Assembly (NCBI GenBank): GCA_964187785.1
Contig: OZ076417.1
Coordinates: forward strand, 36,890,001-36,954,000
From: Amphiscolops sp. MND2022
Lineage: Eukaryota
DNA length: 64,000 nt
Reading direction: 5' to 3'
The notes under the pieces were generated by a model, which had not been told where the DNA came from, did no database searches, and saw only the letters and a list, made by a program, of their open reading frames with translations. A program made the translations under genes and the position numbers. Within the stretch, counting starts at the first letter, position 1. Each line of letters starts with the position of its first letter. Below are positions 1 through 64,000 of the stretch, piece after piece.

Positions 1-380
1 TACTTGCACGTGGTCTGAATATTGCTGTAATGGGTACGCTATGGACTCATGTAACTTCAGAATGTACGGCTTCTCTGGAAGAGGTGCAAACGTGTTCATT
101 GCAATGGCTATGACGTCAGCTGAAACACTCATCAATCAATCTCGCTTTCCGAAGTTACTGAGTTACTGGTGATTTGATACTGTTCGTTTTGAGCGAAAAC
201 GCTGTGGGAATTAAAAATCCAAAAAATTGTTTTCCTAGTTTGGCTTCACATTTCAGATTTGAGAATGAGTAATGTTTAACTTAAAAGAACAATATTTAAG
301 ATTTATATTTTTATCATTTGAGTTACTAGTTCACCAGTTATTTCCATAGTTTCCCCTCCATACAAAAAACACATGCATCA
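1..380. repeat. Dispersed unclassified repeat, direct copy of 49594-49970
   Basis: tacttgcacgtggtctgaatattgctgtaatgggt...ccctccatacaaaaaacacatg aligns by eye to 49594-49970; no recognisable coding domain. Confidence 0.9.
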
Positions 381-429
381 AAAATGATATTTTTCTAGAC
401 ATGGGCACAGTCGTCCAAGAAGTTACAAA

Positions 430-720
430 AATGCTCGAATCTTAAATTTTCAGATACCTTACTGAGAGAAAAACGAACACTACTGAGGATGCGGAGAGAG
501 ATCCCGAACAAGAACTCTCATTGACTTTCTCCGCGAAGGAGCGTACAGCCACAACAGTAGAACAGACAAGTGAACATCAGTGTAAAAATCTGATGGAAGC
601 TCTTTACACAGTCTTACACATGACCATGACCTCACCGAGATGAAGAAAAAATTGAAATCCCTTCCTCGGCAGCTACAAACGGAGCTAAGACATCTTCGTG
701 TGGGCTTTTGTGCAATTGGT
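430..720 (+). repeat. Dispersed repeat with a conserved reading frame, related to 54600-54910
   Basis: Translation NTTEDAERDPEQELSLTFSAKERTATTVEQTSEHQCKNLMEALYTV aligns to NTTDEAEGYPEQEHSLTFSAKDLRDTTVEQTCELQSKLLMETLYTV in ORF 54562-54816. Confidence 0.8.
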
Positions 721-1129
721 CATAAGTAAGATGATAAAAACGATGAGGTTTATTGAACCGATAACAGTTCGAGTACAGTGGTTACCTTGTTTATTCTGAT
801 AAATTTCCCAACGGAAAAGAACAAATACCGTAGCTGAACGGGCTTTTTCTGGAGACAACGCGTCCCAAGCGAATCAGCAGCAGATGTCTTGAAAAACTTT
901 TCGGAATGTGTAGAAGCCCTGTGAATTTGGAACCATAACACTGGCAGAAGTACTAGTGTCATAGTGTCTCGAACGAATTTCAACCGATGGTTTCGACCTA
1001 AAGAAACGCGTCAACAAAAACGGTATGACACTTGAATCAATCACATATGCTTCACTTGGGTCTATGTACGCAATGAGCGAAACGAGCGAAGATGATTTGT
1101 CTTAAAATAAAATACACAATGTTAATCAA

Positions 1130-1785
1130 ACACGCATGATGCTTCTATCGCCGTGCAAACGTAGATTTTTTTCTAAATTGGTTCTTTTTCATTTGGATTC
1201 GTGGAACTTTCTCCTTATGGGAAATTTTGTTCTTCAGTTTTTACCGTGCTTGGGTTTTGTCTCTTCATCATTTGTGGACCCATTTAGTTTCTCGGACATG
1301 TACTCACGTGTGTTATGTGTGAATGATACTGGCACTATGAATCCGGTGTTATCCTTCCGAATTTACAGTGTTTTTCCACATCCAGTAGTTTTTCCAAACA
1401 TCCGCGGCTGAAGAGTCGGTGTCGAGTTGTACCTCGAAGAAGTCCACTCTGCTATGGTAATTGATTCCTCCTGTGTATATTGTAAGCGGAATGAAGATGA
1501 AGCTGGTGTAACGGAAGTTTTGTCGATTTATTCATGATTGCCGTTGGTCGCATCTCAGTTAAAGTTGGTTGCCCAATGGCCCATACGAAATTATCATTTA
1601 TTTGCTTTTCAAGCTGCCGCCGAAAGATTTCCGATGATTCGTTGTCGGGTTCTACCTCCGTCAGGTCAAGATCATGTGCTACTTTTACATGGTGTGTAAA
1701 CCGCTTTCCATCAGATTTTGCACTGTTGCTTGCTTGTCTGTTCTACTGTTGTGGCTGTAAAGTTCTTGGCTGAGAAAGTCAAGGT
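1130..1785 (-). pseudogene. gag: Decayed Ty3/Gypsy gag fragment, interrupted by the element starting at 1788
   Basis: Minus-strand frames read SSEIFRRQLEKQINDNFVWAIGQPTLTEM...LPLHQL...LEKLLDVEKHCKFGRITP with frameshifts and stops; capsid-like by recognition. Confidence 0.55.
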
Positions 1786-1787
1786 GT

Positions 1788-2250
1788 TGAGCTGTTAAAA
1801 ATGTAGATGTTTGTAGTTCTTATTTGTTTTATGGAGCACATAGGAAGTCTAGGATTCTTAACAGCAAATTCGTCTAAGGTACCAAGTTTAATGACTAGCT
1901 AGCTATTTCCAATATCTCTGAGATCTCAGTTAAGTCCCTTTTTCAGATAGAAACCGTTTTTCAGTTAATACTCTAAATTTCTCCAAGTAGATATATTCTA
2001 CAAATTCGTCAATGATTACAATTAGTTATATTGGCATGCTAATTAATCAATAGCGACAACAGTGAGAAGAGTTAGATGGGTTACTAATTATATTGTCACA
2101 AAGTACTAACTAAGTTATCTTCAAATGTCAGCAATCTGGTCAACTTCAGTTAACTACAGAATCAAGTGACTGATGTCTTTATAAAGGTGTATGACTTCAA
2201 GTTTGAATAGATATTTAAAAGTTGTTGAGGACATGCATCATGGCATCACA
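1788..2250 (-). repeat. 3' LTR of the truncated element
   Basis: TGAGCTGTTAAAA...GGCATCACA; aligns to the LTRs at 13293-13744 and 30046-30506 (roughly 75-80% by eye). Confidence 0.9.
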
Positions 2251-3622
2251 ATCAACCGGGAATTTTTGAAAGTTAAAATTATATATCTGCACATTGGAGT
2301 GTGGAGTTCTAAAATTTTTGTTTCGGAGGTATATGCATGAGTTTTGTTCTAGAAGCGTACCATACTTAAGGAGTGAGAACAACCTAAGACGATTTGACTT
2401 CTTACGTGAGTGACGATTCAAATTGGTGCAAAAATTTCAGTTTAATTTGACTGACAGTTGCGTTCAAGTTATTGATTGACAACTTGTTTACTACTATGTG
2501 TTAAGTTTTCGTGTCTGCCATCGGCTTGTTTAAAAAAATATTCTGTACATCAACATGAGTTGTTCAGAATTGAAAATTTTTCAAATTGAAGAAGAGTTCT
2601 ACGAAGTTGTCATTGAGTTGTGAACAAACAGTGGCGGCTGTTTGAACCAAAAGTGAAAAGTTTTGAAAAGTCTAGGTTCGAGGTGAAGTTCATTTTCAAT
2701 GAAAGTGACTACTGAGCGGATGCAAAGAATTTGTTTCACAGTTGAAATGTTTCAAATGTGTGAAAAATTGTTGTACCAGAAAATAATGAGCAAAAATGTC
2801 AAAATTTTTTTCTTTCACTTTTATGGGGTGAAAAGTTTTCAAGTGGGAATTTTGAAAGAAATGAGAAATTCATTTGCATGGGCGAAGGAGAAAATTTGTG
2901 TGTACCTTAAGAAATTTTAGAAAACTTTTGTTCCATAAGAAAGACTTGTGCACTGTAAAAGAAAGGTGGATAAGATTTTTATTCATAGATGCGTATTATA
3001 GAGTGTGTATTATACAAAGAGCGACTACAGATATGATTGTTGTGGTTATAGAGTAATGATAAGAGGAGTATTACAACGATTACAAAGCACTAATTATGGG
3101 GGGGGTTATGCGAGTGTAGGTATGATTACAAGATTACAATAGACATCAACTATGAGATTACATTGATTATACAAGTTTATTTTGGGTTAGTTAGTGTTAA
3201 GATAGTCGAGTTTTAAAGTTTGAAACATTCATCTCGCTGATTTTCAACGAGTACCAGTTGACAGTTGAAATTGAAGGGGAGCTGTAGAAGTGAAGTCGGC
3301 AAAACCAGTTGAAGTTGAGTCAGCGAAGTTGATGCGGCAAGGACCAGCTTCAGCGGGTGCTGCAAAAACCAGTTAAAGAAGTGAGACGAAGGGTGTTGTG
3401 GACCAATTGATGAGAAGTAGCTGCTGCAACGCAGTGATGAAAGCTTGCTGTGTGGTATGGAGGAAGAGCAGTAAAGATTTGCACTCAATTACATTCATTG
3501 TAGAAGATGAAGTGTTTGCATTATTGAGATGAAGATCAGTGAAGAGAATTGTTGTTTTCGAGGTTAGTATAAAGGATGTTTTTGAGGAGCATATATTTGG
3601 TGGCGTATCGGATCGTAAACTT

Positions 3623-3910
3623 CTATTTTTTCCGGTGTAACCCAAATTCAAGGAGTAATTTGTTAAAAGTTTTTACTACTCTAAAGTATTTATCTTTTGT
3701 TGTGAACGAGGAGTTAAGGACAAAAACCGCGTTTGAAGTAGTTTCGCAGATGGTGATTTTCGGGCCATCGAGGTGGAGGCGAGCGTACAGTTCGAAGTTT
3801 ATATTCTTCTTCTTGATTTTACACACGTCATAGAAGACTTTGAGAAATGAACGTTTTGCAGCAGGTGTAATTCGATCATTGTTTATCTCGAGTGAAAGTT
3901 TAGGGGCCAT
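3623..3910 (-). CDS. Accessory ORF of unknown function (95 aa), homologous to the decayed ORF at ~15030-15360
   Basis: ATG-initiated ORF MAPKLSLEINND...KIKKKNINFELYARLHLDGPKITICETTS; the second copy reads KQKKENINLEQNARLHNNGSKIAICETAS. Confidence 0.6.
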   Translation of the reverse strand: MAPKLSLEINNDRITPAAKRSFLKVFYDVCKIKKKNINFELYARLHLDGPKITICETTSNAVFVLNSSFTTKDKYFRVVKTFNKLLLEFGLHRKK

Positions 3911-4491
3911 GGTATGAAATATGGCTGCTTTAAGACTGTGGGCTGAAGTAGAAGGAATTAATTTTGTTTTAGAGCCTTGCGGAGCGATTGTGTGAAAGTC
4001 GATGAGGAAGAGAGGATGATGTGCGAACAGAAAGATTTTGCGAAAAGGTCTGGTATTACGGCTGCACGAGTGCTGGTTTGGAGTAAAGAGACAAAGAAGA
4101 AGGAGGAAGAAGAATAGATGTTTCTAAAACAAAGAAGTTGTGAAAAAGAGTCAAGAATGTTCAACATTTGTACTATAAGGTTTGGTGCTACTTAGTATCA
4201 AATTGGGGTGCTAATTTATTTTTTACTTTATATTGTTTGTGAACGTCTTAGTTAGTGAACGTCTTGTATTTTGATTAAGAAGAAAATGTGGCATGTATGT
4301 AAGATGCAGTAAGAAAGTTATATGTACCAAAATGTTGAGAAAAAGGAGTTCTAATAAGTTGTAGTTAGAGAAAAGTTCGAAAAGTAAGTTTAATAACAAT
4401 TGAATAAGTGTATTAAAATTGAAAATATGATTGTTCCATTGTGTTCCATAGAAGAGAAAATTAAAGAAATTTGTATTACCTGTATGAAGAT

Positions 4492-5801
4492 TTAATGAAG
4501 ATTAGTTGAGTTAAAAACAGTGGTCATGGATTCAATGGTAGATTGTATTGCTTTTGAGGATTGTGTGATACGTTGTGAGTCTAAGTCAAGTGATTGTAAT
4601 AGTTTGTGTGTTCTGTCATAGCAATGAGTTTTATGTGTGAGAGTTGTGATGAGAGAGTCAGAGGAGTTTCGTTTATACGGGTCCAATAGATGTGTTATAT
4701 CTTGAGTAGTACGATTATTGAGATCTGATGAAAGTTTTTCAGGATTATTTCGAATTGGTGAGGTATGTACAGTAGGAGGTGGTTTATGTTCTGCTTTTTG
4801 TTCTGTTTGTACCATGTATGAAATGAATTTCGCTGAGATGAAGAGTAATTCGTTGTATGAGTGCGATTATTTAGCGAGAGCGGTATTGTATGATTTGTCT
4901 TTATCTTCGAGTGGCGAAGAAACAAAGAGTTTGATTACTGTAAGAGGTTTGACATTTTGAGTAGGAATATTGCAAGGCAGCAGAAAATCATCGAAATGGA
5001 TGAGATATTCTTGAGGTACATTGAGTGGTCGTGATGTGTCATTGTAACGAAGTAGACAGAAGCATTGTTTAATAGGATCATAGTTACGAAGATAGCCTGT
5101 TATGCGAGCGTGATCTATTCTGTATAAATGTGTCACATTGAATGGTGAAGTAGATTTATAGTTGACAAAAAGATAGTTCCGTGGTTTTGTGTGTTGTAAA
5201 ATATTAGTGTATGTTTGATGATGAGAACTTTTTGTGACAGTGAGAGAAAGGAAGGATCAGAATCGTCTGTTTTCAAGTCATAAAAAGATGGGCGTAGAAA
5301 ATTGAACTGTTAAGAGAAAAGTTTGACTCCATTGTCGAGCCATTATTGGTATGGAGACATGATTTTTGAAGCAATTGATGTTAAAAAATTTTGATTTTTA
5401 TCGTCTAAACGAATTGTGTAGTCTGGAGAATGCATATAAAGAGAGGCTTTGAACTTGAAATTATCTTGTGATAGAATTGGAAATCAGTGATCATCACGAG
5501 TTGTAGAAAGTGATGGTTGAGAAGATTTTTTAGGAGGAAATATAGGTATGGAGAGAAAGACAGGGTCTTTCATTATTTCATAGCGTTTCTTCGGAGGTGG
5601 TGGTACTTCATGTGTAGTATCAGGAGGAGTATGAACTTTTGTAGGTGTGGTATGTTCGATTTGTTCAATTTCTTCTGAAGGATGACAATTTACTTGGTCA
5701 ATATTTTCGAAGAAAAGAACAGGAGAGTCATTAAAAAGAGGTTGTGTGGTGAGATCAGAAGATGATGGTTCTTGTTGAAGATCTAGGTGTGCTTGGGTCA
5801 T
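4492..5801 (-). pseudogene. Large accessory ORF of unknown function, frameshifted; homologue of 15809-17135
   Basis: ORF pieces 5484-5801, 4867-5136, 4695-4925 and 4492-4815 match the second copy (e.g. LRNYDPIKQ.FCLL.YN.TSRPL.VPQEYLI.FD). Confidence 0.7.
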
Positions 5802-6009
5802 TGTGGAAAAAGTTGAAAGTTTTTAAAAGAGTTACTTACGAGTGGCTTCATCAATTTTGATTGGTGTTTTATTTATCACGCGAATTGTTACCGTTGGACG
5901 AGATGGGTGGTGAATTTGAATTTGGAGATCAATCGTGAAGAGTAGTTGAGAAAAGTTAAAGTTGGAAGGCAAGTGTTCTATATCAGTTTTGAGAGCAGAT
6001 CTAATAAGT

Positions 6010-6825
6010 CATCAAATAACAAATATGAGACCATTGAATCATTGAATGGTCGTTTATGAAAACATTTGTCATACAATTGCGATACATGAACCCATTTCAA
6101 TCAAAGGAGGACCATAGAATCATTTTTTGATTAGGGCATCTAGTTCACATCTAACAAAACCAGGTACAATAGTGTGATAAATAAACCGAGCCTTTTTTTC
6201 GAAAAATAGAACTGGCCCAAAACAAAAAAGTTCTGAATTCTGCAATCATCCAGGTTATCGGAACATCAAATGAACTAACACTCTTGTTTTTTTTGGCACT
6301 TGAAATGTAGGTTTCAAATAATGAAGAAACTTCCTAAATCCATTATTCAATGATTGTATTTAGCACTGAACAGACACATGCAACAGAAGTTTGACGAATA
6401 TAGTAACATTTGGCACCTCTTTCGTAACTTTTGTCCGTTTGACGTCTCCTTTTTCCAAAGATATTCAACTGTTTTATATTAATAAAATTGGTGTTATGTT
6501 TTAGATAAGAGTTTTCTATTATTTCGCTTCATATATTATCTTAATACGTGTGACAGATATTTTTTGCTGAAGCGATTGGGAATTGTTTTCGGTTTCACAT
6601 TTTGCAGTTTTCACATTTTTCTTTCCAGTTCCAGAAGTTTATGAGTGACATAGATATTGAATCACCAAGTGGAATGCCAGCTTTGTCGACATTCAGTCCA
6701 AGTTCTTTTTTACAAAAAAAAGATTCATTCCCTACTGACACTATCGTGTGAACTACCTGTTGGCTAAGATGGCTAGTTACTGTACACTATTTTTCTTTTA
6801 CACCGTTGAAAATCCGACGATGTTC
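6010..6825. repeat. Dispersed unclassified repeat, direct copy of ~56205-57065
   Basis: Shared blocks such as aaaggaggaccatagaat, accaggtacaatagtgtga, gaattctgc.atcatc and ccgttgaaaatccgacga. Confidence 0.85.
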
Positions 6826-7149
6826 TTCGAAAAAAGATGTAAGTAATGTCAATAACTTTAGTGAACGATAGTGTAGTTTACTTTATTAAGGGAGTTATGA
6901 ATGAACAATTAAGTCGAGCAGATGTAAAACTTTCGAAATCAAATCTCAATCAAATTTTTTAGAAACCTTAGTAAGCTGTAACTTGTGCTAACATTCATCA
7001 AAAATAAAGGAATTTTCATTCGGCCTTATTTGAAATCCAGATCAACTCTTACAGTTGTTGTTTTTTTTTCTTTTCTAGTGCAACGGAAGTAATTAGAATG
7101 ATTCCACCAAAACTCTGGTTGCTTGAAAACACTGTCTTACGCTTAGAAT

Positions 7150-8330
7150 TATCCGTTAGAACATTAATTGTGTCATTGGAGAGTTAAAAAACTAACTGCT
7201 GTAATTTCGCGATGCCTGCAAAAACTATTTATTAGCGATTTATTGCGTGAAAGAAAGACTGACAATTAAGAGCAACAATAGAATATGAAAAACAATCTTG
7301 TTTCACGAATTTAGCAACTGTGATTAGACATTTAATAACTGTTTGCATGGAACAGAAAATTATTCCCACGCTTTCCCGTTTTTTCTGTCATCACTTAATT
7401 GTTTTCTCCTCAATTTTCAATCCACTGAGTTCATTCTGCTCGTTAAATTTTTCACATATGTGACAAGCGTCACAGCTAAGCAAATTTCTGCAATAATAAT
7501 TGTTGTTATTGATTTTCTTTGAAACTTGCCGCAAATCTTCGTAGACTCTTGCTAAACGTTTGCTAGTAATAAGATCTTGCAAAATACTGTTCGGAAACTT
7601 ACAAGATTCTGTCAAGTTGTGCACATCTTTTAAGATATATTTCATGGGTCTTCTTTCCAAAAGTCTTACAAAAATGGCAAAATTCTAACACGATTCAATA
7701 AAAAAATGCATTCCCTTCAAATCTCTTGAAAGATATTTTTCAGAAATCTTGTAAGATTGCCGGTTTTCGACAATTGGAGAAGTGAATTCTTGTCTGTAGA
7801 GTTCTTTCCCTTGAAAACCAAAGAAGTTGATTCAAATAGCAATTAACCTTTTTTTCGACTAGAACGAAATAAATTTTTGCTTAGATTTCAAATTGCTCTA
7901 CAAACTCATGATGCTCTTGAAAGCTCCTTTTTAACTGTTAAGTCCCACTCCGTATTTTGAAGTCTTTGAAAGCTGGACAAAAATTGATGAACTTAAAACG
8001 TTCAACCAGTTGCAACCTTTTTTCTGAATATAGTTTCGAATTTGTTTCTTGAAAACTCTCTCATTAGTGAAGTCTCTTCAGTTCTGCATAAAGAGTTTGG
8101 TATCTCACCGAATATTTTGTCCGTTTGACTACTTTTTGAAGTATTTTTCTGCAACGTTCTTTTGATTGGTATACATTTTTAGTTGACGCTTTTAGAACAA
8201 AAAAGCCCGACTATTAAAATCACTGGTTTTTTCTTTTTAGATGCTCTTTGAAAGAAGCCCGGATGCGACGAAATTTTGTTCAGTTAGTTCAGTTAAATGA
8301 ACGCGTCTAAGTCAGTGCAAAGCATCCCCA
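7150..8330 (-). pseudogene. Probable Maverick/Polinton-type protein-primed DNA polymerase N-terminal remnant
   Basis: CDACHICEKF...KTIK..TGKRG resembles the endonuclease-VII-like CHICE...DHCHLTGKYRG motif of Polinton pPolB; heavily degraded; 7540-7920 is repeated at 12183-12560. Confidence 0.4.
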
Positions 8331-8759
8331 TTATTATCAATGCATCTTTAACGTAATATACAAAACCAGACTAAAGAGTCCTCTTTACTAGAAAATGGTA
8401 CAGGTCTTCAAAGGGTCCCGCCTTCAATTTTGTTTATATTTTGCAACAAAGTGGATGTTAAAAATCCCTGTTTATTTTTCTCGACACTGTGAGATTTTTC
8501 CAAATTTTTAATTTTTCCTCTGCTTTTGGCTTCATCTGAATAGACATCAGTGAATAATTTTTCAAATACAATCTGAATTTTCGACAGTTAATCCGAACTA
8601 TGTTGCGCTTTTTCAGGAGGATGGGGAGATTCCAACACAAGCGTTCCCATTTATTGCAGCACGCCATATCCGAACTTTTGACGTTATATCCGAAGTAAAA
8701 ATCAATTTACTAAGAACGAAAAAATGTTTGATGTGCCCTTGGTTGATTTCAAGTCTGCC

Positions 8760-9410
8760 GAGTCATTTGTGACACACTATGTCGTAACCTAGACCGCTTT
8801 TTGGGAGTCTACATAACTGTTCTTTACAAGGCGATCACAGTTGCATTCATTTGAATCTACTTTGGAGCAGTGTTCCCGTGTTTTACGAATATTTTTGACT
8901 TTGTGGTTCTTGTCCACCGGAGGTCCACCATTGCACCAAATCCATGTTCTTGTGTTTCTAGACTACTTGGGAAAGTCGGGAGCACTTTCTCAGTTATTGC
9001 AGAGTTTTTGGCCATTAAAATTTGATAATCAAGTTCCAGATTAATTTCATCTAGCTTCTTTGACATTCAGCTAGCAACCTCAGAATTAGTCAACCTAGCA
9101 GTTTCTACAAAAATCGAGCTTTTTCACTGCTATGTGAATTTAGCAAAGACCTAAAATCTTCTCCTATAGGATTTTCATTTGTGTGGAGCTATGAATCGGA
9201 CTATGAATTCACTTTTCTTCTACTATCGTCCTGATGTTCCTGGTATTCATCGGACTATGAATTCACTTCTTTTTTACTGTCATCCTGATGTTCCTCGTAT
9301 TCATTACTGAATAATTTTCTCAACGTTACGTCCATGTTTTCTAAATCTGACATAACGTCCGACCGCCTAGAGCGCTTTTCCTTCGCTTTCTGTTTTCTGG
9401 TTGAGGGCAT
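8760..9410 (-). pseudogene. Remnant of a retroelement 5' ORF (MPSTRKQKA family), paralogue of 59243-59539
   Basis: ATG at 9410 gives MPSTRKQKAKEKRSRRSDVMSDLENMDVTL, versus MPSTRKQKAREKRTRQSDVRSDLENVNIML at 59539. Confidence 0.7.
9195..9304. repeat. Two-copy 54-bp tandem duplication
   Basis: atcggactatgaattcactt...cctgatgttcct.gtattc starts at 9195 and again at 9249. Confidence 0.9.
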
Positions 9411-11289
9411 CTGTGAGAAATAATTACTGTATCAGAATTATTTTACTGAGCAATATCGAAGATAGTGTCGTTATCAGACTTTTATGAGAGAAAAGATAGA
9501 GAGAGAGAGAGAGAGTTTCTGAATTGCAGTGGAGTTGTGTAGAATATCTCCCTTGAACAATGGGCTTCGCTTTACATACATGTCTCTCCATGACTGGTAA
9601 ACTTATGCCTGTCTTGCTACTAAAAACACTTATCAATATTTCGTCATAGTGACGGAATTCAGGAGTAATCCATTGAATAGTAACAGCGGTGGTTGTGGAT
9701 GAAAGATAGTGGTTTGTTGATGAGAATGAAGGGAGATGCGGCGTGCCTTTTAAGGATATTTCATCATATCACAAACAGGTTATATCCACGCGTGGCAACG
9801 GCACCACAAATTAGTGGACTGGTAGTCCAAATGGCTTGATCAGCTAGGACGCTGATTGCTTGGTGGTCCGGGCAATAACCCAACCAAAATATCGCGGGCG
9901 ACAGGCGGGATCCTGCATGCCCGCATCTATGACGAAGAAACAACTTGGAATTGGGGGGTTAAAAAAGTAAAAAACATCACTTTAGGACAATCGAATTGGA
10001 TACAATTTTGCATACCCCTAGCGAAAAGGATGCCCAACAAAGTCGTAGGAGCAATTTTTTTGGCTATAGACTTTAAAGGTTACTTTTTACCAATTTTGCC
10101 TTTTTTGTTGCGTTTTTTATGTCTTTTTTGTTTCTATCGTCATAGTTTTTCCAGCGCATTCTAGCGATATTGGTCGCGCCTACGTTACGTTGCAGGATCT
10201 GAAAACACATCTGCCGAGAAATTTTGGTTGAAATGAGATCCCCCAGCCGAGATAGAGGGGTAACCCTCCGATTTTACCTAAATTTTTGGTAAATGCCAAT
10301 TTTGCACATGAAGCCGAGGATTTTGCCAACCAAAGCTCAGTTTCAATTACTTTATGAGCATCATTGCCTCAATTTGATACGGATTTGACTAGTACTCTAT
10401 TGAATAAAGCATTGAATCCTTTGTTTCCAACCGAACTTCAGATCCCGAATGCTAGTTTTATATTAGAAAAGAATTAGAAAAGAAGCTTACCAATATGTTT
10501 TGCTTCTAATCCCCCCACTAATTTACTCCCCCAGTTAAACGACGTGTTCAATAAAAATGATCATTGAATTAATAGTAACAATCAATCAAATAGCAATTTT
10601 TTGTAACTCTAACTGCTACTTAAATTCTTCATTGAAAGTGGTAGGGAATTAAAACTTCCGCGCTTACTGTGGGGGGGGGGGTTAACGGAAAAGATCCATG
10701 CTTACTTTTCTACCAACTGTAAAGAAATTGACAAAAATGAAAATTTAATTGAGGTAATTAGTGTGGAATTGGATATATTATGGTTCCAATCGTCGGTCAA
10801 ATCGTGAAGTTTATTTCATCAAGTTTGTTTCCGAACATTGTGTTTTCTAACAATTTTCATCTGATTTCAAGAGATAAAATGCGGAAACTGTTGCGGAATG
10901 TAGGTGTACGAAATACTCTACTGAATAAAATTCTGGAATCTGAGACACCTTGCACTATTTGCTCTCTACATAATTGGCCTGGCATAAGTGGCAATTAATT
11001 GGCCACATCAACTTGCCAAGACACAAAATTTTGGAAAGTAAGATTTCAACTTCAAAGGAAGCTAAGGCAGTCGACATCAAAAGGGAATGAATTCAGTGCA
11101 CGCGTCTCGGTTTCCGAGATTACGTTTCCTGATTTCCGCAAAACGCTCAGAAAAAATTTGCCTATGCACTGTAATGTAATTTTTTTATTTACGCGTTTAT
11201 TTCATCAGTTTACCAGCTCTCTCCGTAGATTTCCGGGGTGACCATCAATCAACAAAAACAGGTCATAAAAAGTCATAAGGAATGATGCA

Positions 11290-12180
11290 TGAATACAGCT
11301 CAGTTATAGAATGATCATATGTTTGTGGAATAAGAGTTGGTGAATTAAAATGCATTGGCGATTAATGCTTCTTCTACAATGAGGGTAGATTGAAAGATAA
11401 ATTAAATACACAGTCACTGACCTGTTACGTAACAAAAACAGCATCAATTTTGTATTTGGTCATTGACATATATATGCTAAATGGCAACTAAAATCTTTGT
11501 TAGAAAGTTCATTCTGCTTCAATCCTCTTCTCCCGTGACAGGTGATGTAGCTGGCCAATCATATCGAATGTGTCGCGTGATATTGGTTTAAATTTGCTGT
11601 CGTCTGATTTACCGGGTCTGTTATTCTTTTCTTGCGGGTAGATTGTCACGGATCATGCGAAGTTGGATTGGAGTCGACGAATAGCTCCTGTATTCTGTTG
11701 TAGCTTCTTTGTTCCCTTGTTGTTAGTGACACTCGCTTCGGACACGTTTCTGTATTTTCGATTATAAGTATATGGATTTGGGTTGTAATACCTTTGTATG
11801 GGGTTTGTCTTAGTAAGACGTTTTGACCGTCTAGATCCGGTTCCAGTTTCTGGCATTTGTTCAAGTCCGACTCAAGTTATCTCGATCGAATAGTGCTTCT
11901 CTTGCCTTTCACTTTTCGGGTCCATCTGAATTAAAGGTTACCTTTTAATTTTGGTCTCGATTTTCTAACGCCTTGTTCGGTTTTTGCGTATCCATCCACA
12001 ACTTATTCTACGGTCTGGTGCGCCTCTATTGTCAACAAGTTTATAGAGTTTCCGGTTTTGTTTGGTGATGTAGATTGCGTGCTTCGGCTTCTGCTCCGAA
12101 TAAGCGCGGGTGATCCGCGGATGAGTCCAGAGCGCTTCGATGCTATGGTATTGGCTCTAGTTTCTACCACTGCCTCTCCT
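11290..12180 (-). mobile_element. 3' fragment (integrase tail and 3' UTR) of a Gypsy family also present at ~50000-50770
   Basis: Colinear similarity: ttctaca.tgagggtag, aaaaacagcatcaa, ggtgatgtagctgg, gagtccagag.gcttcg, accactgcctct. Confidence 0.75.
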
Positions 12181-12182
12181 AG

Positions 12183-13130
12183 TAGACTCTTGCCAAACGT
12201 TTACTAGTAATAAGAACTTGCAAGATACTGATCGAAAACTTATATCTTCTGCTAAGTTGTGCACGTTTTCCTAGATATCTTTCAAGAGTCCTCCGTCCAA
12301 ATATTTTACACGAAACTGGCAAACTTCTAACACAACTGAGTCAAGAAAAATGCATTCACTTCAAAGTTTTAGGAAGATCTGTTTCAGCAATCGTGCGAGA
12401 TTGCCGGTTTTCAACAACTGGAGAAGTGAATTCTGAAGTCAGTAGAGTTCAATCAAAACCAAAGGAGTTTTTTCAAATAAGAACCCTTTTTCAACTAGAA
12501 CGAATTAAACTTTTTGCTTAGTTTTTCAAATTGCTTTACAAACTCTTGATGCTCTTTTTTTAACTAGACAAAACCTTTCAAAATATTCATTCACAAAAAA
12601 GTATCAGGGGGCAAACGTTACCCTATTTTGCCAGTCATACAAAGGTGTTTTTTGTTTTGAAATCGATTCAAAATTTAAAATGTATTTCAAGGATGTTTGG
12701 GAACTTCCGAAATTTATCAAGCAGCACTCTCAGAAACTATTGGCCGGAAAAAACCTCCACATAAGATTTCGCAGCCATGAAACTGTTCTTTAACTTTCTA
12801 AATTTACTTTCTTTTCAAATGTAACCGAAAACAACTGTGATTTCGTCGAAACATTTTTACAAAATAATAATCAAAGATTTCCTATTTCGAGATAAACTTT
12901 CGCAGCAAATTCTTAAGGAGGGCGTCTTTAGAAAATTCAAAGGTTAGAGATCTGAATTAAAGTTACAAAGTTTGTATCAAACACGTTTTGTTAAGAATAG
13001 CGGTTCTCAAGATTTTGCACGATGCATTTCGAAAAATACAAGCATCAAAATTTAGCTAAGACATTTGATAGCTACTGACTTTCGTTTTTTTGTGAGTTCA
13101 GAACAGTAAATACTACTGTAATTCTGAACG
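12183..13130 (-). pseudogene. Second probable Maverick/Polinton polB remnant
   Basis: 12183-12560 duplicates 7540-7920; the adjacent frames weakly resemble the pPolB exonuclease region; very degraded. Confidence 0.35.
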
Positions 13131-13292
13131 AAATTGAGAAGATTTTGTACTAATGATTTTTGTGTTTGTAACTTATGTATGAATTTACTGCGAATTTCAG
13201 TTTCGAAATCAAAAATCGTTCTAGCTTTTTTTTACCCCAGTGCAATTGCTAGTCTTTTAAGCAAAGGAAGATAATGACACTGTCACGCCAGT

Positions 13293-13744
13293 TGAGCTGT
13301 TAAAAATGTGTGTTGTTATAGTTCTCATTTCTTTTATCGAGCACATAAGAAGTCTAAGATTCTTAACAGCAATTTCGTCTAAGGTGCCAAGTCAAACTAA
13401 CTAGCTAGCTATCTTTCAATATCTCAGTTAGGTTCTTCTTTCTAGAGTGGAACCGTTCTCTAGTTAGGATTCTATTTTCTCCGAGTAGATATCTTCTACA
13501 ATTATATCAATGATTATAGTTAATTTAATTGTCATGGTAATCAATCAAAAGCGACAACAGTAAAATGGATTGCTGTTGAAAATTGTCTCAAGTTATTAAT
13601 GAAGTTATCTTCAAGTGTCAGCAATCAAGTCAACTTCAATTAACTGCGAAATGAGGTGAAATCTGTTTTTATAAAAATGGGTGACTTCTAAATGTAAATA
13701 AACATATTTTAGAGTTCTTTGAGGACATGCATGTTGGCATCACA
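13293..13744 (-). repeat. 3' LTR (452 bp)
   Basis: TGAGCTG...GGCATCACA; preceded on the plus strand by the TSD CAGT. Confidence 0.95.
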
Positions 13745-13914
13745 ATCAACCAATAATTTTTGAAAATTAAAACTATATATCTGCACGTTGGAAGTGTGGA
13801 GTTCTAAAATTTTTGTTTCAAAGATTATAATCATGAGTTTTGTTCTAGAAGCGTACCATACTTAAGGAGTGAGAACAACCTAAGACGATTTGACTTCTTA
13901 CGTGAGTGACGATT

Positions 13915-16900
13915 CAAATTGGTGCAAAAGTTTCAGTTTGAAGAGGCTGACAGTTGTGTTCAAGTTCTTGATTGACAACTTGTTTACTACTATGTGCTAA
14001 TTTTCTGTCTGCCATCGGCTTGTTTGAAAAATGTTTGTACATCAACATAAGTTATTCAGAATTGAAAACTTTTTCAAGTTGAAGAAAGATTCTATGAAGT
14101 TGTCAATGAGGTGTGAACAAACAGTGGCGGGTGTTTGAACCAAAAGTGAAAAAGTTTTGAAAAGTCTAGGTTTTAAGTCAAGTTCATTTTCAATGAAGGT
14201 GACTAGTGAGCGGACGCGAAGAATTTGTTCCACAGTTGAAATGTTTCAAACGTTTGAAAAGCTGTTGTACTAAAAGATAATGAGAAAAATGTCGAAAATG
14301 TTTCACAATTGTTGAGTGGAAATTTCTGAGTGGAATATTTCAAAGAATTAAATAATTCTGTTACATGTTCTAAAGAAGGAATTTTTTGTGTACTGTAAAA
14401 AAACCTTCGAAAAAATTTTTGTTTCATAAGAAAGACTTGTGTACTGTAAAAAAAGATGGATAATAAATGTATCAGAGATTTGTATCAGATTTAGACAATT
14501 TTTGTAGTTACAGAGTAATTATAATATGCGTATTAAGAGGATTACAAAGCACTAATTAAAGGGGGTTATACGGAATTAGTTATGATAACAATAGGTGCAA
14601 ATTTGAGAATATACGAATAATAAAGGTACAAGTCACCTTTGAAGGAATGTACGTTAAGTATGTGTTAAGCTTGAAACATTAATTTCTCTGGACGAAAAGA
14701 CCAGTTGAAGCAGTGTAGAGTGACGAAGTGGGGGGGACCAGTAGAAGCAGCGAGGAGCAGCGAAGCGTCGACGACCAGTTGAAGAAGTGAAAGCTGGAAA
14801 GAGACAAGACGGATGATGTTGACCATCTGAGAAAATGCAACAAGGCAGTGAAGGAGTGTTCGTTGCTGTGTGGAGGTTTGCAAGAAGTGAAACAATGTGT
14901 TCAACTACAATCGGCATCAGAGGAAGATGAAAGAATGTTGCATAGTTGAACATGGAGAGTGAAAGTAAGTGAAGATTGAAACTCAGTAAACGTAGATGTA
15001 GAAGTCTATTTAGCAAAATGGATGAGTTCGTGGAGGATTGACTTCATGAACTTTTGGGTCGTATATCTCAATTTTTTGTGTGTATCCAAAATTGAGGAGC
15101 ATTTTGTTGAATGCGTCGCAAGCTTCAGCGATAGCGGCTCTGAAGTTTTCGTCCTTAGTTGTGAACGATGAGTTTAAAAGAAAAACTACATGGAAGCTGT
15201 TTCACAGATGGCAATTTTAGAGCCATTATTATGGAGTCGTGCATTTTGTTCCAAGTTAATGTTTTCCTTTTTTTGTTTTACAAACATTGTAGAGAACTTT
15301 GAGGAATGATCGTTTTTTAGAGATAGTTTTGCTTTAGGATCTTGAGGAGCAGCCATGCTGAAGAGTTCGATGACGAACGTTCGAGGATGTGACGACTGAA
15401 GGATGTCGTGAGAAGTTCTGGTAATAAGGGTGTACAAATGTGGGTATGGGGCAAGGAGGCAAAGGAGAAGGATAAAGAAGAATGGATGTTTCAAAAACAA
15501 AAGAAATGTGAGAAAAGTGTCAAGATATGTTCAACATATGTACGATAAGGTTTGGTGCTAAACAGTATCATATTGGGGTGCTAATGTATCTTGTATTGTT
15601 TATGTTTACATGTGAATATAACCTGTTTTTTTGTATGATTAGAATCTAGAAGAGTTTAATTGTAACATAAGAGGAAAGTAGATCAAAGTGAAAAAAACGT
15701 ATGTACCATAAGTTGGAGAAAAACTTCTATAAATTAACTGAAGAAAAAGTCAGATGATAGTTAGGAAAATTGTACCTGTATGGAAGAGTAAGACGTTAGT
15801 GTTCCAATCTAATGAAGATTAGTTGAGTTGAAAAGAGTAGTCATGGATTTAAGAGCGGATTGTATTGCTTGTGATGATTCTGTGATACGTTGTGAATCCA
15901 AGTCTAGTGATTGTAGGAGCTTGTGTGTTATGTCATAGCAATGTATTATATGAGTGAGAGTTGTGATGGGAGAGTCAGAGTAGTTTCGTTTGTACGGGTC
16001 AAATAGATGTGTAATATCGCGAAGAGTACGAATTTTGAGTACTGATGAAAATTTTTCAAGAGTATTTCGAATAGGTGAGGTAAGTTCAATAGGAGGTGGT
16101 TTATGTTTTGCTTTGTGTTCTGTTTGTATCATGTATGAGATAATTTTGACTGAGAAAAGAGCAATTCGTTATACAAGTGCGATTGTTTGGCAAGAGCGGC
16201 ATAATATGGTTTTTCGTTATCATCGAGTCGAGAAGAAACAAGTTGTTTGATGACGGTGAGAGGTTTTACAATTTTAGTAGGAATGTTGCAGAGCAACAAA
16301 AAATTATCAAATTGTATGAGATATTCTTGAGGTACAAAAAGTGGGCGTGATGTGTTATTGTAAGGAAGTAGACAGAAAAATTGTTTTATAGGATCATAGT
16401 TACGAAGACAGCCTGTTATGCGTTTGTAATCTATTGTGTATGAATGTGTCATATTGAAGGGTGAAGTGTATTTAAAATTGACAAAAAGATAGTTCTGTGG
16501 TTTGGTGTGCAGTATAACTTTTGTATATGTTTTATGATGAAAAGTTGTTTGTGAAAGTCAGAGAAATGAAGGATCAGGTTCGTCTCTTTTCAAATCATAG
16601 ATTGATGGGCGTAGAAAGTTGAACTGAAGAGAAAAGTTTTTTACTCCATTGTTGAGTCAATATTGGTATGGAGACATGATTTTAGAAGCAATTGATGTGG
16701 AAAAATCTTGTTTTTTTTGTCATATAGACGAAATGTATAGTCAGTAGAATGCATATAAAGAGAAGTCAGTTGTCCTTCAAAAATGAAATTATCTTGTGAG
16801 AGAAGTGGGATCAAGTGATCATCGCGAGTTGTAGAAAGTGAAGGTCGAGAAGGTATTTTAGGAGGAAAGATAGGTGAAGAGAGAAAGACAGGATATTTCA

Positions 16901-17598
16901 TAATTTCGTAGCGTTTTTTCGGCGGACTTGGTACTTCATGTGTAGTATCAGGAGGAGTATCAATTTTTGAAGAAGTGGAATGTTCAGTTTGTTCAATTTG
17001 TTCTGAAGAATGAGCATTTACTTGATCAAGAATTTCAAGAAAGAGAACTGGAGAGTCATTCACGGAGGTTGTGTGGTGATATCAGAAGAAGATTGTTCGA
17101 GGTGATTTAGTTGATCGAGTTGTGCTTGTCTCATTTTGAAAACTTCGGAATCTATAAAAATTACTAACGAGTAGCTTAAGCAACTTTCGTAGGTGTTTGT
17201 TTTGTCACCCGAAATGTTACTGTTGGATTATGTGGACGATGGATATGAATTTCAAGATCAATTGTGAAGGGTAGTTCAAAAGAGAGTTAAGTTGAAAGAC
17301 AAGCATTCTATTGTAGTGTTGGAAGCAGAATGATTTTAATTTTAAAAGATGGTGGAGGAAAAGGGTAATTTGATTTAGCATATACTTTGATTGGACTGTC
17401 AGTATCATCGTTGACTGAAGCGTGATCAGCTAAAGTGTCATTTTGAGTAATTAAATTGTCATTTTGGGTTGTATTGGCAGTTAAATAATTAAGTGGAGTT
17501 GGATGTTGTTCTCGTGAGGAAAGAAGTGTAGAGGTTCGGTAGTTAATTTTGGGTTGAGAAAATTGTTGCCTCTTTGGAATTAATTCGAATCTTGTCAT
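13915..17598 (-). pseudogene. Cluster of about 5-6 decayed accessory ORFs between env and the 3' LTR
   Basis: ORF pieces 17308-17598, 16641-17063, 16129-16452, 15809-16132, 15186-15500, 14654-15016 and 14042-14233; most have frame-conserved homologues in 2420-6000. Confidence 0.65.
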
Positions 17599-19969
17599 GC
17601 GAAATTTATTTGGTCGTTTTGTATAGAAAAAGGAGGGAATGTAATACCTGTTGGGTTGTTGAATGAATTTGTTGGGTTGTCGGAAAAGTTATCCAAGTTG
17701 TCACAAAAGTTATCTACCGCTTTGGAAGTTTGGAGTGCTAACTTGGGTTTTTTATGATGAATATCATTTAGGTCATTCACCATTTCAACTGTGAGGATGT
17801 TAAAAAAACCATGTGCCATAGAACTAAATATAGTAAAATTCTGTTTAAGATTGTATTGAATTGAAAATTTTTCATATTGTTTCATGATGAGTGTTGGAGT
17901 TGCTTGTACAAAAAGGATTGTAGGAAAATATATTCCACATTGAGGTAAAATGTAACATGGGTATCCAAACATTTCAATGAAAGCATCTGAAAATCATGTA
18001 GGTGTAAGAAGAGGAGTTAGATTTTTGAGTTTGTCATGTAAGCCAATACGTAAAGTATTGTAAGGATATTCATGAGGTAACTTTGCACCATAGTCAGGTG
18101 TGTTAGATGAAATGAAGGAGTAGCTAAGAGCTTTTACTAATCGTTGGAGTGTAGAATCAGAATGTTTGGAAAGAAAATTCTGTTCCAGATTTGATCAATT
18201 TCAGCATTGGAATATATGCCAGCGTCTTGGGCTGTGAAAGCATTGGGACGTTTTGTAGTTGTAATCTGAGAATGTGTCAACAATATTGGTGGTTTTCGTT
18301 CAAAAGGTTTTGGTCCAAAAATGTAAAAATCCTAATCATCAGAATCAAGGTCTAGTTCAGAAATGCAGAAATGTTTCATGGGTTTTTATCACATGCAATA
18401 GGAGAATCTAGGTGCATGAGAGTATCTTTGAAGTGTATAGGTATACGATCAAAGCATCGGTCAGCTTTGTATAAAGGAGGGAGAAAGTGTGGACAGTCAT
18501 AAAGCCAAGCAGTTGAGCCTTCAACATATAAGAAGTTACTCCGATTTCCTGTTGAAAGGAAGCTAACAAGTCGAGGATTTTGTACTGACTTTGTAAGTAT
18601 TGTAAGAAGTTGATTTCGTTCTAATTCACAAACTGTTTGAAAAGTATTTAATTCTTGTACTGTCATAGAGCAAAAAACATGATTGATAGTGTAGTCAATT
18701 TTTCATTAACCACTTATTTTAATGAATAAAGAGATATATTCTTTAATCATAGATTGAGGACTGGGTTGTCCTGTATGCATGTTGAAACCATCAGTGTATG
18801 TTACAAAAAGGTCACAGTATTGTGTAGCGTAAAGAGGGTCAGGTTTACCACAGAAAGTTTGAGCAATTGCAATATTTTCAAAACGAGAAAGACTAGGATT
18901 TTTTGGGTTTTGTGTATGTGGAGCGTGTACATAAGAATGTGCTGTACCTTTGATACCAGATGTTGCATCAGGTTCTGATGAATGTGATGAAGGTACGAAG
19001 GAATCTGTTTCAATCCAATATCGATCTTCAATTTTTGTCATGCGTCCAAGAAAATCTTGTAATGTAAAAATTAAACAAAAGTCATCACTAAACCAAACAA
19101 AAGTGAAAGGTGTTTTAATTGTTGGTTTGGAAAATCCATCTGCAAAAAAGCAGAGTAGAGGATGTCCATCGATTATCATAACATTTTCTGTATCAACATA
19201 TGTAAGTTCTATTTCAGAAATTTCTAATCGCCAACTGACTAGATTGACTTCAAAAAGATGATGAGCAAGACAGTTTTGATAAGGGTTTCCATTTGTGTCA
19301 TATATCCAATCTTTATCGGCAGGCATAAAATTAAAAGTGCTGTTTACATTTTATTCAGTTGATATACTGTAAAAAGAGTCTGAATTTGTTTTAATCGTTC
19401 CTGAAAGTAATGGTCTTCTAAAGGTGTAAACGTTTTATTGTAATCTAAGTTGTTTAATAAGTTATTTTTTGTACCATTGAGATGTCTAATAATGTTTTTA
19501 CATTCTAAGGGATCAAGTGTAACAGGAAGTGGCATAGTCTTATGGTTCGATACAGTTCGATCAACACGTCGATTTTTAACTGAGCCTTGAAAAAAATCTT
19601 TCTTTCTTTGTTGGCATGAACAACACTTTTTTAAGATTTAATGCGTTTAGCTTTTGCTCTACAATAGACTCGGGCTTTAACACTAGCGTGTTGGTTGTTT
19701 GAAGGAGCTTCTGTACATTGTTTCACATTTAATAAGTTGAATTGTCTCAGATTATGTTGTTTTTCACAATCATAGTGAGAAACCACAGAATTTGTAATAC
19801 TTGGATCATCTGATGGGAGAAAGTTTTGTGTATTTGTTGGTGTTGTAGGTATAGTAGATATGAAAGTGAAGTTGATTGAATGGAGTAAAATATTAGTTAT
19901 ATAGATGAAGGTATAGAGTTTAAAAGGAAGTTGTGGATTTATGTCCAGAGTATGGATTGTAAAATACAA
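17595..19969 (-). pseudogene. env: Envelope glycoprotein, class III fusogen-like (chuvirus G / herpes gB type), frameshifted
   Basis: N-terminal hydrophobic leader; SHYDCEKQHNLRQFNLLNVKQC; GHPLLCFFADGFSKPT; VCELERNQLLTIL..SVQNPRL..FL.TGNRSNFLYVEGSTAWLYDC...DRCFDRIPI; C-terminal TM FGYPCYILPQCGIYFPTILFVQAT. Confidence 0.7.
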
Positions 19970-20560
19970 CTTTGCAATATGTTAAAGTGGGAAGGTTAGA
20001 GTCTCGTTCAAGATCAATATGTACAACTTCAAAAGGAGCAGGAATAGTTTTGTGTTCTATTTTTGCTACGTGAAATACTGGATGTGAGTTGAAGCCTTGG
20101 AATTTGACTCTAACTTCAAACTTTAGTTCTAGAAGTTTCGAGTCCTTTAAGTTCTGTTTTTTTTTCTTTCATTAGAAACAAATCGGTATTTGTAATAATC
20201 GATCTGTGAGAACTGGAAAACGAGGATTGTTTTTTGGATCGTATATATTAATTCCGTCAACTCGAATGGGTTAGTCTGCAAAATTATGAGTTGGAGGTCT
20301 GAAATGATCTGCAGTAAAATTTTCAGGTACTCCAATATAAGCAGGGAGAAGAGTAGGTAATTTAACTTCAGAGAAAAGATTTCACGAAAAGAATGCAGTT
20401 TGAGCATCCGAAGATAGTAATGAAGGGTTCCAAGACCAGATGTAAAATATGAACATAAAGTGAATTTGGGAATTCTTGTGATGGTAGATAGTCAGAAATT
20501 TGTCTAAAAGGTTTGATAGTGATGTAGAAGGTTTTTCAAAGGGTTTTAGTGGAGGATATA
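19920..20560 (-). pseudogene. Unknown ~190-aa domain between integrase and env
   Basis: One frame with only 4 stops: FMFIFYIWSWNPSLL...VRVKFQGFNSHPVFHVAKIEHKTIPAPFEVVHIDLERDSNLPTLTYCKVVFYNPYSG. Confidence 0.55.
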
Positions 20561-21499
20561 GTTTTGAAGAATTTGTACTGATTTCTGAATTTAATTGTAA
20601 TGGAGGTAGTTGTGTATATTCAGTATCAGGAGTATATACAAGATTGATTTGAGGTTGGGGTCTTACAGTTTAATTAGCAGTAGGTTGTTTGTAATTTACG
20701 TAGCGTTCAACAGATTCAGGGTTTGTTGTATGGACTAAAGGAGTATTAATTGGTGATGGTTGAGGACGAAGAGTAAAAAGGAGTTCAGTTACTGGTGGTA
20801 TTAGAAGAGGACGATATAGAAGATGTATCAGTTATTTGTGATCTTGTTCTTTTGGACGGAGTTACAGGAGTTACATTGCGAGTTTGAGTTGTGGTAGTGA
20901 TTTGACGTTCAGTACTAGTAGATGGACTAAAAGAAGGACATATATCAGAAGAAGAGTCCAGGATTATAGTGTGTACTCTTTTTATTTTCACTTTTTCAGT
21001 TAGGCTAGATTCAGTTTCAACAATTTCTCATCACTTTTTATCGACTAGTTTTTATTGAGCCAGTCGAGTGAATGATTATTTGTAAAGTTTTGAAGGTGGT
21101 AAAAAAGTCTATATTCTATTTTTGGTTGACGTCTCAGATGACATCGAGTTTTGGTAGTTCTGACTATTGGAGGAGGAAGTAAATTAGATTGATGCCGAGG
21201 TGTCGTGATCTGTCATTAGATATGTCATTTTGAGGGGTTTTAATTATCTTTTTGAAAGATGAGTTGTTGTGTTTGACAGGTGAGCTGCCATTTAAAGAAG
21301 GACTTGTGAATTCGTGATTGGATGTAGTTGAGGGTGTAATAAGTTTTTGTGGTGAGCCTTCATGAGATAGCGATTCATTGGTATTAAAAGGGGAAGAATC
21401 ACTATTTGCATACTTTTTTTTGGTTTTGGGATGTTAAATTGGGTTGAGTCTGAAAAGCGCATAATATTACGCAACTGTGGGTACAAAAGTGGTTCTTTT

Positions 21500-22700
21500 G
21501 GGTATTATGGGATTAGGTGATTTCTATGAACATGAACTGTAGAGCCATCTTGTGGAAGAAGTTCGTATGTAACGTCAGAAAGTCTGTCAAGACTTTTATA
21601 TGGTCCATTCCGAAGCGGTTTTAGTTTGTCAGAAATAATGAACGTCAAAAAATATTCGTTTGAGAACAAAGGTGCCAATGGGACGTATTTTACTTTCATG
21701 ATAGGTTTTGGTAATACATGCATGTGAGTTTAATTTTTCGAGAGTCTTTTCATATACTGTAGAATCAACTCGTAACATTGCAGTTTCTACTGCGAGAAAC
21801 CATTGTGGAATCGGTTTTGAAGGAGTTCTGTAAAAGAAAGGATATAAATCTGTTTTGTCAAAATGAGAGTGTTCTGGAATTTGAGAACAATATTTAGAAA
21901 TACATAGTCTAGATGTGTTTCGGTTAAGGTTCAGATCAAAGGTAAGTGGTATTTTGGGTTGTGTGTGAAAAACAATTTCGTGAGGAGAAACATTGAGTTC
22001 AGAAAGAGTTTGAGAATTGTGTGCGTAAGCATACATGTGAACTTGGAATGCCCAATCTTCAGGTGTTTCGTGAAGGAACATCCGTAAGTGGGTTCCAAGA
22101 TTTCTGTTCTGTACTTCTACAAGGCCATTTGTCCAAGGGGCATAGGCTGTTTTATGTGAGTGTCTAATTCCAATAAGTGTACAAAGGGGTGCAATTTCGT
22201 TATTGACATATTTTGATCCTCGATCAGTAACAAGGTATATGGGTGGACCAAATTTAACAGTCCAATGGTGTAAAAGAGTTTTTGTTGCTGTTTTAGCGTT
22301 ATTTGCCTTAATTGGTACTGTAACAACAAAGTGACTGTAAGCATCAAGTATAACATGTATGTAGGATTTGTTGTGTGGAGGAGGGTTGAAAGGTCTTTTT
22401 GTATCCATAGAAATGCGGTAGTTGAAAGACGGAGCATGTTCTGAAAAGAATTGCGTAGGAGCAGTTTGGATTTTCATTTTGAAGTGTTTTTTTGCGTTGA
22501 TATACAATACAGTCATGTATGAAATTGGAGAGCCACTTTTCAAGATATGGAATATTGTAATATCAAGGGATTGTATTGTAGGTGATTTTGATACCTGTTT
22601 GAGAGTGTTCAAGGAGTTTTTAAAGACAGTTCGAAACATTCGAAAAGGAAAACAGATTCAGATAGTATCGCGTATGATTTTGGATAAGAGGTATGGTTTG
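21500..22700 (-). pseudogene. pol: Integrase (rve core plus GPY/F motif)
   Basis: ORF 21629-22639 has the D(VILDAYS), D(VTDRGS), E(GLVEVQN) triad; KLKPLRNGPYK...HRNHLIP in ORF 21505-21723. Confidence 0.95.
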
Positions 22701-23415
22701 TTGCAGGAGACTTTGTTTTTGTTGTTTATAGGCTGAAAAAGTTTGTGGAATCTTCAATACAAAGGTACGAAAATCTTTTGTATTATGCATGTAAGAAAGG
22801 AGTGCCAGTAATGAGGGGTATGAGAAATTCAGGTTTATCTTTTCAGGTGTTTACCAAGAATATACAGTTCTAAGAACTGGATCTTGGGATTGTTGTTGTT
22901 GAAGAATATTGATATCCAATGAGTAATCATCGGGAAGAAAGAAACCTTGAAAGTAATTTTTGTACTTAAAAAAGGAAGTATCATAAAAAGGTATTCTTTG
23001 TGAAGAATTTGTTTCAGGTCGAGAAGATGTTTGTACGTTTATTGCAGATGTGAATTCTTGTGGAGTGGTGGACGTTGGTTTTTTGATAGTGGATTAGGTT
23101 TTTTCATGTAAGGTTTTTTCGGTAATAAAAGATGAGTTTTGTTTGGGAATTCTAGTGAAAATGTGTTTTTCACCGTCACTTGTAATATCAGTCTCATTGA
23201 GTAAAAGAGGTTGTTGATGAAGAAATTTATTGTTATTTTTGATAGGTGTTTGAATTTTGATTGAAATGGAGTTACAGATTTAAAAGGAGTTTAGAGGTTT
23301 GGCAACAAAGTCATTTCCTTTATCATTGATAGGTAATGAAAATTGATCGGTAACATAACCAGCGAGAATTAGATGAGAGTCAATTTTTGATGTGGCAAGA
23401 CTTCATTTTGTTTAT

Positions 23416-25165
23416 TTAAGTAATGTACGCGTTTAAGTGTACTATCTTGTAATATTGCAAAATCAATAGTTTTTTGTGTTTCAATTGGTTTATTTGTACT
23501 TCGGTTTTTGTAAAATAACGACCTAATATGTCGGCAACAGAGATTTTTCCAGGAGTATGAAAGATTTTGTGTTTTGAAAACTTTGTTAAAAGCAAATGAG
23601 CTCGGTAAAAGCATAGGCTAAGATTACCTATTTTTGTAAAACATTGCGAAAAAGGTTTATGATCGGTGAAGACATGTATTGGATGTGGAAAACCAATGAT
23701 AAGAAAATCGTATATTTGAAAAGCTTGTACTATACCAAGAAGTTCGCAACCAAGCGTGGAAAGTTTTTGTTGTCGAAGGTTTTGTATACAAGAATTGTAA
23801 GATATAACTTTCATTTTGTTTTCTTCATTTAGATGGGAAAGAACAGCGCCTAATCCAATAAGCGAAGCGTCTACTGTAATGAAAAATCGATGTTTTGTAT
23901 TTGGTATTTTAAGTTCTGTTTCAGAAGTGAGAGACGTTTTAAGTTTTTGGAAAAGAGTTTCGTGTTCGTCTGTCAATGAAACGCATGAGAGCGACTGTTC
24001 CAGTAGGAAAAAGGAGTTTGTGGACAGCTGCAATTTTTGAGTGAATAGGTTTAATTGTAATATAACCAATTTCATGTCCGAGAAATTTAACCTTGGGAAG
24101 CATGAAAAATGATTTTTTCTGGAACCAGCTTGAGGTTGTTTTTTGTACTAATATTATGTAGTTGTTCTATAAGTTGAAACATGTGTTCTTCAGAGTTTGA
24201 AAAAATAAAATATCATCAATATATAAAAGAGCAAAACCTTGTTCTATAAGAGTTTTAAAGAAGGTCGACATTTGTTGAAAACAACTTGGAAGTCCTTTAA
24301 GAAAGCCTTCGTATGGAACCCCAAGAGTTTGTCACCAAATGAGAAACTTGTAAGTTTGATTGTTTCTTTGTCAAGAGGTGTATATGCATAATCAAACATG
24401 AGGTCTATTGCACATTTGTATTTTTTATTTGCGCGTCCTAATTGAGGAGCAAGAGGTTCAAGAGGCTAAGATTCATCAGATTGTACTGTATTTGAGTTAA
24501 GATGTCGAGCGTCTGATACGCATTTCATAGAGTCTCCTTTCAGGACATATTGGATATATTGAGGTTCCGATTTCCAATGAAAAACCCAAATATTATCATG
24601 TCCATGATAATACCCTAATACACAAAGTTACTCATACCTACCATCCTGAAATCACAGAAATTATCCCACAAACAAATTACTCCTTACAATATAAAGATGA
24701 CACAGTTCCTTTTCACCAATTTTCGCTACACCAAATATATATGACAAATTATGACACACCATCAATTACTTCACGTCTTTATAATGTACAACCTGTTTCT
24801 CACACTTCAAAACCTCGAATTTTTCCTTCACTACTATACACTACAGAAAATCTCAAAATTAAAAACAGTCTGACCTTACAGACACTGAATAAATTACACT
24901 CTGTAATTTCTTACTTAATTTCAAAACATGCTATGCAACACATGAAAACGATGTTGGCAAAACTGCAAACGCCTTCTGTATCAAGTTAAAAACCAACGCT
25001 CAACTTATTACACAACGTCTTTCCAAACCAATTCACTACCAAGACAAACTCAATACTCTTCTGAAATAACTAGAAAATTACAATATTATAAAACAAATTG
25101 GTTCTTCTCCACAAGACAAACCATTTTATGGCACAACTTATTTAAACCCTCTTATTATTATACCT
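23416..25165 (-). pseudogene. pol: Reverse transcriptase and RNase H (RT N-terminus lies in the inverted segment 24541-25165)
   Basis: YIDD at 24212-24223; KCVSDARHLN; AIDL; RNase H ITVDASLIGLGAVL...ELLGIV...FTDHKP...VADIL. Confidence 0.95.
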
Positions 25166-25435
25166 TAGGTAGTGTTGCAATATGATTTGTAGAGTTTTTT
25201 ATAAGGATTGCACAGGTGTCTGGTTTATTATCTGTGAAAACTTCTGTAAACGTACGTAATTTAGTAGAGAAGTAAGTATATGGAATTGTAGGGAAGAGAT
25301 GGTTTTGTAGTGTCGTTGTAAAATGAAGGTTATAGTAGTTCTTTATTGGGAAGTGTGAATTTTTTGAAGAATTAGGTTTCGAACGTATTTGTGTTTTAGA
25401 AAGAATTGACGCCAATCATCTTCTAATGTTGTGTT

Positions 25436-25705
25436 TTAAGTTATAGTTACATCGTGCAAGTAGTTTTCTTCGGTTTGATTTGCAACAGTTAAAGTTTTTG
25501 AGGGAATGAGTATATTGTTCTGTTTAATATCTAGGACTTTTGCAATATTAAAATAGGTGGGATAATTTAATACTGATGTAGTAGCACCGCTATCTAAAAG
25601 GAATGGTATTTCTAATCTTGTAGGGTTGTCACGTTGAATTTGGTTTGATGGTGTATATATGTATAGAGAGTAGGACCAACTTGTAGGTGTTACAGCATTT
25701 GCCAT
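25436..25705 (-). pseudogene. pol: Aspartic protease
   Basis: IPFLLDSGATTSVLN retropepsin motif in ORF 25436-25705. Confidence 0.9.
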
Positions 25706-25919
25706 TTAAGTTGGGTTATAAATGTCTACTTCGAAGTTGATTGGATCATTTTGGTGTTGTGGTTGTTTTGTATTAAGTTTGTTTCTTGTATTTGAATGTG
25801 AACGAGATCTAGAAAACCTGTAATCTCTTGGTCGTGAAAGTGGTCTCTTGGAAGAAGTATATTTTGTAAAATTGTTGTTATTCCTTGAATGTGATTGTGA
25901 TCTATATCTGTGACGAGAG

Positions 25920-28879
25920 TCATGTCTGTAAGGGGATGTAAAAGGAAGATATGTAAGGAGAGCGATAGGATCGTGAATCTCGTTTTTTTGTTGTCATATC
26001 GTGATCGCGTGTATTGTGGAGGAGTAGCACTTTTATGATAACTGAATCAATCTCTGGATGTAGTGCGATATCTGTTTTCTGAAATACATTTTTTGTTGTA
26101 ATATTTATTTCGTGAATTATTTCTACTTTGATAACGTGTGTCATATCGTTTTCTTCTGTCGTTTGCAAGAGAACGAAAGTACTGTATAAATGATTTTTGA
26201 GGAGATTTCGATCTAGCATAAGCATCTCTTTTATCTTCATCACTCGTTGTTTTTTGAAACTAGCAGAGATGGATTGATTTGTTCTGTGGCAATAGAACAA
26301 TACTTTTTATATGCAGGTTCATTTTTGTTATTTGGGTGTCGAGGTTGTGTAAACATAAGTTGTTCTTGCTGTGAAGAGTCAAGAGTCTAAATTTATAACT
26401 GTTTGTAATGTTATTTACTTCAAGTGCACGATCACGTGTTCTAATTTTATCATTTGCTTTATCTTCGGCATCAACGAGCTTTACTGTTGTGTGAAAAGGG
26501 ATGGAATGTTCTAAAACAGTAGTTGTGTCTTTCACTTGTCTTTTGTTAGCAAAGACTTTATGGTTTTTGTGGAGTATCTTTGTGAAAAATTCATTACATT
26601 TTAAGTTAATAGTAGATGCATTCTCAATACACCAGCCGTTTTCAACTAGCTGTTGAACTTTACATGCAAAACAACGTACTGTTTCATTATTCTTTTTAGT
26701 GAAATTGAGAGCTTCTACCTGAGCATAGTAAGCATCTTTCTGGGATGCGAGTTGTTTTTTAAAGGGTTGTCCAAAAGCGTGCCAATCTTGTTTATAAGTG
26801 TCGTTCAAACGGAAGTACCAACTGAGAGCTGTGCCAGTTGAAGAGCATTGTATGAAAACCATTCTTTGAGCGTGCCACAATTTATATTCGTGATCAGACA
26901 TAGGTTGTAAACGGAGTGAAATGTTACACATGCCTCAATGTGATGTAAATATTCTTCTAGTGGATAGTTATGATTTATGCCAACAAAAGGTTTGATAGGT
27001 TCAGAGATTGATAAAGAAGAATTTATTAAGGTTGGTCCTGAAACTGTAGACTGAGGTATTGTAGAAGGAGGGACTGTATTGTACATAGGTATATTAGAGA
27101 CATTTGACGATATTTTTGATTGAGTTGTAAAAAGTTGTGTCCATGTAGCAATAATGTGAGGATTAGTTCTAATAGTTGTAGAAGGAGGATTAGGTGTCTC
27201 AAATTGAGTGTTTTGTAACATGTGTCTTGTAGTATTTGATTGTTGAGATGTAGAAAAGGAATTTAAGGTGTTTTGGCTGTTGTTTGTTGTAGATTGTTGT
27301 GTATTATTAGGATTTGTACTTATAAGACTGTACGATAATGCATTAGTTGGAATAGTTTGTAGTGTAGGTATAGAAAGACTTTTAGAGGTAGTGTAGTTCG
27401 GTCTTGCGTTGGAGTGAAGAGTATTATTAGTTAAAGCGGTTTGTATATTTTGTGTTTGAGTATTTTGGGCAGGTGTATACGCTAAGGTTTGTACAATTGG
27501 TACCGTATTTGTTGTTTGTGTTTTAGAAAAACCTTGTTGACGAGGATCGTGTGGAATAGTTTGAGTAGAATACTGTGAAGGAAGAGGAGGTGGATCTTAA
27601 TTTCGAGGTGAGGTTTCTTTTGTTTGAAATGGTTGAGTTATATGAGTATTTGATGTAGATAAGGTAGAAGTATTGTCTTGGATTGTATCATAAGTAGTGT
27701 AATTTTGGTTTTGATCATAGAGTGGATTTTGTGTAATGTTGTGTACAGGAATTTGTATTATCTTCGTTGAATCATTTGTTATTGTAAGACTTCGTGGATT
27801 ATTCAATGTGATATCAGAGAGTTCTGACACATTTTGTATTGTAGTAGTTTCAGAACGATCTTGTACATTTTGTAATGTTGTATTAGCTTGTTGTGGATCA
27901 GGTACTATATTAAATTGTTGAGGTACTTGATTCTGAAACAGGTCTGTAGTGTCATCTTGATTGAAATGTGAAATACTTTGTCCAGTATCATGTTGTATAA
28001 TAATAAGAATTTATTCCTTAAGCGAAGGTTCAGTGATGATATTAGAAGTAATATATGATCGATTGTCTGATGTTTCAGAATGTTCTAGAATAAAGTTATA
28101 ATCAAAGTTGATTAGATTAAAATAATCTAATGTTAATTGAGGTGAGATCTCTGTAGTGCACATGTTTGCTTCTATTATTGATTATAAATGGTAGGAGTTC
28201 AGTTTCTGTTAGTACTTAAGGAAAGTTGATGTAAGCGTTTTGGTCTTGTTGTTCCTATTTTAAATGGTAGTTAAATCCGAACAATTTTAATAGAAAACGT
28301 GAGAAGACTTTTTTTGTGGTACTGTATCTTCGTTAAGTTTGATGTTTCGAAAGAATCTGTTTTAAATTGTTTACTTTGTAATATATCTTGTTGTAACCAA
28401 TAATGAGGATTGTCATGTCGTGAGATTTTGGTTGCGCAATATTGTACTTCAAAGTACTCATGCTTTTCCTTGACACTTTCTAGATGAAAAGGAATATAAA
28501 TTAGTGTGTCTAGATTCTCATCATGTTCTGTAAGTTTGTCCATATAAGTAATGAAAACATCTTGTATAGAGAGGTTTATATTTTGTGTGTGAATTGTTCT
28601 ATAATGTGTTCCTGGGTTTATGCCATGGACTGGGTTAAAAATAATTTGAAAAGGGTTTTGTGAATGTGTTATTTTTGTTGTTTTGTAGCGAAAGTAGTAT
28701 AAGTAAGAGTCACAATGTTCTCTTAACAGAGGAATAGTATTTATATTACGAGGTTCTGCTTCAAATGAGAGTGGGTTTGTGTACTGAAATGTGATGTTAT
28801 TTAAAAATGGTATTACATCTTGAGTTAAAGAACGTTTTTGACGTTGATCTCTAGATATTGCAAATGGAGAGGGAAGCAT
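25920..28879 (-). pseudogene. gag: Long gag ORF (unknown N-terminal domain, T/P/Q-rich linker, capsid domain)
   Basis: TGTALSWYFRLNDTYKQDWHAF.Q.FKKQ..SQKDAYYAQVEALN..KKNNETVR is retrotransposon capsid-like; upstream pieces 26805-27221, 27597-27830 and 28271-28879; start position uncertain. Confidence 0.75.
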
Positions 28880-29700
28880 TGTGTTATTTAATAATTAATT
28901 AGAATAATAGGTTTGCCATAGAGGATATATGTACTGTAAAATAAGATGTTTTGTATTAAAGTTAAAGTTATACGGTATTTTTTGATCTACAAAGATAATT
29001 TGGAGAAGTATTGTAAGTATTGTACAAAAGATGAGAAGGAGTTTATTAGAAATGTAGGTATTAAGTGTACAAAAAGTATGATAGATACCAAGGGTTCCAA
29101 AAAGAGGTAGTACTATACTTGTAAGCATATAGAAGAAGAAAGTTATATACTAAAGTTTGGGTATAAAAAGTACTAGAATTTGTCACAGAAAAGAGCAAGA
29201 CCAGGAAGTAGTGCAGAAGAGAAACAAAGGCATTTAATGAATTTTACCATATCATCAGCTGAAGGCATTCATACAAATGAGACGAAAAGTTATGTTCTAA
29301 ATATTGTAATATGATATGTAAAATAATGAAATTTGTTTAGTATATTGTTTAGGGTTCAGACGTTATGAATTTTGTTCGTTAATTTGGATATTTTCATAAA
29401 ATATCTGGATCCGTTAACTTTGTTTTGGAAAAAGTGTTTTAGTTTGTATGTACTGTATAGTCTAGAAAGGATGAGGTGTATCAAAATGAAGTGTGGAGGA
29501 AATACATTGTGTATTGTAGGTGTTCCAACTTTTACGTTGATCCAAGCGGCTGGAACCAGAGTGTTTTTACTAGCAGGAATCGCTGGATAGCACTATAGAA
29601 CGCCAACACGTATCGCACGCCTGCGGTTGAAACGGAGAGAAGAGAAGAAACTACCAACACGAATTCACCCAGTGGTGGTTGGAATGAAAAAAGTTTTTCA

Positions 29701-29844
29701 ACTGACAGGAATTGCGTTCAATGACGCAGTCAGAACCAAAGAGTCTTAACTAACAGGGATTACGTTCAGTGACGCAGTCGGAACCAAAGAATTTTCATTG
29801 ACAGGAGTTACGTTTAGTTACGCAGTCAGAGCCATAGCAACACG
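29701..29844 (-). repeat. 3 x 48-bp tandem repeat in the 5' leader
   Basis: Units at 29701, 29749 and 29797 (a.tgacagg..tt.cgtt.a.tgacgcagtc.gaacca); the period is a multiple of 3. Confidence 0.9.
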
Positions 29845-30030
29845 AACTAATTTCAAAAAAATTGGTTGGAACGTTGAGGTAATAACTGTGTACGATACAG
29901 AGGGGAGGAGAGACGAACGAGGGGAGCAGATACGGTGTGTCGAACGAAGAGGTATCGGATCAGAAAGTTGAGAAAAGATGTCCCAAGAAGAGTGAAGTTG
30001 TGGCACTGGAGGGAGAGAAATGAGAATTTT

Positions 30031-30043
30031 CGTGATCGCACCA
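30031..30043 (-). promoter_or_regulatory. Primer binding site TGGTGCGATCACG
   Basis: Begins 2 nt (AT) after the CA end of the 5' LTR; priming tRNA not identified. Confidence 0.8.
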
Positions 30044-30045
30044 AT

Positions 30046-30506
30046 TGAGCTGTTAAATGTATGTGTTGTTTTAATTCTTATTTCTTCTATCGAGCGCATA
30101 AGAAGTCTAAGATTCGTAATAGCAATTTCGTCTAAGGTACAAAGCCAAACTAACTAGCTAGCTATCTTTCAATATCTCTGAGGTCTCAGTTACGTTTTTC
30201 TTTCTAGAGTGAACCCGTTCTCTAGTTAGGATTCTATTTTTCTCCGAGTAGATATATTCTACAATTACATCAATGATTATAGTTAATTTAATTGTCATGC
30301 TAATCAATCAAAGCGACAACAGTAAGATGGTATGCTGATGAGATTGTCTCAAGTTATTAATGAAGTTATCTTCAAGTGTCAGCAATCTAGTCAATTTCAA
30401 TTAATTACGAAATGAAGTGACATCTGTCTTTATAAAATTGGGTGACTTCTAAATTGGGTAAATAAATTTTTTAAAGTTCTTTGAGGACACGCATCATGGC
30501 CTCACA
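30046..30506 (-). repeat. 5' LTR (461 bp)
   Basis: Matches the 3' LTR; followed on the plus strand by the TSD CAGT. Confidence 0.95.
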
Positions 30507-33500
30507 CAGTATTGACACTTTACTCGTTTTCTATCTCTATTGCTGGATGTATAATTTTCGATCATGAGATGTCAAAAGCTTTAGCGTTATTAGAAGCTTT
30601 TTGCCGGGAAGCGAAGGTTGCGTGTCCATTACATGCAAAACTTTTTACTTTAAGTGTTTTCGTAGTTCGGACTAGATAATTGGATGGATTTGATAAATGC
30701 TGTTAGTACTTTTTTGAAAAAAAGCATTCATATTGCTGTTTAAGGTTTGGTTCAACTGGAATCATCAATGACTTGTGAAATGCACTGAATATAGGGTGTT
30801 GCTTTTCGGAGCGTTGACTGGGGCCAAGTAGGTTGATTGAATGTACTGTTTATTACAAAACTATTTTTCTGGAAAAAAAGTCTGGCGTTATCTTCGAAAT
30901 AAATGTTGTATTTAAATGTCTGAAAATTGAAACTTAACTAACTGTTGCTTTTTTTTCGTTGTCGAGAAAAAAAATACGTACATTCAAATTTTGTATACAA
31001 AACAACTGAACAAAAAGCAACAATTGAATATAACTTTCTTACCGCCAATTTAGCAATATACACTTTCAATGCAACTGACCACCTTAGGCAATTCATTTTT
31101 GTTTGCATTGGGCTGACAATTATCCCGACGCTTATTTTGTCATCAGCCAATTTTCCTTTCTGCAACACACTGACTTCAGCCTGCTCGTTAAAAATTAATA
31201 CATTCATGCGTGGCAAGCGTCAAAACTTCAGGAAGCAAAAACGTTGTTATTGATTGTCTCAGAAACCTGCAGGTATCATGCGTTTTATTAGTTGCATTTG
31301 CCATACCACCATCAAAAAATGAAAAGTAAATGACAAATAGTGAAAAACAAATCGTGACCCTGCAAAATTTTATCGGAACTATAAAGAACTCCAAATATCA
31401 TTTTATTTTCCGAACAAAACAAATGTATTTATTTGGTTAGCAAAACTTAGCGAAGTTTGATGTCCTGTTGCTTACGAATGCTTATATATATCCAAGCTGT
31501 TACAATCTTTCCAGAAGTGTTTGCATAGATAGCTCGGACAAATTATACAGAGCAGTGAGTCCAAAGGGTCTTAGTTCTCAGTCGTTTTTGTTGACAACTC
31601 TGATGAGTACCTTGTTTTTTTTCTCGACTTTGACAGGGATTATGCTCGGCAAAACTACCTTGTAACTAGGAGCGTAAAAAGTTGAAGAGTGGATACTGAG
31701 GAAAACGTGGTTTTGCTTAGGTGCCCGTGTTGTCAAACCATGTGTTTCCATGCATGGTAGATGTACATAGTCATGCCGCGTTCTTTCGCATGGAATCGCA
31801 TGGTACTTTCATATTCCTTGCATGATCATTGTCGCAACCCTCACATGGGTGCGATGACAAAATTAACATGGGAGTGCCAAGGAAGAAGAGCTGCAAAATT
31901 TGAAACATTAGATTTAAAACGAAAAACAATCAAAACAATCAAATGTCTTTATACACATTTTTGTAAGCGATTTATACAAACAATATTAAGGCGCAGTGTT
32001 TTTCGGTATATTTGTAATCAGTTCAATAGTCTTGAATGAGGCAGCCAGTTAGTAGTCCGACGGCCAGTATATTGATTGGAATTATTCAGTAAGCACGTTG
32101 ACTGGGCCGTTGCCTCAGCATCAGTGCTAAGCAGTTCTAGCTTCTGTTGGTTAAGTAATCGACCAATCAGAAGCGACCACAATCGTGTAAATTTAGGTAC
32201 GTACACACGGTGGACATACTTAGGGTATTACCTGACAGGCAAACAAACGGATTAATGTTTGAAGTAGTAATCTAGGCATCCCGAAACGGCATGCTATCAG
32301 GTAGCTAATTTTTGAATCAACGATCTGTTTCGTCAACTGCGAAAAAGTGATTAATTACAATGGTTGTTCAGTTAAAACTATGATTGTTCTACCAAACTTG
32401 CAAAAAATGGAAAAAGTCGAAGTTCCGTTGGATCTTGATGGTCCTTTTAAACGTTTTTGCACTGACTTGAGGCTAAGTATCTTACTTGTTTATCAATGAA
32501 CAAAAATAGAAGGAATTGTTGAAAATTTAAATTTCGGGGCATGCTTTTTTAGGCAGAAAATTGAAAAAAACTGATTTTGAAACTTGCAATTACCTATGGT
32601 CCGAACATACATTTCAATGGTCAATTGCTTTCAAGAACCAACCGCTTTCGAGCATCTTTCAAACAAAATGCAATTGGAAGAAAAATTCTGTTTTGCGTTT
32701 TCAAGGCGAATGATACACTAGGGGAGTGGCTATTGTCACGACCGGCTCCCGGTCGGTGTTTTACTTGCCATGAGGGCATAGACGGATTCCCTGCCATGGG
32801 AAAGGACTTGGCCATGGGAACGGTTTTTTGAACGTTAGTGAATTAAAATTCTACTTACAGCACAGCTAAATAACTTGCAACGATGATTTTTCCCGCGCAT
32901 AATAAAAGTTAACGTAAGGACAACGTAGTACTTTGCAAAACGATTTTATCTAGCAAAAACTTCATCTCTGATTATTTTCTTAATTTTTTTACGTGTGATC
33001 TTTTTGCACCTTCTGTTCATCTTCTGAAATGCACTTACTAATTTAAATAGCAAACCAGAGACAAAGTTCACAATAGAAAATTAGTTCTCCTTTTCCCACC
33101 CTGAAATGAAACATTAAGAACAGTAGTTCGTTCCGTCAAATTAACTGAGCTCATGCAATTTTAAATGAATTGAACATACAAAATTTTATAATGGATTGTT
33201 CTCCAGTGCTAAATTAGTTGTCAAAATTCCCCAAGTTACAGTCAAGCAATTCAAGCAAACAATTACAATGTTATGACAACGTCACTCAGCTAAATTAGAA
33301 ACTGGTGCTTCTCTTTTTATGGACCAATAGCGTTGTCCTTAGTCGAGCTATTTGCACTCAATCCAATAGGAATGATTTTTTTATGACGTCACCAGCTGAG
33401 AAAAAGAGAACCAACGCCTACGCTCTCCGCAATCTTTCTGTTGATCGCTGTTCAGCTATGCCTAATCTTAATACGTACGGAAACGTTACGGAGCAAATTG

Positions 33501-34189
33501 TAAAACTGTAAGTATGAAACGAAGTTTCAAGCCGGTGGTCGAATGAATTTCTTCGAGAAACGACGCACTGAAAGAAGTTTAACAATAAGATCCAGTTTGT
33601 CTAAAGCTGTACTTTAAGAAAGAATTATGAAGCCATATGAAGCCATGAACATACTCCCAAGTTTGTTTCATGATTGCTTTATAATAGTTAATCGCGAATG
33701 AGAGTACGTTTATCGTACGTTGTTTGTGACTTTCCGTTAAAGATTAGAGTCAAACAGTCAATCATAACTACTACACACTTTTTCGTAAACATCCAAAAGT
33801 ACAACTTAAGCCCATCGTTTCTAAGACGAGATTCAATTTACCAGAGACAGTGTTATTTTAACCTTGAACTCACATTGTGCTAATAATGCCGCATTTTTCA
33901 CTTATATTTTTGTAATAACATATTTTACCTGATTGAATATGAGATGATTTTCAAAAATGTTGAAACTCTGTGTTGTTGACTGATGTGATTTGGATTATTA
34001 AATGAATTTGGATTTTTGAATAACTTCAGTGAACAAACCCCATTTTTAGGAGTCGCAAAAATTTTTCGACTACATGCAATCATGTTGCTTATTTCTCCCG
34101 ATCATTCGTAAAAGTTTCAAATTTCTCAAAACATGTCCTTACGATTTTCATAATAATTTGCACAGTCATTCTAAACCCCAAGGGACCCC

Positions 34190-34725
34190 TGTGTGCCAAA
34201 AAACATCACGATCGTATGGCTGGGATGTAAAAAACATAGCCAAAATTAGCCCAAATTGGCCAAAAAATAGTTTTTCGATTTGCTCAAAAACTGTCCATAC
34301 GATTCAAAAGAAATTTTCTACTCATCAATCTCGAATTGTGTGGTTCTACAACTTATCACACTCCCATATGTGCAATGGCATCAAAATCGTATGGCTGGGA
34401 TGTGAGAAGCTTTCAAAATTAGCCCAAAAATGGTCAAAGTACTCTCATTTTTCATTTTTCTCAAAAAGCGTCCAAACGATTCGAACGAAACTTTGTACAG
34501 TCCCTCTACGCCATATTATGGTCGTATGTGTGTAATTTCGTCAAATTCGAATGACTGGGATGCGAGAAACTAAGCTAAAACTAACCCAGAAAAGGCCAAA
34601 AACACCCATTTTTCTATTTTTGCAACAGCTGGCCATACGATTCGAATGAAATTTTTTACAGTCATTTTTATTTAAACAATAATATGTGTGCAATTCCAAT
34701 AAATTCGTATGACCGGGATCTGATC
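34190..34725. repeat. Degenerate tandem satellite, about 4 units of 158-175 bp
   Basis: Anchor tcg.atg.c.gggat at 34212, 34387, 34547 and 34705; shared aaaatta.ccca and acgattcgaa sub-blocks. Confidence 0.85.
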
Positions 34726-34964
34726 GAGTCAGAAGACCTAAGCCGACTCCTTCACCGCATATGCGGCTCTGGTTATGATAACTAAAATTTTTTGGCTGAG
34801 GAACAAATGAAGCTACAAAAGTAAAAATTTGTAAATCCGACATGTAAAACCAGTTAGAACTTTTGTTGTTTCGTGAGATTAATAGTTCACCGTTATAAAA
34901 ACGAAAAATATCTTCGTAGAATTCACTGTTTCCAAAAATCAGTTTTCTTCTTTTCAACTCAAAC

Positions 34965-35895
34965 ATGTCAACCAGATGTCAGAAAAAAGAATATGTGACA
35001 GAGTTGGCGTCAGGAGAATTTGAAGCCTCTGAGAATAACCAACCTGGAAACTAAGTTCCACGACCCAGTAAGTCGCCCAAAATCCAGACTGGGAAACTAG
35101 ATGAGATGAAAAGAGAGAAAAGATATAATGTCGGATCTGACAAAAATCTTAGCTGAGAACCAGAAAAAGATGTTAAAGCATATCTTAAACATCAGCATGA
35201 GCAGAACAAAATCAACAAAAGTTAAATAAAGGTGACGCATCTAGGGGTATTGATACCTGATTTTCTGACGCGCAACATGATTTGAAATATTGGGGACTTT
35301 TGGTGAACGAACCCGATTTTTTTGATACGTAGAAACTTTTAGGTGCGGGACAAATGATGCTAGGAAAGTATATATTTGTGGAACAAAGATTTCAACTTAG
35401 TCATTCCGTTAATTGTTTCCAAGTATACATTCTCCGTGAACTCTACGTTAAAATTTCAATTCTTTGACTAATATACAAAATTCCGATGATCTTTTTCTTT
35501 TCTACTCTAAAAATGACACCCAGAAGTCAAAAGAGAAAAATTATAGCTGAGCTAGTATCAGGAGCGTTTGAAGCATCTGCAGCGGAAAACATTCAACCTG
35601 GAAAATTAGTAGTAGGCCCAAGCAATTCTCCAAGGATACAGCCTGAGAAATTAGACGGTATCAAAACGTCACCAAGAAAAGGGATAATATCAGATCTTAC
35701 AAAAATCGTAGCTGAGAACCAGAAGGAAATATTAAATCTCAGAGCCCCAGTTATAAAGAAAAGAAACCTACAATCCACCAAACTGTTGAAGATTTCGACT
35801 CTGAAATGGAAAATAACCTTCCTACATCTACATCAACACCTTTAAAATCAAAAGCAACCACTTCTAAAATTACACCGATAGGTAGCCGTAACAGC
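34965..35895 (+). pseudogene. Two adjacent remnants of a retroelement 5' coiled-coil ORF (M.TRSQKRK..AELVSG.FEAS family)
   Basis: 34965-35180 and 35512-35895 align (ELASGEFEAS/ELVSGAFEAS; SDLTKILAENQK/SDLTKIVAENQK); similar N-terminus on the minus strand at ~52560. Confidence 0.7.
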
Positions 35896-36349
35896 TATAG
35901 ACACTTGATTTGACTTATCGAAGCGCAATAACTTCTATTATTTCCATTTAAAAAAGTCACTTCAAAAAGTATCTAAAACTTTGATTAGAATTACAGCAAT
36001 AGGTCTAGTTTTGAAGACGAATCAAGTTTTTTTAGTTATGTCACATGGTATTTTGAGGAACTTTTCGAGATCTTGACACCATTCTATAATTTTTACAATT
36101 AACACTTTTTCCGAAAACGCTTTGCACGCCTGTCTACATCAGAAAGAAACGAAATACAAATGAATGTAATCGGGATTTGGAATTGAACACTTAAACGCAC
36201 CGACGGAAGAGTTCACGCACCGACAGAAGCTGAAGATTTTCCTTTTCGCCCCTCTTAAATGAGAAAGCTTAGGCAGCATGTAAATTCTTACGAGAAAAAG
36301 AACTTGACCTTGACGAATCTATATGTGGAAAAGAATGTGCGGAAGAGGA

Positions 36350-37100
36350 TTATCACACGCATGTTTCCACATAGCAATTATTACAAGCTAAGCCATCATG
36401 CTGAAGTATTGGAGAATGCTGTATTGCGTTTATGGAAAATTGTTAGCTTCTTCGTAATACCGAAGTCGGAGAATGTGGTATTCGAGAAAATTCTGTAGTA
36501 CTTGCTGGTATCCCAGACAATCCTTATTTCTGTTAAACTTCCCACAGTTGAATGCGCGTTCACGACCTGCCAGAAACCTTTGTTAAAAAGCATTACACTG
36601 TTGCACAAAAGGAGTATTCGCGGGTGGCTTGTTCCTTAAAAACCAAAGCTGCAAAACCTTAGCAACCAAACTGTGGGCCTTGACCTGGAAGCTCTAGGAT
36701 CCTGGCAAACGTTGCCATAAAGTGTGCCAGTTCCGGACGCTCCATCGCCGCCTGCTCAACCGCTAGCAAGAGGTCTCTCGCTGTTAGTAGAGGCTGAGGG
36801 TCAGCCACTGGGGCTACCACAGCGCATCCATGGTGCAAAATGTTTCTACGTGAAAGTAGTTTTGGTCCCCGTTCGCCTGATTGTTTTCAATCTTATCAAG
36901 CGATGTTGCTATTGGAGTTCCAGCTCGGACAATCACTGGCAGTACTCCTGGTTTTTTTGTTTCGGCGTGTAGATAAGCCTGCTAAACTTCTGGCGGCGGT
37001 TTGTTGTACATTTGGGAGACCTGCGTTTGGCTGGTGGCAATAGGGCGGTTTGTTGTAAGAGGTGTTGGGCGAATAGGGTGCATTATAGTTTTATTTCTCG
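36350..37100 (-). pseudogene. Highly decayed gag C-terminus/protease-like fragment of an older LTR element
   Basis: Degenerate zinc-knuckle-like and xxDT protease-like stretches; many stops. Confidence 0.3.
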
Positions 37101-37528
37101 TCTTTCCAGTATACGAGTGATGAAACAAAGTTTAATATTATGTATGTTATTTTAACTAGTTTTTTTTCTAAGCTGTAGATTGAGCGTCTAGGTACTGCAG
37201 AAATTTAGGCTTAAATAGCGAGGAGCTATTTCGTTCCTCGGCACTTCAATTTTAATCGAAATGACTCATGTGACTCGTTGGTTATTTTACGACTTTATTG
37301 TCCGCTTGGACGTTCAAGTGGAGGAGAAAGGAAACGTGGGAAAGAAAAATGCTCGCGGGATTGACTAATGTCGGGAGGGAAAAAAGAAACTTTTGCGCTC
37401 GCACCAGCGAATGCATTCAACAAAGAAAAGAAAGGAAAAAATTTTCACGCGATTGCATTGGATATAGTTGCATTCAAAATGAGCTCTTTATTAGGCAAAA
37501 AAAATGGGGGAGGAGCTTGAGTTATGAG

Positions 37529-39825
37529 TTATAATGTTCGGCTAACGATTTCCGTCACAGGGAACTCTTTCCCTGGCATCTTACGCGGCTCCTTTGGTGG
37601 ACCTGACTTGGCCTCGTGCACACTTGAAGTTGCCGGCTGTGGTTGAGTCGGCAACGGAGTGGTCTCACGTAACTCCTTTGGGACGTCGTCTACAGCAGCC
37701 ACCGTGTCACACTGTACTTCGCCACCGCGCAGCCCTGCTGTCATCCGTCGTCGCACAGCGTAGATTTTCCCCCACTTGACCGTCCGCCCCACAACAGCTA
37801 TAATTATAAGCACAAACAAAGTAACACTGCATGTGAGAATAACATCCTTCCAAACTTTCCGGATGACTGTAGAATGGACTCAATCAACCTCTACTAGGAA
37901 AGGTTGCGCGATTGCATTCAGCATCTCTTCGGTCACTGCTCGATCCGGTAGACCAGCTAAATTCAATTTTAAATGAGAAGGTAACTCCTGGTGGACATCT
38001 CCCATTGCGAGGGAGGGACTACTTCTTCTAGGGATTTTAAATTGTCAAACAGGGGTCGTAGCAAAGGAGTAGGTAAAATGCGAACAATTTCACTACTGTC
38101 ACTTTCCTTACAATATAATAGGGTCGGGAGTAAAGAATAACCCGGCAATTGGGAGTTACAATCGCCCATTACAGGAAGGCCTTACTAAACAACTTTGGCA
38201 GCCGTGTATTCTTCTTTCTGCGCGATTAGTCATGTTCTGAATCATGAAACTCTCTTTGCGGAAGTTAGGAGGTATGTAGAGTCATAAAGATACACTGCCT
38301 GAGGTTGTTGAGGGAGTGCCACGACCTCTTGAGCACATAGTTTCAGGACAGTGGCGGGCAGATTGAAGAACAGACCTGTGAGACAGGAGGTTTTTTGCGA
38401 TTTAGTGGTTGAAAAGGGTTGTTTATAAAGTCTTAGGCGGTGAGTACCTACGACAGTGCGTCGATATTTCTTGTTCGCTAACCTCCGCGCAATTTGTTTT
38501 GTCCCACGACGTTAGTAAGTGCGCCTCACTAAGTTGATACTGCGTAGCCTTTTCAGTATTAGGAGTAGGCTGAGGAATGGCGGTGGCTCTATATACCTCG
38601 TGCACTCCATATCCTGTATACATGGGGATTTCCAACAATAGGTGCAATCCTTCATTCAATATCTACGCGTCCCTAACTACCACAAAAGACAATTAGGCGG
38701 CGATCAATTTTCTAGGTATAGCCTCATTTAATCCATTTACGTCGAATGAATCGAGTATTTTTACCAAAGTCGACGGAAGGATTAAGGATAACGGCCGATA
38801 TCCGTGCACCAGAGAAGCCATAGCGTCATGCAAAATGGATGCCTTATTTGCTAGCGAAATTCGTTTCTGATTAATATCATTTACTATAAGTCGATACTTA
38901 GTTGTTATGTTTTGGAACGCTGTCGCCATTATCAAGGTGTTTCGATGGCGATCCTGAGTTAGCCTCGCGACGCACTCCGCTTTTTCGACGTAGTCATGAA
39001 TTTCATCTACTACACTGTTAATCGTTCCGTTCAACACTTGACCATTTTTCTCCACGGTCTGTTTAAGTGCAACCAGTTCGCTAGTACTGACATCCACCGG
39101 CATTTGAACTGTGAGCGCTTCAAGCAACTCTGTCTTCAAATACAACATAGTTTCCCCCAAATACTCGACCTTCCGGGCCAACTCTTCAATTTTTCGGCAG
39201 GAATTTTACAGGTGGAACAGAACGGAATTAACTTATCCACAAAACATGATACTGAATCGGACCAAAGTTGGAAAAGGGGTCGAAGAAAAATTCGCGATAG
39301 CTCGCTCCCAAACATAGATCCGGCGATCGCGACAACAACGGATCTAGATAAACGGTCAGGTTTGCCGTTGGGAACATCGTCGACCGTATTATTGAAGAAC
39401 ACAGTTAGCAATTTTTTTATGGCCAGACAATCGTGCTGGAGCATATGATGGCTTTGGAATGTCTCCGCTAGACTATCTTGCAAGAAACGTTTCCAATACT
39501 CAAACAACTGAGGGTTAGCGCATTCTTGCGAGAACATCCGTAGGTCTACCTCGGTCAGCCGGTTTAGCGCACTTTCTAAGATTTGGTTCAACGGCTCCGG
39601 GTCTAAGTAGGGCACTTGGAGAAAAGGGAGGAAAGTTCACAGCGTTCTTACTGCCTTGACAATCACCACCGGAGGTTCAGGAGTAAATGCCGCTCCGAAA
39701 GTTGAATGGATTCCGCTGACGATACCTGGTCTTCCGAGTTTCCTTTGAAAATCGTAAGGATCGAACGAGTTTTCTCCATAAATACCAAAAATAAGGTACA
39801 AAACCAGGAATAATAGGGTTTTCAT
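37529..39825 (-). pseudogene. env: Envelope protein, class I fusogen (baculovirus F / errantivirus env-like)
   Basis: Signal peptide MKTLLFLVLYLIFGIYG; RLSR|SVVVAIAGSMFG furin-like site and fusion peptide (39343-39354); heptad repeats; LHDAMASLVHGY.PLSLI.PSTL; LHLLLEIPM..VYRATAIPQP; TM FVLIIIAVVG plus cytoplasmic tail. Confidence 0.8.
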
Positions 39826-40490
39826 CTTTAGGATGAGATGGTTTTAAGGGGTTTAGGCACCCGAAGCTAACTAGTTCGAGAAGAAAAATCTATTATTTAT
39901 TTTTTTGTTTCTTGTTATTTTCCTAGTTGATGAGGTATTTTTGAGGACTTCGGAATACAGAGGAGAGCTACTGTATAATGTAAGGAAGAATTCAAGACAG
40001 AGAAGGCAACTGGCGTATAAAACGCGTATATAAAAAATGTGAAGTGGTGAACGTTCACGAGCGTGCGTCGCAAAAAGGTGATCATCACTTCACGTACCGA
40101 TTGGCGTCCGCATTTTAGTCAGCCTAATCGGCTTTCAATACGAGGGCGAGTTTGCAGTACTCCGAATAGTCATACTCGCTAAACGACCTATTCGAAGTCT
40201 CCGGCGCAACTTTCGTCGAGCAGTGTAGTCATCGATTCCGAAACGAACGGGCGGTTTACGTTGCCGGGACCTACGAGGTTCCGAGCTACTCTCGCTCGCT
40301 TCTACTTCTACTATTCTAGGAGAGGGGTCACCACCCTCCGAACTCTCCTCGTTGACATGAGTTTGATCAGCGACTGATACTTCGAGGATGTCGACATATA
40401 ACGGATTAGGTTCGGGGCATTCCTCGTCACTCGCACTTTCAACGAGGGCGCGTCATCAAACGTCACGTGCGTTTTATTACGAGCGGCTTG

Positions 40491-41700
40491 TTACTCAGCG
40501 GTCGTCGGATTGAACACATATAATGGGAGACCATCTATTTGACTTTCAATCTCCTCCGGCAATTGTTCGTAATTAGAGGCAACGAGTTTCCTCCGGCGTT
40601 CGGACCTGCGAGGCGGAATATCACCGACAAAAAGTTTTAACCGGTGGAAAAGTACTTTCTGCCATTTTTCGGGAGCGCTTTTCTTACAGATACGGTGATT
40701 GACTTCGCTGGTACGACTCAAGACTTCATAGGGTCCTTGCAGATAAAACATTCGCGACTTTGTCTGATGCGGTTCTAGTAGCCACACGAGATCATCTCCT
40801 GGTTCGAAAGGTTCGCTGTGCACTTTGCGATGATAGTAGTCTTTTTGACGGCGCTGTTTTTTCCCATTGTCATTTGCGCTTGTTCATGCACCTCGTATTG
40901 TTTTTCTTTTAGTTCGGAAGCTGGTTCGCAAACCTTAGCTCTAATCGAGGATCGCCAGGCGGTTTTGGGTAATACAAATCGATTGGATACTGTGCCGTTT
41001 TGCCGAACAACATCGAGAACGGAGTCATTCCTGTCGTCCTATGCACCGTCGTATTATATACAAAAACAACATGCAGCAAGTTTAAGTCCCATTCTTGGGG
41101 TCTTTCTGCACAATACTTGGAATTTGTGTCGGCAATTACGCGATTGAATCGTTCGACCTGTTCATTGCCTTGGAGATGATACAGAGATGTTCTCGTCTTA
41201 TCAATCAAAAAAATTTTACAGACGTCGTGCATCATTTCATTATTAAAGTTCGTCCCTTGGTCGGTGTGAATCACGTCGGGAGAGCCTAACTTAGTAATCC
41301 ATTCCTCTACTATCACTGTTGCTACTGTAGTGGCAGTCATGTCTTTCAGCGGAACCGCCACAACGTATTACTAAAATGTACTTAGACAACGAGCACATTG
41401 CTAACGTGACTGGTCCTTGAATGTCGGCCGCCATTACTTCAAACGGTGCCTGCACTTCAATGGGAAGTAATTCCGCTCGTCGCGGATTACCGGCTGTGGA
41501 ACGTGCTGCGCAGCGAAGACAACTCGCTACATGTATCTCTACGCTCGAACGTAAAGCAGGTCATCAAAGTCGTTGCTTAATGCGTGACAATGTTTTTTCT
41601 ACAGCGAAGTGACCGCCGCTCAATGGCGAGTCGTGTAACTGATAAAGTATCTCTTCTCTCATTTCCTTTGGCACGACTGTCTGCCAAACTTCGTGTGAGC
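40491..41700 (-). pseudogene. pol: Integrase (HHCC finger, rve core, GPY motif)
   Basis: LHDSPLSGGHFAVEKT; IHTDQGTNF; GNEQVERFNR; YNTTVHRTTGMTPFSMLFG; LQGPYEV. Confidence 0.95.
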
Positions 41701-42084
41701 GGTTATTGGGACGCCACCTTCGATACAATACGTTGTTTTCTAATGTTAAACTTTCCCAATTGCTCCACAGTACCAATGCCTCGGGGCAATTCCATGAGAA
41801 CGCTATTCCTTTGGAAATCGAATTAAGACCGATGTTAGTAATCGAATCGTTTCTGGACAATTCTGCGTCTTTCGTAGCTCGGAGAAGGGTTCCTATCGCT
41901 GGATCTAAGCGTTGTTTGTTGGCCAGGTCGCTGTCGGATTTAGTCCACGATATACGCTTTCCCACTTGGCCCGTTGATAACATTTCCTTGGGCATCGCTG
42001 TGGCGCAGCACGTATCAGGGTCTCGGGAACGACTACCCGAAGTCCGAGGATCTACGTTTTGATATAACGGTAAACCTTGTTCGG

Positions 42085-42500
42085 GAGTGTAAAACGTTAT
42101 CGTACAATACATTCCTTGAAATTTTGTCCCTAAGCAAATTGCCACGTTAATCCGTTCCAAACGGTCATCGATACAGCCTATCCTAGGCATTGCAAAAGCC
42201 GACACTCCATGAATAATTGCATGGGACCACATTCGCCTTAAGCACTTTTTGAAATCATCGTACGTGGCTACGTTGCGTTCGCTTTTCCTAGTTATCAACA
42301 CGTAAATGTTTCGTGCTTTCTCTTCGTTCCTATACACAGGAAAACCACCGACTTGATTCAATGACTCGGGCAGCGGTCGCAGATGTGAAAACCTGCATAC
42401 AAAATCTGTCATTGGGAGAATGAGCACGCGCATCTCAGCAGATGTACAGAGGAGTAGCGCGTCCCCAGCGTTGATAAAATTTCCGGAATTATAACGGACG
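42085..42500 (-). pseudogene. TARG1/OARD1 (Poa1p-like) macrodomain embedded in Pol
   Basis: RNIYVLITRKSERNVATYDDFKKCLRRMWSHAIIHGVSAFAMPRIGCIDDRLERINV...FQGMYCTITFYT parallels the OARD1 pattern IYYLITK...PTY..L..SL..M.SH....GV..LSMPRIGCGLDRL.W..V......F....ITVYT. Confidence 0.85.
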
Positions 42501-42719
42501 ACTTCTCTCGGAGCACGATGAAATGTAAAAGATCGTGTCTGTTTACGAGCTCGCCGTCCTCGTCGGCATCGTTTTTCTTACTTCGAGCTGACTTAACATC
42601 ATGTTCTGCTCCTAGTAGAGCGGTGTCAAAACTTTCAAAGTCGGGAATGGGACCTCTCAAGTCCTCTTCCTCGCCAGGCATCCATTCTGGCACGTCATTT
42701 GGCCGCCTACTTAATCCCT

Positions 42720-44014
42720 TCTCGTTACAGTGGTGTTGGCTTGCTCGATGCACTGTTTTGTAGTCGTATTCTTGCAGCTTTTGTATCATTCAGAACGTCA
42801 TTCCGTCAGCGTTCTGCCGGAATAGCCACTGGAGCCTCGCGTGTTCCGTTCTAATTATACCCTTCGTTCCGTATATGTACGGTCTAAACCACTGTACAGC
42901 TTGGACTACGCCGAGAGCTTCCCGTTAAGTAGTGGCGTAATTAACTTCGGTTTTTGATAATACTCTATACTCGAAAGCAATCGGGTACTTGGTTCCATAT
43001 ACTACTTGCGACAGCACTGCTCCAAGGGCGGTTTCGCTTGCGTTCGTACCAATCACAAAAAGGAGCGAAAAAATCGGGAATGCTAATGTGGGACCGGCTA
43101 GCAGTCGCTCCTTAAGCGTACAGAAAGCTTCTTCGTGCTCGTCGTTCCACGTAAATTTCGTTCCTTCACTAGTTACCAAGTATAGTGGTCGAGCCACTCC
43201 AGCGAAAATTTTCACAAATTTTCGATAGTAATTTCAAAATGCCGTGAACGAGCGGACTTGTGTCACAATTTTTGGTCGTTCCCATGTGCGAATGGCTTCC
43301 AACATTTTCGGGTCTGGCTGGATGCGTTTTTGATTAAAGACGTGGTCGAGATAGTGAACTTCGTCTTGGAACAGACTTCATTTTTTCGGCTTCAATTTCA
43401 AAGCGGCCATTCTTAAAACTAGAAATACTTTCCTCAGGTGAGATAAATGTTTTTCCGGTGTTTTATTGTATGTCAAGACGCAGTCCAGAAATAATAACAC
43501 GAACTTATACAAAAATTCCTTGAAGACATCGTTCATGTATCTTTGAAACGTCGGATGAGCATTAGTCAAGCCGAACGGCATTTTCAAGCATTTGTACAGT
43601 CCTCTATCGGGAGTAAAAAACGCTGTTTTATGTCGATTCTCCGGTGCGACAGGGATTTGCCAATAGCAATTGGCCAAGTCGAGGGATGAGAAAACTCCCG
43701 CTCGTTGTAGCGCGTCTATCGTCTGGGCAATCCGCGGCATCCTCCACTGTCACTTCGTTCAACTTACGATAGTCAATACACATCCGATTAGAGCCGTCTT
43801 TCTTCGGGACCAATGCAGTTGGACTGCTATATGGACTTTTACACGGAACAATTACTTTCTTTTCTCTCATTTCGTTTATCTCGGCTCGGATCGCGTCCAC
43901 TTTATGCGGAGCGATTTTGTACGGCGGGATTTTTATTGGCGGCAAGTTCTCTATATCAATTTTGTGTTCAATTCCCACCGCTGCCCCAAGGGGGTCCTTG
44001 GGAAGAGAAAACAC
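42720..44014 (-). pseudogene. pol: Reverse transcriptase and RNase H
   Basis: KKDGSNRMCIDYRKLNEVT; FSSLDLANCYWQI; KMPFGLTNA; catalytic YxDD decayed to FLDC; RNase H TNASETALGAVLSQ. Confidence 0.95.
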
Positions 44015-44264
44015 ATCGCGATACTCGCGAATCAGCGTTCGCAGTTCTTCCTTGATTTCGACGTGGCTAAATTGAGAATTTCGTCAACGTCTCTCTCCAA
44101 TTTGTCGTTTTGTTCGGTGACCACGGAGACGTGATTCGGAGCGGTTTTTGTGTCGAACACATAGGCTTCCTTTCCAGGGGAAGAAACATGCCTTCCGCCG
44201 AGTTGCACTGGCTTTATGACCGTAGAACGGTCCGGTTTTTAATCACGAGCTATTGCGATACAAT

Positions 44265-44642
44265 TTATTCTATCATGAATTTCAGTCCCATAAGGACTTC
44301 TGGGTATAATCCATCCACGACAACGAAGTCGTCCTCGGCTAAGAGATCTCCGTTTTTTACCATTGCCTTCATGAGTCCTTCAGTGGACATAACGTTGCCT
44401 ACCGGACCTATCAACAAAATTTGGTTCGAAACGATCTCATTTCCTTGCACAGTCGATAGAGTACTACTGATTAAGCTGTTACTCTCTCCGGTGTCTACTA
44501 TATCCCAACAGCGTTGTCCCTCTACTTGATAGGGAACAAGCAAGCCTGAACTTTTGACGATTTTTCCTGCAGCTCTTGCATGCGGGGCATTCCATGTCGT
44601 TAGCTTTCGCACCCGCATTTTTGACTCCATTGAAATTTTCAA
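44265..44642 (-). pseudogene. pol: Aspartic protease
   Basis: IVDTGESNSLIS and EVLMGLKFM retropepsin motifs. Confidence 0.85.
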
Positions 44643-44959
44643 GTACTTCCGGGTCTCCTTCCGGAAAAATTTTCACGGACCCTGGTTTTAAGCAATTAAA
44701 ACCCTTTTCGGAGGTTTCTGCTAGGGGACTATTTACATTTGAGGGTTCCAAATTAGTATAAAAACCTCCGGGTCGTGAATCTCGGCACATCTCTCCCCAA
44801 GTTTTAGGGTTTACGTAACGCAACCTACTTTCAATTCCGTATCGATTTTCAACGCTGCGGGACCGTGATCGGGCGCGATACGGCGTGGAACTTTTGTTTA
44901 GAGTTATAGCAGACCTAAGAGGATTGGGGTCACAGCAGGAGTGGAACCTGCTACTGCGC

Positions 44960-46300
44960 ACCCGGCCGTTTCCAGTTTAATTGGTCCTTTTCAGCCCTCT
45001 GCGGGCAGTCTAGGCAAAATGTCTTCATTCCTCACAACTAAAGCATTCTGCAACAGATGGGGGTGGATTAGATATAGTTACATTGCCCGAACCTGTCCAA
45101 ACTTGAGCCGCACTACTGTTAGGAGTTATTTGAGGAAGTGGAGGCTGGGGCGGCCACTGCTGAGACTGTCCATCACCGCAACTCTGCGCACTCCGCAATG
45201 CTCTCACAATCGCTGCGGAGATTGAGTTAGGCAGATCTTGTATTTGTTTTACAAAGAAGTCTGTCTGTTTGCATATATTGGAACCTAGACAGTATAAGCG
45301 ACTTGCAACGTTAGTCATTGAGGTGTGTTGGGCCAAGAACTTTTCGTCGATTTCGGACTTATTCGAGTTGGGATAACCAGCTCGTACTACGTCTAGTTGA
45401 TCGCAATCTTCCTGACCATATCGAATTTTGTCCGACCGAAGAGGCCTTTTATTTTCAGAGTTTTCTGAATCAGTTCTTTTGCTCTTTATAAGATTTCACA
45501 AAAATTCCTCTCTGTTTCATCTTCATACAATTTCTGTTGAATTCGAGAATCAAAAAGTCCTTCCAAAAAGTGATCACGCAGATCAGGGTCTCTTTCAGCA
45601 AGAGTTTTTTCAGAAAAATCTAATTCTCCCAAATGACGGACTCATCGGGCATTTTTTTAAATTTTCATTTTCTAGCTGTCGAATTGCCTTGAATTCGGTT
45701 CGTGTAGCCCGTTTACTGTTGCATTTTAGGTTTCCATTCTTCCAGCAACCACTCCTAGTGGGGTGCTGTTCGGCCTGGTAATTTTTCAACAAAACAGCGC
45801 GGAACTGTTTCGAATTCTTTCACTGTCCAAGAAGTTAAACAAGCAGGCAATGCGGCAGTGGCTTGTGAATCACTACAACCACTTGCTTTAACGACGGATT
45901 TGTAGTGTTTAACCCAGAACTCCCAACGATTAAAATCTTTTCTCGGAAATTTTTCCGGTTTGACAGGCGATTTTTGGTAAACTGCTTTAGTTTTTCCACT
46001 ACTCACGAGGTAAAATGATAAAGATTCATCTGAATCATATCCGGCCTCTAATGTTACATGTTCCATTTCCAACATCAAATCCATCAATTTACGGTTCGCT
46101 GTCTCTTGCCGTTCTTTTCCGGTCGTATATTTATCCCAAGAACAAGTAAAAGCTGACTTACTAGAGAGGGTTACTACCATCTGAGCTGTCGCTTTCGGCG
46201 GGCTCGGAAGAGTCCTGGGGCGAGTCGTGGTCGTGGGTTTCTTCTTCTGACATCTCTGCGGGTGAGAAACGAACGTGGGCGTGGCAAAAAACAAGGATGA
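44960..46300 (-). pseudogene. gag: Gag (capsid plus zinc knuckle), frameshifted
   Basis: PEKFPRKDFNRWEFWVKHYKSVVKASG.SDSQATAALPACLT; ECFSCEE.RH knuckle near 45030. Confidence 0.8.
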
Positions 46301-46387
46301 CGGAAGATAAGATGATTGAAAGTAAGAAAATCAAAGAAAAGTTGAGGGAACGCAAGAAGGGGGTTGCAACAGAAATAAAGGAATTAG

Positions 46388-46404
46388 CCCACCCAGGAGC
46401 GCCA
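46388..46404 (-). promoter_or_regulatory. Primer binding site TGGCGCTCCTGGGTGGG
   Basis: 1 nt after the LTR end (...TTCTACA); complement reads as a tRNA-like 3' end CCCACCCAGGAGCG-CCA; isoacceptor not determined. Confidence 0.8.
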
Positions 46405-46405
46405 A

Positions 46406-46807
46406 TGTAGAATTTTGAAAAGTAGCTTTAATAGTCTGTCGAAAACTCCACTACTACTCAATTAAACCAAAGCGTACCTCTATATACGAGACAATGATAG
46501 CGCTGAGCATTCTCATAAATTTAAAACTCTAAAAGTGAATTTCAGAGGTGGTGGGGTTTTATTGCATCATATAGTGCCCAATTCCGTTTCATTCTGCTGA
46601 CTTGCAAAGGAGGTGTCTCGTGTGCTCTCGCTGTTAGAAAAGATGCCTAAGAATGCCTAGTTGTTTTCATTCATAGACACTTAAGATAAGGGGGTGTGAT
46701 ATTCTGAGTCACTACTAACTTATGTTACTGGTCTTTACTAACTTATGTTGTCGTCAACTCGTGTGAATGCCCCCTCTGATGACTGGCGGAACATCCCACT
46801 GTAAACA
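46406..46807 (-). repeat. Probable 5' LTR of the macrodomain element (plus-strand right boundary uncertain)
   Basis: Starts TGTAG adjacent to the PBS; no second copy in the window. Confidence 0.55.
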
Positions 46808-47127
46808 AATCGATTGGAGTGCTTTCTCAATACTTTCAATGAACGAAAAGAGCATGTATGCAGTTCCTTTACCAATGGCTAATTCTGGGGATCATTTTCA
46901 ACTGTTCAAAAATGGGTGTTTCCGTGCCTGGGGGGCAAAACTAATAGTGTTTTCTAAAAGATTCATCTATGGCCTACAAATTCAGTATTATTCAACATTC
47001 ATGTGTTGCGACTCCTTCGGGTAGCAAAACAGCATCAAAGTGGGGATGGTCAAAAACAGGGTCTCAACAAGTCAATTTTTGGGCAATTTCGGGTCGTTTT
47101 TCGCATCGAGGCAGCTAGAACCAGCCC

Positions 47128-47327
47128 NNNNNNNNNNNNNNNNNNNNNNNNNNNNNNNNNNNNNNNNNNNNNNNNNNNNNNNNNNNNNNNNNNNNNNNNN
47201 NNNNNNNNNNNNNNNNNNNNNNNNNNNNNNNNNNNNNNNNNNNNNNNNNNNNNNNNNNNNNNNNNNNNNNNNNNNNNNNNNNNNNNNNNNNNNNNNNNNN
47301 NNNNNNNNNNNNNNNNNNNNNNNNNNN
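47128..47327. other. Assembly gap (200 N)
   Basis: Run of n; adjacency across it is not guaranteed. Confidence 1.
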
Positions 47328-48619
47328 GATTCTACAAGACATCCCGAAAGCGGGTCATGATGCTATTTATAGCACCAATTTATCTAAAAATAGTAATTGG
47401 GACTACGTGTCCTTACAAACATTCAATGACGTAATACACTGATCTAAATATAGCTACTGAATTACACCAGATTCTATTTTTAGTAACAGAGTGACATCAA
47501 ATCTTTATGTGACCTTGAATGCCGCTCAACTAGGGCATAGCCAATCAAACCGTAGTGGCCACAATAGTTATAGCAAAGAATGAGTTTAAAAGGGGAATGA
47601 ATATCCTGTTTGGGTGATCATGGGGAAAGAGGACAATGATTCCAGTATTGTATGAGGAGTGTTAACTCTGGGATAGTTACATGTATCAACGGTAATTGTT
47701 TACAACAAGCCTTAAGGGCCGTATTTAACTAGTAAAAACTGTACTTTCATACTTTTGAAATAATTTGGTCTACCAGTCCAACAGCCATGCTGTACGGTCC
47801 TGATTAGTCAATTGGCCAAGAATGGCGTACAAAATTATTGCACTGATAACACATGAAAGATGTCCACACTGTCCAACTAGGTTAATGAGCCTGGCAGTTT
47901 GGCTCAATAAAGGCAGCGCATGGCAAAGTGGACATACCGTCCATTGATTTACTCTTAAGTAAATACACAAATAAAAGCCGAGTACGGCGCATGCACAAGA
48001 CCGGCCGAACTGGAGTAATTGAGTTAACACAATAATGCATTTTGATTGGTCAATATTTGAATTGGACCTGTAGTCCTCAGCAACAAGAGAGGAAACCTAT
48101 GAACGCGTTTCCTCTATCTGAACGCCTTGGTGTCCAATTAATATCCCATCTGAATAATTTTACATGTTTCAATGTACTGAACTAACAACACAGCAATCAA
48201 ATAAATATAGTTACATGTTTTGATAAAATGACAGCATAAAACAGTTTCATTGTAAAAAGTTTTAATCTTGTTTGTTTTGACCTTCTGGACATGACTGTTG
48301 ATCTTTCCTCAATTGAGAGGAATTGTTCCGGGTAGAGCTCTGCAATAATCGTAGGCGACTGTATACCAGTTGATCTCGCAGGCGGCCGCCTGCAACAAGT
48401 ATTTTGAAAATAGATTGATGGCAAAGGTAGAAATGAGCCCTTATGTCAAGACTGTACTGTTATAAATGAGAACAATTAGTGCTACAATGGACAGGTGGAT
48501 ATCGAATTTCTTTCCTATGAATCAATAGGAGTTTTGTCCAGCTTTACTTTTAACAGAAGCACGAACAACCTCCCCTGAAAAACCAGTCATAACTAGCCGC
48601 TCATCTCTACCTTTGCCAT

Positions 48620-48754
48620 CGACGACCTATTTGTCGTCTACTTCTTTTCAATAGTTGGATCAATGGTCAGCCACATCACGGTAGGGGCCCTAACTTGATG
48701 TTGCTGACCATTGATCCAACTTTTGAAAAGAAGTAGATGACAAATAGGTCGTCG
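48620..48754. repeat. Long fold-back hairpin (59-bp arms, 17-nt loop)
   Basis: 48620-48678 is the reverse complement of 48696-48754 with 3 differences (one is G-T). Confidence 0.95.
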
Positions 48755-48862
48755 TGGCTTTTATATAACAAGTGCTGTTATTTGGGAGGTAGACGATGAG
48801 AATTATGGGCTAACGTCGATATGACCAGAAGTTAAATGAAAGACCCCGTCTCATGTATGTTC

Positions 48863-48948
48863 TTGTTTATACTTGTTTATACTTAAAATTGTTTATACTT
48901 GTACGTTGTTTATGCTCGTTTGTTTATACTTGTACATTGTTTATACTT
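48863..48948 (+). repeat. Six near-tandem TGTTTATAC(T) units
   Basis: ttgtttatact x5 plus ttgtttatgct, with short variable spacers. Confidence 0.9.
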
Positions 48949-49593
48949 TTACGAGCGGTACGTCACATGGCCTTGTCAGGAACCAGCGGATACTTGCTCT
49001 CTCTAAAAACCGAATGTCACATCCCCAATGCGAAACAGGCATTCAAATGCACATATGTAATGATATTGGCCGTGGTGCTAGTGCTTACAAGTGTGGGTTT
49101 TGTTGATGCAGTTTTTCACTGCCCCCATTATCAGTTGCGTCCTGTTGATAATAAGCGGCAGCAAGTTTCATGATGGTTGGTTTCGAATTAGATTAGGTCA
49201 ATTATCAAACGAAGGGTTGTTTTCCTTAAAGTAGCCCTAGTAACTTGGCTCTGCGTACTACATTTTCTTTTTTTTTCGGTTGACTGCGATTGATTGGCAA
49301 CAGGGGTTAATTTAAATATCTAAACAAACAAAGGATACGAAATGAGCTTTCGGATTTTGTTGGAAATTTTAAGTTTGATAGTTGCCGACTTTAGTTGAAG
49401 AAACAGCTCCAAATTAAAACTATCCTTGTATATGCGGCCCACATTTGTGAGCACCTGGCGTTTTTCTGTGAAAAGGATAAAAAAATTACGCTCCTTGTCT
49501 GCATAAACAATATCTCTTGATGATTAGTGGACCCACACAAAGCATACTTGCGTGTAATGAAAAAAGTCAGTATAATGGATGGATCGAAGCTCT

Positions 49594-49970
49594 TACTTGG
49601 ACGTGGTACGAATATTGCTGTAATGGGTAAGTTATGGACTCATGCAACTTCAGAATGTACGGCTTCTCTGGAAGAGGTGCAAACAAGTTCATTGCAATGG
49701 CTATGACGTCAGCTGAAACACTCATTAAGTTGTTCCATTTTTTTTGTAGTTATTAATGGTTTGTTATCACCCGTTTGGTGCGAAAAAGCTTCAGAATTGG
49801 AAAATCCAAAAAAAAAATGTTTTTCTAGGTAGGCTATACATTTTAGATTTGGAAATGAGTAACCCTTAACTAAAAAAACAATATTAGGTATATACATTTT
49901 TATGGTTTGAGTTACTAGTTCACCAGTTATCTCCATAGTTTCCCTCCATACAAAAAACACATGTATCACA
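49594..49970. repeat. Dispersed repeat, copy of 1-380
   Basis: See feature 1-380. Confidence 0.9.
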
Positions 49971-49989
49971 AAAAGTCAAACAATGACCC

Positions 49990-52900
49990 AATGGGGTGAA
50001 TAGTAATTCGTGTATGACAATTTATTCACGATGAATGCTATTTCTACAGTGAGGGTAGGTATAAAGATGAATTGATTACACAGTTTCTAATTAGTAGGTA
50101 TCAAAAACAGCATCAAGTAAAAGTATGTAATTGACATTTGCTAATTGACAACTAATTCTTTGTAAACAATTTCAACCTGCATCTTTTCCCTTCTCGCGTG
50201 ATTGGTGATGTAGCTGGCAATCATATCGGATGTGTCGTAAAAACCTGTTCATTTTGGTTGTGGTCTGTCACGGGTAACCGGTATGGGTAGAATTCGGTGA
50301 ACAGCTGCGGTCTGTTATAGCTTCTATATTCCCTTGTTGTTGAGGACACCCGATTCAGAAACCGTATTGTATTTTTTATTATACTCATATGAAACATTAC
50401 TGTAGGAATGTGGGTTAATTTACCTTCGTTTGGGACTTGTCTTATTAGGACGTTTTGACCGTCTACATAGAGTTCCGGTTATTCTAAATATAGGTATTTG
50501 TTTTAGTCGGACTATAGTACTGGAGCGCCAACTGTTATCCAACTCGATGTTTGAGTTATCTGGGTCGAATATCTATTCTGGGTCGGTCGAACTCTCTTTG
50601 GTCAGGAGTTCCGCCCGCCTCTTTTGTCAAACGGTGTATCGAGTTCCCGTATTTGCTTGGTGATCTAAATTGCGTGTTTCTACTCCGAATAATAGCTTGT
50701 CATCCGCGGCCGAGTCCAGAGAGCTTCGGCGCTATGAAAATGGCTGTAGTGTCCACCACTGCCTCTTCGCTAGAGGTTATGCTGTTCATCAGTTTTTCTG
50801 ATCCATTGGTTTGTTGTATGCTTTGTTTGCGTTCCGGACGTTTTTTTGCCACGTCCATCTAGTCCGTTCATGTTTGGTCCCCGTTAAAAAAATGATTGAT
50901 TTACGCAACATTGTTTGTGAATAAGCCGATTACCTATAGCAGGTACATGTTCGGTTAGTCTTGCTTCGCTTATGGCGGTACGGGAATTGTTTCTCATGGA
51001 CTTTTATTTTCATTCTTTGAATGCTTTTTGTATCAAAGAACGCTATTAGTTGTTTACTGACTTCATCTTGGGAAACTTGTCGCTTCGTTTTTATTGGTAG
51101 GTGGCCGTCAATAGCATCGCCAACTACCGAAAAAGATTATGCCGTATGAATATGAAATTTCGCTGGGTGTGCTGGAAAATAGCTACCTATATAGATTTCC
51201 TGTAGATCACAGCTCGGCAAGTAGTTAACTTCCGTAATCGGTTTTCACCTTTGGAGCATTTCAGAAGCATTGTTCCAAAACCAGTCGTGGGGAGCATTAT
51301 CACTAACGCCATGTTGAGCCTTTCATTGATCCATAGATTCGCCGACTATCAGGTTGGTTTAGTAGGCCACCTATCGACGTTCTAATTGTTCTTTCTACGA
51401 CCACTTTCAGTGTGGATATACGCTGTGCTGTGTGATATAGTAACTCTATGGAAATTTCCTTAAAAAACGACCTGAAAATGTTTCTGTTGAACGCTGTTCT
51501 TTTGTCGGTTCTAATAGGGTTTAGTATACTGTGCAGTTCCAACGTACTTGTCTAAAAAGTTCGTAGCTGTTGTACCATCAGATACTCTCCAACAAAACGA
51601 TTGCGGTCATTTACAGAACCAATACCGATAGTAGGATGTACTATTATGTACTTGGAACCATTAGGTTTAACCATTCGGTTCGTTTATTGGTAAAGAAAGT
51701 TTCTTTCGGTTTTTGGAAAGGACTGCTTATTAATTCTCTACCAAAAGTTTTGCAGGGTTAGCATGTCTCACATTTTGCTGGTGTAACCTCTTGCATTCGT
51801 GGCCACCAAACACAATGGGCTGTCTCAGACAAGTAACAATGAATTCGAATAAACCCCAAAGGGGGAAGGATAAGGAGAAACTATCAACCGGAACACAACC
51901 TTTGGGAACCGGTGTTAGTTATATGACACAACCGATACGACTGACCGGCTACAACAACAGTTATGCGAGAAGGGGAATGGAACAGAGTGACATTGTTTAC
52001 AAAGAGTTCAGTTGTCAATTTGCATACGTCACTTGTATAATCCTGATTGATGCTCTATTTGTTACGTACAAGTCGGAAAATACGTATTCAATTCTTTTCA
52101 ACCTACTCTCAGAGCCAATTGGCTTTAATCTAGACGTATTTTACACGAATTGTTCTTTTTACGAATGGAGGTTAGTGTTACGAGCATCACTAAGCTCGCC
52201 ATTTTCTTCGTTTTCAAAGCTGATTACCCTATTCGGGGTAAGACAAGACTTTGTTGCGCGGTTGCTGAGAGTTTCAGGGATCTGAGTTAGGTTTTCCTTG
52301 TTATTAGTTTTGAGAACGTGGAGTGTATCCTTTTGGGATTGCACAAACAGGGTTTTAATCTCCGTCGACAACTCTTTTCTTTATGTCAGCCTTGAATTTC
52401 TTCAAATCTAAGTTACTCGTATTCTCTACAAAACCTCTTGACGTTTTACCTTATCATCCAATTCGACACTTTCTACTTTTGGAAAATTTGGATAACGAAG
52501 TTTCCAAAGCTTCTTCACTAACTAAAGCGGAAGCCTTCCTTTTCTAGTGTCTTGAATTCAATTTCTGTTTCTTGAATTAAGTTTCGGTTACAACGAAAGC
52601 AAAGTTAACAGTTTAACGATTAACAATATTAATCGCGTACCCAAAGTTGTTCCCAAAATCTTAGTCACGAACCCAAGTCGGAACCCTAAACTGAAGTTAT
52701 TCACGTGTACCGATATGTTGTCGTCGTTTGATACCTTTAAGCATAATAGTCGCTGATCCTGAAAAGAAGCCTCGTCAAATATCTCTTGAGTCACTGGATC
52801 ACCAATTAAGGTAAGATTGGGAAAAAAGTCGACAACTTTGGTGGAAGCCGGTTATGCGAAATTTCATTATCATCGAAACAACCCCAGTTTTTTTTAAAAA

Positions 52901-53010
52901 TGGCGGCAAAATATATTGATATAACCCACGCGGATGTGAACAATATGTTTGAACGCTGATCTGTGAAAGGAAAAATTTGCGGAACTACAATTGTCAAAAG
53001 AAACAACAGG
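49990..53010 (-). mobile_element. Internally deleted, decayed Gypsy element (5' coiled-coil ORF joined to integrase)
   Basis: IRTDKRTAFNRNIFRSFFKEISIEL...VVERTIRT integrase core (51303-51542); WWP..C..C finger remnant near 51780; 5' ORF remnant at 52000-52560; 3' part shared with 11290-12180. Confidence 0.7.
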
Positions 53011-54599
53011 AATTACGAACTTACAAAAAGTGAAACAAGCACGATCCCAAATAAAAGGTGGTCTTGAAATTCATAACCAACACTTAAATGCATTGAGAGG
53101 AAGACCTGAAACATGGTTTTGGACATCATTCTGATAGTAGAGTATCAATCCACAAAACAACGTGTGAGATATACAACACAATCAAGAAATTTCATGAGTT
53201 GACAAGTTGCAGTATAATCCTGGTCGAAAAGACGCGTCATACATAATGGAATAAAATGTCCTCAGAGCGTAAGTTCAGTGAGACAGTATTAATGAGTGTG
53301 AGCATCGGAATTGGAATCCTGTGAGCTTTTGCTTTTATAAGGGATCATAGTTTTAAAAAGGCAGCAGAAAAAGTACTGTGTTGCGATATGTTTAAAATAG
53401 ACTTCACAGTGTTACACTTATGACTGAAATATCAATTCTGAGAGATGGCCTAATAGTGACGTAATGCCGACGTATAATTTTTTGAGTAGTTCGTTGAAAC
53501 ATGTTTAAAACGTGTCGGTTACATTTGGGGAACCCATGTCAACCAAATAAGTTAAAGTTTTTACTAACTCTCCTTGTGTATCAGTCCTAGATTGACAAAA
53601 TTCAAGTGCAATATTGAAATGAAGTATATGGAAAGCTGTTCCCTGTTGGTTGTTTTCCTGTTTGATTATGTAAATCGTGATCATTAGTAAGATTTTCTTT
53701 CATTGCTTGGTTTATCTTTCTACTTTAGTGATTGAGCTGGGTATTGAGATTATAACTCATCCCAGCATTTTTCGAAAGTATTCTTTGGCCCATCTTTTAG
53801 TAAGATACAATTATTATTCTTATTCAACATCAGACTCTTGACGTAAATTGAATCTTTATTAGCTTGTGATTTATTTGTCTCTCACTTTTGTGACGTAGTT
53901 TTGACGTACATCGATATTCTTTTAGCTTGCATCTGAATCTACTCGTTTCACTAGAGATGTACTTGAACCGTGGAATGGTACGCAGTCCTAAACCGGGATT
54001 AGTGCGTGTCATTGAGGTGAGTAGCGTTCCCGTTTCAATCAATTTATTTAACTAACTGGAATTATCCACCTTACTTGATCGTGATTGGTTAACAAACCCT
54101 TAAGCGGTAGTAGGCAGTCTAAATTCACGTCAACGCTACGTCAATTAATTTTTCTGTAATATTTCTTTCACAATAACAACACGAAGGTGTTAACAATGCT
54201 AGCGCTCAACCGTCATCAGAGAGTTTGCGCTACTAGGCTCAGAGCTCAACTCTAACTTTTTGTCAACGCCAGTTCGTTCTTAATAAATTAGTGGTCTTGA
54301 TTTCTGGAGGCAAGATTTCAGTATTTCGTAACGGTCGTCGCCCATAGGTGCATTGTCATGCCTATCTATTCACGTTACCAGGAAAACTTAGGGCGATACG
54401 AGCTCTTTATTTATTTGGTTTGAGGTTTCATCCCTCAAATCTTAGGAAAAAGTTTCTGGTCACAGTTTTATTTGTTTTAGTTTGGGTTATTTGGTTCCAA
54501 CAGTATTTCATATTCATTTTGCATTCGTGTCCTCTTCCGAACTGCATAAGTCTGCAGCTGCATGCCAGTCCTGGAGCGGTCTGTGACAGTTAGACATTC

Positions 54600-54910
54600 A
54601 AAAACAATTACAAAAACTCTTGATTTTGAGTTATTCGGACAATTTAGGTCGCGAGAAATGAACACTACTGATGAAGCAGAAGGATATCCGGAACAAGAAC
54701 ACTCGTTGACTTTCTCAGCCAAGGACCTTAGAGACACAACTGTAGAACAGACATGTGAGCTTCAGAGCAAATTGCTGATGGAAACGCTTTACACAGTAGG
54801 TAAGATAGAAACATGATCTTGACCTGTCGAAGGTGATTTTCGACAAGAAAATATTAGAACTCTTTCGTTAGCAGCTAAAAACGGAGATAAATGAAAACTT
54901 TGTATGGATC
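54600..54910 (+). repeat. Dispersed coding-like repeat related to 430-720
   Basis: See feature 430-720. Confidence 0.8.
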
Positions 54911-56204
54911 AATGGACAACCAGCCTTAATTGAGATGACGAAAATCCTACAACATCACTTCCGTTACACCAGCTTTATCCTCACCGGGCCTAAATTATAC
55001 ACCGGAGGAAACAATTACCACAGCATAACGGACTTCTTCGAGGTACAACGCGGAAATATTCACTAATTTGCGTATTTATTCTGTAAATGATTGAAGTTCT
55101 GATTCCGCCATGTTGTAAAATAGGAATTCGGGTACAATATTTGAACAACGTTCTTTCTACACTAATGTTACATATAAAGGTAAGTTGAAAACATAGTTAG
55201 TGACTAGTACGTAACCAAAAGAACATCATTTAGTAAGATACAATTTTCTTATTCTAATTGACAACTCCTTGTTTATATTCCGCCCACATATAATGTGGGA
55301 GGAAAATCATGATCTGTGTTGCGTTTTTTTTCCAAATTCTGCCAGATCTCCTCCCAGATTCTTCATCGACCTCACTTATTACTTTACTATTTTAGTTACT
55401 TGACTATTCTAGTTTCAGATATGAAGTGGATGGAAGAAGTAGTGGTTGGAGATTGATATGGAGATCATTAGATATTTCATGAGGAAAATGAGAAAACGCA
55501 ATTGGAGAAAACAACGCAATTGACGGAGAAGAACAGAAAAAGTATAACAAGGCCGAAAATTTTCCCGGCGCTTAGCGGGCGTCTTGTTTTCGGACAAATT
55601 GTGCCATGATCATCATTCGAGAAAATTTCATACTACGATTCCTTCGTGGATTCTGTGTTTTCTATACATCGGATATAACATAGCATAACGTTGTTATGTT
55701 TTTAACTGCTGTTGTTAGCAGTCACTTCATTTTGGTACTCAATGAGTTGTCAAGGCAACAGTTATCTGGGTTGTCTACATAATGCATTTTGACTCTGGGC
55801 TCTTTTTTCTAGAGGACGACAACTCGTTCAATAAATCATCAGTCGCAGTCGAGGAAGATCTAAACACATACTGTTTTCGGTGCTAATATGTTTTTGCATT
55901 CATTTGAAAACAACCCATTTTTGATTTTCCTTTATATAAGAATTTTTAAATAGGTATTTCCTGTATTTCCTCCCCCAATAAATATTTTGTTTTGATTTTT
56001 GTAGTCTAAGAAAACGAAGCTGCTAAATCATGCAGTAGAACATGGAGCGCATTGAATGACCATATTCTGAGAAAAAGGAGCCAAATCATAAAAACCCGAG
56101 TTTCTTTATCGGGTCATAATGAAAAATCATGCGTTACATGGAAACATACAGTAAAAAACTGGTTTCTATGAAACGATATTACAATAGTATGAAGTCGAAC
56201 AAGT

Positions 56205-57065
56205 CAAAAAATGACCAATTATAAAGCTATTAAATCATAGAATGATCGTTTACGAAAACATTTGTATCCCACAATGGCCATATTTGAACCCATTTCTATT
56301 AAAGGAGGACCATAGAATAATTTTGTAATTAGGGCATCCAGTTTACATATAACGAAACCAGGTACAATAGTGTGAGAAATAAAATGAGCCTTTTTTTTAA
56401 AAAAAAAATGGAATTATCCCAAAACAAAAAAGTTCTGAATTCTGCTATCATCAAGGATATCGGAAAATCAAATGAACTAACACTCTGCAGTTTTGTTGCG
56501 CACTTGAAATGTAGGTTTACAAATAATGAAGAAACTTCTTAAACTCATTTTTCAATTATTGTATTCAGCACTGAACTGATAGATGCGACAGAATTTAGTA
56601 ACATTTGGCACCTATTTTGTAACTTTTGTCTATTTGACAGGTACGTCTTATTTTTGAAGAAATTCAATTGTTTTACATTGAGAAAATTGGTGTTATGTTT
56701 TTGATAAGAGTTTTTCATAATTTCACTGCACATATTACCTTAAGACGTGTGATACAACTTTTTTGCTGAAACGATTGGGAATTCCGTTTTCGGTTTCGTT
56801 TTTTTTCGAAAAAAAGAAAATCAACAGAATCTGAGTTTATCCCTCATCCCAACCATTCAATTTTTCTTTCCATTACCCTAGGTTTATGGGTAAAAAAGAT
56901 ATTGAATCACCCAGTGGAATGACAGCTGTGTCTACAGTCAGTCCAAGTTATTCCTTACAACCGAAGATTCAATTCTCGACTGATACTTTTGTATGAACTA
57001 CATGCTGAGCAACAATGGCTAGCTACTGTACACTATTATTAAGCCGTTGAAAATCCGACGAATTT
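56205..57065. repeat. Dispersed repeat, copy of 6010-6825
   Basis: See feature 6010-6825. Confidence 0.85.
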
Positions 57066-58242
57066 CTTTCAAACTAATGCAATTGTCACAGCCCCGCCTG
57101 AGCTGCGAGTATTGCAACAAACACAACCCAGTCTTCGAAGAATAAATTGGGAAAAGAACAAAAGAAGAGGAAATAGACAGCTGACAAACAATCAGAAACA
57201 AAGGAGCTAAACAATATAAATTTGAAGTTAAATAAATAAATATATGCATAGTAGTATTTTTATCATAATAATGTACACTTATATAAATACGTACTTACGA
57301 AATAACGGAGCTATTCGTACAGTTAATAATAATACAATACTATGTAATAATAATAATCGAATTGCACCGCTCAGTGAACGAACCGAGAAATTAAAGACGG
57401 AACTGAGGCCTGGCAGCCGGCCTCAAATACTCGCACTGAAGCGGCGGCCTGGCAGGCAGCCTGAGAATTATAAACTCAGTGAACTAATATGCAAGTGCGC
57501 GCTATAGTGAATACATGTAAATGAACTAATGTCTAGTGCAGTGATTTATTAACAATACAAGTGCAAATATACCAACGATTGAGATTTCTGTGCTAACTTA
57601 ATAGAACATCACGTACCGTGGCCTGGGATGCGGCCTGAGAATTACATACGATGAATCAATCACGAAAGTGAAAGATGATGATGCTATCATGTAACTTTGT
57701 CTCGAAATGAATCTAGAGATTATTATTTATGATCTTAAACTATATCGTCGTTTAAAATATCACATACAACGTTCTTTTACATGTAAATTTTGATTAATCT
57801 ATAAACAGGCCTGAACCGCAGCCTGGACCAAAGATTTAGTACTGAATATCAAACCAAGTGTTAATAACATGTATATCCTGTTCCCTGAATCTGTTGCCGT
57901 TTAATTGCATTAAATACCTTTCTGAACAATGTATCTGATGCTGTTTATAATTAATAGTTGCTTTACCCATTGGACAAATTTGCCCGTCCCGGACTATGGC
58001 CTGGGACCAGACTTCGTGATCTTAACCAAAAATCAGAGCCGTAAATACTGTAGAAGCAATTCTACCCTTTTCATTTAAAACTTAATGTGTGATTCAGGTT
58101 TAATTTCATCCAAATTGTTGCTGATTTATTTAATCTAGAGAATTATTTGTAAAGGAAAATTGGTTGTCATCATTTTTTCCCAATTTTGTGCAGTTAATCA
58201 ATCTTGTTCAGTGACTCATTGCGCGTGTCTTTGATAATTTTT

Positions 58243-58418
58243 TTCAGTTCGGCGTCCTGAAAAAGCGGGAGATTGGAGGCGAAGGGAAGCGGAGTCGCAA
58301 CTCAGGCCGGAAGTGGACGCGTGCTTTCTTCGGAAAGCATGAACAAGCTGAAAGCCTGAGTTCGACAAAGCGGAACTGAACTTCCTGTTTCCCTGCCTCG
58401 GACGGACGCCGGACTGAA
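58243..58418 (+). ncRNA. Candidate structured RNA/cis element (four nested helices, cUUCGg tetraloop)
   Basis: 58243-57 pairs with 58404-18; 58276-94 with 58381-99; 58294-307 with 58354-66; CGTGCTTTC-TTCG-GAAAGCATG at 58320-41; most mismatches are G-U compatible. Confidence 0.5.
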
Positions 58419-58639
58419 CAAAATGTGAAGTATGTTCGTGTCTTTTCCCCAATTCCCGGGATGGAAAGTATAAATACAATGCGAGCTAGAAGCCATTTTT
58501 AGTTGAATTTTGTTATTTTGCGAAACAATTATTTTTCGTTTAACGATAATTGAAAATCTTGAAACGTCACACTTTGTCACTTGAGAAATTGCTCTAATTT
58601 CCTTAAAAAGAAAATCGAGAATTATCAAGCCTAAGTAAG

Positions 58640-59038
58640 ATGCCAGAACGTAGCTCCAAAAGAAAAGCCAGAAGAGAGTCCCCTGTGAACTCTTTAGACG
58701 AACCTGAATCTTCTAGCATGAGAACTGAAAACGCTGTTAGTTTGTCCGATAGAGATTTTACGGAATTATCTGAAAAGATAGAAAAATCTGTAAGTAAAAG
58801 AATCAAAGACGCAGAAGTTGGACAGCCAGCGATTCTGAAGATGATAGAGAACCTGACTTCTAAAATCGATACACTGACAGAAAGAGCGCCTAACAACGTG
58901 CGTCATGGTCCCGACGACGAGGATGCAGAAAACGCGGAATATAGATATAGACTAGTTGAACCAAGTGATTTGCTCCCGAATCACGGTCAACACAGCAATG
59001 TCAATAACTTAATGTGGCGATTTTGTTTGCTGGTATGA
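58640..59038 (+). pseudogene. Retroelement-type 5' ORF remnant with basic N-terminus and coiled coil
   Basis: MPERSSKRKARRES...DFTELSEKIEKSVSKRIKDAE..ILKMIENLTSKIDTL. Confidence 0.55.
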
Positions 59039-59242
59039 GAATCTACTGAATTTTCCCAAAACTTTTTGGGAATTTGCGGCTCTGGGGCACCCTTCTAGCC
59101 CACTGGATTTTCAGTCCATTATGGTGAAATTTGCTCTTCCCCGCAAATCTAGTGTATTTTGCATGAAAGCATGTACCTTCTCGACTATTGCCGTGTTATA
59201 TTCGTATCTGAAAATTCAGGCTAGATTCAATCTCATTCAGTC

Positions 59243-59539
59243 TCATTGTGACTTGTTTGTGATTTCATCACTGATCATTCTTGTTGTTCCCATAGTAATT
59301 TCACTGTTCTCTCTACTAGTTGTATTAGGCAAAGGTCCAGAGTCTTCTCCTACAAGGTTAGAGTTTCGCTGTAGTCTGTTCGACTCTGAATCCTGATTAA
59401 TATCACTGTCGTTATAACCATTTGTTTCAACGTTTCTTGAATAACTTCCTAACATGATATTTACATTTTCCAGATCAGACCTTACGTCCGATTGTCTGGT
59501 TCTCTTTTCTCTAGCTTTCTGCTTTCTAGTTGAAGGCAT
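59243..59539 (-). pseudogene. MPSTRKQKA-family 5' ORF remnant
   Basis: Paralogous to 8760-9410. Confidence 0.7.
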
Positions 59540-60179
59540 CGGAGAAAGTGTTCGTTCTAAGGTTTTGTTATTGAGCTTGTGATATTAACAGCTAGTTTTA
59601 GAGAAATGTAGGTGTATCCGTAATATTAGGCAAATGAGTAGCGTTTGTATGGTATTTTGCAATTCAGGATTGTGTTCTTTTGGTCACAAACTCCTGCTGT
59701 GTATAGAAAATTGTGGATGACACGCAAAATTATGCGAGTCATTGCTAAAATCAGCCCTTAGGGTCACAAGAACAACAGATCTAAAGTATTTATAACTACG
59801 TATTACAGGCGATCATGATTGGCAGCAAGCAAAATTACATGATATTCTATTTCAATGCAAATGTGGTATGTAACAATAGCACCTTAATGGACGATGAGTC
59901 CGTCCGGCTAGAAGCAATGTACAGTGTAACTCTAATCTGATTGCACGAACTAAAACCGGACAACGCGTACAGTAATCTTCTAGAGTGAATTACTTGAACG
60001 CGTTTCCGTCTCTTTGAAAAACTGCATGCTATTTTATCAATCATTACAAATTTTACACTTGTTATCTGATTATATCCAGTGCACAATTTACTAAATTCGT
60101 CTAGCAATTGATCAGACACAGATTATTTTAAAAGAAACAAAACATCCAATAATAAAAAAATTGAGTTGTGCTGTTGCCA

Positions 60180-61062
60180 TGCAGACTGAGGGTTTGCTTG
60201 CTTTAAATAAGGTACCTTCTGGGTAGGACTTTAATCTTCAGGTATCTGATTGGCCGGAAAGTCTTGTGGTTGACATTGGTAATACCCCTGTTCAGAAATT
60301 AGTTCCATCTCCCGCAGTTGGTCTCTGATGGAAATTACGAATATCTGATATGTTGCGAATTTCCCCTAGGGACTAAAAGTAAAGTCTCTTGGTTCATGCC
60401 GTTCAAATAGACTTCACGTCTTCTTCGTCGTTCTGCATATCTTTCTTCTCTTCTAGCTGTTGCCTCCAAGCAATTTAGGACAGCAGTTTCGTTCGTTTGC
60501 TCATAAGTGCGAGTGTAAGCAACACTGTCCTCATTTTTAGCGGCGTTAGGTTCCCCACAGCGAGTGCCAATCCTAGGGTTTATCCCCTGTATGCCGGAAT
60601 TTATCGACGCTGCAAAGTCAATGTAATTTGTCTCCGCAAAGTAGTATTGGTCATAACTGAGCCCTCGTTCGTTTAGAGGGAGGGCGTGGGGGACAAGGGA
60701 GTTTCTACTAAGGACGTTAGATTGGCACAGCGATTGATCCGGCAATTGTCGGTTTGACCAGCCCCCTTCGGACCAGCCCTGGTCAGTTCGTTCAGTTGTG
60801 GCTCCTCCGACCACAGGACTTCAAGTTCCGTCCACGGGATTTCGGGCAAGCTAACATTTAAGCACCTAGGAAGATCTGTTGTCATTGACCGCCCAGTTGT
60901 CAATTTCTGTTGCGTGTTGGGGTGGTGTCTGTAACAGGCAATCACTTTAATTTCGGTGTCGCCAGATTGACCCTCTTTCCGAGCGGCAGATAGCGAACCC
61001 ACATCGACTTCCATGTCTTTGTCAGTGCACAGATTATTAGGGCTAATAAACGAAGTGATCAT
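60180..61062 (-). pseudogene. Gag-like N-terminal ORF of a 3'-truncated LTR element
   Basis: Overlapping ORFs 60673-61062 and 60335-60814 lie downstream of a PBS-like site; no diagnostic domain seen. Confidence 0.4.
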
Positions 61063-61448
61063 GTTTTCTTAGGCAAATTGCAATTCCATTTCGTATCAGT
61101 GACGGTGGAGAAAAGAACTATTTAGCAATTTTGAATTTCAGTGATTAGTGACTGTTTTCTATTTCAAAAGTTAGTAGAATGATGTATTCTGAAATTTCAA
61201 TCCCACGAGTCTTCCTCTTTTCTGCGGGCTTTTTCAGGCGGTAAAGAGAATTTCGGAGCTGCCCTAAAATTCTTGCGAGAAAGCTTCCGTGTCATTGTAG
61301 GGTTTTGATTGTAAGCCGGCTCTCATCTCAATGGGTTTTCGAGTGTCTTTGAGTTGTTTGCTTATCAACTTGAAAGTTATAATTTAATGGCTAGAGTGGT
61401 AACTTACGTTATTTGTCAGTAAAAAAAATCACTATCAAAGACCACCGG

Positions 61449-61466
61449 TCCGGGCGGCTACAGCCA
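61449..61466 (-). promoter_or_regulatory. PBS-like site TGGCTGTAGCCGCCCGGA next to a putative LTR starting TGAAG at 61470
   Basis: TGG starts 3 nt from a TG/CA terminus; resembles a tRNA-Ser-type PBS (TGGCGTAGCCG) with one extra base. Confidence 0.5.
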
Positions 61467-62049
61467 TTATGAAGTCGATGAAGAAAATTCGGCGCGAAGC
61501 GAGAATAAAGATGATGAAAATAAGTGAAATATAAATGTATGGTGGTGATAGAGTAAGTGGCGAATTGGATAAAAGTACATGAATTTCACTGGCAAGTTCT
61601 ATCTACGGTGAAAGAGGTTATAAATAAGTAGGTTTGCAATAAATATGTAAGGTGTGTAAAGCTAATTGAGAATCAGTCTGAGGCCACGACGTCCATTTCA
61701 CTAGAGTCAATTGAGTATCTAGTTAGGAGTCTCAAACCACAATAAAATGACTATAAAGAGTTCAGCACAGTACTGGTAAATTTGTTGAGTTACCCTAACA
61801 GGATATAACATTTTCATTGTGTCTACCTTAGAGTACTTTCCTGTCCAATTTAATACAGTTCAAGTGATCTTTAACGTCATTGAAAATGCTCATTGTCCAT
61901 GAATCAGTCCGTTTACTTCAACCACCCCGACCAGTAGTTTTTACAGTGACAACTCATACTACTAACCAGTGGCTAGTTAGGGTAACAGTTGGAATTAGCG
62001 TAGGAAATTGTCAGGAAATTGTTGTTGATTAATTACTTGGAGCTTCCAT

Positions 62050-64000
62050 TTCTGCCCGCACGTCATGGACATTAGGTTGGTCGCTTTTAAGTTTGTCAGC
62101 ACTAAACTTGATCAACGTCAAGTTTCAACTAATCACACTTCCTCCACTGTGAAATTTTGTGAACCATTGTGTTTGAACTTCCAGAAGTTTTCTGAAGTGC
62201 GGCAAAACGGAAACGATTCCAGGAACAGCCCTAATAGATGCTGTGACAACACCAGATATTGCTTCAACCACCAATGCCACTGAGCAGCCTGAGCAATTGG
62301 ACCGCGTGCCAACAACCACAACAATTTTTTAACCAATCGCCATTGTCCCGTTTTTTTTTTGGCTTCAGATAGCAGCGGTTCAAACGGAAGCTGTGTGACG
62401 TACATCACTTGCAATACCAGGGGTTGACTTCCGGGAAGAGCAAAGTGCAGTGACACTAGGGGAGCAATCAGGAGTGACGACGATTTCGCCAGTTTTGGCT
62501 ACTCGTACGAGTATTCGGGATTGAAAGAAGCCACCCGGTCCCTGGGTCTCCCTTTGTTTCATTTAGAGCCGACAGTCCAGGCGCCCAGTCAATGGCCTCC
62601 CTAAAACAAAAGCGCAGTTAGACAAGCAGCAGCGATCAGTAAACCAGCAGGGACGGTTTACTGCTTCTACTAGTGGGGATCAGGTACACGTAGGAAGGTA
62701 TCCCGACCACGTAACATCATGAAGGAGGCCTACTTTAAGTCATGATCTGGATTCGAACCTCCCAAGTCAAACCCCTTTACGGTCTACTGCCAAATTCGCA
62801 AAGCCAACATCTCAATTAATGCCAAAGAAGGCAAAGTACTAAGGCACCATTCCACTGAAAAACACCTGCAAAAGGGTCAGCGCTGGCGGTACAAGTACCT
62901 ATACAAGATTGATCTCTCCACTGAAGCTCCCGTACCCCAAGTCAGATGCAAAGAGGGCAAACAGCTGAAAACGTGTACCAAGTTTAAGGATGCTGAGTTG
63001 GTAGACCTAAGCAAGCAGCTGCTCCATTTAATGATGAGTTTATGGCCGGAGCTGACTCTTCCGAGATCAGAGCTCGAGTCCAAATATCCGTACTGGGGTG
63101 TTTCCCACATTCGTTTGGAAACATTGGCACCCTCTGGAGCTTCTGCCGTGACATTGACGTGGTAGTCAACCACCACTTCCTTTTCACGGATTTCAATTGG
63201 GGGAAGAACGGCTCACTGTAAGTATCTGTTTTGTTATTCGCATAGAAAGATGTCGACCTAACTAGGTTCTCGTAGAATCATGGTCATCTTGACTGTATCG
63301 AACCCAACTTGAAGGTGTAATCTTGTCTTTCAGGCGTTGTTTCATCATATGTTGCATGAGATTATCAACGACATCGGGCACCACGTAGTTTCCAACACCG
63401 AATAAGGCTTAAAGTTCGCTAACGATGCAGTACTTTTGGTCATCTTCATTCGCTTTTGGCAAGAGAATCAACTATGTCTAATTCCTCATGTGATGGGTGC
63501 AGTGTCCACTAAGCCGCACTTTGTCAGCTTGACTGGGTGTACTTCCCGTACGGTTCAATTATTCGACAAAAGTCCATACTGCAATAATGTAGTTCAGAGC
63601 CCGCCCCGATTGGAGGAGCTGCAGTTACAAACTCTTTTTTACAAGAAACGCTCCAGTGTTTTGGCAGAAGTGATTTCTTTTCGGTCTTGCGACTCCTAAT
63701 TGTTTCACCTGGAGAAAGTCTCCTCGAGCTGGACTGGGTTTTGCTTGCACCTGAACTGTCCAAGATATTTCTCGCTCTGTACAAGTAGGAGCCTCCCCAA
63801 GAAAAACATTTCAAAACAACTTCGTGTTTTAAGCAATCAAAATTTGCCAATTAGAGTTGACCGGACCAGTAACTTTGTGTGAAGAGCTTGTGAGCAAATG
63901 GACGTGAGTGACCAATTATCAGAATGCCTCAACGCAAGAGGTGCCATGTTTCCCAATACAGGTTAGAGCCCTCTAGCTTCCAGGACTTCAGGACGTACAT
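62050..64000 (-). mobile_element. Very decayed LTR-retrotransposon gag/pol fragments (superfamily unresolved)
   Basis: Cys-rich knuckle-like LKCFSWGGS, protease-like VGFDT, and RT-like KKKTGQWRLVK; many stops and frameshifts. Confidence 0.35.

What the first reader, a model, noticed from the sequence alone, without database searches (positions are those of the whole stretch)
42085..42500. TARG1/OARD1-like ADP-ribosylhydrolase macrodomain inside Gypsy Pol
Seen: an ~130-aa insert between RNase H and the integrase zinc finger, containing LIT(R)K, TY and MPRIGC.DDRL motifs, in frame with integrase in ORF 41564-42433. Known: TARG1-class macrodomains remove ADP-ribose from proteins and DNA, and many RNA viruses use macrodomains to counter PARP defence. 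In OARD1 the catalytic Lys (LITK) and Asp (GLD) map here to R and D. Some retrotransposons are reported to carry macrodomains. Inference: an enveloped retroelement with a counter-ADP-ribosylation module packaged with RT/IN.
Basis: partly seen in the sequence, partly recalled or inferred. Interest (0 to 1): 0.75.

Follow-up and report, generated by a model that had tools for sequence, protein, structure and literature searches.

The report
Disabled ADP-ribose eraser kept by retrotransposon
This broken copy of a virus-like jumping gene carries, inside its enzyme polyprotein, a domain predicted to fold like the human ADP-ribose-removing enzyme TARG1; its whole lineage has replaced the residues that bind ADP-ribose yet still conserves the domain, so it is likely a repurposed non-enzyme rather than the counter-defence enzyme proposed.

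Summary
Window 42086-42505 (-) is a TARG1/OARD1-type macrodomain between RNase H and integrase of a Gypsy element with an env-like ORF (PDB E=8e-13; model TM 0.84 to TARG1). The window copy is dead, but more than 30 of 150 genomic matches lie in open Pol frames of 1,600 aa or more.

The hydrolase reading is doubtful. The lineage lacks the pocket residues: G43 0/22 rows versus 113/115 in other TARG1-like domains, G123 0/24 versus 113/115, H32 0/19 versus 101/107; I44 is Pro in 21/23. The window's family also has Arg for catalytic K84. Glu at G43, I44 or G123 abolishes binding and catalysis in TARG1 (PMC5928194). Yet selection persists: dN 0.30 with saturated dS, equal to two families in this genome that carry an intact-pocket domain at the same Pol position (0.31).

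Best reading: a pseudo-macrodomain, likely a structural or protein-contact module (0.6). This scan noted TARG1-type domains in Gypsy Pol on other DNA before; none of the five notes shown describes a pocket-dead form.

The parts
42086..42505 (-). TARG1/OARD1-fold macrodomain with replaced ADP-ribose pocket (about 140 aa) in the Pol bridge
42410..42427 (-). Loop equivalent to TARG1 M40-A45; no glycine left, Leu at G43 and Pro at I44
   Evidence: HMMER alignment; column counts
42287..42289 (-). Arg at the position of catalytic K84 (family A trait; family B keeps Lys)
42164..42172 (-). Diphosphate-loop equivalent: Ile at G123, Asp at L124, Asp at D125
41564..42577 (-). 337-aa open frame: macrodomain, linker, bridge 'mini' domain and first half of the integrase zinc finger; ends at two stops (41558-41563)
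   Evidence: Integrase_H2C2 E=2.6e-8
40219..44987 (-). pol remnant (protease, RT, RNase H, macrodomain, integrase) broken by several frameshifts and stops
   Evidence: tblastn of a natural intact copy, 12 pieces in the element; Pfam
44954..46321 (-). gag remnant, broken
   Evidence: CCHC knuckle in the intact family copy
37568..39843 (-). env-like ORF3 remnant, broken; likely F-type
36671..37204 (-). Truncated ORF4 of unknown function; the copy ends here, no 3' LTR found
46405..47127 (-). Partial 5' LTR, internally deleted, running into an assembly gap (N 47128-47327)

Best explanation
The window holds a dead copy of a Gypsy element whose Pol carries a TARG1-type macrodomain between RNase H and integrase; the lineage has replaced the ADP-ribose pocket residues and still conserves the domain, so it likely no longer binds or cleaves ADP-ribose and likely serves as a folded structural or protein-contact module. 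Shown: homology, position, pocket replacements, purifying selection, and intact-pocket versions at the same position in other families. Inferred: (1) an ancestor captured an active TARG1-type hydrolase into Pol; (2) on the stem of this lineage Pro at I44, bulky residues at G43 and G123 and an added Asp closed the diphosphate site; (3) a new set of lineage-invariant residues (mainly domain positions 32-51 and 106-117) became the working surface; (4) the domain is made as part of Pol and, after protease cleavage, stays on RT-RNase H or integrase or is released. The partner is not identified.
For: Pocket: G43 0/22 lineage rows vs 113/115 others, G123 0/24 vs 113/115, H32 0/19 vs 101/107, I44 is Pro in 21/23, L124 is Asp in 24/24. 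G43E, I44E and G123E each abolish ADP-ribose binding and activity of human TARG1 (PMC5928194 passages); K84A is inactive (PMC8501950 passages). The K84 column varies in the lineage (18/24 Lys; Arg in family A) against 112/115 elsewhere. Selection: families A vs B give macro dN 0.30, pS 0.83 (saturated), like their protease (0.32) and below flanking linker and tails (0.57-0.61); within family B pN/pS 0.19 over 25 unique segments. Control: families D vs E, intact pocket at the same position, give dN 0.31 at similar RT divergence, 0.10 vs 0.08. The lineage is one clade on a very long stem (1.3-1.85 changes per column, 100/100), as expected for a shift of function. The domain is no longer basic (net -6 to +2 in 9 lineage rows vs median +4 in 107 others).
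Against: No biochemistry. The published dead mutants are Gly/Ile to Glu, not the residues seen here. K84 and D125 are both kept in family B, by far the larger family (20 of 20 family-B loci read), and D125 in 21/24 rows; C33, S35, D37, T83, G121 and C122 are mostly kept too. ALC1-like hydrolases can work without the Lys/Asp dyad (SCO6735, PMC9411070 passages). The 24 lineage rows are not independent (one origin, many near-copies of family B). Purifying selection does not separate a new function from a need to fold. No pocket geometry was measured on the model.
Confidence: 0.6

Rival explanations
1. Active ADP-ribosylhydrolase with a remodelled pocket that counters host ADP-ribosylation of element RNA, cDNA or protein, perhaps active in family B and weak or dead in family A.
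For: K84 and D125 kept in family B. Same substitution rate as intact-pocket domains. Mechanistic diversity in the ALC1-like class (PMC9411070, PMC7050489 passages). At least five other Gypsy families in this genome carry intact TARG1-type domains.
Against: Both glycine loops and H32 replaced in all lineage rows, Pro at I44, Asp next to D125 in the phosphate loop, K84 variable; binding-dead TARG1 mutants map to three of these positions.
Confidence: 0.15
2. Vestige: the domain has no function of its own and is conserved only because it must stay in frame and fold inside Pol.
For: dN (0.30) is well above RT, RNase H and integrase (0.06-0.15) and close to the RNase H-macro linker (0.31).
Against: Retained at full length in all five Pol lineages compared, 52-62% identical at saturated dS; many lineage-invariant columns differ from the TARG1 majority; a functionless domain would be expected to be deleted over that span (inference).
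Confidence: 0.15
3. Nucleic-acid or poly(ADP-ribose) binding module that works through its surface and not the pocket, as pocket-dead TARG1 still binds RNA.
For: TARG1 G43E and G123E bind RNA like wild type (PMC5928194 passages); the domain sits between two nucleic-acid enzymes.
Against: Net charge is neutral to acidic in 8 of 9 lineage rows (-1 to -6; one +2), whereas TARG1-like domains are mostly basic. Net charge does not exclude a local basic patch; surface charge was not mapped.
Confidence: 0.1

Closest known systems
Human TARG1/OARD1/C6orf130 (PDB 4J5R, 4J5Q, 4J5S; ALC1-like macrodomain class)
   Same: Fold (TM 0.84, rmsd 2.6), 32-34% identity, LIT and MPRIGC motifs, Asp at 125.
   Different: G43, I44, G123, H32, M40, A45, P91, L124 replaced across the lineage; K84 is Arg in family A; not basic; embedded in Pol.
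Gypsy families with an intact TARG1-type domain (this genome: D and E at the same RNase H-integrase position, C after integrase, F between protease and RT, G after gag-protease; elsewhere P0166, P0145)
   Same: TARG1-type domain inside a Gypsy polyprotein; D, E and P0166 share the RNase H-macro-integrase order.
   Different: They keep G43, I/V44, K84, G123 and D125 (29 of the top 30 loci, one of them the single-copy host candidate). A shared capture with D/E/G is not rejected (p-AU 0.47) but not shown.
Env-carrying Ty3/gypsy 'ancient errantiviruses' (PMC13524379)
   Same: gag-pol-env order; RNase H followed by a 'mini' bridge domain before integrase; likely F-type env.
   Different: The main text never uses macro, OARD1, TARG1 or ADP; its bridge survey lists pseudo-RNase H and mini domains only (section 7). 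Figures and supplements not seen. Family A is about 17.8 kb with 3.7-kb LTRs and extra ORFs.
Macro-domain ORFs of fish epsilon-like endogenous retroviruses (Basta 2009, as cited in PMC4977317)
   Same: A retroelement that captured a macro domain.
   Different: Described as additional ORFs in Retroviridae, not a Pol insert; class and activity not stated in the passage seen; primary paper not held.
RNA-virus macrodomains (alphavirus nsP3; virga-like and seadornavirus proteins)
   Same: Macro fold; lower Foldseek matches.
   Different: 10-22% identity; the alphavirus domains bind and hydrolyse ADP-ribose (abstract starts in listing).

Membership tests
TARG1/OARD1-type (ALC1-like) macrodomain | Minimal macro fold homologous to TARG1 | tested here: met
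   phmmer E=8e-13, family B E=3e-20; Foldseek ranks 1-8 all TARG1
TARG1-type ADP-ribosylhydrolase (active enzyme) | Catalytic Lys84 | tested here: not met
   Arg in the window and in 8 of 8 family-A loci read; Lys in 20 of 20 family-B loci
TARG1-type ADP-ribosylhydrolase (active enzyme) | Catalytic Asp125 | tested here: met
   Asp in the window and 21/24 lineage rows
TARG1-type ADP-ribosylhydrolase (active enzyme) | Pocket loop G43-I44 | tested here: not met
   G43 0/22, I44 0/23 (Pro in 21) vs 113/115 and 104/115
TARG1-type ADP-ribosylhydrolase (active enzyme) | Diphosphate-loop G123 | tested here: not met
   Ile or Val in 24/24 vs Gly in 113/115
TARG1-type ADP-ribosylhydrolase (active enzyme) | ADP-ribose binding and hydrolysis in vitro | not testable with these tools
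   needs bench assay
Ty3/Gypsy (Metaviridae) | LTRs and Pol order protease-RT-RNase H-integrase | tested here: met
   Pfam order in intact copies; 3,680-bp LTRs 99.8-99.9% identical in two family-A copies
Errantivirus (env-carrying Gypsy) | Third ORF encoding an F- or gB-type fusion glycoprotein | tested here: inconclusive
   Signal-like and membrane-like segments, 13 Cys, no R-x-K/R-R site; no Pfam env or PDB hit; E=1e-41 to an ORF with Baculo_F 23 bits, cut-off 24.1
Errantivirus (env-carrying Gypsy) | Infectious enveloped particles | not testable with these tools
   no data

The most novel reading that the evidence does not exclude
A recently expanding Gypsy lineage turned a captured ADP-ribose eraser into a pseudoenzyme with a new essential job, such as a decoy or docking surface for a host ADP-ribosylation factor. 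Meanwhile at least five other Gypsy families in the same genome keep the active enzyme at four different polyprotein positions. Together this would point to a host ADP-ribosylation defence against LTR retroelements and to two different ways of escaping it.
Probability: 0.25. Interest if true: 0.8.

Novelty: new variant of a known kind. Interest (0 to 1): 0.52.

Why it matters
Whether animals use ADP-ribosylation against retrotransposons is open. This genome offers a matched comparison: Gypsy families with an intact TARG1-type domain and a lineage with a pocket-dead one at the same place in Pol, under equal constraint. Assaying the natural domains side by side would show whether catalysis is what the elements keep. 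It is also a warning for annotation: a TARG1 hit with Lys/Asp retained need not be an eraser.

Tried and rejected
Single-sequence AlphaFold failed (pLDDT 37.5).

Complex prediction of the macrodomain with RNase H and the mini/zinc-finger piece gave no verdict (0.10 and 0.13, mark 0.34; alignments not used); it is not counted either way.

Sequencing-run search: no RNA holder listed.

I considered that the 'pseudo-RNase H' of insect errantiviruses (PMC13524379, section 7) is this macrodomain. Not tested directly. In P0166 the macrodomain is followed by about 170 further residues before the zinc finger, which suggests separate domains.

I considered that the pocket changes are decay of the window copy. 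Rejected: intact family-A copies share them. I considered a frameshift in the first loop. Rejected for the same reason.

Origin of the domain is unresolved: neither grouping with D/E/G (p-AU 0.47) nor with the single-copy host candidate (p-AU 0.29) is rejected. The trees are quick trees (careful search unfinished); one search dropped 20 of 139 rows.

Searching the genome with P0022 found no close copy (best 51%), so some lineage rows likely come from another assembly or species.

Ten literature searches listed no paper on TARG1-type domains in Gypsy Pol. The library lacks most subscription papers; the 2013 TARG1 structure paper and Basta 2009 were not held.

Full report
Observation. The frame 41564-42577 on the minus strand is open for 337 aa and holds the stated motifs. 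Residues at 42071-42481 match human TARG1/OARD1 chains in PDB at E about 8e-13; the sixth hit is noise at 0.54. An AlphaFold2 model built on an 86-row alignment has mean pLDDT 85.6, and the first eight Foldseek hits are TARG1 structures (best TM 0.84), then DarG. Because most alignment rows are TARG1-like, the model is not independent of the sequence match. TARG1 numbers below are read from the HMMER alignments and anchored on G43, I44, K84, G123 and D125 as numbered in the papers.

The element. The window copy spans 36671-47127 (-), is about 88% identical to intact copies, and has gag, pol, env-like ORF3 and ORF4 broken by frameshifts and stops, a partial 5' LTR and no 3' LTR. A search of the own genome scored 150 of 1,308 candidates: 10 matches at 77-100% identity (family A, four in open frames of 1,614-1,619 aa) and 140 at 52-55% (family B, more than 30 in frames of 1,600 aa or more by my hand count). 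Two family-A copies have 3,680-bp LTRs that are 99.8-99.9% identical, so the family moved recently. Pfam gives protease, RT, RNase H, zinc finger, integrase core and p58 C-terminal domain, with the macrodomain at residues 851-983, between RNase H and the bridge mini domain. ORF3 has signal-like and membrane-like segments and is homologous to an ORF with a sub-threshold Baculo_F hit, so an F-type envelope is likely but not shown.

The pocket. I cut 134 domains (80% or more of the profile) from the 190 proteins returned, added five genomic rows, and counted residues. In the 24 rows of this lineage G43 is kept in 0/22, I44 in 0/23 (Pro in 21), G123 in 0/24 (Val or Ile), H32 in 0/19, and L124 is Asp in 24/24. 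In the 115 other rows the counts are 113/115, 104/115, 113/115, 101/107 and 97/115. K84 is kept in 18/24 (Arg in family A) and D125 in 21/24. The lineage rows are related and include many near-copies, so this is one evolutionary event, not 24. In human TARG1, G43E, I44E and G123E lose ADP-ribose binding and activity, and G43E and G123E still bind RNA (PMC5928194, passages). K84 and residue 125 form the catalytic dyad (PMC7050489 and PMC9411070, passages) and K84A is inactive (PMC8501950, passages). Against a quick conclusion: family B keeps both K84 and D125 (20 of 20 loci read), several other pocket-lining columns are kept, and SCO6735 is active without the dyad.

Selection. Between families A and B the domain is 62% identical, with dN 0.30 and saturated synonymous sites; protease gives 0.32, RT 0.08, and the following linker and C-tail 0.57. 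Within family B, 25 unique segments from 40 of 42 loci give pN/pS 0.19. Window against intact copy gives pN 0.07 and pS 0.175. These are simple counting estimates, not codon models.

A control in the same genome. Pfam Macro and a TARG1-like query found further families. D (1,646 aa) and E (1,617 aa) carry the domain between RNase H and integrase, as here. C carries it after integrase, F between protease and RT (position inferred from macro at 319-454 and RT from 637), and G after gag-protease. All keep H32, G43, I/V44, K84, G123 and D125 (29 of the top 30 loci; C and F read). D against E gives macro dN 0.31 at RT dN 0.10, the same as A against B. A single-copy 315-aa ORF with an intact site is a candidate host TARG1. 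Outside this genome P0166 has RNase H-macro-integrase and P0145 a C-terminal macrodomain, both with the glycines, Lys and Asp.

Phylogeny. The pocket-dead domains form one clade on a long stem (12 rows, SH-aLRT 100, quick tree of 119 rows with 20 dropped; 100/100 in a careful tree of 24 rows). Their RT-RNase H also forms one clade (97/100), with D/E and P0166 unresolved beside it. Whether the domain shares one capture with D/E/G is open (p-AU 0.47; host candidate 0.29). Retroelement-borne domains do not form one group.

Mechanism. Shown: homology, position, replacements, constraint. Inferred: capture of an active hydrolase, closure of the diphosphate site on the lineage stem, and retention for a non-catalytic role through lineage-invariant residues. 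The domain is neutral to acidic, which favours protein contact over nucleic-acid binding. The partner is unknown. I put this at 0.6, a remodelled active enzyme at 0.15, a folding-only vestige at 0.15 and a nucleic-acid or PAR binder at 0.1.

Relation to what is known. Macro-domain ORFs are reported in fish endogenous retroviruses (PMC4977317, passage). The survey of env-carrying Gypsy elements (PMC13524379: abstract, section 7, first part of section 5, term search) does not mention macrodomains in its main text; I did not open its supplements, which may list these families. Ten searches listed no paper on TARG1-type domains in Gypsy Pol; passages of PMC4695847, PMC8195603 and bioRxiv 2021.11.30.470311 held nothing relevant. 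From recall only, domain databases already label such inserts in transposon proteins, so the capture itself is probably not new. Earlier AI notes of this scan describe TARG1-type domains in other Gypsy elements, read as erasers; look-ups by this sequence and for a pseudo form returned nothing.

Verdict. Real feature; interpretation partly wrong. It has the TARG1 fold but fails three defining features of the active enzyme in the window's family. It is best filed as a conserved pseudo-macrodomain, a new variant of a known kind. Interest 0.52.

Noticed in passing
L033:4855-5859 (-) and L031:724-1728 (-), inside the 3,680-bp LTRs of intact family A: Antisense 335-aa ORF with a weak JmjC hit (E=0.042) and an H-x-E...H pattern. 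It is homologous (E=3e-15) to a 382-aa antisense ORF between pol and env of family C (L048:2912-4057). No tblastn match in the window.
   Followed up: partly
L032:8523-9440 (+), L037:8915-9760 (+); window 36671-37204 (-): ORF4 (306 and 282 aa) after env in families A and B, no Pfam hit.
   Followed up: no
L047:2438-8212 (+): Family C Pol has a weak dUTPase hit (E=0.003) after the protease and an intact TARG1-type domain at the C-terminus.
   Followed up: partly
L107, L108, L110, L113: Four further Gypsy-type families with intact TARG1-type domains at three polyprotein positions.
   Followed up: partly
L112:4556-5500 (-), G000:C1:46433556-46434500: Single-copy, intronless 315-aa frame ending in an intact TARG1-type domain; candidate host TARG1.
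   Followed up: partly
P0062, P0110, P0143, P0175, P0183, P0184; P0066, P0083, P0142; P0099: TARG1-like domains fused to DNA ligase or LIG3-type BRCT domains, to a PAM2 motif, and to NADAR. P0166's domain nests among the PAM2-type proteins, hinting at transfer between elements.
   Followed up: no
window 21938-24045 (-): An older, diverged Gypsy remnant (26-31% to family A RNase H and integrase).
   Followed up: no
window 2001-6000 and 14001-30000: Long stretches with strong GC skew (0.27-0.5 in most bins), with an 83-86% duplication 4490-5732 / 15807-17060.
   Followed up: no
window 48620-48754: Near-perfect 67-bp inverted repeat with a 1-nt loop.
   Followed up: no
L038:6406-6637: 29-bp tandem array in a family-B LTR region.
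   Followed up: no
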